Below are positions 1 through 64,000 of a stretch of DNA of 64,000 nucleotides, one piece after another. A program made the position numbers and the translations under genes. Source of the stretch: Cytophagales bacterium (GTDB taxonomy: Bacteria > Bacteroidota > Bacteroidia > Cytophagales > JAPOQI01); assembly GCA_026710765.1 (NCBI GenBank), contig JAPOQI010000147.1:11182-75181 (forward strand), in the 5' to 3' direction. Under the pieces are notes generated by a model that saw nothing but the letters and a program-made list of their open reading frames with translations, made no database searches and was not told the origin of the DNA. Numbering within the stretch: position 1 is the stretch's first letter; every line of letters begins with the position of its first letter.

Positions 1-1264
1 GCATTTCTACATCAATAGAATCCCCCTCTACCGCAATTTCTATGGGTTGAATATTAAAAAACAAATACCCATCATCTGCATATAGGGAGCTAACATCTCC
101 TTTTTGTGGATCATAATGCAGTTTTTTTTGCAGGAGGGCTAGATCGTACACATCACCTTTGTGGATGTTCAAAATCTGGGAAAGAAGGGAATCCTCATAT
201 ACGTGATTGCCTTCCCAGTAGATATTTCGGAAATAATATTTTTCTCCCACATCCAGTTGAATATCTATATAAAGTTTATTTCCCTCTTTATGAATGGTAT
301 CTGATAGAATCCGTGCGTCCCTATACCCCTCAGATTGAATATATTCTATTAAAAGCTGTTTATCTGTACCGTATTCTTCCTTTTTGAATCGGCTAGATTT
401 GAACAAAAATATATTCATCCTTTGATCCCAGTACGCCAAAAGGGGGGACCAGTTGTACACATGATGTGGATGCCTTGAAAAGAGATTTTTCCATTGTATG
501 GGATGCCTAAGGAGTTCCCAAAGATCGTGGGGGAGGGCTCTGATAAGATAAAATCTAGGTCTTTCTCCTGTTTCCTTCATGCGAAATTTTAGACCTATCT
601 TGGAAAAAGGATCTGTGTTGTGAAAGACGATTCGTTCAATTTTTGTCTTGGGACCTGATGTGACCAAAATATGAAGTCGTGCTCCGTTGACTAGGAGGCT
701 ATCTTGTTTTTGTTCCAAGGAAATATGCGGACTCAGATAACCCTTCTTTTTCATATAATTTTCTACGGCTCTTTCTATTGTTTTTAGAAGAACATCTGTA
801 ATGACCTTTCCCTTGACAAGATCTAATTCATCTTCTATCTCCTCGGCATGTGTTTTGCGGAGTCCTTGAAATTTGAAATCTAGAAGACGAGGATGCTCTT
901 TGATACGAATAACTAGCTCTATATTCTGACCTTCTATTTTTTTGATATGGGCAGAAATATCTCCCATAAAACCCTGCTTCCACAAACGTTTCAGGGCATT
1001 AGACATCTCGGGACCTGGCAGACTAATGGATTGCCCTATTCTGAGTCCAGAAATGGAAAGCAAAGTTTGCTCATCCAAAGAAACAGCACCTTCTACGTGG
1101 AGACTATCCAGAATATAAGTTTTGGGGTGACGATAGTCTAATCTTTCCAAAGAGGGTCGGGAAAAATATCGATTCCGTACACCTATTTGTCCCAACAGAC
1201 CTGATTCTGTACCAGAAAAAATGAGGAACAGGAAAGCAAGAAGAAAATGATACCTTTGCAGCAT
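1..1264 (-). CDS. bamA: Outer membrane protein assembly factor BamA, N-terminal (POTRA) part. The gene runs off the left edge of the window.
   Basis: Absent from the ORF track because it has no stop codon inside the window. My minus-strand translation from the ATG at 1264 gives MLQRYHFLLAFLFLIFSG... (signal peptide), then POTRA-like repeats (GLRIGQSISLPGPEMSNALKRLWKQGFMGDISAHIKKIEGQNIELVIRIKEHPRL...). The stretches I translated (the 5' end and roughly positions 1-620) contain no stop codon. It lies directly downstream of uppS, as is usual in Bacteroidota. Confidence 0.8.
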   Translation of the reverse strand, partial: MLQRYHFLLAFLFLIFSGTESGLLGQIGVRNRYFSRPSLERLDYRHPKTYILDSLHVEGAVSLDEQTLLSISGLRIGQSISLPGPEMSNALKRLWKQGFMGDISAHIKKIEGQNIELVIRIKEHPRLLDFKFQGLRKTHAEEIEDELDLVKGKVITDVLLKTIERAVENYMKKKGYLSPHISLEQKQDSLLVNGARLHILVTSGPKTKIERIVFHNTDPFSKIGLKFRMKETGERPRFYLIRALPHDLWELLRHPIQWKNLFSRHPHHVYNWSPLLAYWDQRMNIFLFKSSRFKKEEYGTDKQLLIEYIQSEGYRDARILSDTIHKEGNKLYIDIQLDVGEKYYFRNIYWEGNHVYEDSLLSQILNIHKGDVYDLALLQKKLHYDPQKGDVSSLYADDGYLFFNIQPIEIAVEGDSIDVEM

Positions 1265-1299
1265 GGAAAGCGCGTACTTAACCCTAAATTAGGTTAATC

Positions 1300-2040
1300 C
1301 TAGGGAAGATTTCGGATTTGTTCGCTTGTTTTTCCAAAACGCCTTTCTCTTGAGGCATAAGAAGAAAGGGCTTCCAAGAGGTCTTTTTCTTTGAATTCCG
1401 GCCAAAGGGTAGGGGTCACATAGAGCTCTGTATAAGCCATTTGCCAAAGAAGAAAATTACTAATACGCATATCTCCGCCCGTACGTATTAGTAGTTCGGG
1501 ATCGGGTACGGGATGGGTAGCAAGGTGAGCAGATAGCAAATCCTCTCCAATATCTTCGGGTGCACACCGACCCTTTTTCACCTCATGAGCCAGCTTGGAT
1601 ATTGCCTGTAACAGATCCCATCTTCCGCTGTAACTTAAGGCAAGAATCAGAGAAAGTCCCGTATTCTGGGCTGTGAGCTCAACCTGTTTCTGTACAATAT
1701 CCTGAGTTCTTTGTGGAAATCTGCTTATATCCCCTATGGTAGAAAAGCGAATGTTGTTCTCCAACAGGTCGGATTGGGTTTCTTTGAGGTTCTCCTCCAG
1801 GAGATTTATCAGAAATTTGACCTCTCTTTTCGGACGATGCCAGTTCTCGGTAGAAAAAGTATATAGGGTAAGATAAGAAATGCCCAAAGAGGTACATGCT
1901 CTAATCACCTCCCGCACCGAATCTATGGCTGAACTATGACCGAAATATCTAAACTTATTCTGTCTCAATGCCCAGCGCCCATTCCCATCCATGATGATAG
2001 CAATGTGCCGAGGAATCTTTTCAGGGGGGAGAAAGATCAT
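1300..2040 (-). CDS. uppS: Undecaprenyl diphosphate synthase (cis-prenyltransferase)
   Basis: 246-aa ORF with the motifs HIAIIMDGNGRWA, YLTLYTFSTENWHRPKREV and IRTGGDMRISNFLLWQMAYTELY. Confidence 0.93.
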   Translation of the reverse strand: MIFLPPEKIPRHIAIIMDGNGRWALRQNKFRYFGHSSAIDSVREVIRACTSLGISYLTLYTFSTENWHRPKREVKFLINLLEENLKETQSDLLENNIRFSTIGDISRFPQRTQDIVQKQVELTAQNTGLSLILALSYSGRWDLLQAISKLAHEVKKGRCAPEDIGEDLLSAHLATHPVPDPELLIRTGGDMRISNFLLWQMAYTELYVTPTLWPEFKEKDLLEALSSYASRERRFGKTSEQIRNLP

Positions 2041-2207
2041 TCTAATACAGGCACAACAGGGATCAAGATTAATTAGGTGAATTCAGACATAGGTTCATCT
2101 AGCATACCTAAGGTAAATTCTCATTCAGCGGAACCTTTTATCTTTGCTGATCTTTTGTGGGGGTTTGGATCCTTCTCATAGAATCGAGATATAGAAAAGG
2201 CTTTACT

Positions 2208-2259
2208 TCAAGAAAAAATAAAACACCGAGGCTCATCCCCACGATGATGAACCTCGGCG
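2208..2259 (-). terminator. Rho-independent terminator candidate downstream of the YceI-like gene
   Basis: The minus strand reads cgccgaggttcatc-atcgtggg-gatgagcctcggtg. That is a ~14-bp stem with one mismatch and one G:U pair, followed by ttttattttttct. It lies 29 nt after the stop codon at 2288. Confidence 0.55.
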
Positions 2260-2287
2260 CCTAAAAAGAAACTATATACCTGAATAT

Positions 2288-3139
2288 CTACCCTTTGGTA
2301 GAGGTAGATGAGGTAGTTTTTTCGGACTCAGAATCTTCCGAAGACTCCCCAGAAGTAGATGAATCCTCAGTAGAAGTGGCTGATTCAAGATTGGCAACCA
2401 GTGAAAAAGCTATCCCCACATTGTTGTGAATGATCTTATCAGCAATAGCATCTACTGCATTTTCATCTCCATAGACAATATCAAAATGAGTTCTATCAAT
2501 GCTAAAGCTAGCCTGAATTGACAAGAGATTGTCTTGAAGGGCTACGGTGGCAGGAAAACTGATGTTCTTCGTCACACCTCGGAGCGTTAAATTACCGCTC
2601 AAGGTATGAGTGGAAGAATCCTGGGTCTCAGAAGAATCCGCTTTCTGTCCTGAATCTTGATCAGAAGAAGATGTGCTACCATCATCAGGGGTAGAATCAC
2701 CCTCTGATGTCAAGGGACTTGCCGCGGTTAGCTCAAAAACAGCCTCCGGAAATTCTGTTACGCTCAGAAAATCTTCTGATAACAGATGGTCGGCCAACTT
2801 TTTATTGGACTTCTCTTTCTCCGGATCCGAGGTTATAGCCAGACTTTGGATGTCAACTGTAATGGATCCAGCTTGAAGGGTTCCACCCCCAACCGAAATA
2901 TCACCCCCTGCAATCTGAAAAGACCCCTCATGTTGGCCTGCCAGATTGGAACCTACAAATTTAAAGGTACTCTCCTCAGGAGAAAGAACATACCTAGAAG
3001 AAGCAGCATCTGCCTCAGCCGCAGCACCTTCATCCCCTACCTGAGCCCCGGTTCCTCCACCGCCCCCTCCGCACGAAGCCAAAAGAGCAAGGAAAGGAAG
3101 AAATCCCAAACGAACGCATGTATTGTATATATTAGTCAT
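2288..3139 (-). CDS. YceI-like periplasmic lipoprotein with an acidic Ser/Thr-rich tail
   Basis: Lipobox LLASC followed by GGGGGG. The core is YceI-like (FKFVGSNLAGQHEGSF, TVDIQSLAITSD, LSGNLTLRGVTKNISFPATV). The C-terminus is low complexity (STEDSSTSGESSEDSESEKTTSSTSTKG). Confidence 0.75.
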   Translation of the reverse strand: MTNIYNTCVRLGFLPFLALLASCGGGGGGTGAQVGDEGAAAEADAASSRYVLSPEESTFKFVGSNLAGQHEGSFQIAGGDISVGGGTLQAGSITVDIQSLAITSDPEKEKSNKKLADHLLSEDFLSVTEFPEAVFELTAASPLTSEGDSTPDDGSTSSSDQDSGQKADSSETQDSSTHTLSGNLTLRGVTKNISFPATVALQDNLLSIQASFSIDRTHFDIVYGDENAVDAIADKIIHNNVGIAFSLVANLESATSTEDSSTSGESSEDSESEKTTSSTSTKG

Positions 3140-3417
3140 AATGTTTAAAAATCAACAGGCATCAAAAAAAAACTCATCAAAAACACCTCCTCCCGCCTTG
3201 CCTTTCATGCGAATGAAGGAAGCATACGCAACAAGATTACGAGAAATCCTTGAAGAACATGTTGCATAAGGACAAAATATTTATCATTTCTTCTCAGTAA
3301 AAAGCAAGTAATGGGATTAAATTTATGAATTATTATATGATTATGATATACATTATGAGATGATTGTGTATAGCTATGGAAAATCTTGAAGCTCTTGAGA
3401 TTTTAGGATGAATTCTC

Positions 3418-4017
3418 ATGCGGCATGTCTCGCACTTAGTTTTCTTTTGTTCTATATTGTGTTCGGATGGGTATGCAAAGATTATTGGGGTTGTGGCACA
3501 TATTCTAAAACTTAGGGGCTTAAGTCCCAAGTGGGGGGAAGGGACCTGGATGGCTGAGAATGCCACCTTGGTGGGAGATGTGGTAATGGGTCGGGATTGC
3601 AGTTTATGGTTTCATGCTGTGGTTCGGGGAGATGTGAATGCTATTCGGATGGGGGATCGGGTGAATGTGCAGGATGGTGCGGTCATTCATTGCACTTATC
3701 AACGTACCCAAACTCATATAGGAAATGATGTCTCTATAGGTCACAATGCCATTGTTCATGGATGTGTGGTGGAGGACAGGGTTTTGTTGGGTATGGGGTC
3801 TATTGTCATGGATAATGCATTGGTTCGTTCCGAGACGCTGGTGGCTGCGGGTGCGGTTCTTTTGGAGGGAACAAAAACCGAAAGTGGTTATATATATGCT
3901 GGAGTTCCGGCTAAGCGGATCAAGAAAATAGATGCGGAGGTCAAAGGGATCTTGGAACGTACCGCACGAAACTACATACAATATGCAGGCTGGTTTAAGA
4001 ATCCAGAATCTGCTTGA
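3418..4017 (+). CDS. Gamma-carbonic-anhydrase-like / hexapeptide-repeat (left-handed beta-helix) protein
   Basis: Hexapeptide repeat run ENATLVGDVVMGRDCSLWFHAVVRGDVNAIRMGDRVNVQDGAVIHC...IGHNAIVHGCVVEDRVLLGMGSIVMD. The true start is probably a GTG/TTG near 3490, because family members begin about 15 aa before the ENA motif. Confidence 0.85.
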   Translation: MRHVSHLVFFCSILCSDGYAKIIGVVAHILKLRGLSPKWGEGTWMAENATLVGDVVMGRDCSLWFHAVVRGDVNAIRMGDRVNVQDGAVIHCTYQRTQTHIGNDVSIGHNAIVHGCVVEDRVLLGMGSIVMDNALVRSETLVAAGAVLLEGTKTESGYIYAGVPAKRIKKIDAEVKGILERTARNYIQYAGWFKNPESA

Positions 4018-4747
4018 AAAGGTAGGCAGATAGTATGCTTGCAGTTTCTGTTCGGAGAATCTCTGAGCCGAGAGAAAAGCCAATAAAACCCTTATCTTGA
4101 GCCTCCTTGAATTCTTTTGTTGTGAAGCCTCCCTCAGGACCTATGAGTAGGCTAGCTTTTTTTCCTTTGAGCTGAGAGAAGGGAAGGGGAGCGGAGGAAG
4201 GATTCGCGATATATTTTAATTCTTGTGTTGGATTTTGGAATTGAACATTTGGAGACGATTGTGTTTGCAAATAAGAACTGATATTTCTGATTGGAAAAAG
4301 TTCGGGAAGGTAGGATGCTCGGGATTGTTTTAGGGCAGCAATGCTGATTCTTTTGAGTCGGTCTAGGTTGAGTTGTTTCCGCATAGAACGATGGCTTTCA
4401 AGGAAGGAAATGGAACGAATACCTATTTCACTGAGTTTTTCCACCATCCATCCGAGACGTTCTTGAGATTTGGGGGGAACGATGTAGAGATCTACATGGG
4501 GTGGGGGTGGACTTGTATGTGTTGAAATAATTCGTATATTGCATTTATCTTTGCCGGTGATTTTTGTGATCTCGCAGAGATTTTGTTGTCCTTTTCCGTT
4601 ATTGAGGTAAAATTTCTCCCCCTGACGATGGCGTTGAACTTGCAAACAGTGGAAGCATTCCTTTCCTTCCCATTGAGATGATGGAGGTTTTGGGCTATGC
4701 GTGTAGAATACGGGGAGTGGCTTTATATCTGTCTCTGTGGGGGACAT
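3995..4747 (-). CDS. rsmE: 16S rRNA (uracil1498-N3)-methyltransferase RsmE
   Basis: 250 aa with a PUA-like N-terminus and the SPOUT motifs ERLGWMVEKLSEIGI and LLIGPEGGFTTKE...LGSEILRTETA. Confidence 0.85.
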   Translation of the reverse strand: MSPTETDIKPLPVFYTHSPKPPSSQWEGKECFHCLQVQRHRQGEKFYLNNGKGQQNLCEITKITGKDKCNIRIISTHTSPPPPHVDLYIVPPKSQERLGWMVEKLSEIGIRSISFLESHRSMRKQLNLDRLKRISIAALKQSRASYLPELFPIRNISSYLQTQSSPNVQFQNPTQELKYIANPSSAPLPFSQLKGKKASLLIGPEGGFTTKEFKEAQDKGFIGFSLGSEILRTETASILSAYLFKQILDS

Positions 4748-4850
4748 GGTATTTGGGAAAGGGCTTGGGAAAATTTATTGTATGGATTTTTGCAGTATAG
4801 TTTGAAGGAGGGTCTAAATTTAGATAGTTAAAAAAATTAAATGACATAAC

Positions 4851-7025
4851 ATGGTTTCAAATCATTCTACGGTGCGTGGGGATATACTTCGGGAGCTTTC
4901 AACTCGGAAACTTCCTCGGTCGAGGCGCCCTGAGGCTAGGGTTCCGGATTATTTTGGCTTGGACGTTTTGGATGTCCACAAGCTGCGCGAGAGGCTTCCC
5001 GAGGGGATTTATGAAAAATTGTCTGAGGTTCTGCATGGGGATACGGGAAAGAAGATAGATGAGGCAGTGGCTGCTGGGGTTGTGAAATCGGTTCGCGAGT
5101 GGGCGTTGCACAGAGGTGCTACCCATTATACACATTGGTTCCAACCCTTGACGGGTGCGACGGCAGAAAAACACAGTACTTTTTTTGACCCCACACAGAA
5201 GATAGAGTCTTTGGATGTGAGTACTCTTTCTCAACAAGAACCAGATGCTTCTTCTTTTCCTAGCGGTGGGTTACGGAGCACTTTTGAAGCGAGGGGTTAT
5301 ACCTTGTGGGATCCTTCTTCTCCTTTTTTCATTCTGGAGGGAACACTTTGTATTCCGACTGTTTTTATTTCCTATACGGGAGATTCTTTAGATTACAAGT
5401 CTCCTTTGTTGCGTTCTTGTAGGTCATTGAATCGTACGGCAACTCTGCTTTGTCAACGTTTTTATCCGGAGGTTCACTCGGTGATCGCTGAGTTGGGTTG
5501 GGAGCAGGAGTATTTCATAGTAGATAAGGCTTGGGTACAGGCTCGTCCGGATCTTGTCATGGTAGGGCGAACTTTATTAGGGTATGCGGCGCCGCGTGGT
5601 CAGCAGCTATCGGATCATTATTTTGGATCTATTCCGCCGCGTGTGGTGAGTTTTATGCAGGAGGTTGAGTATCGGGCCCACTTGTTGGGTATTCCTTTGG
5701 AGGCTCGTCATAATGAAGTAGCTCCTTCTCAATTTGAGGCAGCACCCGTATTTGAGTCGATGAATATAGCTGTGGATCACAATCAGCTGTTGAGGGAACT
5801 TATGAATCGAATAGCAGGCAAACATAATTTGTGTGTCTTGTTTCATGAGAAACCTTTTCATAAGCTGAATGGAACAGGAAAGCATTGTAATTGGTCTTTG
5901 ACGGCTGAGTCGAATCGGGGGAGGCTAAATCTTATGAAGCCCTCTACGGATCCAAAACAAAATCTCCTGTTTTTCACTGTTTTCATAAATACCTTGCGGG
6001 CTGTTCATATACATGCTCCTTTACTTCGGGCTAGTGTGGCTACTTATGGGAATGATTTTCGTTTGGGTTCGCATGAGGCGCCCCCTGCTATTATTTCATC
6101 TTTTATTGGATCTTATTTGTCGGGAGTTCTGGAGAACTTTATTAAAACGCATCAACTAAATTTGGATTCATCTCGTTCTTATATGGGTCATGGGATTAAG
6201 GAAATTCCGGAATTGGAGAAGCATGATACGGATAGGAACAGAACTTCTCCTTTTGCCTTTACGGGAAATAAGTTTGAGTTTCGGAGTCCGGGTTCGAGCG
6301 TGAATCCTTCGGGTCCCTGCACCGTTTTAAATACGATTGTGGCGGCTCAGCTGGATGATTTTTATCAGGAAGTGAAAGGACTGGATGTAGAGGGGGATGC
6401 ATATCGGAAAGCCTTAGCGGCTCGTGCAGAGGAAGTTTTACCCGTGATCTTCAATGGGGATGGCTATACTGAGAAATGGGTTGTGGAGGCGAAGAAAAGA
6501 AAACTTCCTCATCTCAAGGACACCCCCCGAGCTCTTGCATCCTATGTTTCAAATCAAACAGTGGAGATTTTTGAAAAAATGAACGTCTGTTCTCGCAGAG
6601 AATTGGAGGCCCGAAAGGATACCGAGTTGGATATTTATGTGAACAAGGCAAAAATAGAAGCCGATTTGTTGGTAGAAATGGTTCTCACACATGTATTGCC
6701 AGCGGCCCTATCTCATCAAACTCGGGCCATGAAAAATATTCAAGAAGCAGAGTCTTTGGGGATCAAGCATCCTGTTCTCTTGGCAGAAATCAAGTACATT
6801 GCCAACTGTATTGAATCTCTTTACCAAGAGGTTGAATCCTTGCAGAAGAAATTAAAAGAAATAAGGAAGATAGAATCTATTGAAGAACAGGCTATTTCAT
6901 ATGCTGAAGAGATACGAGGCATCTATTTTCAGCGTATTCGGACATGGGCAGACAAATTGGAAGCTAAGATAGGGGATGAATTTTGGCCCTTACCTAAGTA
7001 CAGGGAGATGCTCTTTTTGCGATAG
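4851..7025 (+). CDS. glnN: Glutamine synthetase type III
   Basis: 724 aa, which is the GSIII size class. The N-terminal FGLDV...KLRERLP, the central EQEYF...HNEVAPSQFE and the NGTGKHCNWS blocks are typical of the GSIII found in Bacteroidota and cyanobacteria. Confidence 0.9.
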   Translation: MVSNHSTVRGDILRELSTRKLPRSRRPEARVPDYFGLDVLDVHKLRERLPEGIYEKLSEVLHGDTGKKIDEAVAAGVVKSVREWALHRGATHYTHWFQPLTGATAEKHSTFFDPTQKIESLDVSTLSQQEPDASSFPSGGLRSTFEARGYTLWDPSSPFFILEGTLCIPTVFISYTGDSLDYKSPLLRSCRSLNRTATLLCQRFYPEVHSVIAELGWEQEYFIVDKAWVQARPDLVMVGRTLLGYAAPRGQQLSDHYFGSIPPRVVSFMQEVEYRAHLLGIPLEARHNEVAPSQFEAAPVFESMNIAVDHNQLLRELMNRIAGKHNLCVLFHEKPFHKLNGTGKHCNWSLTAESNRGRLNLMKPSTDPKQNLLFFTVFINTLRAVHIHAPLLRASVATYGNDFRLGSHEAPPAIISSFIGSYLSGVLENFIKTHQLNLDSSRSYMGHGIKEIPELEKHDTDRNRTSPFAFTGNKFEFRSPGSSVNPSGPCTVLNTIVAAQLDDFYQEVKGLDVEGDAYRKALAARAEEVLPVIFNGDGYTEKWVVEAKKRKLPHLKDTPRALASYVSNQTVEIFEKMNVCSRRELEARKDTELDIYVNKAKIEADLLVEMVLTHVLPAALSHQTRAMKNIQEAESLGIKHPVLLAEIKYIANCIESLYQEVESLQKKLKEIRKIESIEEQAISYAEEIRGIYFQRIRTWADKLEAKIGDEFWPLPKYREMLFLR

Positions 7026-7028
7026 TCT

Positions 7029-7913
7029 GTGTTCATGCACTGGACATCTTCTGGATTATTATGGGGTCTGATATTGTGTTCGGTTTTCCTTTTGGGTTGT
7101 ACGAGCTTTCGCATGTCTTATTCGGAGGTGTCGGATTATTTCAAGGGGTCTTCCTTGGTGCCATCTTATCATAGTGTATGGGTAAAGGGTCGGAGCATAC
7201 ATTGTGCAGAAATAGGCGATAAAAAAAAGCCCTCAGTTGTTTTCGTACACGGATCGCCAGGCTCTTGGACCGACTATATAGATTATTTTTTGGATAGTGC
7301 TTTGTTGGCTGATTTTCATATGCTTAGTGTAGACAGACCAGGTTATGGATTTTCGGGTTTTGGGGATCCTGTTCGGGATATCTCCGAGGAGGCTTATATG
7401 ATAGATCAGGCCATATCTCGGACCATTTTGTCTTCTCCCGAAAAAAAAATTATTTGGGTAGGTCATTCCTATGGAGGCACTGTGGTGGCTCGCATAGCTA
7501 TGGATTATCCTGAGCGGATAGCGGGTATTTTGTTTTTGGCACCTTCATTGGATCCCGAATTGGAATTTCCTAGGTGGTATAATCGTATGGGGAGTTGGGG
7601 TTGGGTGCGGAGATTACTCCCGAAAGCGGTATATGTTAGCAATGAGGAGATTGTATCTATGTCTCCTCATCTTTGGGTTATGGATAAGCTTTGGGATCAA
7701 ATTCGGGCCCCTGTTTATCATATACATGGAACCCAGGATAAGTTGGTTCCTTTCGAGCATGTGTTTTATGCACAGAAAAAAATACGAAAGGCATCTTTTC
7801 ACCTTCAAGTTTTAGAAGGGGCCAATCATTTTCTTCCATGGTCTTCTTACGAGGAGACCGTTAAAGGCTTATATCATTTACGGAATCGTCTAAGTCAAAA
7901 GGGAAAACCATGA
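7029..7913 (+). CDS. Alpha/beta-fold hydrolase lipoprotein
   Basis: Lipoprotein signal FLLGC, oxyanion motif VFVHGSPGS, nucleophile elbow GHSYGG, and a late HG.QD...H catalytic pattern. Confidence 0.75.
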   Translation: MFMHWTSSGLLWGLILCSVFLLGCTSFRMSYSEVSDYFKGSSLVPSYHSVWVKGRSIHCAEIGDKKKPSVVFVHGSPGSWTDYIDYFLDSALLADFHMLSVDRPGYGFSGFGDPVRDISEEAYMIDQAISRTILSSPEKKIIWVGHSYGGTVVARIAMDYPERIAGILFLAPSLDPELEFPRWYNRMGSWGWVRRLLPKAVYVSNEEIVSMSPHLWVMDKLWDQIRAPVYHIHGTQDKLVPFEHVFYAQKKIRKASFHLQVLEGANHFLPWSSYEETVKGLYHLRNRLSQKGKP

Positions 7914-8347
7914 TAAGATATTTATTTTTTGTTTTGACCATAGGACTGGGCTTTCAAGTCTGGGAGCAGGATTCGGGATCCCTTTATGCACAGGGCTCAT
8001 CCGATACGTTGGAAAAAATAGAAAAGGCTTTTCGTTGGGGTAGTTCAAAGGTTTTGAAAGAGCATCTGAACGCTTTCGTTTCTATCAAATGGGGAGATAA
8101 AGAGCTTAAGAAGTATACCCAGAAAGAGGCTGTGGGCTTCTTCAAAGATTTCTTCCAAAAATATCCTCCCCGTGAGTATCTTAGAATTCATCAAGGGGTT
8201 CCCGGGAAGGAACAGGTTTATGCGATCGCCCGATATACCTCCACCCAACTTGGACAGTATAGAGTATATCTTCTCCTGAAAAAAGAACGAAAGGGTAAAC
8301 GAAAGGGAAAATACAAGATACACGACCTGCATATTTCCGAGGAATAA
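7910..8347 (+). CDS. Small secreted protein, DUF4783-like
   Basis: 145 aa with a signal peptide and a 4-bp overlap with the upstream hydrolase gene. The pattern ...YTQKEAVGFFKDFFQKYPP..HQG....YAIARY....YRVYLLLKK...I.DL.I resembles the Bacteroidota DUF4783 family. This is recalled from memory and was not searched. Confidence 0.5.
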   Translation: MIRYLFFVLTIGLGFQVWEQDSGSLYAQGSSDTLEKIEKAFRWGSSKVLKEHLNAFVSIKWGDKELKKYTQKEAVGFFKDFFQKYPPREYLRIHQGVPGKEQVYAIARYTSTQLGQYRVYLLLKKERKGKRKGKYKIHDLHISEE

Positions 8348-8427
8348 CGAAGAATAAAAAGATTCCAAAAACAAGTTATCCAAAGCATGGTTGAGCTGCC
8401 TTTATGTTTTGGGGTATATATCCTAGA

Positions 8428-10713
8428 TTAGGCTTGTTGATTTTGTTGTTTTCGGAGCCTTTTGACTTCTTTTTTCAGGGCTGTATAGTCTTTTTGCCAA
8501 GCTATACATCTCTCCTCTAGTTGATCTTCTCGGGCCTTAAAAATGTGGGCTATTCGTTTTTGTCGGTGAGCGGTTTCGCTGAGATAATTCTGGGCGATGA
8601 GAGAACCGTAGGCGGTGATTCGTTGAATACCCGCCGCAATGGATTCGGTTTTTTTAATGAAAAAAGGACCTATCTGACCCGTAGAGGAGACATGGGTTCC
8701 GCCGCAAAGCTCTTCTGAGAAATTACCCCCTATGGAAACTACACGAACCTCTTCTCCATATTTTTCGGCAAAGAATGCCAAAGCACCCCTTTTGTGGGCT
8801 TCTTCTATGCCCATGTAGTTTATATTGATGGGAAGGTCTTCCTGTATTTTTTGCTGGACCCGTTTTTCTATTTCTACAATCTGTTCTTCCGAGAGGCGAT
8901 GGGGATGGGAGAAATCAAACCGTAGGGCTTTTTCATGGACCTGGGATCCCTTTTGACTCACATGGGAACCTAAGAGATCTCTGAGAATAGCTTGTAGAAG
9001 ATGGGTTGCTGTGTGATGTGCCTGTATGATTTTTCTTCGTTTCTCATTGACAAGAGCCTGAAAGCTTTGTGTTAAATCTTTGGGGAGCTTGGAGAGGGTA
9101 TGTATGATGAGATCATTTTCTCGTTGTGTATCCAGAACCTCTATATTTTCGCTTTTGTCATCGGTTTGCAGAATTCCTTGATCTCCGACTTGTCCTCCAC
9201 CTTGGGGATAAAATGGGGTCTTATCCAGAATCACTTGAAAAAGAATTTTCCGGTCATCTTCAGATTTCTTGTATGGAAAAATTTCCCTATATTTTAGAAT
9301 ACGTGCTGAGCTGCTTAGTTTTTCGTAGCCTACGAAATCGCTATCTCCGTCTTTGACGGGGGTCCATTTTCCTGAGGTTTTAGCTCTGGCTTGGCGGGAT
9401 CTATTTTTTTGTTCTTGGAGGTATTTTTGGAAGCCTTGGGTATCCACTGAGAATCCTTTTTCTTTGGCTACCACCTCTACGAGGTCTAGGGGAAATCCAT
9501 AGGTATCGTATAGTTCAAAGCTTTCGGCACCGCTTAGGGTCCAGGGGGCTGTCTTCCCTTCAAACAGCTTCTCACATCTTTTCAATCCCTTGGAGAGGGT
9601 ATGGAGAAAGGTGCTTTCTTCTTCTTTCAGGAGAGTCTGAATGGATGAACGTTCTGGGTTTATTTCAGGAAAGGCATTCGCATAGCTTTTGGAAAAGGGC
9701 GAAACTAGGGTATGCAAAAAGGGTTCTTGGATATTTAGAAAGGAGTACGCATAACGTACTGCCCGCCGCAAAAGACGGCGGAGTACATATCCTGTTCCCA
9801 CATTAGAAGGACGTCCTCCCTCTGCCAAAGCAAATATTAAGGCCCGTGCATGATCGCAAAGAACCCTGAACGCAATGGATTGTTCCTTTGTGGCTTCATG
9901 ATAAGTATAGCCTACCTTGGATTCTAGAAGACGAAAGGGTTCTTGGAAAATATCCGTTTCATAAGTGGAGGGGCATCCTTGGATGACCATTCCCAGCCGA
10001 TCCATACCCATCCCTGTATCTACAAAACGTTGTGCTAGGGGATGAAATTTGTTTTCCGATTGTTTGTCAAATTGAATGAAGACCAAATTCCATAACTCTA
10101 TAACTTGGGGATGATCTTGATTGATCCAATGGACTGCGGATTTTTTTTTGCGTTCCGAAGAACTACGCAGGTCTATATGTATTTCGGTAGAGGGTCCGCA
10201 GGGGCCTAGTTCGCCCATTTCCCAAAAATTATCTTTTTTCTTTCCTGGCAGAATATGTTCTTTGGGTAGCCATTCTTCCCATATTTTTTGGGTTTCTGCA
10301 TCTGGCAAGAGTTTATCATGCCCTTCAAAATAGGTGGCATAAAGTCTATCGGGATCTATGTCCAGGGTTTTACTTAGAAATGACCATGCCCATGAGATTG
10401 CTTCCTGGGGCCCGAAGTCTCCAAAAGACCAATTGCCCAGCATTTCAAACATGGTGTGATGATAACCATCATGACCTACCTCTTCCAGATCATTATGTTT
10501 ACCGGAGACCCGAAGGCATTTTTGGGTGTTGACGACCCTGGGTGCGGGTGCTGGAGATTCTCCTAAAAAGCAACCTTTAAAGGGATTCATGCCCGCATTG
10601 GTGAACATGAGAGAAGGATCATCCTGTCGAATCAGGGGGGCAGAAGGAAGAACCTTATGTCCTCGTTTTTGAAAAAAATCCAGGAATAGAGAACGTATCC
10701 GATCCGTATTCAT
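8428..10713 (-). CDS. alaS: Alanine--tRNA ligase, short form of 761 aa with no C-Ala domain
   Basis: N-terminus MNTDRIRSLFLDFFQKRGHKVLPSAPL...MFTNAGMNPFK and editing-domain motifs HTATHLL and CGGTHV. The protein ends in a coiled-coil segment. Confidence 0.93.
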   Translation of the reverse strand: MNTDRIRSLFLDFFQKRGHKVLPSAPLIRQDDPSLMFTNAGMNPFKGCFLGESPAPAPRVVNTQKCLRVSGKHNDLEEVGHDGYHHTMFEMLGNWSFGDFGPQEAISWAWSFLSKTLDIDPDRLYATYFEGHDKLLPDAETQKIWEEWLPKEHILPGKKKDNFWEMGELGPCGPSTEIHIDLRSSSERKKKSAVHWINQDHPQVIELWNLVFIQFDKQSENKFHPLAQRFVDTGMGMDRLGMVIQGCPSTYETDIFQEPFRLLESKVGYTYHEATKEQSIAFRVLCDHARALIFALAEGGRPSNVGTGYVLRRLLRRAVRYAYSFLNIQEPFLHTLVSPFSKSYANAFPEINPERSSIQTLLKEEESTFLHTLSKGLKRCEKLFEGKTAPWTLSGAESFELYDTYGFPLDLVEVVAKEKGFSVDTQGFQKYLQEQKNRSRQARAKTSGKWTPVKDGDSDFVGYEKLSSSARILKYREIFPYKKSEDDRKILFQVILDKTPFYPQGGGQVGDQGILQTDDKSENIEVLDTQRENDLIIHTLSKLPKDLTQSFQALVNEKRRKIIQAHHTATHLLQAILRDLLGSHVSQKGSQVHEKALRFDFSHPHRLSEEQIVEIEKRVQQKIQEDLPININYMGIEEAHKRGALAFFAEKYGEEVRVVSIGGNFSEELCGGTHVSSTGQIGPFFIKKTESIAAGIQRITAYGSLIAQNYLSETAHRQKRIAHIFKAREDQLEERCIAWQKDYTALKKEVKRLRKQQNQQA

Positions 10714-10752
10714 CTTTGTATCAGAACCCAGGGAAACTAAGCCCTACTTCCA

Positions 10753-11625
10753 TTATTCCTCTGGATCTCCATCCTCCGGATCCTCATCCTCCGGATCCTC
10801 ATCCTCTGGATCTCCATCCTCCGGATCCTCATCCTCCGGATCCTCATCCTCCGGATCCTCATCCTCCGGATCCCCGTCCTCCGGATCCTCATCCTCCGGA
10901 TCCCCGTCCTCTGGATCCTCATCCTCTGGAACCCGGTCTAGATTTGAACTAGTTCTGAGTTTTATTTTGATCTGATCAAAAGGGAGAACATGAACGGCAT
11001 CCTCTAGTTCTTTTGTTTCAAAATCTCCTTTCCGTTCAGCCAAAAGGAGGCTATCAACACTACCTGTTTGAAGTTGTTTGGCAATGCGGGAAAAAGTTTT
11101 GTAGATGCCTGTATTTAAGCAAGAATCTTTGGGACACAGGATAATCCAATCATAGAGGACACTATCTGTTTTTCCTACCCGTTCTGCAGGTTCACCAAAC
11201 TGATCTTTGGGGAAGATCAATTTATGATTTAGAAACCATGTCTCTGAAAAATCTTCCAAACGCGGCTCCCCCCTGAGGGATGATGGTTCACAGTCATGTG
11301 CGGCTAGTACCCCCACCTGTATTTGTTTTTTCTCCGTGTCTATTCCTAGAAGTCTGACTCTAGAAAAGTTTATATCATGGGGTCCTCCTGATTCTACAAA
11401 ACCCTCAAACTTAACAGGGCCAAAATTAATGGGTCTACCCTGCTCGTCTTGTGCGAGGAGAACCTCCTCTGTGAGACTTATAGGGGCTACGGGTACGTAC
11501 TTATAGCACGTGTCATAACTCGTGATGTCCCGAGAATCTACAAACTCCTCGGGCCCAGGACAGCCTGCCAAAAACACTAGGGCCGTCAAGCCGGAACACA
11601 GAACAAATATTTCCTTCAGTTTCAT
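10753..11625 (-). CDS. Lipoprotein of unknown function with a C-terminal (PEDED/PEDGD)n acidic repeat
   Basis: Signal peptide and lipobox LAGC. I recognise no family for the ~230-aa N-terminal domain. The C-terminal ~55 aa are encoded by the 15-bp tandem repeat. Confidence 0.6.
   Translation of the reverse strand: MKLKEIFVLCSGLTALVFLAGCPGPEEFVDSRDITSYDTCYKYVPVAPISLTEEVLLAQDEQGRPINFGPVKFEGFVESGGPHDINFSRVRLLGIDTEKKQIQVGVLAAHDCEPSSLRGEPRLEDFSETWFLNHKLIFPKDQFGEPAERVGKTDSVLYDWIILCPKDSCLNTGIYKTFSRIAKQLQTGSVDSLLLAERKGDFETKELEDAVHVLPFDQIKIKLRTSSNLDRVPEDEDPEDGDPEDEDPEDGDPEDEDPEDEDPEDEDPEDGDPEDEDPEDEDPEDGDPEE
10763..10927 (-). repeat. Tandem repeat of 11 x 15 bp (ggatcctcatcctcc and variants), in frame within the lipoprotein gene
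   Basis: I counted the units directly. They run 10763-10777, 10778-10792 ... 10913-10927. Variants include ggatctccatcctcc and ggatccccgtcctcc. Confidence 0.95.
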
Positions 11626-11829
11626 CTAATCCGATACTGCGTACAGAAGCACTTGGATAAGTTCCAAGTCCAAAACTATCCGAATTTTAGGAAAAAAAGA
11701 ATGAAAAACCTATGCAGATCAAGGAAAATTTTCGCAAGTGGGATATAAGTCTGGGATGCCTAGCGGGTATGGAGAAAAGATTGTGGATCTTCTGCACGGA
11801 TATATCTTTATTTTCTCTTTGTTTAGGAT

Positions 11830-14142
11830 ATGGAATCTACAGATTCTCTTCTCTCTGATCTTAATGATGCCCAACGTAAAGCCGTTCTGCATGGGAAGGG
11901 TCCTGCCTTGTTGTTGGCGGGGCCAGGTTCGGGGAAGACAAGAACGCTTGTTTGTAGAATAGTTTATTTGTTGTGCCAGGGGGTATCACCTGCCAACATA
12001 TTGACGCTTACATTCACAAACAAGGCCTCTCGGGAGATGCGTGACCGAGTTAAGAATCTCTTGAAGAACGGATCCCATAGTCGAGATCTCTGGATGGGAA
12101 CCTTTCATGCCATTTTTGCACGGCTACTGAGGATAGAATCAGATGCCCTGGCATACACATCTAAATTTAGCATTTATGATACAGAGGATACTAAGAGACT
12201 GATTAGGTCTATTCTTAAGGAGAAATCCTTGGAATCAGATGTTAAGCCATCTACGATCATGGATCGCATCTCAAGGGCAAAGAATCAACTTATTTCGTGG
12301 GAGGCCTATGCCCTTAATCCCCAATATTTACGTCAAGATCAGCGATCAGGTATTTCTTGTGTAGCTGATATTTATCAGACCTATGTAAAAAGATGTTTAG
12401 AGGCAAATGCCATGGATTTTGATGATCTACTTTATAATACCTATCATCTCCTGAATAAGAACCCAGATATTTTAGAGGAATATCAGCAGCGATTTCAACA
12501 TATCTTGGTGGATGAATATCAGGATACCAATTCCTTACAATATGCCATTTTGAAAAAACTCTTGGTGGCGCCTAAGAATTTTTATGTTGTGGGGGATGAT
12601 GCCCAGAGTATTTATGGTTTCAGGGGGGCTGAGGTGGGGCACATGCTTGATTTTCGCAAAGATTATCCTGAGGCATCAGTTTATCCCTTGGAACAAAATT
12701 ATCGTTCTACTCCACAGATTGTGAAGGCTTCCAATTTTCTTATTAAGAATAACAAACAACTTTCTAAAGAACTGTGGACGGAGAATCCAGAAGGTCATAG
12801 ACTTTGTCTAAAAACCTGTGATAGTGATATAAAAGAGGCAGAGTGGATTGCCAGCATGTTGCTTCAGGAAAAAATTCAAGGGCACTATGCCAGCAAGGAA
12901 ATGGCTGTCTTATATCGTATTAATGCACAATCTCGGCTTATAGAAAAGGCGTTGCGGAAACGGGATTTGAATTATCGCATCTACGGTGGACTTTCCTTTT
13001 ATCAACGTAAAGAGATCAAAGATTTGTTGTCTTATTTGCTCTTGATAGTTAATCCGAAAAATGAAATAGCTCTTCGGCGGGTGATCAACTATCCCAAACG
13101 GGGAATTGGGGAAGGCTCTGTCCAAAAATTGATCGCGTTATCTCATGAAAGGCAAATCTCCTTGTGGGAGGCATTGAACCTTGCGAATCAGGTACTCCCT
13201 GAGAGAATTCTCCCTCCCGTACGGGATTTTATTGCTATGATAGGGGCTTTTCAAAAGCTGAATACAAAAGAAGATGCCTATGATATAACCTACAGGGTGG
13301 CTAAGGAGACGGGAATCTTGGAAGAACTGCATCAGGATAAAACGACAGAGGGAATCGGCAGATATGAAAATCTGAAAGAGCTCATAGGCTCCGTGAAAAC
13401 TTTCGTAGATGATCCCGAACAGGAGGAAGATAGGAGCCTGGGCGTTTTCCTTGAAGAGATCTCTCTCATGACCGACCTAGATAGGGAGAAAGAAAATAAA
13501 GATGCGATTACCCTCATGACGGTACATATGGCTAAAGGTTCAGAATACAAGGTGGTTTTTATTGCGGGCATGGAAGAAGAACTCTTTCCTTTTCTTAGCC
13601 ATTTTTCCAAGGACTCGCCTCAGCGGATAGAAGAGGAAAGACGTCTTTTTTATGTAGCCATGACTAGGGCTAAGGAAAAATTATTTCTCTCCCATGCCTT
13701 AGTACGTCGGAATTTTAAACAAATCAAAGAAACAGATCCTAGTCGTTTTCTTTCAGAAATAGACTCCTATCTAGAGGCTTCAAATACCTCCTTCCAACAC
13801 TCAGGTAATGCCTTCCAACCTAAGAATTCCTTTAATCCCCTTTCTAGCATTATTGCTACGCAGCGATATGTCAAGGAATCTCGTATGACTCCCTCATCGG
13901 CTGATATTAGATTTAGCCGTCCTTCTTCTCTGACTGAGATAAGGGTGGGTGTGCAGGTACGGCATTCTCTTTTTGGAAGAGGGCTCGTGAAAAAATTGGA
14001 AGGAGATAGAGGGTCCGAGGATAAAAGGGCTTACAAGGCATGGGTGGATTTCGACAAATACGGAGAAAAAAAACTTCTCCTTAGTTATGCCAGGTTGGAG
14101 GTCATTTCTGATCAGAATGCAAAGACTTCCCGAGAAGTATAA
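11830..14142 (+). CDS. UvrD/PcrA/Rep-family ATP-dependent DNA helicase (SF1)
   Basis: 770 aa with Walker A AGPGSGKT, TFTNKA, DEYQDTN, VGDDAQSIYGFRGA, QNYRS and a C-terminal VHMAKGSEY...YVAMTRA. Confidence 0.9.
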   Translation: MESTDSLLSDLNDAQRKAVLHGKGPALLLAGPGSGKTRTLVCRIVYLLCQGVSPANILTLTFTNKASREMRDRVKNLLKNGSHSRDLWMGTFHAIFARLLRIESDALAYTSKFSIYDTEDTKRLIRSILKEKSLESDVKPSTIMDRISRAKNQLISWEAYALNPQYLRQDQRSGISCVADIYQTYVKRCLEANAMDFDDLLYNTYHLLNKNPDILEEYQQRFQHILVDEYQDTNSLQYAILKKLLVAPKNFYVVGDDAQSIYGFRGAEVGHMLDFRKDYPEASVYPLEQNYRSTPQIVKASNFLIKNNKQLSKELWTENPEGHRLCLKTCDSDIKEAEWIASMLLQEKIQGHYASKEMAVLYRINAQSRLIEKALRKRDLNYRIYGGLSFYQRKEIKDLLSYLLLIVNPKNEIALRRVINYPKRGIGEGSVQKLIALSHERQISLWEALNLANQVLPERILPPVRDFIAMIGAFQKLNTKEDAYDITYRVAKETGILEELHQDKTTEGIGRYENLKELIGSVKTFVDDPEQEEDRSLGVFLEEISLMTDLDREKENKDAITLMTVHMAKGSEYKVVFIAGMEEELFPFLSHFSKDSPQRIEEERRLFYVAMTRAKEKLFLSHALVRRNFKQIKETDPSRFLSEIDSYLEASNTSFQHSGNAFQPKNSFNPLSSIIATQRYVKESRMTPSSADIRFSRPSSLTEIRVGVQVRHSLFGRGLVKKLEGDRGSEDKRAYKAWVDFDKYGEKKLLLSYARLEVISDQNAKTSREV

Positions 14143-14166
14143 AAATGCTGGGTTCTTTGTGTAGGC

Positions 14167-16506
14167 TTATTTTTTCTGCTTCTTGGAAGCCTTGCCTTTA
14201 TCCCTAGGGGCTTTTCTTTTTTTATTCTTTTTCTTTTGACCTTTTGAGTTCTGGATCTCAGGAGATATAGGACTATCTGGGGAAGGAAGAATTTCTTTGG
14301 GTTCCCGATAGTAGATATTGTTCTCCGTATTTGTATCGGCTGTTAATTGTTCGGGATCTAGGCGTAGCTGCTTTGCCTTCTTGTCCTTGGCAAAAACCTT
14401 GACCGCAGATATTTCGTTTTCTCTCCAGATCTCCACGGGTATAATTTCCGTCTCTTGGGACCCATCTACATAATCCCAGACCAAGATGATTGGACTCAGC
14501 AGACCCCCTATGTTTTGAAAGCGAACCTCATAAAAATGTTTGTCTTTGAGCTTTTCCTTAATCTCAGCAGTATTAATTCTGTCGAGAAATTCCCCATAAC
14601 GTTTTGGATCTGTATCTAAAATATCCAGGCTTCCTGGGGCCTCAAATGGATTGGGAGAAAGTTCCTGAGGCTGTGCCCCGATCCGAGAATATTTTACCTG
14701 CTCAATACTCAGGTCCACGTGATCAATGGAATAAAACCATCCCTTCCAAAACCAATCCAAATCCACAGCTGAAGCATCTTCCAGGGTACGAAAGAAATCA
14801 GCGGGTGTAGGATGTTTAAAGGCCCATCTACGGGCATATTCTTTAAAAGCATAATCAAAGAGATCGGGTCCCATGACCACTTCCCTAAGGATGTTAAGGG
14901 CTGTGGCAGGTTTACCATAAGCGTTATTTCCAAATTGAATAATCTGTTCTGAATTGGTCATGATGGGGCGAATCCTTTTTTTATTCCCCTTCATATAATC
15001 TATAATCTTGGTCGCCGGACCTCGGCGGCTGGGAAGATCAGGATAATGTTCTTTTTCGGTCAAATACTGTGTGAAGGTATTGAGTCCTTCATCCATCCAG
15101 GTCCACTGCCGTTCGTCTGAATTGATAATCATGGGGAAAAAATTGTGTCCTACCTCGTGGATGATGACCGAAATGGTTGCCCACTTAATCTGTTCGTTAT
15201 ATTTTTCAACAAATTCCCCGGGCACCTTATACTGTTCTGCAAACTGTTCTTCTGTTTTGTATCGTCCCCAGTTAAAACAAATCATAGGATATTCCATCCC
15301 GATGCTGGCTGCATGGACCGAAATGGCTACGGGATAAGGATAGTCTATGGTGTGTCGGGAATAGGTACGTAGTGTGTTCGCTACCGCCTTGGTGGACTCT
15401 TTTTCCCATAAGGGATTTCCTTCTTTGGAATAAAAACTCATAGCCAAGGGTGTGCGCTTTTCTAACTTAACTGCCATGGCATCCCATATGAATTTTCGAG
15501 AACTAGCAAAGGCCACATCCCGAACATTTTGGGCTGAGAAATTCCAAGTCTTAGTTTCCTTGGATCGGGTAGCTTCAGCTATTTTGGCTTCCTCTTCCGT
15601 GACGATGAAAACAGGAGATTCGAATGATTGTTGTGCTTGAACAAATCGTTGTCGTTGTTTTGGGGAAAGCACCTGATTGGGGTTTTTAAGACTCCCTGTT
15701 GCTGCAACAATATGATCTGCTGGAACCGTGATAGATAATTCAAAATCTCCAAAAGAGAGGGCAAATTCACCTCGTCCTAAAAATTGCTTATTCTGCCAAC
15801 CTTCATCATTATTATAAACTGCCAAACGGGGATAAAACTGAGCTATGGTATAAACATAGTTATCATCTTTTGGAAAATACTCATAACCAGATCGTCCAAA
15901 GTCTAGCATTCTGTCATTGATATTGTATGTCCATGCCAGTTGAAAAGAAAATTGCTTCCCCGATTCTAGGGGTTCGGGTAAATTCAAACGCAGCATGGTC
16001 TTGTTGATGAAATACGAAAGAGGCTTTCCCTTAGCATCCTTAACCCATTTGATCTTAAACCCCCCTTCAAAACCCGAACTCTTCACAAGAGATTGAAGTG
16101 TTTTGGCATCCACTTGAGCCCCTAGCTTGGATGGCTTTGTAGTATGTGAATCGGCTCCTGGGGCTCGGACATTTTGATCAAGCTGAAGCCACAAATAGCT
16201 TAGTTGATCCGGAGAATTATTGTAGTAGGTAATTTCTTCTTCTCCCGAAATTTGCTGTTTGACATCGTCCAGCACCACCGAAATACGATAATCTGCTCGT
16301 TGTTGCCAGTAGTCCACACCTGGAGCTCCTGCTGCATTTCGGTAGGTGTTGGGGGTGGGAAGTTTGGATCCTAGTTGTTCAAATTTGCCTTCCCATCCCT
16401 TGTTTTCTTTGTTTTTCTCCTGTGCTAGAATCCATCCTGATCCCAACAAGGAGGCAAGAATGAGAAAAAAACCCGTACCTGTAATGATTTTCATGTGTCT
16501 ATACAT
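14167..16506 (-). CDS. M1-family zinc metallopeptidase, secreted, with a Lys-rich tail
   Basis: HEVGH-x18-E zinc site (HEVGHNFFPMIINSDERQWTWMDE). I start the gene at MYRHMKIITGTGFFLILASLLG (signal peptide) rather than the track start at 16800, which overlaps the hupE-like gene. The tail is KGQKKKNKKRKAPRDKGKASKKQKK. Confidence 0.85.
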   Translation of the reverse strand: MYRHMKIITGTGFFLILASLLGSGWILAQEKNKENKGWEGKFEQLGSKLPTPNTYRNAAGAPGVDYWQQRADYRISVVLDDVKQQISGEEEITYYNNSPDQLSYLWLQLDQNVRAPGADSHTTKPSKLGAQVDAKTLQSLVKSSGFEGGFKIKWVKDAKGKPLSYFINKTMLRLNLPEPLESGKQFSFQLAWTYNINDRMLDFGRSGYEYFPKDDNYVYTIAQFYPRLAVYNNDEGWQNKQFLGRGEFALSFGDFELSITVPADHIVAATGSLKNPNQVLSPKQRQRFVQAQQSFESPVFIVTEEEAKIAEATRSKETKTWNFSAQNVRDVAFASSRKFIWDAMAVKLEKRTPLAMSFYSKEGNPLWEKESTKAVANTLRTYSRHTIDYPYPVAISVHAASIGMEYPMICFNWGRYKTEEQFAEQYKVPGEFVEKYNEQIKWATISVIIHEVGHNFFPMIINSDERQWTWMDEGLNTFTQYLTEKEHYPDLPSRRGPATKIIDYMKGNKKRIRPIMTNSEQIIQFGNNAYGKPATALNILREVVMGPDLFDYAFKEYARRWAFKHPTPADFFRTLEDASAVDLDWFWKGWFYSIDHVDLSIEQVKYSRIGAQPQELSPNPFEAPGSLDILDTDPKRYGEFLDRINTAEIKEKLKDKHFYEVRFQNIGGLLSPIILVWDYVDGSQETEIIPVEIWRENEISAVKVFAKDKKAKQLRLDPEQLTADTNTENNIYYREPKEILPSPDSPISPEIQNSKGQKKKNKKRKAPRDKGKASKKQKK

Positions 16507-16571
16507 TGTCTTTTTAATTTTGAAAGATGAAAAAGAAAAAAATTCTATATACATATCCTGCAACCTGATGT

Positions 16572-17204
16572 TTAAAATAGCTCCACGACACGAATGACCA
16601 CAAGATATAAAGAAATCAGAGCAATTCCACCCGCGATCCACGTTCTCCAAGGAAGATAAGTATTTTGAGTACCCCCCCTCCCCTTCTTGCTTAAATATTT
16701 TCCCATCCCACGAATCGTCATCAAAAGGAGTCCCCATAAGAGCAGAATACTCAACTGACCCGCTTCTACGCCCAGGTTGAAGGCAACCAAGGGTAGCCAT
16801 ATCTGAGTTTCTTTTCCCAAAAGGGATTGTAAATAAGAAGAAAAACCCATGCCATGGATCCAGCCAAAAAAGAATATCAAGAGATAATTCCTTATTTCTG
16901 CTCCAAAAGAAGATGGCTCAGGACGGAGACGAAGACTAAATATAGCCGTCAGAAAGATGCTGAGTACAATGAGTACTTCTACCCATTCTCCTCCGAAGGA
17001 AAATCCTTGCCAAGTGGCCAGCAACAATGTTAAACTATGCCCCACCGTGAAAGCACTCAGCCGCCATGCGATATGATGCCAGGGATGCCAACCCAGTGGA
17101 AGGCATAATAGCATGACAAAAAGCATGTGATCATACCCCTTGAGGTCCAAGATGTGTTCCCACCCCATTTCAAACCAAAGCACGAAATTATCTCCTAAAC
17201 CCAT
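16572..17204 (-). CDS. HupE/UreJ-family membrane protein (putative Ni/Co transporter)
   Basis: 210 aa and polytopic. The motif GWEHILDLKGYDHMLFVMLL and the later GHS/H-rich helix are typical of HupE/UreJ_2. Confidence 0.8.
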   Translation of the reverse strand: MGLGDNFVLWFEMGWEHILDLKGYDHMLFVMLLCLPLGWHPWHHIAWRLSAFTVGHSLTLLLATWQGFSFGGEWVEVLIVLSIFLTAIFSLRLRPEPSSFGAEIRNYLLIFFFGWIHGMGFSSYLQSLLGKETQIWLPLVAFNLGVEAGQLSILLLWGLLLMTIRGMGKYLSKKGRGGTQNTYLPWRTWIAGGIALISLYLVVIRVVELF

Positions 17205-17633
17205 CTTTCAGCATGCACTTCTATTTTACTATGATGTTGAGTACAAAATGATATGCCACAGAAATTAGCACCTTAGAACCTATATGACTTAAAAGGTACT
17301 TAGATATGAGTAAAAAGACATCTGCTGAAGAATTTCGGGCAACAAATTGGGATATATGGCTAAATCTTGAATAAAATTCTTGTATCAAGAAAGATATATT
17401 TTATTATATTCGGTGGTCTCCTAAGAAAGAGAAAATGAGGGTGAAGAGAAATGGCAGGGAAGGGATTTGTTTTTTTATCATTTTTGACCCTTCATGGGGA
17501 AGAATTGGGCTTCCCCACCTGCACTTGATACAAATACATAAATCTAAATACTGATGAGGGGTATGCAAAATATGAAAACGGGTGAGTGGTTTGCTATTGC
17601 GATGGGATTGAGCATAGATTATTTTCAGGTCAG

Positions 17634-18017
17634 ATGAGATATCCTAAAGGTTTACTTTATACCCAGACCCATGAATGGGTTCGTTTGGAAGATGAGATTG
17701 CCACCATAGGTATAAGTTCCTTTGCACAGGGAGAACTTGGGGATATTGTTTTTGTGGAGATAGATACGGAAGGGAAAAGTCTTGCCAAGGCTGAGGTGTT
17801 TGGAACGATTGAAGCCGTCAAGACCGTAACGGATATTTACCTTCCGATTTCAGGCAAGGTTTTGGAAGTAAATTCCAAGGTACAGCATCATCCAGAATTG
17901 GTTAATTCTTCCCCCTACGAGGAAGGATGGCTCATTAGACTAAGAATCTCTGATCCCGAGGAGCTAAAATCTTTGCTCTCTGCCCAACAATACCAAGATA
18001 TTCTCAAGAATTCCTGA
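17634..18017 (+). CDS. gcvH: Glycine cleavage system protein H
   Basis: YTQTHEWVR...GISSFAQGELGDIVFVE and the lipoyl-lysine motif EAVKTV. I place the start at the ATG at 17634 (MRYPKGL), not at the track start of 17586. Confidence 0.9.
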   Translation: MRYPKGLLYTQTHEWVRLEDEIATIGISSFAQGELGDIVFVEIDTEGKSLAKAEVFGTIEAVKTVTDIYLPISGKVLEVNSKVQHHPELVNSSPYEEGWLIRLRISDPEELKSLLSAQQYQDILKNS

Positions 18018-18648
18018 GGCCAGATTGGGTATGAAGGGCTTCTCGGCGCCAATGCAGGAGTCCCTGTACGCCGAGGACTAGGAAAATAAGAAATTGGATG
18101 GCACCAAAATATAGTCCGGTATAAGCATATAAGGGTAAACATATGGCATCCCCAAGGATCCAGAAATACCATGCTTCCACATGTTTCCGTGCCATCAGCC
18201 ACATGCCTATCACAAAAAAAGAAGAACTTAAAGCATCCCAAAGGGGTGCCTGCGATTCCTGTGGTAGCTGTTCTAAGAGAAAATACAATCCGATCGCTAT
18301 AACAAGACAAGCCACTAATGTGGCATTCAAAATTTGATTGGGTACAAAAGAGATCGGGGTTTTCTTTTCGCCGGGCTTGCTGCGGAGCCAGTAAACCCAT
18401 CCGTACAGACTCATCCCCGTATAATACAGGTAGATACCCATATTAGCATAGAGACTTACCCGAAAGCAGAGATATACGAAAGCAAGATCATAAATCAGTC
18501 CTATGGGGTAAAACAAAATATGTCCTCTTCGTCCGTACCAGACACTTATCACACCTGCCGTAGCACCTATCAATTCTATCCAATCTGTCCATGAAAACGG
18601 AATGAGTTTATTATACAGGTCTTGCCACAGGTCTAGTAGGGAGTACAC
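18004..18648 (-). CDS. pnuC: Nicotinamide riboside transporter PnuC
   Basis: 214 aa, 7-8 TM helices, with WIELIGATAGVISVWY and the W..Y.Y.G.S.YGW.YW pattern. Confidence 0.85.
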   Translation of the reverse strand: MYSLLDLWQDLYNKLIPFSWTDWIELIGATAGVISVWYGRRGHILFYPIGLIYDLAFVYLCFRVSLYANMGIYLYYTGMSLYGWVYWLRSKPGEKKTPISFVPNQILNATLVACLVIAIGLYFLLEQLPQESQAPLWDALSSSFFVIGMWLMARKHVEAWYFWILGDAICLPLYAYTGLYFGAIQFLIFLVLGVQGLLHWRREALHTQSGLRNS

Positions 18649-18774
18649 GGAATATTTTTTAGGATTTTATTTTCGTATTTGCATGAAGTCCGAATGGATT
18701 TCTGGACAAAGCTAAGTAAATTGCTTCGGGTTTTTTCTTTTGGTGTAGGGTTAATCTGGATAATCTTGAGATAG

Positions 18775-19173
18775 GTGATAGATATGGATCATGTTGGGGT
18801 AGCAGTGGAGGACTGGCAGAAGTCTCTACATGATTTTGCGATCCTTTTGGGTACGGAGGCTTCTGATGAGGAACTCCTGGACAAAGAAGGGGTCAGGACA
18901 GCCTTTTTTCAGACAGGAAATACTAGGGTAGAACTTTTGGGTGCCACCCGTGCAGAAAGCCCTGTGGGGAAATTTTTATCCAGACGAGGAGAAGGATTGC
19001 ATCATATAGCTTTTGCCGTTAAGAACCTGGATCAGACTCTAATTCGTTTGCAAGAAAAGGGTTTTTCTTTGACATCAGGGGGTATCCGAAAAGGATCAGG
19101 GGGAAAGCGGATTTGCTTCTTGCAACCCAAACAAACCCATGGTATACTGATTGAATTGTGTGAAAAGAAATAA
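18775..19173 (+). CDS. mce: Methylmalonyl-CoA epimerase (VOC/glyoxalase fold)
   Basis: HVGVAV...VELL......SPVGKFL..RGEGLHHIAFAV....GILIELCE. Confidence 0.85.
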   Translation: MIDMDHVGVAVEDWQKSLHDFAILLGTEASDEELLDKEGVRTAFFQTGNTRVELLGATRAESPVGKFLSRRGEGLHHIAFAVKNLDQTLIRLQEKGFSLTSGGIRKGSGGKRICFLQPKQTHGILIELCEKK

Positions 19174-19213
19174 TTTTTCAAGAAATGGGTTCTAGAGTTG
19201 CACATTTAAGATC

Positions 19214-20236
19214 ATGACGAGTCTCTCTTCTATGGGTGAGTTTGGGTTTTTGGAAAAACTTAAGGCTCGTTTTGGGAATATGGACCCTGCTCTTCCCATG
19301 GGAATGGGGGACGATGCAGCTGTACTTCCCTCGGGAGACAAAGAAAACTATGCTCTTTTTAGCTCGGATATGTTATTGGAAGGAACCCATTTTGATATCA
19401 GTTATACACCTATGGAAAGTCTAGGTTATAAAGCTGTTTCCGTGAATGTATCTGATATGATTGCCATGAATGGAAGAGGAAAATATATAGTGGTTGGCTT
19501 AGGGATGAGTGCTCGCTATGGATGGGAAGATGTGAAATCCTTGTATGAAGGTATGGAGCGGGCTTGTAAAGAATATGATATTAGCCTTGTTGGGGGAGAT
19601 ACGGTCAGCCACTCCAAGGGATTGCTTTTGTCTTTAGCCATCTGGGGGGAGGTTCCCAAGGCTTCGGTCACTTACAGGAAAGGAGCAAAACCACATGATG
19701 TCTTGTGTGTGACAGGATCTTTAGGTGCTTCCTATGTGGGCTTGCAACTCCTCATCAGAGAGAAGCGAACCGTCTTATCCGATCCCACACTTTCTCCTGA
19801 GATAGCCGAATATGCACCTATGATCCAACAACACCTATTTCCCCAAGCACGTCAAGACATTCTAAATTTTCTAGAATCTCAGAACATCGTTCCCCATGCT
19901 ATGATAGATATCTCGGATGGATTATCTTCTGAAATTCTTCATCTTTGTTCTGCATCTGGTTGTGGGGTGGAGGTATATGAGGATAGATTGCCCATCAAGG
20001 AATCTACTTATCGTACGGCTTTGGAGATAGGTTTGGAACCTCTTACATGTGCTATGAATGGTGGGGAAGATTATCAGCTCCTTATGGCTCTTCCGCCCCA
20101 GATTTATGAAACTGCCACATCTTGTGGAGATATCCATGCCATAGGTTATTTTGTGGAAAATCCTTCCCATATTTCTCTCAAAACCAAAGCCGAACAAGAA
20201 ATCTCCCTGACAGCACAAGGATGGACACAATTTTAA
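19214..20236 (+). CDS. thiL: Thiamine-monophosphate kinase
   Basis: GEFGFLEKL...GDDAAVL...DMLLEGTHF plus the AIR-synthase-like C-terminal domain (GGDT, DISDGL). Confidence 0.88.
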   Translation: MTSLSSMGEFGFLEKLKARFGNMDPALPMGMGDDAAVLPSGDKENYALFSSDMLLEGTHFDISYTPMESLGYKAVSVNVSDMIAMNGRGKYIVVGLGMSARYGWEDVKSLYEGMERACKEYDISLVGGDTVSHSKGLLLSLAIWGEVPKASVTYRKGAKPHDVLCVTGSLGASYVGLQLLIREKRTVLSDPTLSPEIAEYAPMIQQHLFPQARQDILNFLESQNIVPHAMIDISDGLSSEILHLCSASGCGVEVYEDRLPIKESTYRTALEIGLEPLTCAMNGGEDYQLLMALPPQIYETATSCGDIHAIGYFVENPSHISLKTKAEQEISLTAQGWTQF

Positions 20237-20290
20237 AATACCCTAAAATGAACCTAATAAGATTATATTAACATCAATACATGATTTTGC

Positions 20291-20728
20291 GTGATGAGCA
20301 GTGCACTTGAAAAACATAAAAAGCAGATAACCATTCTGATACAGCTGGCCAAGGTAGATGGTATTCTATCTGATGACGAACTCCAGATGATTAATCGGAT
20401 TTCAAAAATGAAGGGAATCTCCAGCTCTGAATTGGAAGATCTTTTCTATGAAGAAGGTAATGTACAAGATCTACCTAAGATGTCGGAAAAGGATAGATTT
20501 GTATATCTCTATACCATCGTGCAATTGATGAAAATAGATGATAGATTGTACAAGGAGGAGATGATATTTTCTTTGGAAGCCTGTGAAACCTTGCAATTTG
20601 ATGTTTCTATCCTTCATTATCTTATGTTAAACATTGCAGTTGACCCTGCTTCATCTCCCCCTGAAGAGGCACTGAGAAAGGAATTGGCAAAGAAAGGATT
20701 GTTGAAGAAAGGATCCTCTGCTTCATGA
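20291..20728 (+). CDS. TerB-like (tellurite-resistance TerB family) small protein
   Basis: 145 aa. The pattern LIQLAKVDGILSDDELQMI...LYTIVQLMKIDDRLYKEE fits the two-helix-repeat TerB fold. Confidence 0.55.
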   Translation: MMSSALEKHKKQITILIQLAKVDGILSDDELQMINRISKMKGISSSELEDLFYEEGNVQDLPKMSEKDRFVYLYTIVQLMKIDDRLYKEEMIFSLEACETLQFDVSILHYLMLNIAVDPASSPPEEALRKELAKKGLLKKGSSAS

Positions 20729-21615
20729 TCAGTTCCATGACAGGATTTGGAAATGCTTCCAAAAAGGGTTTGGAGGTTTCTTTAAAGACCTGGAATGCAA
20801 AATATGTCGATATCTCTCTCCGCCTCCCATGGGGAATGGAAAAAAAAGAACCCCAGGTCCGGGATTGGCTCTTGCAAAATCTGAAAAGAGGAAAGGTATC
20901 TTTATCCGTGAGATGCTTTTCTACACATTCCCAGGAAAAAATCCCCCAATTAAATTTTCCCTTCCTCAGAGACTATCTTCATCAAATCAAAAGCTTCGCC
21001 GTGAAAGAAAAGCTTGTCCTGAAAGATGCACACCTTCTTCAAGCCGTTCTCCAGCTTGCCCATGGATCAATTTCTCAATCCCATCAAGAAAGTCTCCCTA
21101 GGGAAAAAGATTTGTGGAAGGAATTAGAACCCCTAATTAAGGAGGCTTTGGAAAAATGTTTGAGGTCCAGAGCGGAGGAAGGCAAACTCATTCAGGGGAA
21201 ATTAACAGATTATGTACAGGCGATCCAGACAGGATTAACACAAATTGCTAAATGGCGTCCTGAACGAGACAAGCAGGTCCGAGCGCAGACGATAAAAAAG
21301 CTAAGATCTCTTCTGGGTGAAGAAGAAATTGAGATACCAGGAAGGGTGGAACAGGAAATACATATCTTAATGGAAAGAATGTCCATAGAAGAGGAACATG
21401 TACGTTTGCAAAAACATGTGAACTATTTTTCCACCTCGCTCTTGAACCCCGACTCATTGGAAAAAGGGAAAAAATTAACCTTTATTTGTCAAGAAATAGG
21501 ACGAGAGTTGAACACCCTAGGTGCCAAGTGTGCTGAAATTCGTATGCAACGAGAAGTTATAAACATGAAAACTCAGTTGGAAGATATCAAGGAACAAGTT
21601 CTCAATCTGCTCTAA
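20725..21615 (+). CDS. yicC: YicC-family stress-induced endoribonuclease
   Basis: SMTGFG N-terminus and the C-terminal DUF1732 block QEIGRELNTLGAKC...IKEQVLN. It has a 4-bp overlap with the upstream gene. Confidence 0.88.
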   Translation: MISSMTGFGNASKKGLEVSLKTWNAKYVDISLRLPWGMEKKEPQVRDWLLQNLKRGKVSLSVRCFSTHSQEKIPQLNFPFLRDYLHQIKSFAVKEKLVLKDAHLLQAVLQLAHGSISQSHQESLPREKDLWKELEPLIKEALEKCLRSRAEEGKLIQGKLTDYVQAIQTGLTQIAKWRPERDKQVRAQTIKKLRSLLGEEEIEIPGRVEQEIHILMERMSIEEEHVRLQKHVNYFSTSLLNPDSLEKGKKLTFICQEIGRELNTLGAKCAEIRMQREVINMKTQLEDIKEQVLNLL

Positions 21616-22138
21616 ACATTGTTTGCTTTGATCCTTTTAAGTACCAAGCTAAGCCAGCGATCATTAGGGTGACAGAAGAAGCCTCTTTAGAGACCATCTG
21701 GTTGATTTCTCCGTGGAGATCTACAAAAATCCGATCTTCTAAACGGCTAGGATGTATACCTAGACTGAGTTCATTGGAAACCAGAAAAAGATCTTTGGGC
21801 AAATTTTTTATCCTATTCCATTCACTTATGAATTTATCCAGACTAGGCTTTTTCTTTCCGCCATGTTGGTGGAGGAGATTATGTACCCAAAGGGTTATGC
21901 AATCCACCAGTACGGTTCGTCCGCTGAGGGGCAATCTTGAAAGGTGCTGGGTTTCTTCCATCAATTCCCATCTTTTATCTCGTCTTTGTTGATGATGTTG
22001 GATTCGTTCTTGACAAGAGGAATGGGGTGGTGTGGTGGCTACGTACAATGGATTCTGGGATAATTTCAAAATACATTCTTCGGCGTACTCGGATTTACCT
22101 GAACGGGTACCTCCCAAGATCAAATGTATTTTTCCCAC
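21602..22138 (-). CDS. cobU: Bifunctional adenosylcobinamide kinase / cobinamide-phosphate guanylyltransferase
   Basis: 178 aa with P-loop LILGGTRSGKSEYAE, and the YVAT and LVDC..LW..N blocks. Confidence 0.8.
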   Translation of the reverse strand: MGKIHLILGGTRSGKSEYAEECILKLSQNPLYVATTPPHSSCQERIQHHQQRRDKRWELMEETQHLSRLPLSGRTVLVDCITLWVHNLLHQHGGKKKPSLDKFISEWNRIKNLPKDLFLVSNELSLGIHPSRLEDRIFVDLHGEINQMVSKEASSVTLMIAGLAWYLKGSKQTMFRAD

Positions 22139-22324
22139 GTTTTAATTTAAAGGAGGGGTTTTTTTAGAAGAGAAGAGATCATGTTGCATAGGCTAGGATA
22201 TTTTGGGATATGGAAAAAATAGGGTTTGAAAGTTTGAATATTTTTCTAATTATAGAAAGAAGAATCAAATAAGGGAAAATTTTGATTAATTTGGGGTGTA
22301 CATTTAGATGAGGATTGGGAAATT

Positions 22325-23353
22325 ATGGGCTTCTGGGATTTCTTCGTAGAAAAAATAGCCATTGATCTTGGGACAGCGAACACCTTGATCATTTACAAGG
22401 ATGAGATTGTGGTCAATGAACCTTCTATCATTGCGATAGATCGGTCAACGAGTCGAATCATATCTGTGGGCAAGGATGCCATGCAGATGCACGAAAAGAC
22501 CCATCAGAATATCAAAACCATACGACCCCTGAAAGATGGAGTGATTGCCGATTTTCACGCAGCAGAATGGATGATTCGGAGCCTGATCCGTATGATCAAA
22601 AAAGGCAGAATGACCTTCTTCCCGAATACCTATGTCATGGTAATCTGTATCCCTTCTGGAATTACAGAGGTGGAAAAAAGAGCTGTTCGGGATTCAGCAG
22701 AACACGCAGGTGCCCGAGAAGTATATATGATACATGAACCCATCGCAGCTGCCATAGGTATAGATATAAATATCCATCGTCCTGTGGGGTCCATGATTGT
22801 GGATATAGGAGGTGGAACAACTGAAATCGCTGTCATTGCCCTTTCGGGCATTGTGTGCAATCAGTCTATACGAATAGGTGGAGACACCTTTAACAAAGAT
22901 ATCATGGACTACATCCGCCGACAACATAATTTGCTCATCGGCGAACGAACAGCCGAACGGGTAAAGATGGAAGCAGGAGCAGCTTTGACGGAAATGGAAG
23001 ATGGCCCGGAGGAATATCCCATTCGGGGACGAGATCTTATGTCGGGGGTTCCCAAGGTGATAAAGGTTTCTTATTCGGAGGTAGCCTTTGCTTTAGAAAA
23101 ATCTATCTCCAAGATAGAAGAGGCTATTTTGAAGGCTTTGGAAAATTCTCCACCCGAGCTATCCGCAGATATTTATGATAATGGCATCCATTTGGCGGGT
23201 GGAGGAGCTCTCTTGAGAGGGTTGGCACGTCGTCTTCAAAACAAAACCAAATTGACAACTCATATTTCAGAAGATCCCCTCACGGCTGTAGCCCGAGGAA
23301 CAGGTATTGCCATGAATAATTTGAAGGAATACCGATCGGTTCTGATCACCTAG
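22325..23353 (+). CDS. mreB: Rod shape-determining protein MreB
   Basis: IAIDLGTANTLI, DIGGGTTEIAVI and LAGGGALLRGL actin-fold motifs. Confidence 0.95.
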   Translation: MGFWDFFVEKIAIDLGTANTLIIYKDEIVVNEPSIIAIDRSTSRIISVGKDAMQMHEKTHQNIKTIRPLKDGVIADFHAAEWMIRSLIRMIKKGRMTFFPNTYVMVICIPSGITEVEKRAVRDSAEHAGAREVYMIHEPIAAAIGIDINIHRPVGSMIVDIGGGTTEIAVIALSGIVCNQSIRIGGDTFNKDIMDYIRRQHNLLIGERTAERVKMEAGAALTEMEDGPEEYPIRGRDLMSGVPKVIKVSYSEVAFALEKSISKIEEAILKALENSPPELSADIYDNGIHLAGGGALLRGLARRLQNKTKLTTHISEDPLTAVARGTGIAMNNLKEYRSVLIT

Positions 23354-23362
23354 TGATTCCTC

Positions 23363-24205
23363 ATGCCTGGATTTCTTCGGTACCTCCGTCTCCTTCGTTC
23401 TTTTTTCTTTTTTTCAGCGCTGCTCTCGGTTTGTCTTTTTCTCATGCTGAAAGAGGAAAGCTATCTTTCTGCAAGATGGTTTCGGCGGGTAAACGAAGGC
23501 ATGGGAGAAATACATCAGTATTTCCATGGTCTCCAAGAATATTTTCATCTATCACAGGTCAATACCCAATTGGTGGAAGAAAATACACAACTCAGACATC
23601 AACTTTGGACCCATCAGCTATCTAGCGAAGACCTGCCAAGAACTGCATCCTTGTCCTCCCAATGGGCTATAGAACATGAATACCTACCCGCACACGTCGT
23701 TAAGAACACCCTCTTTTTTCAGCACAATTATATAGTTCTCAATAAGGGATATAGATCCGGAATTCGGGAAGGAATGGGTGTGGTGGGACAACGGGGTGTG
23801 GTGGGAAAGGTGAAGCATGTGAGCGAAAGTTTTTCAACCCTCTATTCCCTACTGCACACGGATCTTATGATTTCGTGTCGGATTGCCCGAGATAGTACGT
23901 TGGCTACCCTGAAATGGGATGGAATATCTCCCCAAAATGCTAATTTACTCTACGTTCCCCGACACGTTTTCCTGAAAAAAGGAGATCTCTTACTGAGCTC
24001 GGGCGGTGGAAATACCTTTCCATATGGGGTACCCTTGGGTCTTATAGATAGTTTTGATCTAAAAGAACATGAGGTATTTTATCGGGTGAAGGTGTCTTTG
24101 GCTACCGATTTTTATAGACTGCACAATGTATATGTCGTATTGAATCCCAGACGGAGAGAAAGAGACAGCCTAGAATTCATGATGGAGCAAACCTTGGGAA
24201 TCTAA
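23363..24205 (+). CDS. mreC: Rod shape-determining protein MreC
   Basis: N-terminal TM helix and coiled coil (QLVEENTQLRHQL), then a beta-barrel domain (GIREGMGVVGQRGVVGKV). Position matches mreB-mreC-mreD. Confidence 0.85.
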   Translation: MPGFLRYLRLLRSFFFFSALLSVCLFLMLKEESYLSARWFRRVNEGMGEIHQYFHGLQEYFHLSQVNTQLVEENTQLRHQLWTHQLSSEDLPRTASLSSQWAIEHEYLPAHVVKNTLFFQHNYIVLNKGYRSGIREGMGVVGQRGVVGKVKHVSESFSTLYSLLHTDLMISCRIARDSTLATLKWDGISPQNANLLYVPRHVFLKKGDLLLSSGGGNTFPYGVPLGLIDSFDLKEHEVFYRVKVSLATDFYRLHNVYVVLNPRRRERDSLEFMMEQTLGI

Positions 24206-24233
24206 GTCTAATCAAGCTTTAAAACATTCGTAT

Positions 24234-24770
24234 ATGAAAGGGAGGGATTTGTTTCGTTTTCTTCTAGAAGGCTTAATAGGTTTTGCCTTTCAGGCATGCC
24301 TGTTGTGGGTAGGTTTTTATTTTTCTTATGCCTTAGCCTTTGTGTACCTGGCTTGTTTACTTCATCTACCTTTTCGCTTGTCTTCTTTTTGGCGGATGAT
24401 TTTAGGAATGTCCATGGGTTTGGGGATAGATTTGATGTATGGCACAATCGGGTTGCATGGAATAGCTTGTCTGGGGATGACCTTTGTTCAGAGACGGGTG
24501 GGACAATTCTATTTCCCGCTTATGGAAAGAAAGAAGGTTCAGACCCAACTCAATCCCTATGCCTTAGGCAGCATTCAATATGCCATCTATGCCATAACCC
24601 TGATTCTCCTACACCATAGCATTTTATTCATCCTAGAAGCCGCCATGGACGTGCATTGGCGGGATATCCTGAAGATAGGCCTGAGTAGTTTATTTACCCT
24701 CTTCCTACTCCTCTCTTGGTACGGAATAGGACATGTTTTCCTGAAAAAACAATCTGAAGGCTCTTTATGA
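24234..24770 (+). CDS. mreD: Rod shape-determining protein MreD (by position and topology)
   Basis: 178-aa polytopic membrane protein between mreC and mrdA, with a 4-bp overlap with mrdA. Confidence 0.6.
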   Translation: MKGRDLFRFLLEGLIGFAFQACLLWVGFYFSYALAFVYLACLLHLPFRLSSFWRMILGMSMGLGIDLMYGTIGLHGIACLGMTFVQRRVGQFYFPLMERKKVQTQLNPYALGSIQYAIYAITLILLHHSILFILEAAMDVHWRDILKIGLSSLFTLFLLLSWYGIGHVFLKKQSEGSL

Positions 24771-26563
24771 ACAGACATGGGAAGATCTTGCTGCAAGGCC
24801 TGATTCTTGTATCTACCTTGTTGCTTTCTATTATCTTGTTTCATATTCAGGTCAAGGATAATTCTTATGTTCTGAAGGCCGAGCGGAATATTGTACAGCG
24901 TATGGTAGAGTATCCTCGCCGAGGATTTATCTATGATAGGGAGGATCAAATTTTGGTTTACAATGTTCCGGCTTTTGATGTGAAGGTGGTGCCTCAGGAG
25001 GTAAAATCCTTGGATACCCTTCATTTTTCTCAGGTTTTTAATTTATCTCTTGCCGATTTTCGAGAATCCTGGAAGCGGGTTTGTTCCTATTCCATGATTC
25101 AATCCTCTACTTTCATCTCGGATATATCTCATGAGGAATTCAGTCATATACAGGATGAAATGATCTCTTTTCCTGGCTTTTATGTAGAAGAGAAGATTAT
25201 CAGGGGCTATACCTACCCCTTTTTGGCCAATACCCTAGGATATGTTAATGAGGTCAGTCCAAGCCAATTAGCTAAAGACAGCCTGAGAATCTATGAATTG
25301 GGAGATCCTATTGGGGTGAGTGGCTTGGAAGAGGCCTACGATCTCATCTTAAGGGGTGAAAAGGGAACCAAATTCCGAAGGGTAGATGTTAGAGGAAAAG
25401 ATTTGGGCCCCTTCAAGCAAGGAGTCTATGACAGAGCTTCCAAACCCGGAGAAGATATCCAAATAACCATAGATACCGAATTGCAACGTTATGCCGAATT
25501 TCTTATGGAAGGGAAACGTGGAAGTGTGCTGGCCATAGAACCTGAAACAGGTGAAATTCTAGCCATTGTTTCTGCCCCATCCTATGATCCAAATCAGCTA
25601 TCAGGAAAAAACTACGGAAAATATTATGATCTTATCTCCTCAGATTCACTTACTCCTCTTTTTCATCGTCCCTTGATGGCTATGTATCGCCCGGGATCCA
25701 TTTTCAAGGTGGCACAAGCCTTGGTGGCCTTAGAATTGGGTCTGATAGATCCCGAAACCGTTTTTCCCTGTGATCAAAATCTCATTGGCTGTCATTGGCA
25801 TGGACTCCAAGAGGATTTGCGAGGTGCTATCACAAATTCTTGCAATTCTTATTTTTATAGAGTCATGGAAAGATATATTTATCAGGATGAGAATCCAGAT
25901 CTCCATCAAAGTGCTCCCAAAGGATTGGAAAAATGGCATAAAGCCATGAAACGACTTGCCTTCGGAAAAAAAACAGGAATAGATATCCCTTCCGAACAAA
26001 AAGGATATATCCCCAATGTCTCATATTATGATCGGATATATGGTCAGAACAGATGGAACTATGAAACCATATACTCTTTGGCAATAGGTGAAGGAGAAAA
26101 CCTAGTCGTACCCCTTCAAATGGTTAATTTTGCTGCCATGATTGCCAACAGAGGATATTATTATACCCCTCATTTGCTGAGAAAAACAAGTAGGGGTTCC
26201 AAGAGGGAGATCCAAAAGCACTCCATTCATATTGATCCCCGAAATGTAGAAATCGTGGTCCAGGCTATGCGGGAGGTTATACTCTCGGGAACAGGGCGTT
26301 ATCGTGCCAATTTACCAGATATAGAAGTTTGTGGAAAAACGGGGACCGTCCAAAATCGTGAAGGGGAATTTTCCCACTCGGTATTTATCTCCTTTGCCCC
26401 CATGGAATCTCCCCAAATAGCCCTATCTGTATATGTGGAATATGCAGGAGAAGGAGCCCGTGCTGCTGCTGCCATCAGCGGACTCCTAATAGAAAAATAT
26501 TTGAAAAAAGAAGAAGCAAAATTGTACTACGAAGCATATGTACGAAACTTCATTCCCGAATGA
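24767..26563 (+). CDS. mrdA: Penicillin-binding protein 2 (elongasome transpeptidase)
   Basis: RG.IYDR N-terminal domain. The track-translated product contains GSIFKV, SCNSYF and CGKTGT, which I assign to the SxxK, SxN and KTG transpeptidase motifs. Confidence 0.92.
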   Translation: MNRHGKILLQGLILVSTLLLSIILFHIQVKDNSYVLKAERNIVQRMVEYPRRGFIYDREDQILVYNVPAFDVKVVPQEVKSLDTLHFSQVFNLSLADFRESWKRVCSYSMIQSSTFISDISHEEFSHIQDEMISFPGFYVEEKIIRGYTYPFLANTLGYVNEVSPSQLAKDSLRIYELGDPIGVSGLEEAYDLILRGEKGTKFRRVDVRGKDLGPFKQGVYDRASKPGEDIQITIDTELQRYAEFLMEGKRGSVLAIEPETGEILAIVSAPSYDPNQLSGKNYGKYYDLISSDSLTPLFHRPLMAMYRPGSIFKVAQALVALELGLIDPETVFPCDQNLIGCHWHGLQEDLRGAITNSCNSYFYRVMERYIYQDENPDLHQSAPKGLEKWHKAMKRLAFGKKTGIDIPSEQKGYIPNVSYYDRIYGQNRWNYETIYSLAIGEGENLVVPLQMVNFAAMIANRGYYYTPHLLRKTSRGSKREIQKHSIHIDPRNVEIVVQAMREVILSGTGRYRANLPDIEVCGKTGTVQNREGEFSHSVFISFAPMESPQIALSVYVEYAGEGARAAAAISGLLIEKYLKKEEAKLYYEAYVRNFIPE

Positions 26564-26593
26564 TCAAAACTCCTATTCCAAACTCCCAAGCCT

Positions 26594-27844
26594 GTGTCGC
26601 AAAAAATTGATCCCTGGACCCTAGGTATCTATTTTCTCCTAGTCCTGGTAGGATGGGCATTGATCTATGCCTCCGAATATACTGAGGAACTCAATAAGGC
26701 AATATATGATCCCTCACTGAAATCTGGAAAACAGATGCTTTGGATAGGTCTTTGTTTGGTGCTTTTGCTACTCAGTATATTCGTGCATCATAGGGTATAT
26801 GATTATTTTGCGTATTTATTGTACCTATTTTCTATAATAGGACTTATATCTGTTTTATTTTGGGGGGTAGAGGTTTCGGGTTCACGTTCCTGGATAAATC
26901 TGGGGGTTGCATATTTTCAACCCTCTGAATTAGCCAAGTATGCCACTTGCTTGGCCTTGGCTAAGGTGATCAGCATGCCGTCTTTTCGTTTTAAAATGAG
27001 TTCTTATTTGGGATTGTTTCTATTGATGGCTTTGCCTACGGTTCTTATTATTGCGCAGGGTGATGTTGGGACGGCTTTGGTATTTCCTGCTTTTGCGTTG
27101 ATGTTATATCGGGGGGGTATGCCTTCCTTTATTCTTTTTCTGGGCATAGTTTTTGTGGTCTTATTTGTTTTGGCACTATGGTTTTCACCCTTGATAATTG
27201 TTACGGTGATTGGTTCCATCAGCCTTTTTCTTAGTGTAATATGGGCTAAGAACAAATACCGAATCTTTTTTGTGTTAATCTGTGCTTTGGCTTCAGCAGG
27301 ATTTGTGTGGAGTACAGACTATGTCATGACCCAAATTCTCAAACCTTATCAAACCCAACGTATTCAATCCTTATTTAATCCCTCAGCGGATCCCTTGGGT
27401 ATGGGATGGAATGTGACCCAATCTAAAATAGCCATTGGGTCTGGGGGCTTGGTAGGAAAGGGATATTTACAGGGAACCCAAAGTCGACACGATTTTGTTC
27501 CCGAAGAGAGTACTGATTTTATCTTTTGTACCCTGGGCGAAGAATTCGGATGGGTGGGGACCACTTGTTTTCTCCTTTTATTTTCTAGCTTTCTTCTTCG
27601 GCTGATCTATATCGCGGAACGTCAAAGAAATATTTTTTCCTTATTGTATGGGTATGGGGTCGTCTGCATCTTTTTAGCACATTATCTCATCAATCTATCC
27701 ATGACCCTGGGATTTTTCCCGGTTATAGGTATTCCCTTACCCTTTCTGAGTTATGGGGGTTCATCATTGGTAGTTTTTTCATTGATGGTGCTGAGTTTAT
27801 TGAAAATGGATATGCACCGAACGGATATGGTCCTTCGTATCTGA
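26594..27844 (+). CDS. rodA: Rod shape-determining protein RodA (SEDS family)
   Basis: 416 aa with 10 TM helices. Motifs QPSELAK, DFIFCTLGEEFG and PLPFLSYGGSS. GTG start. Confidence 0.92.
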   Translation: MSQKIDPWTLGIYFLLVLVGWALIYASEYTEELNKAIYDPSLKSGKQMLWIGLCLVLLLLSIFVHHRVYDYFAYLLYLFSIIGLISVLFWGVEVSGSRSWINLGVAYFQPSELAKYATCLALAKVISMPSFRFKMSSYLGLFLLMALPTVLIIAQGDVGTALVFPAFALMLYRGGMPSFILFLGIVFVVLFVLALWFSPLIIVTVIGSISLFLSVIWAKNKYRIFFVLICALASAGFVWSTDYVMTQILKPYQTQRIQSLFNPSADPLGMGWNVTQSKIAIGSGGLVGKGYLQGTQSRHDFVPEESTDFIFCTLGEEFGWVGTTCFLLLFSSFLLRLIYIAERQRNIFSLLYGYGVVCIFLAHYLINLSMTLGFFPVIGIPLPFLSYGGSSLVVFSLMVLSLLKMDMHRTDMVLRI

Positions 27845-27909
27845 TCTTTTATCTTAGTTTGATCGGAAATTATATTATATACTGATATGAATAAAAGCAT
27901 TGGTCAAGG

Positions 27910-29226
27910 ATGAGTTCTAATATTCCAACCCGATCTATCTTCTGCCGTGATAACCTAGATGTCCTGGAAGGAATTAATAGCTCCTGCATAGACCTGATAT
28001 ATTTAGACCCCCCCTTCAACAAGAATAAAACCTTCACCGCACCCATAGGTTCCCATGCGGAGGGTGCGAGCTTCAAGGATATCTTCCGAAAAGAGGATTT
28101 GAAGGGGGAGTGGTTGAAGACGATAGAAGAAGATGAACCTAAATTGCATTCTTTTCTTGAGAGCGTTCAGACCATGGGGGGCAGGAATAGTCATGATTTT
28201 TGCTATTTGGCATATATGGGGATTAGATTATTGGAATGCCATAGGATACTCAAAGATACAGGGTCTATCTATCTGCATTGCGATCCCACGATGTCGCATT
28301 ATCTCAAGCTCCTCATGGATTGTATTTTTGAAGAGAATAATTTTAGGAATGAGATTGTGTGGAATAAAGGTTTTAGGGGAACTCCAAGAAAAACCCGCTA
28401 TCAGCAAGAACACGAAATTGTCTTTTATTACGGAAAAGGAAAAAATGTCATCTGGAATCAACAAACTGTTTCCTATAAAAATAAAAAGATGTCCCGTTAC
28501 AATAAGAGAGATGAAGAGGGAAACAAATATGCTTTGGTGAAACGTAAACGTACAGACGGAACCATTTACTATGGTCGCACATATCCCAAAGGAAAGCGAA
28601 TCGGAGACGTTATACATATTCCCACACTAGCCTCCACTTCCCGAGAACGAACGCATTATCCTACGCAGAAACCCCTGGCTTTGCTGGAACGAATTATTAA
28701 AACCTCCTCTAATGAGGGCGATTTGATCCTGGATCTCTTTTGTGGGTGTGCCACCACCTGTGTGGCTGCGGAGAAATTGGAACGAAAATGGATCGGCATA
28801 GATGTTTCCATCACGGCTTATAATTTGGTCAAGCGGCGACTTGCCAAAGAAGTGGAGGGCAAAGAAAATGGACAAGCGGGTATGCTCTTTTGGGAGGAGA
28901 AAATCAAATATCAACAGAAGCTCCCCAAACGGACGGATCAAGGTGTAGATTATCGGGAGAAAAAATATATTTATGTGATTAGTCATCCCAAATATCCTGG
29001 GGAGTATAAGGTAGGTATTGCGAAGGATCTCAAGAAAAACTTCTCAGGCTATCAAAGGACTGATCCGGAAAGAGCTTATGAATACGAGTATTCACGTTTG
29101 AGTCCTCGGTTCAGGGAGGTGGAGAAGCATATTCATGAGGTCTTTCCTAATAAGCATGAATGGGTGCAAGCTCCATTGGAAGAGATTATTGCAGAGATTA
29201 AGGGAGTAGATAAAGCTAGGATATGA
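27910..29226 (+). CDS. Beta-class N6-adenine/N4-cytosine DNA methyltransferase fused to a C-terminal T5orf172 (GIY-YIG-like) domain
   Basis: Motif IV LIYLDPPFN lies near the N-terminus. Motif I DLFCGCATTCVAAEKLERKWIGID lies at aa ~275-300, giving the beta permutation. The C-terminal ~90 aa (YIYVISHPKYPGEYKVGIAKDL......EVEKHIHEVFPNKHEWVQAPLEEI) match the T5orf172/MUG113 pattern. Confidence 0.85.
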   Translation: MSSNIPTRSIFCRDNLDVLEGINSSCIDLIYLDPPFNKNKTFTAPIGSHAEGASFKDIFRKEDLKGEWLKTIEEDEPKLHSFLESVQTMGGRNSHDFCYLAYMGIRLLECHRILKDTGSIYLHCDPTMSHYLKLLMDCIFEENNFRNEIVWNKGFRGTPRKTRYQQEHEIVFYYGKGKNVIWNQQTVSYKNKKMSRYNKRDEEGNKYALVKRKRTDGTIYYGRTYPKGKRIGDVIHIPTLASTSRERTHYPTQKPLALLERIIKTSSNEGDLILDLFCGCATTCVAAEKLERKWIGIDVSITAYNLVKRRLAKEVEGKENGQAGMLFWEEKIKYQQKLPKRTDQGVDYREKKYIYVISHPKYPGEYKVGIAKDLKKNFSGYQRTDPERAYEYEYSRLSPRFREVEKHIHEVFPNKHEWVQAPLEEIIAEIKGVDKARI

Positions 29227-29261
29227 TAATAGGTATATGAATTCTTTTTATTTTTTAATAT

Positions 29262-29336
29262 CGAGGTGTGGCGCAGTCCGGTTAGCGCACCACGTTAGGG
29301 ACGTGGGGGTCGCTGGTTCAAATCCAGTCACCTCGA
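29262..29336 (+). tRNA. tRNA-Pro with anticodon AGG as read from the cloverleaf
   Basis: Hand-folded cloverleaf: acceptor CGAGGTG/CACCTCG, D arm GCGC-AGTCCGGTTA-GCGC, anticodon arm CCACG-TTAGGGA-CGTGG, variable GGGTC, T arm GCTGG-TTCAAAT-CCAGT, discriminator A. It closely resembles E. coli tRNA-Pro (…CTTCG TTCGGGA CGAAG…), but position 34 is A. No CCA is encoded. Confidence 0.85.
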
Positions 29337-29352
29337 CTCGTGTATATATGCT

Positions 29353-29907
29353 ATGGGTAGTCAAAATCTGAAGAGTCAAAACTTAGGAATTGGCATTGTG
29401 ATGGGGAGTCTATCTGACTGGCCCATCATGCAAGGGGCATGGAAATTTCTTGAAAGCCTGGACATAGACCTACCCAAGACCTATCAAATTCTTTCTGCCC
29501 ATCGTACGCCCGAGGAGATGTTAGCTTATGGGAAATCGGCTGCCCAGCGGGGCATAGGTGTTATCATTGCAGGTGCGGGGGGGGCAGCTCATTTACCCGG
29601 AATGATCGCTTCTACGAGTATTCTTCCTGTGATTGGGGTTCCGATTCGTTCTTCAAATTCTTTGGATGCTTGGGATTCTCTTTTATCTATTGTGCAAATG
29701 CCTGCGGGGGTTCCCGTCGCGACGGTGGCTATAAACGGAGCAAAGAATGCAGCCATTCTGGCCATACAGATTCTAGCCTTGAAGAACCCTAGTTTGCTGT
29801 CTTGCTTGAAGAATCTTAAAGAAAAGGATCAGGAGAGGGTACGGGAACAGAATGTACAACTAAGTCGTGAACTAGCTGATCAACCCAAGCACAAATTAGA
29901 TACCTGA
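29353..29907 (+). CDS. purE: N5-carboxyaminoimidazole ribonucleotide mutase
   Basis: [10 protein letters not shown]...LSAHRTPE...[14 protein letters not shown]...PVIGVP...[12 protein letters not shown]. Confidence 0.92.
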
Positions 29908-29994
29908 GTCCAAACCTTAGACTAGGGTGGGCTAATTCCTCTCTCGGTGGCGTTGCGGGCGCCTAGGGCTGTGAATATTTAGATAGCTGATCTT

Positions 29995-30714
29995 ATGAGC
30001 AGTAAAAATAAAGGCAAAGATTACGAACTCGAGACCAAAGAGAGGTACGAGGAACTGCTTAGGCAGGATGGGGTCACCGAGACCGTTGAACACAGCAAGA
30101 AACTAATGGACTCTAGTGCTAAGAAGCCTGCACAGGTGGATGTTTATTGGGAATTTGAAAGGGCAGGCATCCTGTACAGGACGGCCATAGAATGCAAGGA
30201 TTATAAAAGACCTGTCTCCGTAGACAAGATACGTGCATTTGCTTCCGTTTTAAGTGATCACAAGCTGAATGGAATATTTGTTGCCCGAAATGGATTTCAG
30301 TCCGGGGCAAAGGAGTATGCAGAAGCTGAGGGGATAGAGCTGGTAGAACTCAGAAAACCTAAGGCAGAGGACCTCAAAGGTAGGATTTTTAATATCCACT
30401 TGCGTGTAGAGATGTGGCTGCCAAAACTTCTTCACGTGAACGTTGAAGTCCACAGTAGCGAACGTTCCCGTTATCCTGAAGGGAAGGTGCAAGGAAGAAC
30501 ATATAGAGGAGATGATGGTGTTTATGATACTAAGAGGAACTTGATCAAGTCTTTTAATGACATGATCAGTGCTTTACCGCGTCCTCCTGAGGACAAGAAC
30601 CCTAATGAAGAACTTAAGCACGGTTTTCCCTTTGAGGGGGGGTATATAAAGGCTGGACAGGATGAATTTCACAGGATAGAACGTATTCAATTCAGATATT
30701 CTTGGAGAGTTTAG
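29995..30714 (+). CDS. Mrr_cat-like PD-(D/E)xK restriction-endonuclease-fold protein with an uncharacterised C-terminal half
   Basis: The N-terminal ~120 aa carry G.DYE...QVDVYWEF....YRTAIECKDYKRPVSVDKIRAFASVL....GIFVARNGFQSGAKEYAEAEGIELVEL. This is a D...ExK core followed by the typical trailing helix region. I recognise no family for aa ~125-239. Confidence 0.7.
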   Translation: MSSKNKGKDYELETKERYEELLRQDGVTETVEHSKKLMDSSAKKPAQVDVYWEFERAGILYRTAIECKDYKRPVSVDKIRAFASVLSDHKLNGIFVARNGFQSGAKEYAEAEGIELVELRKPKAEDLKGRIFNIHLRVEMWLPKLLHVNVEVHSSERSRYPEGKVQGRTYRGDDGVYDTKRNLIKSFNDMISALPRPPEDKNPNEELKHGFPFEGGYIKAGQDEFHRIERIQFRYSWRV

Positions 30715-30769
30715 CGCCCTCTTGAGGGCATCATAAAAGCAGGACCGATCCAAATGATACTCAAGAGGG

Positions 30770-31192
30770 TCAAAGACGGAAAGATGATCTTTTTCCATGA
30801 GGATGGCCGTATAAGGCGTCCTGATGGGTTATGAGTAGGTATTCAGTTTGGGAGTTTAGGGTCCATTGGGAGAGTCGTTCTTTGACATCTTCATAAATTT
30901 CAAACATCTCCTTGGGACGAAGGGCATAATGCCGAAAGGCCTGATTATAGCTGATCCGGGTCATGCCATGCTTTTTCCATATGTGTTCTATATGTATTTT
31001 TCTCTTTTGGATGAGTGCAGTGGGGGATAGGGAAGCCTTCTTAAGCATGGCTTCCGAAAGATGTATATCCACCAAGACTGCCACCATGTCCTCAGGAGAA
31101 AAGGGAACCGAAAGAGATGCACGCGAAGGATCAGGAGACTGACAAGAGATCCAGCAAAAACACAGAAGGGAAAAGTACCCTAAGGTCCTCAT
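30770..31192 (-). CDS. DUF4296-like lipoprotein
   Basis: 140 aa with lipobox WISC. The pattern MVAVLVDIHLSEAML...Y.....H resembles Bacteroidota DUF4296 (from memory). It has a 4-bp overlap with the upstream ABC ATPase gene. Confidence 0.55.
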   Translation of the reverse strand: MRTLGYFSLLCFCWISCQSPDPSRASLSVPFSPEDMVAVLVDIHLSEAMLKKASLSPTALIQKRKIHIEHIWKKHGMTRISYNQAFRHYALRPKEMFEIYEDVKERLSQWTLNSQTEYLLITHQDALYGHPHGKRSSFRL

Positions 31193-31950
31193 GGCAAAGA
31201 GGAAGCAGATACAAGCTGACGCATGAGCTTGCTAGAACATATGAACTTATTCAGCTCAGGACTGGGTGATTTAATTAATCCCTCGGCGGTTCCAGACCAA
31301 TTCTTTTTTCCATCGTGAATAAATAGAATGTTTTCCCCGATCTCTACGACCGAATTCATGTCATGGCTCACCACAATGGTGGTAATTTTATCATCCGAAC
31401 TGATTTCTCGTATGAGTCCATCAATTCGGACTGCGGTGCTTGGATCTAGACCTGAGTTAGGTTCATCACAAAAGAGATAGGCAGGTTGATTGACGATGGC
31501 ACGTGCCAAGGCTACCCGTTTTCTCATACCCCCACTCAGTTCTGAGGGAATCTTCTTATTGACCCCAGAAAGACTCACCTTATCCAGGCAAAAATCAACT
31601 TGTTTTTTTTTTTCTTTTTGGGTCATATTGGTGAGTATGTCCAGGGGAAACTGGATATTTTCTTCTATGTTCTTGGAATCAAAAAGGGCTAAATTTTGAA
31701 AAAGCATTCCTACTTTTTGTCGGATTTTCTGTCGGAGTCTTTCTGTGCCTTGGGTAAAGTTATCTTCATCAAAAAAAGCGGACCCTGAATCGGGTTCCAG
31801 TAATCCGATGATACACTTGATCAATACGCTTTTTCCTGTACCACTGGCACCAATAACTAAATTAACCTTTCCTTGTCCAAAGGAGGCAGATACATCATCT
31901 ACCACTTTGTCTCCATTAAAGGTTTTGCTAATATTTTCTATTCGTATCAC
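31189..31950 (-). CDS. ABC transporter ATP-binding protein, MlaF-like
   Basis: Walker A GASGTGKS, signature LSGGMRKRVALARA, Walker B LFCDEP. It is paired with a MlaE-like permease. Confidence 0.88.
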   Translation of the reverse strand: MIRIENISKTFNGDKVVDDVSASFGQGKVNLVIGASGTGKSVLIKCIIGLLEPDSGSAFFDEDNFTQGTERLRQKIRQKVGMLFQNLALFDSKNIEENIQFPLDILTNMTQKEKKKQVDFCLDKVSLSGVNKKIPSELSGGMRKRVALARAIVNQPAYLFCDEPNSGLDPSTAVRIDGLIREISSDDKITTIVVSHDMNSVVEIGENILFIHDGKKNWSGTAEGLIKSPSPELNKFICSSKLMRQLVSASSLP

Positions 31951-32687
31951 AAGAGCAGTTCTGCCAATAGATAATCAGAGCAAAGTATGGCCACACAGCT
32001 TTTTGTGACCGCCTCTGTACTGATTTTCCCTACCTCAAAGGCTCCACCTGAAACATTGAAGCCTTTGTAACAAGAAATGGTAGAGATCAAAAAGGCAAAT
32101 ACGATGGTTTTGATAAGGGCAAAGGGTAGGCTGAAGGGGATAAATCCGTTTCGGATGCCGTACTCATAATCCGCAGGCGAGATCACACCGCCATAGACCC
32201 CTGCAAGATACCCACCCACAATGCATACCCCAATAGATAAGGCGACCAAAATCGGATAAGAAATGATGGAGGCAATCACCCTAGGAAGAACCAAGTAAGA
32301 GGTAGCATTGATCCCCATGGTTTTTAGAGCATCTATTTGTTCGCTAATTTTCATGGTTCCTAATTCTGTGGCCATATTTGAACCTATTTTTCCCGCAAAG
32401 AAAATACCCATAATCATAGGAGCAAGTTCCACCACAGCTGTATCTCGTAGGACGGTGGCAATCACATAATCTTTGACAAATGGGTTGGAAATATTATAGG
32501 CTGTTTGTAAAACCGTAACAGATCCCATGAAAAAAGAAATGAGCATAAAAACAAAGAACGTCTTACAACCCACGATATAGCATTCATCCAGAATCAACCG
32601 ACCATAGATCCGAAAAGAATCCATAGGAACAAAGATGTCTCGGAGAAAAAGAAAATATGAACCTAAACCCTGGAGAAATTTTATCAC
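31947..32687 (-). CDS. MlaE-family ABC transporter permease
   Basis: 246 aa and polytopic, with MGSVTVLQTAY and M.ISEQIDALKTMGI motifs. Confidence 0.88.
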   Translation of the reverse strand: MIKFLQGLGSYFLFLRDIFVPMDSFRIYGRLILDECYIVGCKTFFVFMLISFFMGSVTVLQTAYNISNPFVKDYVIATVLRDTAVVELAPMIMGIFFAGKIGSNMATELGTMKISEQIDALKTMGINATSYLVLPRVIASIISYPILVALSIGVCIVGGYLAGVYGGVISPADYEYGIRNGFIPFSLPFALIKTIVFAFLISTISCYKGFNVSGGAFEVGKISTEAVTKSCVAILCSDYLLAELLL

Positions 32688-32729
32688 GAAGTGACCTATT
32701 AAAAATTTATTCTCTTATGAGGAGATGTT

Positions 32730-34157
32730 TTAAAGGGCGTCTGTCAGTATTTTCAAAACGTTGATACCTATAAATCTATCTAATATGGTGAGTAAAACCA
32801 TAAGAGATAAGATCACGGGACATAGATAGGCGAGTGAGAAATCCAGATAGCGCTGCCAGATAGAACCCACATAGTTGGGATAACCCTGACTAAGCTCGGC
32901 ATGAAATCGTTTTTTCCGCCATCCAAAGAGAACATATAATACAATCCCAAAGCCCCCCAGAGGGAGAAAGGTATCACTGGAAATATGCTCTATTATATCC
33001 ATGAAGGATCTAGATTCTGAAGAGTTCAAGTAGCTAAGACAGGCACTTAGAAAAGCAGAATCTCCTTGTGACAATAAGGAAGGGATGCCCAGAAGAAAGA
33101 CAAAAAGACCCAAAAACCATACCACTGCCTTGCGGGAGATGGATAGCTTATCCACAGCATAGGCAACAGGAATCTCTAATAAAGACACAGTGGAGGTCAG
33201 TGCGGCAAAGGAGAGTAATAAGAAAAATAAAGACCCTACAACAAGTCCGATGCCTGGCCCCAGGGATTCAAATCCACCTGGGAGCGTAACAAAGATAAGT
33301 CCTGCGCCCCCCGAAATATCTGACATATCTCCCGCATTTAGATGGGCTACGAAAGGAAATATCATGAGTCCCGCTAGGAAGGCAATGCCTACATCAGCCA
33401 GCACCACAAAAGCAGAAGCATGGACTATATTTTCATTTTTGGGAAGATAACTCCCATACGTAATCATGGCACCTAGACCCAAAGAAAGAGAGAAAAAAGC
33501 TTGTCCCATGGCGTTATAAATTACCTCCAAACTTATGTTTGCAAAATTGGGAATCAAATAGTATTTCAATCCAGCACCTGCGTGGGGTAAGAAAAACCCG
33601 TACAAAATTAGAATGACCATGAGTGAAAGGAGCAGGGGCATAAGCACCTTGGATAGACGTTCTATTCCTTTAGAAATACCTTTTGAAACCGTATAAGCGG
33701 TAAGGAGCATGAAAATCCCCGCATATAGAGAGATTTTGGCTATGTCATTGATGTAGGTACCGAATTCTTCCCCAATGGAAAAATTTCCCATCAGAATCTC
33801 CACAACATAACCCAAAGCCCAACCTGCCACGATGTTGTAAAAGGAAAGAACCAGAACCGCAGATAAAACGCCCAATTTCCCCACAACATTCCAAGATTTT
33901 TTCCCTGTCTCAAAAGCACTCACCGCATCTCGCTGCGCTGCCCGTCCGATGGAGATTTCGGAAACCATGATGGGCAAACAGAATACGAAACAGAAGATAA
34001 GATACATGAACAGGAAGGCAGCACCTCCTCCGTCTGCCACCTCAAAAGGAAATTTCCAAACATTCCCCAAACCTATCGCAGACCCTGCCGCTGCCAGGAT
34101 AAAACCCATCCGTCCGGTAAATCCGCCTCTTTTTTTATTAGACAATGAATCGGCCAT
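32730..34157 (-). CDS. Sodium-dependent transporter, SNF/NSS family
   Basis: GFILAAAGSAIGLGNVWKFPF N-terminal signature. 475 aa with ~12 TM helices. Confidence 0.9.
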   Translation of the reverse strand: MADSLSNKKRGGFTGRMGFILAAAGSAIGLGNVWKFPFEVADGGGAAFLFMYLIFCFVFCLPIMVSEISIGRAAQRDAVSAFETGKKSWNVVGKLGVLSAVLVLSFYNIVAGWALGYVVEILMGNFSIGEEFGTYINDIAKISLYAGIFMLLTAYTVSKGISKGIERLSKVLMPLLLSLMVILILYGFFLPHAGAGLKYYLIPNFANISLEVIYNAMGQAFFSLSLGLGAMITYGSYLPKNENIVHASAFVVLADVGIAFLAGLMIFPFVAHLNAGDMSDISGGAGLIFVTLPGGFESLGPGIGLVVGSLFFLLLSFAALTSTVSLLEIPVAYAVDKLSISRKAVVWFLGLFVFLLGIPSLLSQGDSAFLSACLSYLNSSESRSFMDIIEHISSDTFLPLGGFGIVLYVLFGWRKKRFHAELSQGYPNYVGSIWQRYLDFSLAYLCPVILSLMVLLTILDRFIGINVLKILTDAL

Positions 34158-34160
34158 ATG

Positions 34161-34877
34161 CTAAGAATTTGGTTCTTGTTCTGTACTAGGTCGCTGAAGC
34201 ATGACTTCATCAATCAAACCATAACTTTGTGCCTCAACGGCTGACATCCAAAAGTCTCTATCCGCATCCTTTTCTATCTCTTCATAAGACTTCTTGGTAT
34301 GCTCAGCCAGAATATCATAGAGATCTTTCTTGACCGTGAGGGTTTGCCGAAGGGATATTTCCATATCTGAAGCTCTTCCCTGCATCCCTGACATGGGTTG
34401 GTGTATCATGATTCGGGCATGGGGTAGAGAAGCCCTTCTTCCCTTTTCTCCACCACATAGAAGAATAGCTGCCATGGATGCGGCTAAACCCGTACAAACT
34501 GTGGAAATGGGTGGAGAGATATATTGCATGGTATCATAAATTCCCAAACCTGCATAAACCGAACCCCCAGGACTATTAATATAAAGTGTAATGGGTCTTT
34601 GTGCGTTCGTGCTTTCCAAAAAAAGAAGCTGTGCCGTGATAATATTACACAGAACATCATCCACTTCCAAACCCAAGAAAATAATCCGATCCATGATAAG
34701 ACGAGAAAAAACATCTATCTCCCGAAAATGTGTGGGGCGCTCCTCTATAACAGAACGGGTCATGTTCTCCACAGAGTGCCTATACTGATCAAACTGAAGC
34801 CCCGAACCTAAGCCATTTCCCAAGACATACTTCCTAAACTCTTGCCAAGATAAGTCCTTATCCATGTTTCCTTGCAT
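34161..34877 (-). CDS. clpP: ATP-dependent Clp protease proteolytic subunit
   Basis: DVFSRLIMDRIIFLG, INSPGGSV, GLAASMAA and IMIHQP, with the Bacteroidota-type N-terminal extension. Confidence 0.95.
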   Translation of the reverse strand: MQGNMDKDLSWQEFRKYVLGNGLGSGLQFDQYRHSVENMTRSVIEERPTHFREIDVFSRLIMDRIIFLGLEVDDVLCNIITAQLLFLESTNAQRPITLYINSPGGSVYAGLGIYDTMQYISPPISTVCTGLAASMAAILLCGGEKGRRASLPHARIMIHQPMSGMQGRASDMEISLRQTLTVKKDLYDILAEHTKKSYEEIEKDADRDFWMSAVEAQSYGLIDEVMLQRPSTEQEPNS

Positions 34878-34898
34878 AACTAGAACATAAAAATCTGA

Positions 34899-36257
34899 CT
34901 AGCTCTTCCATAAAGCATTTTCATATTCTTGAACCTTCTCATTAAATTCCTCCCGAGACAATTTTTCCGTCTTGGGGTTGACCTGGGTTCGCAACCAAGA
35001 TAATGCATTCCGTTCTTGTAAACGTTGTCTGAGACGAAAGGTATTTTCTCCTTCCCGCACACTTAGAAAATTTCGCACAATCTCTTCCATTTTATTTTCC
35101 AAGTCTTGGGGAATCTCTCCGAGTTGAAAACGTTGATGAATCATAGCGCGCGCCTCATGTATTATATCCTCATCCCCTACCTCTATACGTTGGGAACGCA
35201 CAATTTTGCCAACGACCAAGCTCCATCTAAAAGAACGTAAATAGTTCTGATACGACTTCTCGGAATCCTCCTCTTCTTCCTTTCTAATCTCTTTTTCCCA
35301 TTTGGACTTGATATAGACCTCGGGAAGTGGAAAAGAAAGAGAATTGAGTAGGGAAAGTTTCAGGCTTTCCAGAAAGAAATTTTCCGTTTCCCTCTGATAG
35401 TTTTCTTCTACCTGTTCTCGTACCTTGCGATAGAAATCTTCTTTGTCCTTCACAACATCCTTTCCAAAGACTTTTTCAAATAAAATGGGGGACAAGGACA
35501 TTTTTTCTACCCGATCAATTCTTCGGATCGTGAAATGATAAACCCCTTTTTCTTTCCAAACCTTCTTCTTAAGAACCCTAATTAGAGAGTGGGGTAGATT
35601 TTTTCCAAATAACTTTCTGGGGGAAAAGGAGATGGTTTCCTCCTTTTTCCTACCCATAAAATCTTCTTTATGCTTGTCCTCTTGCATTTTTTCGGTGGGA
35701 AGAAAAACATCTTTGGCAGTATTTTCATCTGAAGGATCTTTCAGATCACCCCAAAGTAAATCTCCGTCTTCTACAAACTCAGACTCAGTGGTCTTACCAT
35801 AACGGACTCTAATATTTTCAACAGCCTCTTCCACCACCTCATCTTGTACCCGAATAATATATTGTGTAGGACGAAGGGAGGAAAGTCTTTCTAATGCGAA
35901 AGAATTTGTCCATCCTACGAGGTATTCAAGTACGATCTCTTGGGGTAGAAGGTTTTCCACATCAGGTAGTTTTTCTGTTTGCAATATGGGGGTTCCGATC
36001 AGATCCAGCTTCTGATTCTGAATATATTTTTGAAGTTGATCGGATAAAATTTCTTGAAGAACGTCTACTAAGACGTGCCTACCATGTATCTTACGAACGT
36101 AACCCATAGGTGTTTTTCCCTTCCGAAAACCTTTTAAGTGTACCTTTTTTCTGTATCTAGATAAGACATCCTCCACCTGAGATTGATAATCCCCTGAATT
36201 GAGCTTAACCTTAAGAAGCCCTTCCACCTCTGAACTCTTGACTAACTCTATGTTCAC
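34899..36257 (-). CDS. tig: Trigger factor
   Basis: 452 aa with the N-terminal ribosome-binding motif GFRKGKTP. It lies upstream of clpP. Confidence 0.85.
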   Translation of the reverse strand: MNIELVKSSEVEGLLKVKLNSGDYQSQVEDVLSRYRKKVHLKGFRKGKTPMGYVRKIHGRHVLVDVLQEILSDQLQKYIQNQKLDLIGTPILQTEKLPDVENLLPQEIVLEYLVGWTNSFALERLSSLRPTQYIIRVQDEVVEEAVENIRVRYGKTTESEFVEDGDLLWGDLKDPSDENTAKDVFLPTEKMQEDKHKEDFMGRKKEETISFSPRKLFGKNLPHSLIRVLKKKVWKEKGVYHFTIRRIDRVEKMSLSPILFEKVFGKDVVKDKEDFYRKVREQVEENYQRETENFFLESLKLSLLNSLSFPLPEVYIKSKWEKEIRKEEEEDSEKSYQNYLRSFRWSLVVGKIVRSQRIEVGDEDIIHEARAMIHQRFQLGEIPQDLENKMEEIVRNFLSVREGENTFRLRQRLQERNALSWLRTQVNPKTEKLSREEFNEKVQEYENALWKS

Positions 36258-36316
36258 ACTAAGCCAAATCTTAACCTCCCAAATTCATCATACGAGCCTG
36301 AACCCAAACCCCAGAG

Positions 36317-36398
36317 TGCGGATGGAGGGACTCGAACCCCCACGCCTTGCAGCGCTAGATCCTAAGTCTAGTGCGTCTACCAATTTCGCCACATCCGC
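36317..36398 (-). tRNA. tRNA-Leu(UAG), class II with a long variable arm
   Basis: The reverse complement reads GCGGATG TG GCGA AATTGGTAGA CGC A CTAGA CTTAGGA TCTAG (variable CGCTGCAAGGCGT) GGGGG TTCGAGT CCCTC CATCCGC A. Confidence 0.9.
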
Positions 36399-36461
36399 TA
36401 TACAGGTGCATAGAACAAAACCTAGAAGAAGACAAGTTATTCATTATTTCTTATAAATTAC

Positions 36462-38720
36462 ATGTCCTCCTCAGTAAAAATACTTTCTGCAGATGATCAG
36501 CCGATTCAGATGTCGCTGGAGGAAGAAAAACAACACATGATCAGGTTGTACAGGAGCATGCTCTCCTATGCCCGGGATAGGCTGAGTTCCCAAGACATTA
36601 AGGACGTTAAAAGGGCTTTTGTGCTTGCCTCTGAAGCACATGAAGGCATGCGCCGAAGATCTGGCGAACCTTATATGTATCATCCCTTGGAGGTAGCCCG
36701 CATTTGTGCCAGAGAAATCCATCTGACCAGTGCAACTACCCTTATTTCGTGTTTGCTCCATGATGTGGTAGAAGATACGGATCTGACCCTAGAAGATCTT
36801 GCCAAGCGTTTTGAACCTGCTGTTATAAATATTATTGGGGGCCTGACCAAGATTTCTACCGTTTTTGAACAGGGGACCTCAGAACAAGCTGAAAACTTTC
36901 GCAAGGTACTCCTTACCCTTTCTTCTGATGTGCGGGTAATTCTGATCAAATTGGCAGACCGTCTTCACAACATGCGTACCCTACATAGCCTGCCTCGTCG
37001 GAAACGAATTCGGATCGCCTCCGAAACCATGTATCTATATGCACCCCTAGCTCATAGAATGGGATTGCACGTTATGAAATCTGAACTAGAAGATTTATGC
37101 CTGAAATATACTGAACCCGACGGATTTCGCTACATCGCCCACAAGCTCAAGCAAACCAAGGTACAGCGAGATAGATTCATTAAGAAATTTATACAACCCA
37201 TTAAAAAAGCCTTATCCTTTTGTGAAATTAATTATCCTGTCGTCATCAATGGAAGGACCAAATCTATTTATTCCATATGGTCCAAGATGAAAAAGCAACG
37301 CATTCCGTTCAAAGACATCTATGATCTCTTTGCCTTGCGAATCGTGATAGACGTCCCTGAAGACAGGGAAAAGGAATTGTGTTGGCAAATATATTCTCTT
37401 GTGACAGATATCTATAAACCCAATCCAGATAGACTTAGAGACTGGATCAGTACACCCAAGTCTAATGGTTACGAGTCGCTCCATACGACGGTTATGTCGG
37501 GCTCAGGACAATGGGTAGAAGTTCAAATTCGTTCTTGCAGGATGGATGAAATTGCAGAAAGGGGATATGCTGCACATTGGAGATACAAGGAGCAAACTAC
37601 GGATTCTCAAAACAGGGAATCTATGTTGGATCATTGGCTCTTGAAGGTACGGGGCATGTTGGAAAATAAAATCCAAACCGATGCAGTAGACTTTGTACAA
37701 GATTTCCGATCCAGCCTCCAAACCAGAGAGGTCTATGCTTTTACCCCAAAAGGAAGACTTTGCATATTGAGTGAAGGTGCCACCGTTTTGGATTTCGCTT
37801 TTGAAGTGCACACTGAGATTGGTAAAACCTGCATAGGCGGTAAGGTGAATCATCAACTCCAACCCCTAAACTATAAACTTAAAAATGGAGACCAGATAGA
37901 AATTCTAAGCTCCTCACAGCAAAGACCACAAGAAGCATGGCTCAAGTTTTTGGCCACCTCAAAGGCTAGAAATGCGGTCAGACAATCCTTGGAAGAAGAA
38001 CGTAGAGAACTCGTGGAAAGAGGAAAACACCAGGTGCGAGAACATTTATTTCCCATCACAAAAGGAGAAAACGAAGAAAAAGACATGAAAAAGCTAAACA
38101 ACAACCTAGATAAGTTGGTACAATATTTTCAACTATCCAGTGAGAAGGATCTATACCATCAGGTTGGAGAGGGTAAACTGCCCCTGAGCAAGCTAGCGAA
38201 GATATATGAGCAGCTTATTCAAGCTACAAACTCAAATAAAAAGACCCCTGAGGAGATGGGTAATTCAAAAAAGGCTATGATTCTGGGTTTGGACTCCACT
38301 CATAAACATGGAGAACCCCAATTAGCACCTTGCTGTCATCCTTTGCCTGGGGATGAAGTTTTTGGGGTCAAAACCTACGAAGGGGTCAAAATTCACAGAA
38401 ACTCTTGCAAAAACGCACCGGAATTGCTTTCCCAACATGGAGACCAAATCGTTTGGGTGGAATGGAATCAAGATCTAGAAAATCGTTCCATGGCGGTGAT
38501 TTCCTTGCGCGGATTTGATAGAAGAGGAATGACACGAGATATCATGCAAGTTATTTCGGTAGAGTCAGAAATCAATGCACAATCCGTGTACTTAAACGTA
38601 AACAATAGTATTTTTGAAGGAGAGGTTAAACTCTATATTAATGGGACAGAGAGATTAAACAGACTCTTGGATAGACTCAGTGAGGTCAAGGGGGTTGTGA
38701 GCGTGGTTCGTTCAGATTGA
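36462..38720 (+). CDS. Bifunctional (p)ppGpp synthetase/hydrolase (RelA/SpoT homolog)
   Basis: HD domain (HDVVEDT), synthetase block (GR.KSIYSIW.KM; YESLHTTV), then TGS and ACT-like C-terminal domains. 752 aa. Confidence 0.92.
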   Translation: MSSSVKILSADDQPIQMSLEEEKQHMIRLYRSMLSYARDRLSSQDIKDVKRAFVLASEAHEGMRRRSGEPYMYHPLEVARICAREIHLTSATTLISCLLHDVVEDTDLTLEDLAKRFEPAVINIIGGLTKISTVFEQGTSEQAENFRKVLLTLSSDVRVILIKLADRLHNMRTLHSLPRRKRIRIASETMYLYAPLAHRMGLHVMKSELEDLCLKYTEPDGFRYIAHKLKQTKVQRDRFIKKFIQPIKKALSFCEINYPVVINGRTKSIYSIWSKMKKQRIPFKDIYDLFALRIVIDVPEDREKELCWQIYSLVTDIYKPNPDRLRDWISTPKSNGYESLHTTVMSGSGQWVEVQIRSCRMDEIAERGYAAHWRYKEQTTDSQNRESMLDHWLLKVRGMLENKIQTDAVDFVQDFRSSLQTREVYAFTPKGRLCILSEGATVLDFAFEVHTEIGKTCIGGKVNHQLQPLNYKLKNGDQIEILSSSQQRPQEAWLKFLATSKARNAVRQSLEEERRELVERGKHQVREHLFPITKGENEEKDMKKLNNNLDKLVQYFQLSSEKDLYHQVGEGKLPLSKLAKIYEQLIQATNSNKKTPEEMGNSKKAMILGLDSTHKHGEPQLAPCCHPLPGDEVFGVKTYEGVKIHRNSCKNAPELLSQHGDQIVWVEWNQDLENRSMAVISLRGFDRRGMTRDIMQVISVESEINAQSVYLNVNNSIFEGEVKLYINGTERLNRLLDRLSEVKGVVSVVRSD

Positions 38721-38760
38721 TCAAAAACAAGATGGGGCGATCCATCAGGAATAAGCTGTT

Positions 38761-39252
38761 ATGAAAGAAGTATCAGAAAATAAGATTGGGACAGGAAAAG
38801 GGATTAAAAATCAGGAAACTAAGGATCAATGGCCCGAGGTGGAAAAGGTTTTTACTGCCTTTGTGGAAAGGGAAGGGTATAGAAAAACGCCTGAGAGATA
38901 TCTTATCCTGAAGGAAATATACGAATCAGGAGGACACTTTGATGTGGATGAATTACATATGCGTATTCGGCAGAAAGGAAAGAAGATCAGTCGGGCAACC
39001 CTCTACAATACCCTAGAACTGCTCATGGCATGCCGTCTTGTCCTTAGACATCAATTTGAAGAAGGTGCCACCCAATATGAACCCGCCTATGGAAATAGAC
39101 AACATCATCATGCGGTTTGTGTGAAATGTGGAAAGATCATAGAGTTTTGTGATCCTAGGGTGGGAGATTTGGACAAGGCTTTAGAGGAAGTCTTTAATTT
39201 TCGCGTCACGCATCGTTCCTTGGTTGTTTATGGGGAATGTGATTCTCACTGA
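38761..39252 (+). CDS. fur: Fur-family transcriptional regulator
   Basis: Winged-helix N-terminus, HHH.VC.KCGKIIEF and a C-terminal CxxH. It sits in the usual relA-fur-purA order. Confidence 0.85.
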   Translation: MKEVSENKIGTGKGIKNQETKDQWPEVEKVFTAFVEREGYRKTPERYLILKEIYESGGHFDVDELHMRIRQKGKKISRATLYNTLELLMACRLVLRHQFEEGATQYEPAYGNRQHHHAVCVKCGKIIEFCDPRVGDLDKALEEVFNFRVTHRSLVVYGECDSH

Positions 39253-39268
39253 AGGGAAGGAGCTTTAG

Positions 39269-40540
<1,272 letters not shown>

Positions 40541-40617
40541 TTTATAGGGGTATGATAAGATTTGGGATTGGGAAGAATTTTTGCTAGTATGAGCAGAGCT
40601 TTTGAGAATATTGGAGG

Positions 40618-42486
40618 ATGAGGTTTTTAGAATTTAGATTGGCGGTGAAGAGGATCTGGGGAATCGTGATCGTTACATGCTGTTTTTGTTTTCTGAGTAT
40701 GGGATTTCTGTATGCCCAATCCTCGGTGGGTTTAGTACGTTTTGTTCTTAAGGAAGGGTCTAGGGGTGCTTCCGAGTTTAGTATTGTTCAGAAAGATGAT
40801 GCAGGTCAGACAGGACGGGTTCCCCCTGAAGAAAGCTATCATGGGGTCCTTTCGGATGTGAATTTTCTATCCCCTGGGGAAGCCGTTAATCTGGCTGACA
40901 GAACAGCTTGGAAAGGAAATGTGCAGGCAAAGAAGCTGCCGGGAGAAGAGAAAGCCGAATTCAACTTTACGGGTCTCAAACCCAAAACTTTATATTATGT
41001 GTATATCACTGCTTATGGTGCGGGGGGTGATTCACGTAATTTTCGTACCCAGCATCTTAAAATTTCTACACCTCCTGAGGCGGGTGATGAGGTTGATCCG
41101 CCCAGATTACATGTTCTCCGAACAAGTCCTGAGGAGGCTATTTTCAGGTATGTATCCAACAGAGATGCTGTACTCTATTGGATTCTGAAAGATCTCTCAG
41201 GAGACGATCTTGAAGCCGATCCGAATGTAGAGGCTGAGGATGTACGAGAAGGGGAAGGGGTTATTAAGAAGGATGAAATCTTGGAAGGACATGCAGGGGA
41301 AGATGTGATAGAAATTTCGGATCTCTCCGCAGGAAGGGGTTATGTCTTGTATGCTGTTTCTGAGTTGGGTGGACAACTTTCTGATCTGAGGTTTGCAGCC
41401 TTTGTGACAGGGGAAAATAATACCTCAACCGCAACAGGAAAATCCTTGGAAAAAAAGATAGGAGTTCCTTTTCAGATCAGAAGTACTTCCTCCAAGAAGG
41501 CATTGGCTAATTTCAAATTTGCCTATACTGATGAAGAAGGAGAGGAACAAAACGCTGAACCCCTAAGTTTATCTTCAGGAGAAACCCTGTATTGGCTGGT
41601 CTCAACGGGAGGGGCTATAAATTTGAGTGGGGAGCATATTCGCTCCTATGTGGAGAAACCCAACTTGTCGGAAGGCAAACTGTTCAATGTTACAGCAAAA
41701 GCTGCTGGAAAAGAATCCTCAGGGGAGGTGGATGAGATAGAGATCGGGGGTTTGGAGGGAAAAACTAGGTATGTGTTTTATTATGTTATCCGAAAAGGAG
41801 AAGCTTACAGTGGTGTCCACTCATATTTTTTCCGTACCCTCTGGCAAAGTCCCAGCATCACACCCAAAGGAATTCAAGCAAAGAGTGCAGAATTATCCTT
41901 GGAACGCCTACCCCCACGAACCCAAGCCTATTGGCTTCTGATATCAAGTCATCAAGTGGCTTCTCTCAGCCCCGATAGATTTATAAAAGCTGCTGAGATC
42001 GGAAAATGGACAAAGAATCTCATCCACCCCAAAACAGAACAATCAGGTAAGGAGATAAATGGAACCCCACATGTTGAGGCGGCCTCCCGAGCTATACGGC
42101 TAAACGGACTTAGTCCCTCTTCCTCTTATAGCTTTTGTGTGGTTTTCGTGGAAGAAGAGAGCCATTCTGAATTGGGTTGTTTCTCTTTCCAAACCCCAGC
42201 CGAAGCTGAACCCACAACTCTTCCCGAAATTTCTCCCCTAGGGCAGGACAGAAAAACTCCATTCCAACGCCCTCCCCTTCTCTATCCCAATCCTACATCA
42301 GGTCTGTTGTACTTACCTGAAGAATGGGTAGGCAAGAAGCTGGTTTTGTGCACTTCTTCTGGAGAACTAGCGGGTCTATATTATCTTGGATCAGGTTCTG
42401 AGTTGGATTTGAGGGATCTGAGTTCGGGCTTATATTTTCTGCGAGATGCCTCAGGTAGGGATTATAGACTGATTCTGAAAAAATGA
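40618..42486 (+). CDS. Secreted T9SS cargo protein with four degenerate beta-sandwich repeats and a Por_Secre_tail sorting domain
   Basis: Signal peptide at the N-terminus. The C-terminal ~75 aa (LLYPNPTSGLLYLP...LDLRDLSSGLYFLR) form a type A T9SS CTD. Recurring motifs are YW(I/L)L at the start of each module and Y.(F/L)Y.V at the end. Confidence 0.75.
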   Translation: MRFLEFRLAVKRIWGIVIVTCCFCFLSMGFLYAQSSVGLVRFVLKEGSRGASEFSIVQKDDAGQTGRVPPEESYHGVLSDVNFLSPGEAVNLADRTAWKGNVQAKKLPGEEKAEFNFTGLKPKTLYYVYITAYGAGGDSRNFRTQHLKISTPPEAGDEVDPPRLHVLRTSPEEAIFRYVSNRDAVLYWILKDLSGDDLEADPNVEAEDVREGEGVIKKDEILEGHAGEDVIEISDLSAGRGYVLYAVSELGGQLSDLRFAAFVTGENNTSTATGKSLEKKIGVPFQIRSTSSKKALANFKFAYTDEEGEEQNAEPLSLSSGETLYWLVSTGGAINLSGEHIRSYVEKPNLSEGKLFNVTAKAAGKESSGEVDEIEIGGLEGKTRYVFYYVIRKGEAYSGVHSYFFRTLWQSPSITPKGIQAKSAELSLERLPPRTQAYWLLISSHQVASLSPDRFIKAAEIGKWTKNLIHPKTEQSGKEINGTPHVEAASRAIRLNGLSPSSSYSFCVVFVEEESHSELGCFSFQTPAEAEPTTLPEISPLGQDRKTPFQRPPLLYPNPTSGLLYLPEEWVGKKLVLCTSSGELAGLYYLGSGSELDLRDLSSGLYFLRDASGRDYRLILKK

Positions 42487-42547
42487 AAGGATTCTTTGTC
42501 AAATGTTTTAGGGCTAAGATTCGGATATGAGAAAGAAAACGGGATAG

Positions 42548-43354
42548 ATGTACGGAGAATTGGATGGATTATTGCCTCGGGTTCGGGAGGTGGCTGAGCG
42601 GGTAGGTTCTTTTGTTCGGAAGGAGGCTCGTTCTTTTCAGCTTTCCCAGGTAGAGCGAAAGGAAGAGGGGAGTTTTGTATCTTATGTGGATAGACAAGCT
42701 GAGGAGATTCTGGTGCAGGCACTCTCTGAACTTCTACCCGGTACGGGTTTTCTTACGGAAGAAAAGACGGTTCAAAACACGAGCAATCGGGAAGACTACT
42801 GGACCATAGATCCCCTGGATGGCACCTTCAATTTCATACATGGTCTCCCCCCATATTGTGTGAATATAGGTTTGGTACAAGGTGGAAATCCTGTCCTATG
42901 TGTGACCTATGAGCTGAGTCGGAATGAATGTTTTTATGCCATTCGGGGCAAAGGAGGGTTCCGAAATGGGGAACCTATCAAGGTATCTGAGGTGGTTGAC
43001 TTTTCCACAGCCTTGATCGTGATGGGATTTTCCAATCAGGCCAGACAATTGCCTGAATTTCTTCTCTTACTCAGAACCTTGGCTGAACGAGGCGTTGGAT
43101 TTAGACGAACGGGTTCCACCGCAGCCAATTTGGCTTATGTGGCTTGCGGACGAGTAGACGCTTTTTTAGGACGAGATATGACCCCTTGGGATATGTCTCC
43201 GGGAACCCTTTTGGTGGAAGAAGCCAGAGGAACCGTATCCAATATGGCAGGGGAAGAATTGTGCTTTGAACAGGGAGATTTCTTGGTGGCAGGGGGATTA
43301 CATAGTTCTTTGGTAGAGATATTGAAAGACATATCCTTACCCGATGATGTATAA
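42548..43354 (+). CDS. suhB: Inositol monophosphatase family protein
   Basis: FLTEE, WTIDPLDGTFNFIHG and W.D.SPG motifs. Confidence 0.88.
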   Translation: MYGELDGLLPRVREVAERVGSFVRKEARSFQLSQVERKEEGSFVSYVDRQAEEILVQALSELLPGTGFLTEEKTVQNTSNREDYWTIDPLDGTFNFIHGLPPYCVNIGLVQGGNPVLCVTYELSRNECFYAIRGKGGFRNGEPIKVSEVVDFSTALIVMGFSNQARQLPEFLLLLRTLAERGVGFRRTGSTAANLAYVACGRVDAFLGRDMTPWDMSPGTLLVEEARGTVSNMAGEELCFEQGDFLVAGGLHSSLVEILKDISLPDDV

Positions 43355-43372
43355 ATCTAATGATTAAACTAT

Positions 43373-44431
43373 ATGGCCGTTTGGAACAAGATCACATATC
43401 AGTTATTTCGGGAAGCCGTGGGTTCATTATCTATACATGAGGTCTGTGCTGCCCTTGGACTTAACAAAGGCACGGTAAAGAGGTGGCAGTCGTTAAAACG
43501 TGTCCCACCTTCTTATTACAGGGATTTTGCCAGGTTATTAAATTATAGCCAATATGCACATGAGAATCCACGGGAAAAGGATCAATTTTATACCCTTCCT
43601 TCTGTGGCTAATAAATGCCTTAGCACTTTTCAGGCGGTTATGAAAGATCTTGGAATCTTGCTCCATGAGTATACCTTCATTGAACCCTCAGCAGGAGAGG
43701 GGGTTTTTCTTTCTCTCTTGGCGAAAGAGAAAAGAATAGGTCTGGATATTGAACCCCAAGGAGAAAGTATTATGAGGCGCGATTACTTGACATGGTTGCC
43801 CAAAAAGGGGAAGTACATCGTAATAGGAAATCCCCCTTTTGGGCTTAGGGGACACCTGGCCTTGCAATTTATCAATCATTCTGCTAAGTTTGCGGATGTT
43901 GTTGCGTTCATACTGCCCCCTCTGTTTAATTCAGATGGCAAAGGTTCGCCTTATAAGAGAGTGCATCCCCAGTATAAGCTTGCATATTGTTCTAAGTTAG
44001 ATCCGAATAGCTTTGTCTATCCCAATCATCAGCCTGTGCAAGTTCAGGCTATATTTCAAGTTTGGACCAAGATAGGCAAGGACAAAATTATAAAGCAGCC
44101 TATAAAAACCTGTAAAACTTATATTCGTGTCTTCTCTTTGTCCGATGGGGGAACACCTAGTACGACTAGGAATAAAAATATGCTGAATACATGTGATATT
44201 TACCTACCCTCCACCTGTTTTCGTGGGATGGGTGTTTATGATAGCTTTGCTAAATTACCCAATAACAGAGGCTATGGTGTTGTGGTACTAAAAAACAAAG
44301 ATGAGGTCTTGTCCATGTTAAGGGGTGCAGACTGGGGAAGGATTGCTTTTCGCGGCACAAATGGCTCCTTGAATTTGCGCACTAGCATGATAGAAAAGGT
44401 ACTGATAGAACAGGGAATTTATGACAAATGA
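43373..44431 (+). CDS. Orphan N6-adenine DNA methyltransferase (gamma-class, TaqI-like order) with an N-terminal HTH
   Basis: HTH-like LSIHEVCAALGLNKGTVKRWQ, motif I FIEPSAGEGVFL, motif IV VIGNPPFG, then a ~190-aa putative target-recognition region. Confidence 0.75.
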   Translation: MAVWNKITYQLFREAVGSLSIHEVCAALGLNKGTVKRWQSLKRVPPSYYRDFARLLNYSQYAHENPREKDQFYTLPSVANKCLSTFQAVMKDLGILLHEYTFIEPSAGEGVFLSLLAKEKRIGLDIEPQGESIMRRDYLTWLPKKGKYIVIGNPPFGLRGHLALQFINHSAKFADVVAFILPPLFNSDGKGSPYKRVHPQYKLAYCSKLDPNSFVYPNHQPVQVQAIFQVWTKIGKDKIIKQPIKTCKTYIRVFSLSDGGTPSTTRNKNMLNTCDIYLPSTCFRGMGVYDSFAKLPNNRGYGVVVLKNKDEVLSMLRGADWGRIAFRGTNGSLNLRTSMIEKVLIEQGIYDK

Positions 44432-44463
44432 TATTGAGAATGTTACAATTAATATAGAGAAGC

Positions 44464-46575
44464 ATGGGAATTATTACTAAGATAAGAGAGCGAGCAGGTT
44501 GGGTAGTGGGTCTGATCGCCATTTCGCTATTATTCTTTCTATTGGGTGGGGATTTGCTGAGTCCGAATTCTATTCTTTTGGGACGGGATGATGGAAAGGT
44601 GGGTGAAATCAATGGGAAGGACATCAGTTTGGATATCTATCGGGGTGTGGTGGAGCGACTCAATTACAATTATCGTCTGAATTATAATAAGCCCCCGGAT
44701 GCAGAAGCATCCTATTATCTACGCGAACAAGCTTGGCAAGAATTGATCAGAACCTATGCCTATCAGGATCAATATGAGGTCCTGGGCTTGACCATCACAG
44801 ATGAAGAATTGGTAGATATGGTGCAGGGAAATAATGTAGCCGAATCGGTTAAGCAGGCTTTTAAAAAGGAAGAAGATCAGTCCTTTGATAAGGAAGCCCT
44901 TAAGGGCTTCCTAGAAAAGCTATCCGAAGCTTCCCCTGAAAGACAAGCTATTTGGCATCTCTTTGAAAAAAGTCTGAAAGAGAATCGGTACTTGGAAAAG
45001 TATAAAAGCCTCTTCTCGCATAGCCATTATGTGACAGAAGCTGAGGCACAAAGAAAACATCAGACCCTCCATGAAAAAAGAGATATTAGCTATCTCTTTA
45101 TCCCATTTTCTGCCTTCCCAGATAGTCTTTACATCCCTTCGGAAAAGGAAGGCAAGGATTATTTGGAAAATAATGCCCCCAAATATCAAGAAAAGAGGTA
45201 TCGGAACGCATTGTATATTAATTTTCCTATTGTTCCTTCTTCCCAAGATAGCTTGGATCTCCGAGAAAACATGATAAGCTTGAAAGAAGAGTTTGCACGG
45301 ACAAAGAATGATTCTCTTTTCGCCTTAGGTAGAACAGAAGGAAAAGATTCTTATAAGCGGTATACATTGAAGGATTTGCCAGATAATTTATCTTCAAGCT
45401 ATAATAACCTCTCGAAAGGAAGTCTTTGGGGTCCCTTTGAAAAAGACGATCATAGCATCTTGTATAAGATTTCTGGAGTGGAAGAAGGAAAAGAAGCTTA
45501 TCTCCGTGCTAAGCACATCCTATTCAAACCCGATAAAGAGGGTGGAGAAGCCTCACGCAAAAAAGCAAAAAAAGAAGCACTTGGTATTTTGAAAAAGCTC
45601 AAGCGAGGTGCCGATTTTGCTAAGATGGCACAGCTGCACGGAACCGATGGCACCTCCTCTAGGGGGGGTGATTTGGGATGGTTCAAAAAAGGACAAATGG
45701 TGGCTCCTTTTGAAAAAGCTGTATTTTCTGTGAAGAGAAAGGGATTAATCCCTAATCTGGTGGAGACAGATTTTGGCTATCATATTGTTTCCGTGACAGA
45801 ACTGCCTCAGACAAAGACCTACCAAATTGCCAGCATCTTGGTTCAATTTCTAGCAGGAGAAGAAACAAGATCTGGGGTCTATCAAAAGGCGGCTGCTTTT
45901 TCTCTTCGCGCCCAAAATATTGCATCCTTCCGAACCGCAGCCAAGGAAGAAAACCTGCTGATCCAGGAAGCTTCTCGGGTATTTCCCAACGACAGAAACT
46001 TAGGTGCCCTCTCAGAGGCTAGAACTTTGGTTTCTTGGTTATACAATCAAGCCGAGGTGGGAGATGTATCCGAAATATTTGAACGGGAAAATGAATTTGT
46101 ACTCCTGTGCTTGGAAAACGAACAACCTAAGGGGTTGGCACGTTGGGAGATGGTCAAGGAAGAAATTGAAAAGGAACTTATCAAAGAGAAGAAGGTGGAA
46201 GACATCCTCTCTCAGCTTCCTCGTACAGGAACCCTAGATGATAAAATACAACCCTTCCTCCCCCATGCCCAGGTCTATGTTACGGAAGGATTGTCCCTGG
46301 AAAAAACACGTCTACAAAATATTGATGGGAAGGCACATCAGGCTGTGGGTGTTGCTTTTGCTTTGCCCGAGAAGGGTGCCTTCTCAGAAGCCGTAGTTGT
46401 AGAAGAAGGGGTGGTTCTGATTCAGTTGGATGAGATAATTCCAATCGTTGAAGAAGATGTTCAAAAGCAAAGAGAAGCGCTTCAAAAGCAAAAAAAGGAA
46501 GCAGAACCTAGCTTGGTCTCCAAAGCAGTGGAAGATAAAGCCGAAATTGAAGATAAACGATACAGGTTCTTCTGA
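44464..46575 (+). CDS. Periplasmic chaperone / peptidyl-prolyl isomerase, PpiD/SurA-like
   Basis: N-terminal TM anchor and 703 aa. Parvulin domain HILFKP...ADFAKMAQLHGTDGTSSRGGDLGWFKKGQMVAPFEKAVF. Confidence 0.8.
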   Translation: MGIITKIRERAGWVVGLIAISLLFFLLGGDLLSPNSILLGRDDGKVGEINGKDISLDIYRGVVERLNYNYRLNYNKPPDAEASYYLREQAWQELIRTYAYQDQYEVLGLTITDEELVDMVQGNNVAESVKQAFKKEEDQSFDKEALKGFLEKLSEASPERQAIWHLFEKSLKENRYLEKYKSLFSHSHYVTEAEAQRKHQTLHEKRDISYLFIPFSAFPDSLYIPSEKEGKDYLENNAPKYQEKRYRNALYINFPIVPSSQDSLDLRENMISLKEEFARTKNDSLFALGRTEGKDSYKRYTLKDLPDNLSSSYNNLSKGSLWGPFEKDDHSILYKISGVEEGKEAYLRAKHILFKPDKEGGEASRKKAKKEALGILKKLKRGADFAKMAQLHGTDGTSSRGGDLGWFKKGQMVAPFEKAVFSVKRKGLIPNLVETDFGYHIVSVTELPQTKTYQIASILVQFLAGEETRSGVYQKAAAFSLRAQNIASFRTAAKEENLLIQEASRVFPNDRNLGALSEARTLVSWLYNQAEVGDVSEIFERENEFVLLCLENEQPKGLARWEMVKEEIEKELIKEKKVEDILSQLPRTGTLDDKIQPFLPHAQVYVTEGLSLEKTRLQNIDGKAHQAVGVAFALPEKGAFSEAVVVEEGVVLIQLDEIIPIVEEDVQKQREALQKQKKEAEPSLVSKAVEDKAEIEDKRYRFF

Positions 46576-46586
46576 TTCGCCCAGAC

Positions 46587-48038
46587 CTATTTTTTGATCT
46601 TGGGTTTGAACTCTTGTTTTTTCCCACCAAGCTGTAACATGAGGGCATATGCCTCTTCCTCCGTATTGGAAATAGTTCCTGCCAGGATGGCTTCTCGGAT
46701 GGCATCCTTGATCCGTCCTACCTCTCTGCTAGGTGGAAGACGAAGAGCCTCCATAATGACATCTCCTGTGATGGGAGGTTGGAAATTTTGAAGGCGATCC
46801 TGCTCTTCTACTTCTGCCATTCGCCGTTCTACCCTATCAAAATTGTCCAGATATCTTTCTACCCGTCTGGAATTCTCAGAGGTGATGTCGGCTCTACATA
46901 GTTTCATCAGATCTTTTATATCATCTCCCAATTCAAAAAGAAGTCGTCGGATGGCAGAATGGGTAATGTCTTCTTTGGCCAACGCAATAGGACGGAGATG
47001 AAAACGAACCAGTTTGGCAACATATTTACCCTCTTGTCTCGGAAGACGGAATCGTTTGAAGATACTAGGTACCATGCGGGCTCCCATATCTTCGTGTCCA
47101 TGGAATGTCCAACCTACCCTTTTATCATATCTCTTTGTCTGAGGTTTTGCCACATCATGTAAAAGGGCGGCCCAACGTAGCCAAAGATTATCGCTCATGG
47201 CTGATGCATTGTCCAAAACCTGAAGGGTGTGATAGAAATTATTCTTGTGGGTATGCTTTCCTCTCCACTCTTGACCATGGAGGGCAGATATCTCGGGAAG
47301 GATAATAGAAAGCAGACCCGTAGAGTCTAAGAGCTTAAATCCTTGGGAAGGGGTCTGGGAGGCCATGATCCTATTTAACTCTTCCGTGATACGTTCTTGA
47401 GATACGATACGAATACGATGAACTTGTTCCCGAATACCGGCTAAGGTTGGGGGGTCAATCTGAAAATCTAATTGACAAGCAAAACGTATGGCACGCATCA
47501 TTCGGAGCGGGTCATCTGAAAAGGTAGCCGAAGGGGAACGGGGTGTTTTTAGGAGCTTCTCTTGAATATCCCCTAAGCCATTAAAAGGATCTATTAACTG
47601 AGCATAATTATGGGAATTCAAACTGATCGCCATGGTATTGCAGGTGAAATCCCTACGAGATTGATCTTCTAGGAGGGTCCCCTTTTCTACCACAGGCTTT
47701 CGAGAATCGGGTGAATAGGATTCTTTCCGAGCATCTACAAATTCTAATATCTGATCTCGGAAGGCAATCTGGGCAGTTCCAAAATTTTTATGAATACTCA
47801 AAGAAGCACCCTCACCCAAGATCCCACAGACACGTCTCGCAATTTTTTCTCCTTGGTCCAGACAAAGAAAATCCAGATCTTTGGAACTTTTACCCAGAAA
47901 GAGATCTCGGACTGCCCCTCCGACCAAATAAATCTCCACATCCTCTCTTTGAGAAGCCAAAACTACCTGTTTGACCGTTGATCTCTTATTCAACAGGTCC
48001 CACCTCTTTTCGTCAAGCCGCATCAAAAGTACAGCCAA
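46587..48038 (-). CDS. cca: CCA-adding tRNA nucleotidyltransferase / poly(A) polymerase family protein with an HD domain
   Basis: YLVGGAVRDLFLGKSSKDLDF, the RRDFT.N motif and an HD region (HD.AKP). Confidence 0.85.
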   Translation of the reverse strand: MAVLLMRLDEKRWDLLNKRSTVKQVVLASQREDVEIYLVGGAVRDLFLGKSSKDLDFLCLDQGEKIARRVCGILGEGASLSIHKNFGTAQIAFRDQILEFVDARKESYSPDSRKPVVEKGTLLEDQSRRDFTCNTMAISLNSHNYAQLIDPFNGLGDIQEKLLKTPRSPSATFSDDPLRMMRAIRFACQLDFQIDPPTLAGIREQVHRIRIVSQERITEELNRIMASQTPSQGFKLLDSTGLLSIILPEISALHGQEWRGKHTHKNNFYHTLQVLDNASAMSDNLWLRWAALLHDVAKPQTKRYDKRVGWTFHGHEDMGARMVPSIFKRFRLPRQEGKYVAKLVRFHLRPIALAKEDITHSAIRRLLFELGDDIKDLMKLCRADITSENSRRVERYLDNFDRVERRMAEVEEQDRLQNFQPPITGDVIMEALRLPPSREVGRIKDAIREAILAGTISNTEEEAYALMLQLGGKKQEFKPKIKK

Positions 48039-49129
48039 TATCCCCTGAAATTGCCCTCAGAATTGATTTCGAGAGCAGGAAAGGGAAGCTTGACAAAAAA
48101 CATAGCCTGAAAAAGGCCACGAAGAAAGCTATTCTCTACAGGAATCTGAGCCCAATCCACATCTAAGGAAAGCAAATATCGTCGGGTACGAGGTGCATCA
48201 GGAAGCCTTAGTCCATTGAAATATTCATGATTTTCATACTCCCCATACACGTTATCTATGGAATAACCCACGGAAATATCAATCCAAGGCGCTAGGAAAT
48301 CAGAGGATATAATCTTATTTGCTTGCAAACTAGCCCAAAAGGTCTTGCCATTGTAGTCTGAGATAATTCTGTCCATCGGACTCGTGCCAAAGAGACCCCC
48401 AGATACCGTAGCCTCGTGGGAGGGCCATAAGCTAAATTTTAATTTCAAAGGTCTTTCATCCAAATACCAAGTTTGTCCCAAAAATAGGGCAGATCCTAAT
48501 CCATTGGCAATGAGGTCTGGCCAGGAAAAGCCCCATTTTTCTACAAGTCCGTCCGTGATTTCTATGGCAGAAACTAGAGCAAAGGCTGAGAGACCCGAAT
48601 AAAGTAAAGAACTCTTTTTGCTTGCCCCAGCAAATCTGAGCCCATGATAACCTACGTGGGTATAAGACCAGGTATACAACATATGACCCAATTTATCCAT
48701 TTGAAGATATCCACCGAAATCATTTTCAAATGTATAAAATGTAAATTCCTGTCCCTTATACCAAGCATAGCCGAAAGTAGCCCACATCCCACCATATAAG
48801 CCACCTGCCAAACTCAACAAGCCAATCAAACGGGTACGATTCAAACTATCAGCAGCCACAACAAATGGGGATGGGGCAGAAAACATAGTCTCAGTCCCCA
48901 CGGACAAGGGATAGGTGTAATCCATTCCCAAAGCAGAAGCATGCATTCCTATACCCTGATTTAAAGATCCAAAGGAAGAGGCAGATAGATTAAGATAAGG
49001 GGTCCAGCATGAAGTTCCGATCAGTAAAATCAGAAAGAATTCGCGCGTCCGCACCCGCATCTGGGGTCCTATGATTAGATAAGTCTTTCGTGTTGATCTT
49101 ATTTTCTTTACGGTATTGAGCCTATACAT
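48023..49129 (-). CDS. DUF2279-like outer-membrane/periplasmic protein
   Basis: The pattern WY....F.F.ND...YLQMDKLGH resembles DUF2279 (from memory). It overlaps lpxB by 8 bp and cca by 16 bp. Confidence 0.5.
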   Translation of the reverse strand: MYRLNTVKKIRSTRKTYLIIGPQMRVRTREFFLILLIGTSCWTPYLNLSASSFGSLNQGIGMHASALGMDYTYPLSVGTETMFSAPSPFVVAADSLNRTRLIGLLSLAGGLYGGMWATFGYAWYKGQEFTFYTFENDFGGYLQMDKLGHMLYTWSYTHVGYHGLRFAGASKKSSLLYSGLSAFALVSAIEITDGLVEKWGFSWPDLIANGLGSALFLGQTWYLDERPLKLKFSLWPSHEATVSGGLFGTSPMDRIISDYNGKTFWASLQANKIISSDFLAPWIDISVGYSIDNVYGEYENHEYFNGLRLPDAPRTRRYLLSLDVDWAQIPVENSFLRGLFQAMFFVKLPFPALEINSEGNFRGYWLYF

Positions 49130-50261
49130 TTTTTGGGGAATTTAGAAAGTCTAATACTTGATGGGCTACTTCTTTTCCGGCTTCTTTATTTCCTAGTAGG
49201 GATCGGATGCTTTTGAAATCTGTTAAGATATTTTTCCGATAGCTTGAATTTTCAATCAATTTATTCAATTCCTTTTCCACCTTGAAGGTATTCACTTTAC
49301 TTGCAATATATTCTTTAATGGTTTCTTTTCCCAATATTAGATTGGGTAGGGAAACCACGGACTTATGCACCAAAAGGGGAAACAATGCTTTAGTGAGCCA
49401 GTGAAATTGATGACATATCATGTGGGGAACATCCAATAGGGCAGCTTCTAAAGAAGCGGTTCCCAGACCTACTATGGCAGCTTGTGATATCTTGAGAATA
49501 TCATAAAATCTCTTATATACCACCCGAACATTTTCCATGTCTTGTACAAGAGCATAGGATTTTTCTAACCCTGCTATCGCAGGAATATAAAAGCGGATAT
49601 CCTTCCGCCTAGAAATCATCGGTAAAAGGGATTTCAGCACCTTGACATCATCTGATCTGCTGCCCGGAAGAAGGGCTACCCGAAGATTAGAATCTTGACA
49701 TTGGGTTTGGATCCAATCCTTATCCCATACATGCTGTTTTATGTGGTGAACCGAAGGATTGCCTACATAATGAACGCAAGGATGGTGTTCCCGAAAATAT
49801 TCGTATTCAAAGGGAAAAATACAGAGAATGCATTGTATGTACCTATTTAGACTCTTGAGACGATAGGATCGTGAGAGCCAGGTCTTAGGTGGAATATAAT
49901 ACAGATTGGGAATACCCAAACTGTGTGTGAACTTTGCCAAAGGAAGATTAAATCCCGGAAAATCAACATATAGCATGAGATCAGGACGATAGGATAAGAT
50001 GTCTTTCTCGCAGCTCTTACGTTTTTTATTTTGGACACCTAGCTTTCGTAGGGTTTCTGTGATCCCTTTCGCGGAGAGTTCATGGTGTACGCTGAAAAGA
50101 TCCACCCCCAGCTCTTGCATGGCGTGTCCTCCGATCCCCCGAAACTGAAGATGAGAAGATGAAGAACGTCTGAGTGCCTCTATTAGCTGGGCAGCATGCA
50201 TATCACCTGATCGCTCGCCTACGACAATATAAATCTTTTGCATGTCTTTGATTCCTACCAT
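49122..50261 (-). CDS. lpxB: Lipid-A-disaccharide synthase
   Basis: IYIVVGERSGDMHAAQLIEAL N-terminus, 379 aa, GT19 pattern. Confidence 0.9.
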   Translation of the reverse strand: MVGIKDMQKIYIVVGERSGDMHAAQLIEALRRSSSSHLQFRGIGGHAMQELGVDLFSVHHELSAKGITETLRKLGVQNKKRKSCEKDILSYRPDLMLYVDFPGFNLPLAKFTHSLGIPNLYYIPPKTWLSRSYRLKSLNRYIQCILCIFPFEYEYFREHHPCVHYVGNPSVHHIKQHVWDKDWIQTQCQDSNLRVALLPGSRSDDVKVLKSLLPMISRRKDIRFYIPAIAGLEKSYALVQDMENVRVVYKRFYDILKISQAAIVGLGTASLEAALLDVPHMICHQFHWLTKALFPLLVHKSVVSLPNLILGKETIKEYIASKVNTFKVEKELNKLIENSSYRKNILTDFKSIRSLLGNKEAGKEVAHQVLDFLNSPKNV

Positions 50262-50316
50262 ATCGTCCTTGATGTGGAGATGAAGACTTTAATTTACAAG
50301 CTTTTTTCTTAATTTT

Positions 50317-51816
50317 GTGGGCATGGCAGAATCTAATAACTATCCGAAATCTCAAAATGACCCGATTCTTTCTATGGAAGAGGGTATTGCGTATGATGAT
50401 GTCTTGCTTGTACCTGCTTATGCTGATATTCTTCCAGATCAGGTCCGAATAGAAACCCAGCTTACGCGGAATATCTCCATCATGATTCCGGTTTTGTCCT
50501 CTGCCATGGACACCGTTACGGAATCGAGTATGGCTATTGCTATGGCACTTTCAGGAGGCATTGGTTGTGTGCATAAAAACATGTCTATTTCCCGACAAGT
50601 CGAAGAAATCCGAAAGGTCAAAAGATTTCAGTCGGGTATGATACTAGATCCCATTTATTTGGAGGATGAAACCACCCTTCGGGAAGCTGTCGACATCATA
50701 AAAAGACATCGTATTGGGGGAATCCCTATTGTGAAAAAAGATAAAACCTTGGTGGGTATCGTGACCAACAGAGATCTACGATTTTTGAAATCCGACAACA
50801 GACCCATTAGCTCCGTCATGACCCCAAACCCCTTAATTACGGGAAGGGTAGGCATAGGATTGGAGGAAGCCGCCCATATTCTTCAACAGCACAAAATAGA
50901 AAAGTTACCCATTGTGGATGAAAAAGGAGTATTGAAGGGATTAATTACCTACAAGGATATTTTGAAAAAATCGGATCATCCCCATGCTACCCGAGATTCC
51001 TATGGTCGTCTCCAGGTAGGGGCTGCCTTGGGATTAACAGAAGATGTATTCCTTCGGGTCAAAGCGCTCAAAGAAGCTGAAGTAGATTTTTTCGTCATAG
51101 ATACTGCACACGCCCATTCTAAGGGGGTAATCTCTTTGGCAGAGGAAATTAAAAAAACCCTAGATATAGATCTAGTGGTGGGAAATATAGCCACAGCAGA
51201 GGCTGCCAAAAGTCTTATTAAGATAGGGGTAGATGCGGTGAAGGTGGGAATTGGCCCCGGCAGTATCTGTACTACACGGGTGATTGCGGGTGTGGGGGTC
51301 CCCCAGTTCACGGCAGTAGCAAATGTATCCAGTGTCGCCCGAAAGAACAAAATCCCTGTGATCGCAGACGGAGGTATTCGCTACTCGGGAGACATTGTTA
51401 AAGCCCTAGCCATAGGTGCCGACTCGGTCATGATGGGATCCCTATTGGCAGGCACCGATGAAACACCAGGAGAGGTTATCATTCTGCAAGGAAAAAAATA
51501 TAAAACCTATCGGGGAATGGGGTCTGTGGAATCCATGCAACAGGGATCATCAGATAGATATTTTCAAGCACCCTATACGGATTCTAAAAAACTAGTCCCC
51601 GAAGGTGTAGTGGGACAGGTCCCATACCGAGGACCCGTAGCCGAAGTATTGCATCAACTCGTAGGGGGCATTCGCTCGGGCATGGGATATTGCGGCGCGA
51701 AGGATCTGAGCGAACTCAGAAAAACACAATTCATACGAGTCACCCCCGCAGGCGTCAGAGAAAGCCACCCACACGACGTGATCATCACCAGAGAAGCACC
51801 TAATTACTCAGGATAA
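50317..51816 (+). CDS. guaB: IMP dehydrogenase
   Basis: YDDVLLVP, tandem CBS domains, catalytic loop [11 protein letters not shown], and GGIRYSGD. The true start may be the ATG at 50323 or the ATG at 50374. Confidence 0.95.
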
Positions 51817-51986
51817 ATAGACCAAGAGAAAAGAAACCTGGGCTACTGAAACATGGATCTATTCTTTTTGAAGATAGCCCTCATAGCTGCTACTTTAAAT
51901 TCATCCATGCTCTGTTGTTTATAAATCTCTACCCGAGCATCCAAGATAAGAATATTTTTATGAGGGGATAGTTTGAAAGATTTTTG

Positions 51987-51994
51987 TATCTTTG
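51987..51994 (+). promoter_or_regulatory. Candidate Bacteroidota -7 promoter box (TAnnTTTG) upstream of the nicotinamidase-like gene
   Basis: tatctttg matches the TAnnTTTG consensus exactly and lies 55 nt upstream of the ATG at 52049. I saw no well-spaced -33 element. Confidence 0.3.
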
Positions 51995-52048
51995 TATTCG
52001 CCTTCGGGCTTGGCTAAGTGATTTATGAAATTCTAAACATTAAGAGAT

Positions 52049-52597
52049 ATGAAAAACGCGCTGATTATTATAGATATGCTAAACGATTTTGTGGATGGTG
52101 TCCTGGCTAACAAGGATGCTTATGAGATTATCCCACGTATTAAATCCTTGTTAGAACATGCTCGGAAATCTGAGGATTGGGTTGTGGTTTATTCCAACGA
52201 CGCACACAAGGATGGGGATCGGGAAATCAAACTTTGGGGTGCACACGCTGTGGTGGGGACTGCGGGTGCAGAGGTTGTATCAGATCTGAGTCCCCAGAAA
52301 TCTGGCAGGGAATTGATTTCTCCCAAGTCATTTTATGGTGCCTTTGAGGAAACGGGTTTGGCTGAAAAATTAAAAGCAAAGGGGATAAAAAATGTATATC
52401 TCACAGGGCAACATACCAACTGTTGTGTCCGCCACACAGCCTATGGTGCCTTTCGTCACGATTTTGAAATCTTTGTACCTAAGGATGCAGTTGTTTCTTT
52501 TGGTGGCGAGTCAAATGATGATGCGTTGAATTATCTCAAAACCATCTATGGCGCCATCATTACAGACGTGCAAGAAATACTTGCTGGGAAATCCTAA
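52049..52597 (+). CDS. pncA: Isochorismatase-family cysteine hydrolase, nicotinamidase-like
   Basis: ALIIIDMLNDF, the K..... and TGQHTNCCV catalytic Asp-Lys-Cys pattern. Confidence 0.75.
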   Translation: MKNALIIIDMLNDFVDGVLANKDAYEIIPRIKSLLEHARKSEDWVVVYSNDAHKDGDREIKLWGAHAVVGTAGAEVVSDLSPQKSGRELISPKSFYGAFEETGLAEKLKAKGIKNVYLTGQHTNCCVRHTAYGAFRHDFEIFVPKDAVVSFGGESNDDALNYLKTIYGAIITDVQEILAGKS

Positions 52598-52616
52598 GCC
52601 CCCACTTGGATTCCCC

Positions 52617-53753
52617 TTAGCTTTCCGAGATCTTAGATAGGATTTCCATGAAGATGTCTATCTCTTCTCGGGTGTTGTTCTGATCAAAAGAGAGACGAAG
52701 ATAAGCGTGGGTGGATGGGAAGTCCAGTACATCCAAAACATATGAGCGGTGGGCGGCTCCAGATCCGCATGCACTGCCTCCCGACACAGATATCCCCTCA
52801 ATATCCAATCGCATAGCTAGGGTTTCTTGCTCTTGTCCTGGAATTCCTATATGTAGGATACATGGATGTGTCTTTTCGGGAATGAAGGAAATATCCTCTC
52901 TCCAGGCTTGAAGACGCTGAATAGCATATTGCTTTGTATCATGTAAATCGCTTTGCCGAGAAGGGGTATTCCAGTGTTGATGATGAAGAGCCAGGGCCTT
53001 GGCCATCCCGACAATAGCGGCCAAATTTTCGGTTCCTGAACGTAGATTTCGTTCTTGTCCTCCTCCGTGGACTTGTGGGCTTAGCTTATTACCTTGTTGA
53101 AGATACAGGAGCCCAATACCCTTCGGACCATGGAATTTATGTGCCGAAGCTACAAAGCTGTGTAAACCTGTCCATGAAGAATTGAGTTCGGGATGCCCAA
53201 GGGCTTGTACCCGATCTGAATGCCACCAGACTGAATATTTCTGGGAAAGAAATTGGATAGAATCCATGTCCGTCAGGGTCCCCAATTCATTATGCACATG
53301 CATGAGAGAAAGTAGTGTGGGCTTTTTATGAAGTTTTTTTAATAAGCTTTCTAAATGATTCATATCGGGTTGACCCCATGGGGAGAGTCTGAGGTAATGG
53401 AGACGAACACCTTGATGCTGGGCAAGCTCTGAAAGAACCTCCCTAACAGAAGGATGCTCTATCTCAGAGCTAATCACATGATGAATATTATGTTCCTGAA
53501 TGAGTCCCTTGAGGGCTAAATTATTAGCTTCTGTACCCCCCGAGACAAAATATAACTCGTTCGCAGAAAGCCCCAGAAGCTCTGCCAAATTATAACGAGC
53601 CTCTTCTAATGCGTTTTTAAGATAGCGTCCTGGCTGATGCGTACTATTCGGATTTCCCTGATGCTGACTCAGGTACGGCAACATAGCTTGCAATACCCCT
53701 TTATCTAGAGGTGTAGAAGCAGCATGATCAAAATATATACGTTTCTGAGACAT
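52617..53753 (-). CDS. Cysteine desulfurase (class V aminotransferase, NifS/IscS-like)
   Basis: IYFDHAASTP, SGGTEANN, a SAHKFHGPKG PLP-lysine motif and the SGSAC active-site loop. I start the gene at MSQKRIYFDHAA (53753), not at the track start of 53825. Confidence 0.85.
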   Translation of the reverse strand: MSQKRIYFDHAASTPLDKGVLQAMLPYLSQHQGNPNSTHQPGRYLKNALEEARYNLAELLGLSANELYFVSGGTEANNLALKGLIQEHNIHHVISSEIEHPSVREVLSELAQHQGVRLHYLRLSPWGQPDMNHLESLLKKLHKKPTLLSLMHVHNELGTLTDMDSIQFLSQKYSVWWHSDRVQALGHPELNSSWTGLHSFVASAHKFHGPKGIGLLYLQQGNKLSPQVHGGGQERNLRSGTENLAAIVGMAKALALHHQHWNTPSRQSDLHDTKQYAIQRLQAWREDISFIPEKTHPCILHIGIPGQEQETLAMRLDIEGISVSGGSACGSGAAHRSYVLDVLDFPSTHAYLRLSFDQNNTREEIDIFMEILSKISES

Positions 53754-53861
53754 CAAAAATATGGACAGTATGAAGAACGAATATGCAAAGGAAAAGAAAA
53801 CAAATAAAAAGTTCTTCATATTCATGGAAAGTATAGCTGAGAGATAATCTGGGAATCTGGG

Positions 53862-54866
53862 TTGAAAGTTTTATCTTGGGTAATTATGGGACGAGTCATA
53901 CAATTTCGGGAGGCACTTAAAGAAGCCTTGCAAGAGGAGATGCAAAGGGATGAGAAGGTCTTTCTTATGGGAGAAGAGGTTGCTGAGTACAATGGTGCTT
54001 ACAAGGTGAGTCAGGGGTTGTTGGACGAGTTTGGCCCTGAACGTGTGGTGGATACCCCCATTTCGGAATTGGGTTTTGCGGGTTTAGGGGTAGGGGCTGC
54101 TATGAATGGTCTACGCCCTATTATAGAATTCATGACCTTTAATTTTTCTCTTGTAGCCATTGATCAGGTGATCAATAGTGCTGCCAAAATGTTATTTATG
54201 TCGGGAGGACAATGTCCTGTACCCATCGTGTTTCGGGGACCTACCGGAAATGCAGGGCAATTATCTGCACAGCATTCTCAAAATTTTGAAAATTGGTATG
54301 CCAACACGCCAGGATTAAAGGTTGTCGTTCCCTCCACACCCTATACCGCTAAGGGATTACTTAAATCAGCTATCCGAGATGATAATCCCGTAATATTTAT
54401 GGAATCAGAACTTATGTATGGGGATAAAGAAGAAGTTCCTGAGGAAGAGTATCTCTTAGCGATTGGAAAGGCAGAAGTACTTCAAGAGGGAAAGGACATA
54501 AGTCTCCTCTCCTTTGGAAAAATAATGAAATTGGCAGTCGCCGCAGCAGAAATCTTAGGTAAAGAGGGCAAATCGGTAGAACTGATAGATTTGCGAACCG
54601 TCCGTCCCATAGATTATGAAACCATTTGTGCTTCAGTGCAGAAAACCAATAGATTGGTGATTGTAGAGGAGGCTTGGCCCCTGGCTTCCATCTCTTCTGA
54701 GATTGCCTATCATGTACAACGTTATGCTTTTGATTATCTAGATGCGCCTGTTCAACGGGTCAGCAATTTGGACATTCCACTGGGTTATGCACCTACTTTG
54801 GTAGAGGCTAGTTTGCCCAGCCTTAAGAGGATATTAGATTCCCTTCGCCAGGTGCTTTACGAGTAG
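53862..54866 (+). CDS. pdhB: 2-oxoacid (pyruvate) dehydrogenase E1 component, beta subunit
   Basis: FREALKEALQEEMQRDEKVFLMGEEVAEYNGAYKVSQGL...DTPISE...GLRPI. The likely start is MGRVIQ at 53886. No E1-alpha gene is adjacent. Confidence 0.88.
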   Translation: MKVLSWVIMGRVIQFREALKEALQEEMQRDEKVFLMGEEVAEYNGAYKVSQGLLDEFGPERVVDTPISELGFAGLGVGAAMNGLRPIIEFMTFNFSLVAIDQVINSAAKMLFMSGGQCPVPIVFRGPTGNAGQLSAQHSQNFENWYANTPGLKVVVPSTPYTAKGLLKSAIRDDNPVIFMESELMYGDKEEVPEEEYLLAIGKAEVLQEGKDISLLSFGKIMKLAVAAAEILGKEGKSVELIDLRTVRPIDYETICASVQKTNRLVIVEEAWPLASISSEIAYHVQRYAFDYLDAPVQRVSNLDIPLGYAPTLVEASLPSLKRILDSLRQVLYE

Positions 54867-54911
54867 TTTTGAAATCTCTGAAGCTCTTGGATTCATCGTT
54901 CATATCCTTTC

Positions 54912-56111
54912 GTGTATAGTTTAGGGTCTTATTTGCATCGGGGTCTTACCTTCTTAAATAATAGGTATTTCCCTTCCCGCAAACGGCTGTCCACCCTGAT
55001 GATATATGCGACAGATCTATGTGACTCAGCGTGTAAGCATTGTCTGATCTGGGCCAAAAGACCCGTTAAACATCTTCCTTTCGAGACGATCCGGCAGCTA
55101 CTCCAAAAAAATAAATGCGTTTCCTCCCAAACCCTTGTAGGATTAGAAGGAGGGGAATTCCTGCTCCATCCTGAAGCCATGGAAATCCTAGCCTGGATGC
55201 GAAAACATCATCCCCGATTTGATTTATTATCCAATTGTTTGAAGCCCGATAAGCTGATTCGTGCTGTGGAAAAATATCCCCCTCAGAGATTATATGTTTC
55301 CCTGGATGGAGACAAGGATACCTATCTTTATATGCGAGGAAAAGAGGGTTATGATTCGGTTCTTTCGGTAATTCAGACCCTTCATAAACGGGTTCCGATT
55401 TCAGTCATGTTTTGTCTATCGCCTTATAATGATTTTGAAGACATGAAACATGTGGGGGAGGTATCTCAGAAATATGGGGTAGATATGCGGGTAGGCGTTT
55501 ATAACGACATTGCTTTTTTTGATACCCTAGAAAAGGCTCACGAGACCGATATAGCAGAGAAAAAGGATAAGACAAAGCTTGTTTACAAAGAGGTTAAGCC
55601 GATTAAGGATAAAATACAGATGGACAAAGGGAAATCAGAACAAAAAGATCTCTCCACTCCCAAGCATCAGGTCCGTGATTACCAACCTTTTCACGAACAG
55701 ATACCCTCTGTCGTCTCGGATTTTCCCGAGAATCGGGAATTTCTTATTCTCTACGAAGCCTGGCGCCGAAAGAAATTAAAATTAAAATGTCATAGCATTT
55801 TAGATAGTTTAATTGTGCTTCCGGATGGAACAGTCCCGATTTGTCAAAACCTGGATACCAAATTAGGATCCATATACCAAGACTCCCTGGATCATATTTT
55901 TAATAGTCCCTCTTCTCAGAAAATTCAGGACAAGCATGTTCATCATTGTAATCAGTGTTGGATCAATTTTCACAGGAAATATGACATAGTCCTGTACCGT
56001 ACCTTTGAACGGTTTTTTGGCACACGTACAACAGCAAAATTATTGGGTTATTATCAATGGTCAGATGAACCCATCACGTATTCTTCGCTGATGAAGAAGT
56101 ACAGCCATTAG
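54912..56111 (+). CDS. Radical SAM enzyme with a Cys-containing C-terminal (SPASM/twitch-like) region
   Basis: CxxxCxxC cluster motif within YATDLCDSACKHCLIW, GGEFLLHP glycine-rich SAM motif, C-terminal PICQNLDTKLGSI...HHCNQCW, and a Lys/Asp-rich insert at aa ~225-265. GTG start. Confidence 0.75.
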   Translation: MYSLGSYLHRGLTFLNNRYFPSRKRLSTLMIYATDLCDSACKHCLIWAKRPVKHLPFETIRQLLQKNKCVSSQTLVGLEGGEFLLHPEAMEILAWMRKHHPRFDLLSNCLKPDKLIRAVEKYPPQRLYVSLDGDKDTYLYMRGKEGYDSVLSVIQTLHKRVPISVMFCLSPYNDFEDMKHVGEVSQKYGVDMRVGVYNDIAFFDTLEKAHETDIAEKKDKTKLVYKEVKPIKDKIQMDKGKSEQKDLSTPKHQVRDYQPFHEQIPSVVSDFPENREFLILYEAWRRKKLKLKCHSILDSLIVLPDGTVPICQNLDTKLGSIYQDSLDHIFNSPSSQKIQDKHVHHCNQCWINFHRKYDIVLYRTFERFFGTRTTAKLLGYYQWSDEPITYSSLMKKYSH

Positions 56112-56125
56112 AAACACCATTATTA

Positions 56126-56956
56126 GTGCTTCCTTTTCGGGTTTACATTGTTCATTTGTTTCGGGCATCCCATCGTCGGGTTCATATGGATGAGCAGCTT
56201 CGTTTGGCAGGGATCACGAATTATAGCTATGTGGAGGGAGTGGATGGTCGAAAGCTTGGGAAGGCAGATCTATCCTTGCATGCTACCTCGGATGCGAAAT
56301 TAAGTTTCTCTGAATTGGGTTGTTATTTGAGTCATGTACGGGCTTGGGAGCAGATGGATCGGGATGGGGTGGAAGTGGCTTTGATCTTGGAAGACGATGT
56401 CATTATTTCGGCAGACCTGGTTTCTGTATTATCCCGGATTAATAAATTTCCCCCAAATTGGGAGCTGATACACGTTGCGGATATTCCTGCTGATCCCAAT
56501 GCACCACATCAACTAAATCATTGGGGTATTGTCGATCTGGATTCTTCCTATGTGATAGGAACATCCATGTCCTACCGAATTACAGGCTTGGGTTATTTGG
56601 TTCATCTTCGGGGCGTAAAGAATATTCTTCCTTTTCTCAGAAAGCCCATTTTCAAACCCGTAGATCACATGCTTTTTGAGTACAGCTCTAACTATCATTT
56701 TTTTCATAGCATCAAACCTTCTTTGGTCTTCTTGAGGAGGGATATAAAATCTGAACTACGAAACAAAGATTCATTCAACAATCTGGGCGAACACCTAAAC
56801 TGGCAAACAAGAATAGCAGGTATACTTTCCAAGTGGACCTGGAATATTTTATCTTTTTTCCCAGTTCCAGCCAAGAGATATACAACTCGGAGAGAACAGA
56901 ACATGCTCATGTATTTTCTACATTTGCTACGAGACTATTTTTTCCGTAGGAGATGA
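56126..56956 (+). CDS. Glycosyltransferase family 25 paralog 1 (most divergent; GTG start)
   Basis: VYIVHL.R...RR.HMDEQL..AGI, VDGRKL, ELGCYLSH..AW, ALILEDDVI. The pattern is as in the LgtB/Lic2-type GT25 family. Confidence 0.8.
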   Translation: MLPFRVYIVHLFRASHRRVHMDEQLRLAGITNYSYVEGVDGRKLGKADLSLHATSDAKLSFSELGCYLSHVRAWEQMDRDGVEVALILEDDVIISADLVSVLSRINKFPPNWELIHVADIPADPNAPHQLNHWGIVDLDSSYVIGTSMSYRITGLGYLVHLRGVKNILPFLRKPIFKPVDHMLFEYSSNYHFFHSIKPSLVFLRRDIKSELRNKDSFNNLGEHLNWQTRIAGILSKWTWNILSFFPVPAKRYTTRREQNMLMYFLHLLRDYFFRRR

Positions 56957-56977
56957 GTGCAATAAGCCTTTAAAGAT

Positions 56978-57814
56978 ATGCTTCCTTTTCCTGTTTATAT
57001 TATTCATTTGTTTCGGGCTTCTCATCGTAGGGTTCATATGGATGAGCAGCTTCGTTTGGCAGGGATCACGAATTATAGCTATGTAGAAGCCGTGGATGGT
57101 CGAAAATTGGGTAAGGAAGATCTATCCTTGCATTGTTCTCCGGACACGAAATTAAGTTTCTCTGAATTGGGTTGCTATTTGAGTCATGTACGGGCTTGGG
57201 AGCAGATGGATCGGGATGGGGTAGAGATGGCTTTGATCTTGGAGGACGATGTCATTCTTAGCACAGACATAGTTCCCGTGCTATCTCAAACTTCCCGTTT
57301 TCCGCCAAACTGGGAACTGATACATATTGCGGAGAACGGCTATCGGTTGACCCCTCATCATGTATTGAATCACTGGAGAAGGAAAAAACTGACTTCGTCC
57401 TATCAGATAGGAATATCTATGTCCTCACGGGTTACGGGTATGGGTTATTTGGTCCATCAACGTGGGCTAAAGAGATCTTTGCCTCGCCTTAGAAAGGCCG
57501 TAGAAATTCCCGTTGACCTCGTTCTTTTTGACCATGATAGGGGAAGTTCTTTTTATCACAGCGTCAAACCTTCCTTGATCTTCTTGAGGAGGGATATAAA
57601 ATCTGATATACGGGATACTAAGACGGTAGAATGGGAAAAACGTCCTAATTCTCTGATGGAAAAAATTCATATTTTTGTGTTTGGGTCAATTTTGAATTTC
57701 CTCCGTTTTTTCCCTCCGCCCAGGAGAATACGTATGCCCTATCCTCGGGGGACAATAAGATTTAGATATTATCTCATTCGCCTGGTTTGGGATTACTTTT
57801 TCCGCAGGAGATGA
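56978..57814 (+). CDS. Glycosyltransferase family 25 paralog 2
   Basis: Same signature as paralog 1, with the tail RFRYYLIRLVWDYFFRRR. Confidence 0.8.
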   Translation: MLPFPVYIIHLFRASHRRVHMDEQLRLAGITNYSYVEAVDGRKLGKEDLSLHCSPDTKLSFSELGCYLSHVRAWEQMDRDGVEMALILEDDVILSTDIVPVLSQTSRFPPNWELIHIAENGYRLTPHHVLNHWRRKKLTSSYQIGISMSSRVTGMGYLVHQRGLKRSLPRLRKAVEIPVDLVLFDHDRGSSFYHSVKPSLIFLRRDIKSDIRDTKTVEWEKRPNSLMEKIHIFVFGSILNFLRFFPPPRRIRMPYPRGTIRFRYYLIRLVWDYFFRRR

Positions 57815-57834
57815 CTTAGATATCCTTTAAAGAT

Positions 57835-58674
57835 ATGCTTCCTTTTCCGGTTTATATTGTTCACCTGTCTCGGAACGTCCATCGTCGGGTTCATATGGAT
57901 GAGCAGCTTCGTTTGGCAGGGATCACGAATTATAGCCATGTAGAGGGAGTAGATGGTCAAAAACTGGGTAAGGCAGATCTATCCTTGCATTGTTCTCCGG
58001 GTGCGAAATTGAGTTTGGGTGAATTGGGCTGTTATTTGAGTCATAGGCAGATTTGGGAGCAGATGGATCGGGATGAGGTGGAGATGGCTTTGATCTTGGA
58101 AGACGATGTCATTCTTAGCACAGACATAGTTCCCGTGCTATCTCAAACTTCCCGTTTTCTGCCAAACTGGGAACTGATACATGTTGCGGATATCAGCTAC
58201 CAATTGAGTCATCCTCATATATTGAATCATTGGGGAAGAAGAAGACTGGCTTTGTCCTATCAGATAGGAATATCTATGTCCTCACGGATTACCGGTATGG
58301 GTTATTTGATTCATCAACGTGGGCTAAAGAGATCTTTGCCTCGCCTCAGAAAGCCTATAAAACTGCCCATTGACTCTACCCTCTTTGACTATAGCAGGGG
58401 GGTGAGTTTTTTTCATAGCATCAAACCTTCTTTGATATCCTTAAAAAAAGATATAGAATCTGACATACGGGATAATAGAACCGAGATAGAGTGGAAAAAA
58501 GGTCCTTCAAACCTGTCATCCATCGAGAGAATTTTTCCTTTTTTACATGAGAATATTTGGGTTTTTCTTTCTTTTTTTCCTCCGCCTCGGAGAATATATG
58601 ATCCGTGGGGAAAAATAAGATTTAGATATTATCTCATTCGCCTGGTTTGGGATTACTTTTTCCGCAGGAGATGA
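57835..58674 (+). CDS. Glycosyltransferase family 25 paralog 3
   Basis: Same signature as paralog 1. The 3' end and following spacer are identical to those of paralog 2. Confidence 0.8.
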   Translation: MLPFPVYIVHLSRNVHRRVHMDEQLRLAGITNYSHVEGVDGQKLGKADLSLHCSPGAKLSLGELGCYLSHRQIWEQMDRDEVEMALILEDDVILSTDIVPVLSQTSRFLPNWELIHVADISYQLSHPHILNHWGRRRLALSYQIGISMSSRITGMGYLIHQRGLKRSLPRLRKPIKLPIDSTLFDYSRGVSFFHSIKPSLISLKKDIESDIRDNRTEIEWKKGPSNLSSIERIFPFLHENIWVFLSFFPPPRRIYDPWGKIRFRYYLIRLVWDYFFRRR

Positions 58675-58695
58675 CTTAGATATCCTTTAAAAGGT

Positions 58696-59541
58696 ATGCT
58701 TCCTTTTCCGGTTTATATTGTTCATTTGTTTCGGGCTTCTCATCGTCGGGTTCATATGGATGAGCAGCTTCGTTTGGCAGGGATCACGAATTATAGCTAT
58801 GTAGAAGCCGTGGATGGTCAAAAACTGGGGAAAGCAGATCTATCCTTGCATTGTTCTCCGGATGCGAAATTGAGTTTGGGTGAGTTAGGCTGTTATTTGA
58901 GTCATAGGCAGATTTGGGAGCAGATGGATCGGGATGGGGTAGAGATGGCCTTGATCTTGGAAGACGATGTCATTCTTAGCGCAGACATAGTTCCCGTGCT
59001 ATCTCAGGCTTCCCGTTTTCCGCCAAACTGGGAACTGATACATGTTGCAGATATCAGCTACCAATTGAGTCATGCTCATGTATTGAATCATTGGGGAAGA
59101 AGAAGCCTGGCTCTGTCCTATCAGATAGGAATATCTATGTCCTCACGGGTTACGGGTATGGGTTATTTGGTCCATCAACGTGGGCTAAAGAGATCTTTGC
59201 CTCGCCTTGGAAAGGATGTAGACATTCCTGTTGACAATGTTCTTTTTGACTATGCAAAGGGGGGTTATTTTTTTCATAGTATGAAGCCTTCTTTGGTATT
59301 CTTAAAAAAAGATATAGAATCTGACATACGGGTTAATAGAACCGAGATAGAGTGGAAAAAAGGTCCTTCAAACCTGTCATTCCTCGAGAGAATTTTTGTT
59401 TTTTTACGTAATAATATTTGGGTTTTTCTTTCTTTTTTTCCCCCGCCTCGGAGAATATATGTTTACTATCCGTGGGGAAAAATGAGATTTAGATATTATA
59501 TCTTTCGCCTGGTCTGTGATTACTTTTTCCGCAGAAGATAA
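58696..59541 (+). CDS. Glycosyltransferase family 25 paralog 4
   Basis: Same signature as paralog 1. The 3' end overlaps the convergent GT-C-like gene by 22 bp. Confidence 0.8.
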   Translation: MLPFPVYIVHLFRASHRRVHMDEQLRLAGITNYSYVEAVDGQKLGKADLSLHCSPDAKLSLGELGCYLSHRQIWEQMDRDGVEMALILEDDVILSADIVPVLSQASRFPPNWELIHVADISYQLSHAHVLNHWGRRSLALSYQIGISMSSRVTGMGYLVHQRGLKRSLPRLGKDVDIPVDNVLFDYAKGGYFFHSMKPSLVFLKKDIESDIRVNRTEIEWKKGPSNLSFLERIFVFLRNNIWVFLSFFPPPRRIYVYYPWGKMRFRYYIFRLVCDYFFRRR

Positions 59542-60827
59542 TGAATCTGTTTATGTCTTCTTTGTTGAAATTCCCAGACCCAACATGCTGATAAGATCAG
59601 ATACTCAGCAAGGATCCAGAGATAGGGATGTTGGTAGCCTGTGGAATCATAACCTATATATGACCAGCAGATCAGATAAGACCAAAGCAATGGAAAAATT
59701 AGGCCCTGAAAGACTCCCAAACCTATCAAGGGAATCAGATACCAAGGATGTATCGTGCTGCTAAGGAGTAGGTAGAAGAGATACAGCCATGGGGCTATAC
59801 TGAGCATATCGGATCTTCTGCGTATATAAGATATTAGCAGAATCCCAAAGGCAGATAGCATGCCTAAAAAAGGACCTATATAACGAGTCAGATCCCCCTG
59901 ACCTATGTAAATCCCGATCCCCTTGATCAGAGCAAAAACACCCGAATTGAATTCAAATTGGCGAAAATATAGATCCAAACTTTTCCACATCCCGACAGAG
60001 AATCCCATAGGTACAAAGAGTACAAAGAGAAAAAAACATAGAAGGACACATAGGAGGATTTTCTTTCTGGACGATACATGAAAAAATAACTGAGGTAAAA
60101 AAACTAGGGGGTATAATTTGGTGGCGATGGCACATGCAAAGGATAAAAGGGGCTGATATAGACTTCTCTTCCGAGAAAATCCCCAAGCTGTCAGCAAAAG
60201 GAATGCCAGAACTAGGGCTTCAAAATGTACATTTCCTATGCCCTCCCAGATGACTAGTGGATTTAAAAAATAAGCTGCCTGTTGAATGGGCCTAAGCTGA
60301 TATTTTTGAAAGATGTGCAGGACAACCATTTCCGCACCCAAGATGATAAATCGCAGCAGAGACAAAGAAAAAAGATATTCATGGGCTGAGTATCCAAGGG
60401 CTGCCAATGCGAACCCTAGTTGATGAAAAAGAGGATAAGGACTGTGATAATGGGGAGAATTGAGATGATTATAAAGGTCTTCAGGATAGGCCTTCCCTTG
60501 AACTATTCTCTGTTGGACCCATTGTGTGGGGGTGTACTCAAAAGGAGAATGTCCTTCTAACCACAGCCATCCATCCCATAGAAAACGATAGAAATCATCC
60601 GACAGATGGGGAAGACAAAAGAAAAAGGGAAGTCTAAATAAGAGTCCCCATTGCCATATATTCCGAATGGATAAGGAAGGACTTTTGAGAAGTAAAAAAT
60701 AACCTAAAAAACTTCCCAAAAACAGTCCTTGCACAAGCCAAACCTCGTTTCTGTCTCCGAAGGAGCCCAGACATATGTGCAGTAAAAGGCAAACAAAAAC
60801 AATAGCCGCCAGACCCCGACTAGGCAA
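59520..60827 (-). CDS. Polytopic GT-C-like membrane glycosyltransferase (DUF2029/mannosyltransferase-like)
   Basis: 435 aa with ~11 TM helices. The first periplasmic loop carries the acidic motif SDDFYRFLWDGWLWLEGHSPF, which is typical of polyprenyl-phosphate-sugar-dependent GT-C enzymes. Confidence 0.6.
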   Translation of the reverse strand: MPSRGLAAIVFVCLLLHICLGSFGDRNEVWLVQGLFLGSFLGYFLLLKSPSLSIRNIWQWGLLFRLPFFFCLPHLSDDFYRFLWDGWLWLEGHSPFEYTPTQWVQQRIVQGKAYPEDLYNHLNSPHYHSPYPLFHQLGFALAALGYSAHEYLFSLSLLRFIILGAEMVVLHIFQKYQLRPIQQAAYFLNPLVIWEGIGNVHFEALVLAFLLLTAWGFSRKRSLYQPLLSFACAIATKLYPLVFLPQLFFHVSSRKKILLCVLLCFFLFVLFVPMGFSVGMWKSLDLYFRQFEFNSGVFALIKGIGIYIGQGDLTRYIGPFLGMLSAFGILLISYIRRRSDMLSIAPWLYLFYLLLSSTIHPWYLIPLIGLGVFQGLIFPLLWSYLICWSYIGYDSTGYQHPYLWILAEYLILSACWVWEFQQRRHKQIHYLLRKK

Positions 60828-62325
60828 TACCCTTATCTTTGAACTCCCCCAGAATACGCCATTTGAACTGAAATCTCAAACAGGAATAGCGAAGTATTAT
60901 GAAATTTCCCAGACATAGACTCAAATGAAAAAATATAGCAGAATAGTCCTCCCACATCACAGCCAAGGATATACCCAAGATCGCATAAGAAATAGAACAT
61001 GTCTCCATCCATGGGAATCTTGAAATCCTAAGATAGTCCCAGTCTTGATGGGTATATCTTAGTCCTCCTTTTTTGGGGGTTCTATGAAAATGATTATTCC
61101 CTTGTCTGCGAAAAAGACCCGAAAGCAATGCCATTGTGTTTTGCAAGGCTAAGGCTGTATGGATAGAAATAAAGAGAAAGGTTTGGACAAGGTAAAATTC
61201 TCGTCTCTCCTTGGACCTATCTAAGCCAGAGGCCGTGAAATAATAGGGGATGATGAATAAAGAACCTAAAAAGAAAAAAGTTCCAATATTGAACCACGGA
61301 CCTATATCCGATATCTGTTTGAGATAAAGCATAGGAACACTTAAAAGAAGTACAGATAGTATGAAGAAGGAAATAAAATTGCTCCCCATGTGGAATACCC
61401 TCAAGATGCGTTGGGTTAAGGGGATTTCTTCCTTAAAAATAGAACGGAGATGTTTAGCAATGTTTTGGGCGCCCCCTTTGGACCAACGATATTGTTGTTT
61501 TTTCAAATCCTCTGCCAAGACCGGCAATTCACCCGGACATACTACATGATTCAGGTAATGATATTTCCATCCTTTGAGTTGGGCCCTACAGCTGATATCC
61601 AAATCTTCAGCCACAGTATCTGTTTCCCATCCTCCTGTATCTTCTATACAAGTTTTTCGCCAAATACCTGCGGTTCCATTGAAACTCAACCAATAGGCCT
61701 TAGTATATCGGGCAAGTTGTTCGTACTTGAAAAAGGCATTCAGACCAAAAGCTTGAAGTTTGGTTAGTCCGTTTTCTTTTTCGTTTAGATAACCCCATCG
61801 GGTCTGTACGAAACCGACTCGTTCATTTTTGAAATAAGGGATGGTATTGAGAAGAAAATCATTCGGTGGAACAAAATCTGCATCAAAGATTGCTATATAA
61901 TCTCCCCTGGCATGGGGCAAAGCATGTTGTAGCGCGCCTCCTTTGTACCCATCCCGATCTGATCTTCTAATAACCCGTATTCTTTTCTGCTTTTCATGAT
62001 CTTGTTGGGCTATCCATTTGTCTATGTACTGAGAGGTTTCATCTGTGGAGTCATCCAAGACATGTATTTCTGTCTTATCGGAGGGATATATTATTCGTGT
62101 ACAGGCTTCTAAGAGACGTGTGATTACATATTTCTCATTGTAAACGGGAAGTTGTATGGTCACGGAGGGATATTCACCGCCTTCTTGAGTGGGTGACAAA
62201 GGTCTTAATCGCTGAGATTTAGACCGAAATGAAGCCGCAAAAAAGAAATGAAACCGAATGATATTGAAAGTCAATATACCGATCAGGCAAAAGATGTAAA
62301 CGGCAAGTGTAAAATAAGAAATCAT
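60820..62325 (-). CDS. Membrane-embedded GT2 glycosyltransferase, CslA/MgdA-like (D,D,D,QxxRW type)
   Basis: VTIQLPVYNEKYV, VLDDSTDET, FDADF, TVAEDLD and QQYRWSKG, with N- and C-terminal TM helices. Confidence 0.85.
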   Translation of the reverse strand: MISYFTLAVYIFCLIGILTFNIIRFHFFFAASFRSKSQRLRPLSPTQEGGEYPSVTIQLPVYNEKYVITRLLEACTRIIYPSDKTEIHVLDDSTDETSQYIDKWIAQQDHEKQKRIRVIRRSDRDGYKGGALQHALPHARGDYIAIFDADFVPPNDFLLNTIPYFKNERVGFVQTRWGYLNEKENGLTKLQAFGLNAFFKYEQLARYTKAYWLSFNGTAGIWRKTCIEDTGGWETDTVAEDLDISCRAQLKGWKYHYLNHVVCPGELPVLAEDLKKQQYRWSKGGAQNIAKHLRSIFKEEIPLTQRILRVFHMGSNFISFFILSVLLLSVPMLYLKQISDIGPWFNIGTFFFLGSLFIIPYYFTASGLDRSKERREFYLVQTFLFISIHTALALQNTMALLSGLFRRQGNNHFHRTPKKGGLRYTHQDWDYLRISRFPWMETCSISYAILGISLAVMWEDYSAIFFHLSLCLGNFIILRYSCLRFQFKWRILGEFKDKGIA

Positions 62326-63011
62326 CGGTATTTGAATATCGTATATAAGATCTTATAGCCCGCCATGAGGACACCCCCAACCGTACCCGATATCTTTGAT
62401 TTACCTATTCGCTTCCGATAAGAAACAGGAACCTCTACCCAAGGGATCTTTTTTTTAACCGCCTTAATTTGCATTTCAATCGTCCATCCAAAATCCCGAT
62501 CCTGCATGTTCAGCGATTTTAGAGAGGGATAACGGATTGCCCTAAAGGGACCTAAATCGGTAAATTTAGCCTGATAAAGATGTTCTAAGAGATAGCATGC
62601 CAGGCGATTTCCAACATATTGTGGGAAGGTCATGGCATCCTTATCCTGCTTCCCCCTGAACCGAGAACCTATAACCATATCAGCCTCACCTTTGCGTATA
62701 GGATCCAAGATATATAGAATTTCTTCTGGATAATCTGAATAATCCCCATCCAAAAAAACAACCACATCAGGTTTGGGCACTTGCTGACTCAGGTAGGATA
62801 TTCCTTTCAGACATGCCTGACCATAGCCTCGTTGGGGTTCATGCAGGGCTGTAACACCATGGGCTTCTGCCAAGGAAAATGTTTTGTCCTCAGATCCATT
62901 ATCTATTACGATAACCTCGTCTATTTCCTCCATAGGAAGATCTTTAAGAACATGGGGAAGGGCAATTTCTTCATTCACAGCCGGAATTATTACCTTGACA
63001 ATCAAATTCAC
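62322..63011 (-). CDS. Soluble GT2 glycosyltransferase, polyprenyl-phosphate sugar synthase-like
   Basis: 229 aa with VIIPAVNEE, VIVIDNGSEDKT, FLDGDYSD and MVIGSR. It has 4-bp overlaps with both neighbouring genes. Confidence 0.8.
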   Translation of the reverse strand: MNLIVKVIIPAVNEEIALPHVLKDLPMEEIDEVIVIDNGSEDKTFSLAEAHGVTALHEPQRGYGQACLKGISYLSQQVPKPDVVVFLDGDYSDYPEEILYILDPIRKGEADMVIGSRFRGKQDKDAMTFPQYVGNRLACYLLEHLYQAKFTDLGPFRAIRYPSLKSLNMQDRDFGWTIEMQIKAVKKKIPWVEVPVSYRKRIGKSKISGTVGGVLMAGYKILYTIFKYR

Positions 63012-64000
63012 CTAGATCTGGGTAGAACCCGTTTGGGAGATCTTTTCCACTGAGCCCGAAGCACCTTTTGAATAGACCCTTTATCATAGCCACAAAGTTT
63101 ATGCAGTTCTTCGGGTTTTCCTTGCTTAATGATCTGATCTGGAATACCTAATCGGCGAACCGGAAGAAAATATTCATGTTGAGCTAAAAACTCCAAAATC
63201 GCAGACCCAAATCCGCCCATTAAACAACCATCTTCCAAGCTTATAATCTGTTCAAAAGATCCACAAATCTTGTGGAGCAGGTCTTCATCCAAGGGTTTTA
63301 CAAAACGCATATCATATAGGGCAGGAAATATGTTTTCAGCAGCCAACTCGTCCAAGACTTCCAAGGCTATATTTCCGATATGCCCTATGGATAGGATGGC
63401 TATTTTTTCTCCTTCCCGAAGACATCTCCCTTTGCCAATGGGAATTTTTTTCATGGGGGTTTTCCATTTAGGTGTAGTTCCTTTTCCTCGGGGATAGCGA
63501 ATGGAGAAAGGTCTTTGGGATCGTGATAATTGCATGGTGTAAAGAAAATTTCGCAGTTCTTCTTCGTTCAGCGGAGAAGCTATGATCAGATGGGGAAGAC
63601 AACGCATAAAAGCCAAATCATAGGCACCATGATGGGTTGCCCCATCTTCTCCCACCAATCCTCCCCGATCCAAGACAAAATTAACCGGCAAATTTTGGAC
63701 ACATACATCATGGATTAACTGATCATACCCACGTTGCATAAAGGTGCTGTAAATATGACAAAAAGGAATAAGTCCCTGCGTCACCATGCCCGCAGAGAAG
63801 GTCACCGCATGTTGCTCAGCTATACCCACATCAAAAACGCGATCAGGTAATTCTGCCATCATAATGTTCATAGAAGACCCCGAAGGCATAGCCGGCGTGA
63901 TCCCCATAATCTTATCATTTTTCCGAGCCAACTCAAGAAGACTATGTCCGAAGACCTCTTGATATTTTAAAGGACCTGGTTCAGAAGATGTTTGGGAAGA
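63008..64000 (-). CDS. dxs: 1-deoxy-D-xylulose-5-phosphate synthase, C-terminal ~330 aa. The gene continues beyond the right edge of the window.
   Basis: FDVGIAEQHAVTFSAGM, DRGGLVGEDGATHHG and a transketolase C-terminal domain. The frame stays open to position 64000 (…SSQTSSEPGPLKYQEVFGHSLLELARKND…). Confidence 0.93.
   Translation of the reverse strand, partial: SSQTSSEPGPLKYQEVFGHSLLELARKNDKIMGITPAMPSGSSMNIMMAELPDRVFDVGIAEQHAVTFSAGMVTQGLIPFCHIYSTFMQRGYDQLIHDVCVQNLPVNFVLDRGGLVGEDGATHHGAYDLAFMRCLPHLIIASPLNEEELRNFLYTMQLSRSQRPFSIRYPRGKGTTPKWKTPMKKIPIGKGRCLREGEKIAILSIGHIGNIALEVLDELAAENIFPALYDMRFVKPLDEDLLHKICGSFEQIISLEDGCLMGGFGSAILEFLAQHEYFLPVRRLGIPDQIIKQGKPEELHKLCGYDKGSIQKVLRAQWKRSPKRVLPRSR

Follow-up and report, generated by a model that had tools for sequence, protein, structure and literature searches.

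In this study, we found that the 8-kb stretch at positions 54912 to 63011 of the window (the whole 64-kb stretch of DNA analysed) is likely to consist of three evolutionarily independent modules lying side by side, and not of one glycosylation system. The modules are a radical SAM gene, four tandem GT25 genes, and a minus-strand trio of two GT2 genes and a GT-C gene. We prefer this reading because neither the trio nor the radical SAM gene was ever co-located with the other modules in 164 related loci. Among the related loci compared, the three modules stand next to each other only in this genome.

A sequence-only reading of this DNA had described eight open reading frames in two convergent units. 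Their coordinates matched the ORF calls exactly, with the following gene, dxs, cut by the end of the window. The GT25, GT2, GT-C, and radical SAM family calls were upheld by Pfam, family profile, and structure model. The convergent units overlap by 22 bp at their 3' ends (59520-59541), as read from the sequence: the stop codon of the fourth GT25 gene (TAA) lies at 59539-59541 and that of the GT-C gene at 59520-59522. All eight genes had been regarded as sugar-handling. Seven of them are glycosyltransferases, whereas the eighth, the radical SAM gene, reached no curated family. No Wzx/Wzy, ABC exporter, initiating phosphoglycosyltransferase, or nucleotide-sugar synthesis gene was detected by Pfam or NCBIfam among the eight genes, as had been stated, which supports the view that the stretch is no standard locus for O-antigen or capsule.

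The two units had also been proposed to form one locus. The comparison set comprised 80 loci anchored on the radical SAM gene, with 10-kb flanks, and 84 anchored on the GT-C gene. GT25, GT-C, membrane GT2, and dxs genes were found within 10 kb at 0/80 of the radical SAM loci, and neither GT25 nor the radical SAM gene was present at any of the 84 GT-C loci. These counts describe genomes beyond the source lineage, as the nearest ones in the collections share about 62% (radical SAM) and about 41% (GT-C) amino acid identity. These results show that the units were never co-located in the related loci, the outcome that had been named beforehand as refuting the link, and the one-locus claim is not supported. 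Within the source lineage itself, the modules may still be functionally linked.

The trio is a three-gene operon widely conserved across Bacteroidota. Its order is a small DPM-synthase-like GT2, a BcsA/CslA-like membrane GT2, and an MptA/B–PimE-like GT-C. Among the 54 of 84 GT-C-anchored loci that were informative (at least 2.7 kb upstream), both GT2 orthologues were present in 43, and in 40 they were directly adjacent and collinear. In 64/84 loci, the gene immediately upstream of GT-C was a membrane GT2 orthologue. As previously claimed, the genes behind dxs are joined by overlapping junctions, which read GTGA for dxs/GT2, ATGA for GT2/GT2, and an 8-bp overlap for GT2/GT-C. Overlapping trio junctions also occur in loci L085, L087, and L088; judged from these overlaps, translational coupling of the trio is conserved in relatives. 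The dxs gene (1-deoxy-D-xylulose-5-phosphate synthase; 63008..64000, minus strand) is represented by its 3' part, encoding the C-terminal ~330 aa (TIGR00204, 351 bits, model positions 323-612), and its stop overlaps the start of the small GT2. The direct coupling of the trio to dxs is real here, but it recurs in only 1/84 loci, namely L085, the closest relative of the window.

The small GT2 (229 aa; 62322..63011, minus strand; Pfam Glycos_transf_2, 71 bits) is a soluble protein resembling polyprenyl- and dolichyl-phosphate hexose synthases. It has a DGD motif at 88, and no TM segment or membrane anchor was found in it. Its best NCBIfam matches, AglJ, dolichyl-P-hexose transferase, and PpgS, were all below cutoff, and its best PDB match was the P. 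furiosus DPM synthase (5mlz, 5e-7). Orthologues are 47-59% identical, with a conserved position at the trio loci.

The GT-C gene (59520..60827, minus strand) encodes a membrane glycosyltransferase of 435 aa with an MptA_B/GT87-like GT-C fold, as assigned by PF26314, the family profile, and an AF2 model. An identical database copy of the protein carries a precomputed PF26314 MptA_B_family assignment. The family profile matched GPI mannosyltransferase 1 (5e-7) and PimE (9dm5, 0.0085). The top 13 PDB matches of the AF2 model (pLDDT 91.9) were without exception proteins of the GT-C fold; the model matched PimE, GPI-MT-I, ALG6, and ArnT, with PimE among the best structural matches (TM 0.56/0.62). 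The motif S76-D77-D78-x-x-R81-F82-x-W84-D85-G86 is kept across the family and the loop-1 Asp is invariant, for which the mechanism of PimE was taken as the reference (PMC12041525). The donor of the GT-C enzyme is predicted to be a polyprenyl-phosphate sugar; polyprenyl-P-mannose is the donor in its family. The DPM-synthase similarity of the small GT2 and the PimE-type fold support the earlier suggestion of a polyprenyl-P-sugar-synthase-like GT2 paired with a GT-C enzyme that would use such a donor.

The membrane GT2 (501 aa; 60820..62325, minus strand) matches the Pfam families GT2 (Glycos_transf_2), Glyco_tranf_2_3, and GT21. Its best PDB match was BcsA (E = 1.6e-27, residues 12-336). Like BcsA and plant CslA/CslC, it has the D, DxD, ED, Q(Q/R)xRW, and FNGTAG motifs, here the full processive-synthase set (DDS91, DAD148, FNGTAG215, ED, QQYRW277), with N-terminal and C-terminal TM segments (hydrophobic segments 1-31 and 310-359). 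Unlike BcsA, it lacks a PilZ domain, and BcsB/C/Z partners are absent. It scored 132 bits against the CelA model (cutoff 699), and it could be non-processive.

Beyond the gene order, coupling, and folds of the trio, we infer its sugar, acceptor, and product as follows. The small cytoplasmic GT2 would load a hexose, probably mannose, on polyprenyl phosphate. The membrane GT2 would either synthesise a beta-linked glycan and move it across the membrane, or assemble a glycolipid that serves as acceptor. The polyprenyl-P-sugar would then be flipped, and the GT-C enzyme would use it at the periplasmic face to decorate the product of the membrane GT2. The trio contains no flippase gene, which counts against this mechanism, as do the below-cutoff synthase scores of the small GT2 and its lack of a membrane anchor. 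It is possible, although we regard it as unlikely, that the membrane GT2 is not a polysaccharide synthase but a glycolipid synthase of the MGlcDG-synthase type or the GT21 processive diacylglycerol/ceramide glycosyltransferase type, so that the trio would build a membrane glycolipid whose head group is extended by the GT-C enzyme in the periplasm, by analogy with PIM/LM assembly. The match of the membrane GT2 to Glyco_transf_21 (6e-9), its short length without PilZ or a BcsB-like partner, and the action on glycolipids of PimE and MptA/B, the closest characterised relatives of the GT-C enzyme, all favour such a synthase. However, the protein is most similar to BcsA, CelA, and PgaC, and its processive-type QQYRW/ED/FNGTAG motif set is complete.

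The trio was also compared with known systems. It resembles the mycobacterial and corynebacterial Ppm1 and MptA/MptB/PimE enzymes of polyprenyl-phosphate-mannose-dependent periplasmic PIM/LM/LAM mannosylation in pairing a cytoplasmic GT2 akin to polyprenyl-P-mannose synthase with a polytopic MptA_B/GT87-like GT-C whose first extracytoplasmic loop carries a conserved Asp. However, the GT-C protein is only ~16% identical to PimE, a BcsA/CslA-like membrane GT2 sits between the two other genes in translational coupling with them, and the small GT2 scores below the cutoff of every curated synthase model. To our knowledge, the Gram-negative Bacteroidota host has no PIM pathway. In three-component extracytoplasmic glycosylation (GtrA/GtrB/GtrX, ArnC/ArnT, CsbB/YfhO), a GT2 charges polyprenyl phosphate, the lipid-sugar is flipped, and a GT-C enzyme transfers the sugar outside the cytoplasm (PMC11127046). 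The GT2 and GT-C folds of the window fit the same logic, but the trio has a cellulose-synthase-like GT2 as its third component in place of a GtrA- or SMR-type flippase, and its small GT2 does not have the TM helices found at the C-terminus of GtrB and ArnC.

Genuine members of the NCBIfam arsenosugar set (ArsS TIGR04167, TIGR04282, TIGR04283, ArsM NF038099) stand beside trio orthologues in many other Bacteroidota. At least one TIGR04282, TIGR04283, or arsenosugar-type ArsM gene lay within 10 kb in 19/48 trio-positive loci (~40%), often immediately next to the trio and in its orientation, with scores above the cutoffs (TIGR04282, 212/134; TIGR04283, 220/182; ArsM, 564/400 bits). Also recurrent were a rhodanese named 'rhoda_near_glyco' by NCBI curators (194 vs 145), a purine-nucleoside phosphorylase (PNP), a NapH-like Fe-S membrane protein (23/48), and a flavin disulfide reductase (19/48). 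These neighbours would fit a trio acting in a pathway for organoarsenicals (arsenosugars) or related chalcogen sugars, attaching or exporting, for example onto a lipid, an unusual sugar made by ArsM, ArsS, PNP, TIGR04282, and TIGR04283, with the copy here being a remnant or dispersed part. We consider this improbable, as over half of the trio loci, the window and L085 among them, lack all of these genes. In the 64-kb window, no gene is a member of the set, and TIGR04282, TIGR04283, ArsM, and the rhodanese are all absent. The 229-aa GT2 and the radical SAM protein, for which membership in TIGR04283, TIGR04282, or TIGR04167 had been raised, both scored far below the cutoffs (GT2 to TIGR04283, 37.8 against 182; radical SAM to TIGR04167, 18.5 against 300). 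No ArsS-type radical SAM gene was found in the flanks of trio-positive loci, the NCBIfam names were themselves assigned through guilt by association, and a literature search returned no paper linking the trio with these neighbour genes.

The radical SAM gene (54912..56111, plus strand) encodes 399 aa with one C-terminal auxiliary-cluster domain of the SPASM/Twitch type (Pfam Radical_SAM, 54 bits; SPASM, 38 bits). No NCBIfam model reached its cutoff; the best was TIGR04340, at 69 bits against 400. Cysteines C37/C41/C44 and C293/C311/C346/C349 are invariant. The fold matches SkfB, BlsE, CteB, SuiB, PqqE, and MoaA, in which RiPP maturases are mixed with the sugar-nucleoside enzyme BlsE. Orthologues 55-62% identical occur in Chitinophagales, Cytophagales, and Flavobacteriales, and the only recurrent neighbour across orders is a Gfo/Idh/MocA oxidoreductase (40/80 loci). 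On these comparisons, the gene is the local orthologue of a pan-Bacteroidota family to which no function is assigned, and its adjacency to GT25 is specific to this genome.

The GT25 genes, all on the plus strand, lie at 56126..56956 (276 aa), 56978..57814 (278 aa), 57835..58674 (279 aa), and 58696..59541 (281 aa), and score 69.5, 72.3, 75.8, and 73.9 bits to PF01755 (Glyco_transf_25; cutoff 24 bits). GT25 is an LPS/LOS-core beta-glycosyltransferase family of the Lic2A/LgtB/LgtE/LpsA type. The gaps from the radical SAM gene through the array are 14-21 bp, and therefore co-transcription of these genes is suggested. Amino acid identity to copy 4 is 85% for copy 3, 75% for copy 2, and 62% for copy 1, the most divergent; nucleotide identities form a gradient of 90, 82, and 67%, with copies 3 and 4 at 90%. 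All pairs have a dS of 0.23-0.37 over codons 1-100, and beyond codon 100 copy 1 has a dS >1 or saturated against the other copies. Among 5.8 billion proteins, no homologue of copy 4 from outside its own contig exceeded ~37% identity. An exhaustive search of 1.84 billion representatives returned only the paralog cluster and one 31%-identity protein at E <= 1e-30. From these sequence comparisons, the array is lineage-specific and tandem, having arisen by serial duplication and been shaped by gene conversion. Gene conversion would keep the donor-binding N-terminal third similar between copies, while the other two-thirds, toward the C-terminus, drift apart.

The nearest GT25 relatives are located in waa-type LPS-core clusters, and the family also matches solved bacterial GT25 and COLGALT1 structures. 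The length of ~280 aa and the basic and aromatic C-terminal tail are likewise shared with Lic2A/LgtB/LgtE/LpsA-type enzymes. The window differs from these in having four tandem paralogs without an orthologue elsewhere, in a Bacteroidota host. No simple-sequence repeats for phase variation were found in the genes, and no GT9, Kdo transferase, or other LPS-core gene adjoins the array; lpxB, ~5 kb upstream, is the only LPS-type gene near. The GT25 enzymes probably add diversity to a surface glycan that is assembled in the cytoplasm, for example the outer core of LOS.

That the GT25 enzymes, with or without the radical SAM protein, assemble or modify a cytoplasmic glycan while the trio, in the periplasm, extends the same lipid or protein acceptor with residues from polyprenyl-P-sugars is very improbable: the genes are contiguous up to their 3' overlap, uninterrupted by other pathway genes, nearly all glycosyltransferases, and even in GC and codon usage, but the trio and the radical SAM gene are each conserved without the other modules, the GT25 genes have no orthologues, and the convergent orientation excludes co-transcription of the two units. 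Taking the stretch as three independent modules, the TIGR04282/TIGR04283/ArsM neighbourhood of the orthologous trio provides a lead on the role of the trio.

The plus-strand unit comprises a radical SAM gene (rSAM, 54912-56111, 399 aa) and four GT25 genes, with copy 1 at 56126-56956, copy 2 at 56978-57814, copy 3 at 57835-58674 and copy 4 at 58696-59541. The facing minus-strand unit holds the GT-C gene (59520-60827, 435 aa), a membrane GT2 gene (60820-62325, 501 aa) and a small GT2 gene (62322-63011, 229 aa), which lie behind dxs, whose 3' part fills the minus strand from 63008 to the end of the window. The ORF map reproduced exactly the coordinates of the sequence-only reading. Its family calls were also borne out by Pfam, which placed Radical_SAM and SPASM on the rSAM, Glyco_transf_25 on the four GT25 genes and Glycos_transf_2 on both GT2 genes. 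As read from the sequence, the 3' ends of the convergent units share 22 bp, and the minus-strand junctions are GTGA (dxs stop/GT2 start), ATGA (GT2/GT2) and an 8-bp overlap (GT2/GT-C). The eight genes and their neighbours pdhB and dxs include no flippase, polymerase, ABC exporter, initiating phosphoglycosyltransferase or nucleotide-sugar enzyme, as had been noted, and do not make up a Wzx/Wzy- or ABC-dependent O-antigen or capsule locus. The claim that all eight genes handle sugars held for the glycosyltransferases; for the rSAM, which reached no curated family (best TIGR04340, 69 bits against 400), a sugar role was not demonstrable.

The region directly upstream (49122-54866) contains housekeeping genes, namely lpxB, guaB (IMP dehydrogenase), an isochorismatase-like hydrolase, a cysteine desulfurase-like aminotransferase and pdhB (pyruvate dehydrogenase E1 beta subunit), whose end lies 45 bp from the rSAM start. 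Scans for sigma-70 promoters (20 found, 22.8 expected after shuffling) and intrinsic terminators (10 found, 8.9 expected) were uninformative. Consensus matches to the Bacteroidota -7 motif TAnnTTTG were found at 54864-54871 on the plus strand (TAGTTTTG, 41 nt before the rSAM start) and at 56000-56007 on the same strand (TACCTTTG, about 120 nt before GT25 copy 1, within the 3' end of the rSAM gene). Since the motif is only slightly enriched across the window (67 matches against 51 expected), these two sites are leads and not evidence.

The sequence-only reading had joined both units into one glycosylation locus of about 8 kb (54912-63011), a link that depended on their being co-located in related genomes. 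In this study, we searched 80 genome loci anchored on rSAM relatives, with flanks of up to 10 kb, by tblastn with all window proteins. GT25, GT-C, membrane GT2 and dxs were found in 0/80 of these loci, and the small GT2 gave three weak matches, each in a distinct genome. The reciprocal set comprised 84 loci anchored on GT-C relatives, four obtained by exact look-up and 80 metagenomic; neither GT25 (0/84) nor rSAM (0/84) was found in them. The two units are thus never co-located in these loci, which come from relatives with at most about 62% (rSAM) and 41% (GT-C) identity, and by the condition set in the sequence-only reading this counts against the link between them. The composite locus is not supported as one system and is therefore not carried forward as one.

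The same comparison revealed a different unit. Among the 54 GT-C loci that were informative for the minus-strand genes (at least 2.7 kb upstream), 43 contained orthologues of both GT2 genes, with identities of 47-59% and 35-44%. In 40 of these the three genes of the GT2/GT2/GT-C trio stood side by side, collinear and with their order preserved, and the overlapping junctions were kept in relatives. dxs was near the trio in only one of the 84 loci, that of the closest relative (L085, 41% GT-C identity), so its adjacency probably reflects lineage-restricted synteny rather than regulatory coupling to isoprenoid supply. The stretch accordingly comprises a widely conserved trio of putative periplasmic glycosylation type, a GT25 expansion confined to this lineage and a conserved rSAM gene that is unrelated to them.

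The rSAM protein has an invariant CX3CX2C motif (C37/C41/C44), and the SPASM model scored 38.4 against 21.5. Because only four of its C-terminal Cys residues are invariant (C293, C311, C346 and C349), the sequence suggests one auxiliary cluster, compared with two in a full SPASM domain. Its predicted structure, of moderate confidence (pLDDT 71.6), matched SkfB, BlsE, CteB, SuiB, PqqE and MoaA, and the sequence profile also matched SkfB. BlsE is a sugar-nucleoside decarboxylase. Family members with 55-62% identity occur in Chitinophagales, Cytophagales, Flavobacteriales and others. The only neighbour shared across orders is a Gfo/Idh/MocA oxidoreductase gene, present in half of the loci (40/80); it frequently adjoins or overlaps the rSAM gene, in some loci at the rSAM start. 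The 64-kb window contains no such partner. The recurrent Gfo/Idh/MocA partner and the likeness to BlsE give a weak hint that the substrate is a small molecule, possibly a sugar or cyclitol. A role as RiPP maturase acting on the GT25 tail ...DYFFRRR was rejected, as the family is conserved in 80 genomes with no GT25 neighbour. Assignment to the arsenosugar family TIGR04167 (ArsS) also failed (18.5 against 300).

In Chitinophagaceae, the genes ahead of the rSAM-oxidoreductase pair are porV-porU (T9SS), a carbamoyltransferase or Hsp70-like gene and one for a 500-aa polytopic protein, in which an invariant DD comes after the first TM helix. This neighbourhood could mark an uncharacterised envelope-related pathway. 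Kinship of the 500-aa protein with the GT-C protein of the window is not claimed (hhalign probability 1.2%; no PDB match).

The four GT25 genes (276-281 aa) matched PF01755 at 69.5-75.8 bits against a gathering cutoff of 24, over profile positions 3-198 of 199. A profile of the four paralogs matched the solved structures of mimivirus R655 (1.4e-10), procollagen galactosyltransferase 1 (2e-8) and a bacterial GT25, 8xc8 (9e-7). Close matches among 5.8 billion clustered proteins were limited to the four paralogs themselves, all encoded by a single Cytophagales MAG contig of 95 kb. Identity fell to 26-37% in the next-best matches, of which those named were Shewanella and other proteobacterial GT25 proteins. 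When 1.84 billion representatives were scanned exhaustively with HMMER, nothing besides the paralog cluster and a single protein at 31% identity reached E <= 1e-30. The genomic setting of two of the closest relatives was established: one belongs to a classical waa-type core cluster that also contains three GT9 genes, a GT8 gene and a Kdo kinase gene, and the other adjoins GT4 and PMT_2 genes. No GT9 heptosyltransferase or Kdo genes flank the array in the window, where lpxB alone represents LPS genes in its vicinity. Among the most similar non-self proteins in the exhaustive search were four long polypeptides (P0361, P0362, P0365 and P0366, 502-932 aa) with 2-4 separate GT25-matching stretches each, which implies that GT25 multiplication has also occurred elsewhere as gene fusion.

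Copies 3 and 4 share 90% nucleotide identity, copy 2 is 82% identical to each of them, and copy 1 is the most divergent, with 66-69% identity to the other three. Over codons 1-100, dS was 0.23-0.37 for every pair, whereas beyond codon 100 it exceeded 1 or was saturated between copy 1 and copies 2-4. The last 80 codons of copies 3 and 4 were almost identical (dS 0.086, dN/dS about 1). This mosaic of low dS in the N-terminal third and high dS downstream is the signature expected if gene conversion homogenises the donor-binding N-terminal third and the C-terminal two-thirds diverge. All four copies are intact and end in a common basic/aromatic tail, ...DYFFRRR, which is probably a membrane-association segment. 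Homopolymers of at least 8 bases are absent from the GT25 genes, as are di-, tetra- and pentanucleotide repeats. The block shows no GC or GC3 anomaly, and its codon-usage distance is raised only modestly. The lack of simple-sequence repeats argues against classical phase variation, and the base composition against recent horizontal transfer. Tandem Repeats Finder reported no repeat at 54-64 kb, where the GT25 unit of about 860 bp exceeds its 500-bp period limit; the paralogy was established by alignment. The most likely role of the GT25 enzymes is to extend a core of LOS/LPS type that is built in the cytoplasm, and the four probably differ in acceptor specificity. This four-copy orphan array is a clear case of diversification by duplication and partial gene conversion, in which the donor-binding module stays constant as the remaining protein diverges.

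The first protein of the trio, the 229-aa GT2, matched PF00535 at 71 bits. Its closest solved structure was Pyrococcus DPM synthase (5mlz, 5.3e-7, residues 3-210). It has a DGD motif at residue 88, and no hydrophobic segment was found in it. The top curated models, AglJ (130 against 325), dolichyl-phosphate hexose transferase (57 against 375) and PpgS (50.6 against 370), all stayed under their cutoffs, as did ArnC (24.6 against 529). The protein therefore appears to be polyprenyl-P-sugar-synthase-like and outside any characterised equivalog.

The 501-aa membrane GT2 matched BcsA best in the PDB (1.6e-27) and carries the motifs DDS91, DAD148, ED, FNGTAG and QQYRW277. Hydrophobic stretches lie at 1-31 and 310-359, with one segment N-terminal and at least two C-terminal; a PilZ domain was not found. 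After BcsA, the strongest likenesses were to CelA (132.5 against 699) and PgaC (108 against 422), neither of which reached its equivalog cutoff. On these grounds the protein is probably a processive, cellulose-synthase-like membrane GT2. It also matched GT21 (6e-9), and on this account it may instead be a glycolipid synthase. Neither GT2 belongs to TIGR04283, a family proposed for comparison: the 229-aa protein scored 37.8 and the 501-aa protein 23.7 against 182.

The 435-aa protein gave no match to the local Pfam library, even at E <= 10. However, the identical database protein (P0241) carries the precomputed family PF26314, named MptA_B_family. The local Pfam-A copy thus probably predates or lacks the PF26314 model, which bears on how a result of no Pfam hit is read. 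PF26314 was assigned to 120/120 homologues listed, many of which additionally carry PF09594 (GT87/DUF2029), and source names among the homologues include alpha-1,6-mannosyltransferase. A profile from an alignment of 26 homologues matched the solved structures of GPI mannosyltransferase 1 (E = 5e-7) and 9dm5 (E = 0.0085), which is PimE, a polyprenyl-phosphate-mannose-dependent mannosyltransferase (PMC12041525). An AlphaFold2 model built from this alignment reached pLDDT 91.9 and pTM 0.91. In a Foldseek search of the PDB, its best 13 matches were all GT-C-fold proteins, and those matched were ALG6, GPI-MT-I, the PIG-U-type GPI transamidase subunit, PimE (TM 0.56/0.62), ALG9, ALG3, ArnT, EmbB and PMT. 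All enzymes in this list use sugar donors linked to polyprenyl or dolichyl phosphate. In the motif SDDxYRFxWDG, which follows the second helix, all 26 homologues keep D78 and at least 90% of them keep D77. The aspartate occupies the position at which PimE and other GT-C enzymes carry a catalytic Asp; in PimE this is D58, the catalytic base in the first extracytoplasmic loop (PMC12041525). The earlier description of the protein as GT-C-like was confirmed and made more precise. These results suggest that the 435-aa protein is a polytopic membrane protein with a GT-C fold as modelled, and a putative MptA_B/GT87-like enzyme of the polyprenyl-P-mannose-dependent type, with donor use predicted from its relatives.

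Given the observed gene order, coupling, folds and motifs of the trio, we infer a three-step route. On the cytoplasmic side of the membrane, the small GT2 would load a hexose onto polyprenyl phosphate. The cellulose-synthase-like GT2 would make and translocate a beta-glycan, or build a glycolipid. The flipped lipid-linked sugar would then be transferred to that product by the GT-C enzyme in the periplasm. The product may be a synthase-made beta-glycan or a glycolipid branched periplasmically from polyprenyl-P-sugar. The logic of this route parallels Ppm1 acting with MptA/B/PimE as well as the Gtr, Arn and CsbB-YfhO three-component systems, and the use of a polyprenyl-P-sugar by a GT-C enzyme also occurs in mycobacterial lipomannan and in O-antigen or lipid A decoration. 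Unlike in those systems, a synthase stands where a dedicated flippase would. No description of a GT2/GT2/GT-C operon was found in the searchable literature, and the trio, which is conserved and widespread across Bacteroidota, appears to be uncharacterised.

We clustered the neighbour genes of the 84 GT-C loci and report the recurrent same-strand genes at 48 trio loci. Upstream of the trio were a NapH/MauN-like Fe-S membrane protein (23/48), a pyridine-nucleotide (flavin) disulfide oxidoreductase (19/48), a recurrent DUF547 protein, TIGR04283 (220 bits, cutoff 182), arsenosugar-type ArsM (564 against 400) and purine-nucleoside phosphorylase (313 against 218). Downstream were a rhodanese given the name rhoda_near_glyco by NCBI curators (194 against 145) and TIGR04282 (212 against 134). 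At least one of TIGR04282, TIGR04283 and ArsM was present at 19/48 trio loci, and over half of the trio loci, including that of the window, lack all three. The 64-kb window contains no TIGR04282 homologue. TIGR04282 and TIGR04283 are thus absent from the window yet frequent beside the orthologous operon elsewhere.

Trio orthologues often form part of a larger same-strand block with DUF547, TIGR04283, flavin disulfide reductase, NapH-like protein, rhodanese and TIGR04282 genes, as noted at L089, L091, L093, L103, L105, L112, L117, L131, L137, L150, L156, L158 and L160, all of them loci around GT-C relatives. Purine-nucleoside phosphorylase and arsenosugar-type ArsM additionally occur in the block at L117 and L137. 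A Crp/Fnr regulator, an SCO-like protein and cytochrome c recur farther downstream. We found no literature on the association of the trio with arsenosugar genes, and nothing specific on arsenosugar GT families, the DUF2064/rhodanese/DUF547 context or Bacteroidota DUF2029 GT-C proteins. The association may be mere synteny within marine Flavobacteriia and Cytophagia. Alternatively, in many of these bacteria the trio may be tied functionally to ArsM, purine-nucleoside phosphorylase, TIGR04282, TIGR04283, the rhodanese, the NapH-like protein and the flavin reductase.

That the trio is an undescribed envelope-glycan module of Bacteroidota, possibly linked to arsenosugar-type metabolism, is an improbable reading at present, and we put it forward as a long shot. 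If true, the trio could provide the missing step by which an unusual As-, S- or Se-containing sugar is coupled to a lipid or glycan. The combination of a cellulose-synthase-like enzyme with polyprenyl-P-sugar/GT-C logic points to an undescribed envelope glycoconjugate in Bacteroidota, a major environmental and host-associated phylum, and the recurrent linkage of the trio to arsenosugar-annotated genes is a testable lead.

Follow-up and report, generated by a model that had tools for sequence, protein, structure and literature searches.

Tandem duplication and sequence exchange among four GT25 glycosyltransferase genes of an uncultured Cytophagales bacterium

Intragenomic recombination between the Helicobacter pylori genes jhp0562 and beta-(1,3)galT was reportedly described by Pohl et al. 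in 2012. The two genes, the second of which is jhp0563, encode adjacent GT25 LPS galactosyltransferase paralogs (PMC2806470, PMC5381349), and intragenomic recombination is reported to yield functional chimeric alleles and to account for the loss of one copy (PMC5381349, PMC2806470). The enzymes are named as GT25 in a preprint of 2026. In this species, adjacent GT25 paralogs are already known to recombine. Another known cluster is Neisseria lgtABCDE, in which lgtB and lgtE belong to GT25 in the CAZy classification. ORFs 1 and 2 of this cluster are homologous to ORFs 4 and 5 (PMC2191774); one known strain has lgtA and lgtE only (PMC2192810), and lgt phase variation is ascribed to poly-G tracts (PMC2192423).

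The locus studied here belongs to an uncultured Cytophagales bacterium and lies on a MAG contig, of which a window of 64,000 nucleotides (the whole stretch of DNA that was analysed) was examined. Four intact GT25 ORFs follow one another in tandem on the + strand, and the features of the locus are as follows:

54912..56111, + strand: radical SAM/SPASM gene, 14 nt upstream of the array, widely conserved in Bacteroidota
56126..56956, + strand: GT25 copy 1, GTG start, 276 aa (ORF, PF01755 match and alignment; NCBI MCY4419553.1)
56978..57814, + strand: GT25 copy 2, 278 aa, the most mosaic copy (ORF and PF01755 match)
57835..58674, + strand: GT25 copy 3, 279 aa (ORF, PF01755 match and alignment)
58696..59541, + strand: GT25 copy 4, 281 aa (ORF, PF01755 match and alignment)
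59520..63011, - strand: module of an MptA/B-like GT-C membrane protein (435 aa), a GT2 (501 aa) and a GT2 (229 aa), convergent, conserved and downstream of dxs

The start codons of the four copies align, every copy is full length, and 276-281 aa is a normal size range for the GT25 family. The spacers between the copies measure 21, 20 and 21 nt, with start-to-start distances of 852, 857 and 861 nt, and copy 4 and the convergent MptA/B-like gene overlap by 22 nt at their 3′ ends. The re-derived coordinates agree with the sequence-only reading, which had reported four same-strand ORFs of 276, 278, 279 and 281 aa with spacers of 20-21 nt, and the N-terminus MLPF(P/R)VYI.HL, the GT25 motifs that it had quoted and the DYFFRRR end were found in all four copies. 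The likeness of the copies is far beyond chance. Amino acid identity among them is 60-85%, and overall nucleotide identity is 0.90 for copies 3 and 4, 0.82 for copies 2 and 3, 0.83 for copies 2 and 4, and 0.67-0.69 for copy 1 against the others; copy 1 is the most divergent (60-61% amino acid identity with the other three). No excess of promoter- or terminator-like sites was seen between the copies. The TRF tandem-repeat scan did not report the array, whose repeated unit is longer than the 500-nt maximum period of the program. The GC content across the array (0.41-0.43) is similar to that of the remaining window, and base composition gives no sign of horizontal transfer.

Like jhp0562/galT of H. 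pylori, the array consists of neighbouring same-strand GT25 paralogs of high nucleotide identity and mosaic sequence that have exchanged sequence, but there are four copies instead of two. In H. pylori, moreover, variation has been shown between strains and during infection, and poly-C tracts and C-terminal heptad repeats are present, whereas the array has no repeat tracts and is known from one assembly. The Neisseria locus resembles the array as an operon-like cluster of paralogous glycosyltransferases, but it mixes different families and carries poly-G, while the array is purely GT25 and contains no homopolymer above G6/A7/T7. Compared with characterised GT25 enzymes, the array proteins reach a sequence identity of only about 20-30%.

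All four copies match PF01755 with 69.5-75.8 bits (the curated cut-off is 24 bits) over profile positions 3-198 of 199, NCBI annotates the four proteins (MCY4419553-556) as GT25, and a PDB sequence search with the array proteins returned GT25 chains only. The AF2 model of copy 4 (pLDDT 82.9, pTM 0.82) adopts a GT-A fold; among solved structures its nearest neighbours belong to GT25, ranks 1-18 of the Foldseek search being COLGALT1, Mimivirus R655 and bacterial GT25 beta-1,4-GalT (E 1e-14 to 4e-9). The Pfam search, the PDB search and the predicted fold therefore agree with the earlier assignment of all four copies to GT25. Residues R17, C66, S69, H70, E89-D90-D91 and D180 (copy-4 numbering) are invariant across 66 family members and are all kept in copies 1-4. 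In the structure of GLT25D1, the DxD motif occupies positions 461-463 and the catalytic base is D522 (PMC12987934). By way of the ILEDD motif, E89-D90-D91 would be equivalent to this DxD, and D180, which stands in a conserved P-[VI]-D motif, may be matched to the LPVD motif of GLT25D1 that holds D522; the DxD motif and the catalytic Asp thus appear to be retained in all four copies. The fold, the DxD and the catalytic Asp are common to the array and to GLT25D1/COLGALT1, Mimivirus R655 and the bacterial beta-1,4-galactosyltransferase (PDB 9evj, 9crz, 8xc8), although the identity of the array copies to these proteins is 14-24%. The acceptors differ, that of GLT25D1 being collagen hydroxylysine, and GLT25D1 has an additional inactive GT2 domain.

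No transmembrane segment or signal peptide was predicted in the copies. Their C-terminal tail contains many K/R and aromatic residues. The earlier suggestion that this hydrophobic/basic extension is special was not borne out, as aromatic or basic C-terminal tails are present in closer GT25 relatives, and basic tails in several other GT25 arrays.

A related contig, L001, is syntenic with the locus, with amino acid identities of 70% for isochorismatase, 56% for cysteine desulfurase, 78% for PdhB and 67% for the radical SAM protein. At the equivalent position it has one GT25 gene, which is decayed and 37-42% identical to any array copy. Compared with 56-78% for the flanking genes, this means that GT25 evolves much faster than its neighbours. 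The single GT25 at the syntenic position indicates that the array is a lineage-specific amplification, in line with the tandem duplication proposed from the sequence, and the decay of the L001 gene suggests an accessory gene under changing selection. Among the collections searched, each array protein forms a one-member cluster from one 95,090-nt contig of one assembly. The exact search with copy 4 matched no contig, scans of genome and metagenome contig collections with the four-copy alignment found no close relative, and broader sequence patterns recovered only distant GT25 genes (<=42% identity) in those collections. When 1.8 billion representatives were searched exhaustively with a profile, only four proteins reached E <= 1e-30.

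The radical SAM/SPASM gene is probably co-transcribed with the array, and the order of this gene followed by GT25 was found only in the array locus and in L001. Functional coupling between the two was rejected: the radical SAM/SPASM gene is ~60% identical across Bacteroidota, and GT25 is absent after it in three other loci. Coupling to the GT2-GT2-MptA/B-like module was likewise rejected, since one locus (L167) has the module and dxs without GT25 and another (L168) has the module without either.

The array is not unique in kind, contrary to what its first description implied. Head-to-tail GT25 arrays occur elsewhere with five genes (L165), four genes (L121, L125 and L129) and three genes (L144, L146, L147 and L120), and two-domain GT25 fusions were found in L016/L169 and L002. 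Arrays of 3-5 GT25 genes and two-domain fusions recur in bacteria, and a limited literature search did not find them described. They are built like the array in the window: 3-5 GT25 genes or domains follow one another on one strand, minimally spaced and with basic C-terminal tails; one of them (L125) is chromosomal, beside rpoD and dnaG. Their identity to the window copies is 23-32%. Their paralogs are old (33-62% amino acid identity), whereas the window copies are younger (60-85%), carry fresh conversion tracts and are known from a single genome. The same paralog types recur over several contigs, so that the other arrays look stably subfunctionalised, and the conservation of old four- and five-gene arrays over several contigs indicates that multi-GT25 operons persist in other lineages.

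The alignment of the four copies revealed exact blocks of 47-94 nt common to different copies, the main ones being:

56178..56227, + strand: 50-nt block invariant in all four copies (exact match; equivalents begin at 57030, 57887 and 58748)
57030..57101, + strand: 72-nt tract near the 5′ end of copy 2, matching copy 4 exactly (58748-58819)
57397..57490, + strand: 94-nt tract of copy 2, matching copy 4 exactly (59115-59208), with a run of 29 concordant polymorphic sites (p < 1e-4)
57754..57831, + strand: 78-nt tract, made up of the 3′ end of copy 2 and the greater part of the next spacer, matching the 3′ end and spacer of copy 3 exactly (58614-58691; p < 1e-4)

The invariant block, whose identity in copies 1-4 had been noticed at the outset and is seen in the alignment too, codes for RVHMDEQLRLAGITNYS within the donor-binding half. 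The pairwise sharing noticed earlier for copies 1/2, 3/4, 2/3 and 2/4 was also recovered: SFSELGCYLSHVRAWEQ is common to copies 1 and 2, SLGELGCYLSHRQIWEQ is common to copies 3 and 4, and copies 2 and 3 additionally have a 58-nt exact block in common. The 94-nt tract is the longest conversion tract. In positions of the CDS alignment, copy 2 is closest to copy 4 at the 5′ end and at 420-513, to copy 1 at ~177-218 and 603-622, and to copy 3 at the 3′ end.

Across the copies there are 59 informative sites, of which 40, 12 and 7 favour the three possible groupings, respectively. The phylogenetically incompatible sites are clustered (PHI-type permutation p <= 0.0002; runs test p = 1e-4), and Sawyer-type tract tests are significant for copies 2 and 3 and for copies 2 and 4 (p < 1e-4). 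The mosaic is statistically real, and the patchwork that had seemed not to fit one tree is confirmed by all three kinds of test. Measured against the other three, copy 1 has a dS of 0.26-0.37 over codons 1-95, which rises to 1.1-1.5 over codons 96-185 and exceeds 1.8 beyond; up to codon 95 its synonymous divergence is 3-6 times below that downstream. Clustered incompatible sites, identical tracts and the uneven dS of copy 1 together indicate gene conversion, and perfect tracts of 72-94 nt amid 17-33% divergence point to fairly recent exchange events.

The divergence among the copies peaks at about aa 118-140, 172-196 and 205-262, in agreement with the earlier remark that it is concentrated past the donor-binding half. 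With dN/dS of 0.31-0.45 over the whole gene, all four copies appear to be under purifying selection. In the youngest pair, copies 3 and 4, dN/dS rises to 0.65-0.73 over the C-terminal two thirds. For codons 213-262 it is 1.2, a value based on just 2 synonymous differences; this elevation makes relaxed constraint or some positive selection possible. One segment deserves separate mention:

56639..56713, + strand: codons 172-196 of copy 1, around the catalytic Asp (equivalents at ~57491-57565, 58348-58422 and 59209-59283)

This segment is different in every copy. Between copies 3 and 4 its dN is 0.44 and its dS 0.60, compared with a dS of 0.10-0.14 in the flanks, and divergence at synonymous sites too means that the difference is old and has been preserved. 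Codons 172-196 are a candidate determinant of acceptor specificity, the argument being based on GLT25D1 homology and general GT-A architecture. The earlier idea that acceptor specificity resides in the variable segments holds in so far as the variation adjoins the catalytic Asp, which would be compatible with acceptor divergence (PMC12987934).

It is most likely, and we hold this with moderate confidence, that the array is a co-transcribed set of enzymes with the same donor sugar and different acceptors. One ancestral GT25 gene downstream of the radical SAM/SPASM gene would have given rise, by successive tandem duplications in the Cytophagales lineage, to four complete and probably co-transcribed genes, copy 1 apparently being the oldest, followed by copy 2 and then by the youngest pair, copies 3 and 4. 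The predicted product of each copy is a cytoplasmic inverting GT-A glycosyltransferase, probably attached to the membrane surface by its aromatic/basic C-terminal tail. Purifying selection and ordinary homologous gene conversion among neighbours may have kept the N-terminal donor-binding half nearly identical, while the segments around the catalytic Asp and the C-terminal third would have stayed distinct. We infer that the four enzymes may use the same nucleotide sugar on different acceptors. Their predicted role is to extend or branch a lipid-linked surface glycan. The LPS/LOS core is the default guess, and the assignment to LPS is weak, as Bacteroidota also make protein O-glycans and capsules. 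We see in the mosaic a by-product of tandem homology and not a dedicated variation mechanism.

Another reading takes the array for a recombinational glycan-variation locus, in which frequent conversion and unequal crossing-over produce chimeric enzymes, copy-number variants and a varied surface glycan, as for jhp0562/beta-(1,3)galT. Apart from this H. pylori precedent (PMC5381349, PMC2806470), it draws on the real and fairly recent mosaic, with its identical 72-94 nt tracts amid 17-33% divergence, on the faster evolution of GT25 than of its flanks (37-42% versus 56-78% identity to L001), and on the decayed L001 copy. However, a few conversion tracts are expected in any young tandem array, every copy is intact and under purifying selection, and the proteins are singleton clusters on one contig, four collection scans having found no close relative. 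No inverted repeats of >= 20 nt were found in 54800-60900, no simple-sequence repeats of 2-6 nt with >=4 units between 56001 and 59600 (the longest homopolymers there are G6, A7 and T7), and no recombinase, integrase, invertase, transposase or mobile element among the ORFs of >=150 aa scanned across the window. There are no truncated or silent donor copies among the four, which are full length with intact catalytic residues. The array thus has neither the repeat tract of phase-variable LOS genes of the Neisseria lgt/Haemophilus lic2A type, nor the recombination sites and recombinase of a shufflon, nor the silent donors of a silent-cassette system. The cassette array or diversifying system first proposed is not supported by these results, and we regard a recombinational variation locus as unlikely. 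Slightly less probable still is its fullest form, an active glycan-diversifying locus where recurrent conversion and unequal crossing-over reshuffle acceptor-site segments among four GT25 genes with a common donor half, giving cells different surface glycans. If true, it could serve, for example, escape from phage or host, and it would extend the two-gene mechanism of H. pylori to a four-gene modular system in Bacteroidota.

It is more doubtful again that the copies are redundant and kept to raise the dosage of one activity, their divergence being neutral drift towards gene loss. The nearly identical donor half, the identical catalytic residues and the somewhat relaxed constraint in the youngest pair (dN/dS 0.65-0.73) would suit such an amplification, but copy 1 is intact with dN/dS ~0.3 despite dS > 1 over two thirds of its length, and the divergence is not even but gathered around the catalytic Asp, in segments that conversion has not homogenised. 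A partial assembly artefact, in which a short-read assembler switched paralogs or strains at identical blocks and created false chimeras or a false copy number, is very improbable: exact blocks of 47-94 nt in a MAG contig exceed common assembler k-mers and make wrong joins possible, but none of the four ORFs is broken or out of frame, the unit lengths differ (852, 857 and 861 nt) while the spacers are consistent, several independent tracts connect different copy pairs, the dS gradient of copy 1 extends over hundreds of nucleotides, beyond one mis-join, and assemblers tend to collapse such arrays, not to expand them.

As a set of duplicated enzymes, the array is a clean and fairly ordinary tandem-duplication gene family and does not reveal a new mechanism. 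Its value is modest: with near-identical donor halves, a sequence of its own around the catalytic Asp in each copy, and natural chimeras, it is a natural experiment for GT25 enzymology, and it could help to locate what determines acceptor specificity in GT25, for which bacterial structures were solved only recently.

The array lies outside any recognisable LPS-core or O-antigen cluster; lpxB is present within the window. In a more distant relative (L169), GT25 genes adjoin a GalE-like epimerase gene, and genes of the Kdo-kinase family and of GT4 lie nearby.

The array consists of four consecutive same-strand open reading frames, preceded by a radical SAM/SPASM gene and followed by a convergent glycosyltransferase module:

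54912-56111, + strand, radical SAM/SPASM gene, 14 nt upstream of copy 1
56126-56956, + strand, copy 1, GT25 ORF of 276 aa
56978-57814, + strand, copy 2, GT25 ORF of 278 aa
57835-58674, + strand, copy 3, GT25 ORF of 279 aa
58696-59541, + strand, copy 4, GT25 ORF of 281 aa
59520-63931, - strand, MptA/B-like GT-C gene, two GT2 genes and dxs, convergent to the array

The ORFs are separated by spacers of 21, 20 and 21 nt, with start-to-start distances of 852, 857 and 861 nt. Co-transcription is suggested by these short spacers and by promoter- and terminator-like sites being no more frequent between the copies than expected. No inverted repeats, simple-sequence tracts or long homopolymer tracts were found at the array. 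All the shared motifs named in the sequence-only reading, with MLPF(P/R)VYI at the start and DYFFRRR at the end, were seen in the protein alignment of the four copies, and the nucleotide alignment showed the same 50-nt block (56178-56227 in copy 1) in each of them. Exact-match mining also recovered the pairwise shared blocks, with lengths of 94 and 72 nt for copies 2 and 4, 78 nt (3′ end and spacer) and 58 nt for copies 2 and 3, and 55 and 47 nt for copies 1 and 2. The nucleotide identity of the full copies is 0.90 for copies 3 and 4, 0.82-0.83 for copy 2 against these two, and 0.67-0.69 for copy 1 against the others.

The assignment to GT25 was borne out by Pfam PF01755 matches of 69-76 bits in all four proteins (threshold 24). 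A PDB search with the four-copy profile returned only GT25 chains, namely Mimivirus R655, COLGALT1 and a bacterial GT25 protein. The AlphaFold2 model of copy 4 (mean pLDDT 82.9, above 88 for residues 1-120) has a GT-A fold, and its best 18 Foldseek matches are Mimivirus R655, COLGALT1 and bacterial GT25 structures. Ten residues invariant in a 66-sequence family alignment (R17, C66, L68, S69, H70, L86, E89, D90, D91 and D180) are kept in every copy. E89-D90-D91 is predicted to be the DxD position, and D180 sits within a conserved P-[VI]-D motif, which by alignment would correspond to the LPVD motif of GLT25D1. GLT25D1 works by an inverting SN2 mechanism in which the aspartate of this motif, D522, acts as catalytic base (PMC12987934). 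Judged by their sequences, all four copies look like functional enzymes.

Neither a signal peptide nor a transmembrane segment was found in the four proteins. Their final ~70 residues are modelled as two low-confidence helices containing 13-17 Lys/Arg and 12-19 aromatic residues, and peripheral membrane binding is the likeliest role of this tail. Similar tails are present in the closer GT25 relatives P0124, P0125, P0126 and P0145, and several members of other GT25 arrays have basic C-termini, so the C-terminal "extension" pointed out earlier is not a special feature; a length of 276-281 aa is also normal for GT25.

The patchwork that was said not to fit a single tree turned out to be real. Of 59 parsimony-informative sites, 40 support the grouping of copies 1 and 2 against 3 and 4, 12 join copy 1 with 3 and 2 with 4, and seven join copy 1 with 4 and 2 with 3. 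Sites with a minority pattern are concentrated in two stretches of the CDS alignment, 45-114 and 454-559 (PHI-type permutation test, p <= 0.0002; runs test, p = 1e-4). Applied to 336 polymorphic sites, a Sawyer-type test detected two 29-site concordant runs, one between copies 2 and 3 (positions 787-845) and one between copies 2 and 4 (positions 420-513), both with p < 1e-4; third codon positions alone gave a weaker signal in the same direction for these pairs (p = 0.01-0.02). The clearest mosaic is copy 2, which is copy 4-like at its 5′ end and in the middle, copy 1-like at about 177-218 and 603-622, and copy 3-like at the 3′ end and on through the spacer. The strongest argument for conversion over uneven protein constraint is the gradient of dS between copy 1 and the others, which rises from 0.26-0.37 in codons 1-95 to 1.1-1.5 in codons 96-185 and exceeds 1.8 in codons 186-281. 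The low value in codons 1-95 indicates that the first third was homogenised long after the first duplication.

Each copy is under purifying selection, to judge from whole-gene dN/dS values of 0.31-0.45 in all pairs. Codons 172-196, which surround the catalytic Asp, are different in all four copies and are by far the most divergent stretch of the youngest pair, copies 3 and 4 (dN 0.44 and dS 0.60, with dS of 0.10-0.14 in the flanking segments). Since its synonymous sites are divergent too, the difference is an old one that has been spared by conversion, a pattern that would be expected if selection guards a specificity-determining segment. A dN/dS above 1 occurred only in codons 213-262 of copies 3 and 4, where it is derived from two synonymous changes and carries no weight.

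In a collection of 5.8 billion proteins, each copy stands as a singleton cluster, and all four derive from a single NCBI MAG contig 95,090 nt long (consecutive accessions MCY4419553-556, "Cytophagales bacterium"), and the next-best match has 26% identity over 78% of the query. An exhaustive profile search found a related protein, P0123, at locus L001 on a 518-kb ENA contig of 52% GC. Gene order and orientation there match the window (amino acid identity: isochorismatase 70%, cysteine desulfurase 56%, PdhB 78%, radical SAM/SPASM 67%), and a single GT25 gene follows the radical SAM/SPASM gene. It shares the FFPPPKRRY and DYFRRKG tail motifs with the window copies and matches each of them at 37-42% identity up to residue 200 and 28-32% thereafter. 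As the copies are 60-85% identical to one another at the amino acid level, all duplications followed the split of the two lineages. The L001 GT25 gene (10001-10845) is interrupted by no fewer than three frameshifts and one or more in-frame stops and is probably a pseudogene. One frameshift each in the radical SAM gene and rpsA shows that sequencing error contributes and that assembly quality is uncertain; GT25 is clearly the most damaged of the three. Behind it lies a ~600-nt low-complexity stretch (10855-11470) with Pro/Ser/Leu-rich repeats in several frames. The GT25 gene at this locus behaves as an accessory gene, evolving far faster than its neighbours.

It seems fairly probable that tandem duplications in this lineage gave rise to four co-expressed, membrane-associated GT25 enzymes that transfer the same sugar to different acceptors. 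The donor-binding half, common to all four, would be held near-identical by conversion and selection. The sequences differ in the C-terminal third and in the segment surrounding the catalytic Asp, making different acceptors of a lipid-linked surface glycan the most likely targets. That the array is an active variation locus appears unlikely, and that it supplies redundant dosage copies somewhat more so. Assembly chimerism, a caveat for any such MAG with repeats sharing exact blocks of 47-94 nt, is quite improbable.

The four-copy architecture recurs elsewhere. For 160 GT25 loci retrieved by family-level patterns, the GT25 domains in the surrounding +/-10 kb were counted; the sample is biased towards multi-copy loci, which offer the search pattern more opportunities for a match.

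Number of loci with one, two, three, four and five GT25 domains
80 GTDB species genomes (raw tally drawn up with the window and earlier loci included): about 70, 5, 3, 1, 0
80 metagenome contigs: 61, 10, 5, 3, 1

The four-domain GTDB locus, L016 (also L169; OZ244031.1, a Gammaproteobacteria MAG), encodes two adjacent two-domain fusion proteins of 642 and 548 aa after a GalE-like epimerase; with a Kdo-kinase-family gene and a GT4 gene close by, the setting is LPS-core-like. The best two full-length profile matches after the L001 gene, P0121 and P0122, are two-domain tandems as well. L165 (4390-8840) carries five consecutive same-strand GT25 genes, and L121, L125 and L129 (about 9080-12510) four each, the L125 array adjoining rpoD and dnaG. 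Paralogs in these arrays are 33-62% identical in amino acid sequence and the same types recur across contigs, which indicates that the arrays are old and stable. At least three copies with 49-72% identity are present at L017, and L063 contains a 99% identical partial duplicate. Particular to the window array are its young copies and fresh conversion tracts. Limited literature searches found no prior description of the old arrays or two-domain fusions.

The closest described case is that of H. pylori jhp0562 and beta-(1,3)galT, adjacent homologous LPS galactosyltransferase genes reported to recombine within strains into functional chimeric alleles (PMC5381349), a possibility raised earlier (PMC2806470); a recent preprint calls them GT25. 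The window array is therefore a larger case of a known type, recombining adjacent GT25 paralogs, and limited literature searches did not find such an array described in Bacteroidota. Duplicated transferase genes are also reported for the Neisseria lgt locus (PMC2191774), of which a strain with lgtA and lgtE only exists (PMC2192810). There, however, LOS is varied mainly through poly-G tracts, which the window array does not possess.

The window is ordinary chromosomal DNA with an even GC content of 0.40-0.45, and no mobile-element genes were found among the scanned ORFs of at least 150 aa across it. It includes uppS, glnA-III, alaS, uvrD, mreBC, PBP2, rodA, clpP, tig, relA/spoT, purA, lpxB, guaB and pdhB. 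The radical SAM/SPASM gene is kept at ~60% identity in Chitinophagaceae and further Bacteroidota, among them Flavihumibacter, Puia, Paraflavitalea and numerous MAGs, and in three other loci no GT25 gene follows it. None of the NCBIfam models came near its cut-off for this protein (best, ACGX-system rSAM, 69 bits vs 400). The downstream module encodes an AglJ/DPM1-like GT2 of 229 aa, a CelA/PgaC-like GT2 of 501 aa and a GT-C membrane protein of 435 aa from the MptA/B family (PF26314, GT87-like). It recurs without GT25 on two Cytophagales/Bacteroidota contigs (L167, 5835-11377; L168, 4568-8029) and resembles a polyprenyl-phosphate-sugar-dependent periplasmic glycosylation system. The array thus lies where two conserved blocks meet, and coupling to neither is demonstrable. 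The 3′ ends of copy 4 and the MptA/B-like gene overlap by 22 nt (59520-59541), with no terminator-like site between the two genes.

Elsewhere in the window, the alanyl-tRNA synthetase ORF (8428-10713, - strand) comprises just 761 aa and Pfam shows no C-terminal DHHA1-type domain in it; bacterial AlaRS is typically ~870 aa long. ARAGORN predicted a tRNA-Pro with anticodon AGG (29262-29337, + strand; anticodon loop TTAGGGA, position 34 = A). To our knowledge, A34 is unusual in bacterial tRNA outside tRNA-Arg(ACG), and the call could reflect expanded wobble inosine or be an error. This gene and purE are flanked by genes for an N6/N4 DNA methylase fused to a T5orf172 domain (27910-29226, + strand) and an Mrr_cat restriction endonuclease (29995-30714, + strand), a pair reminiscent of a small islet for restriction-modification or defence amid housekeeping genes.
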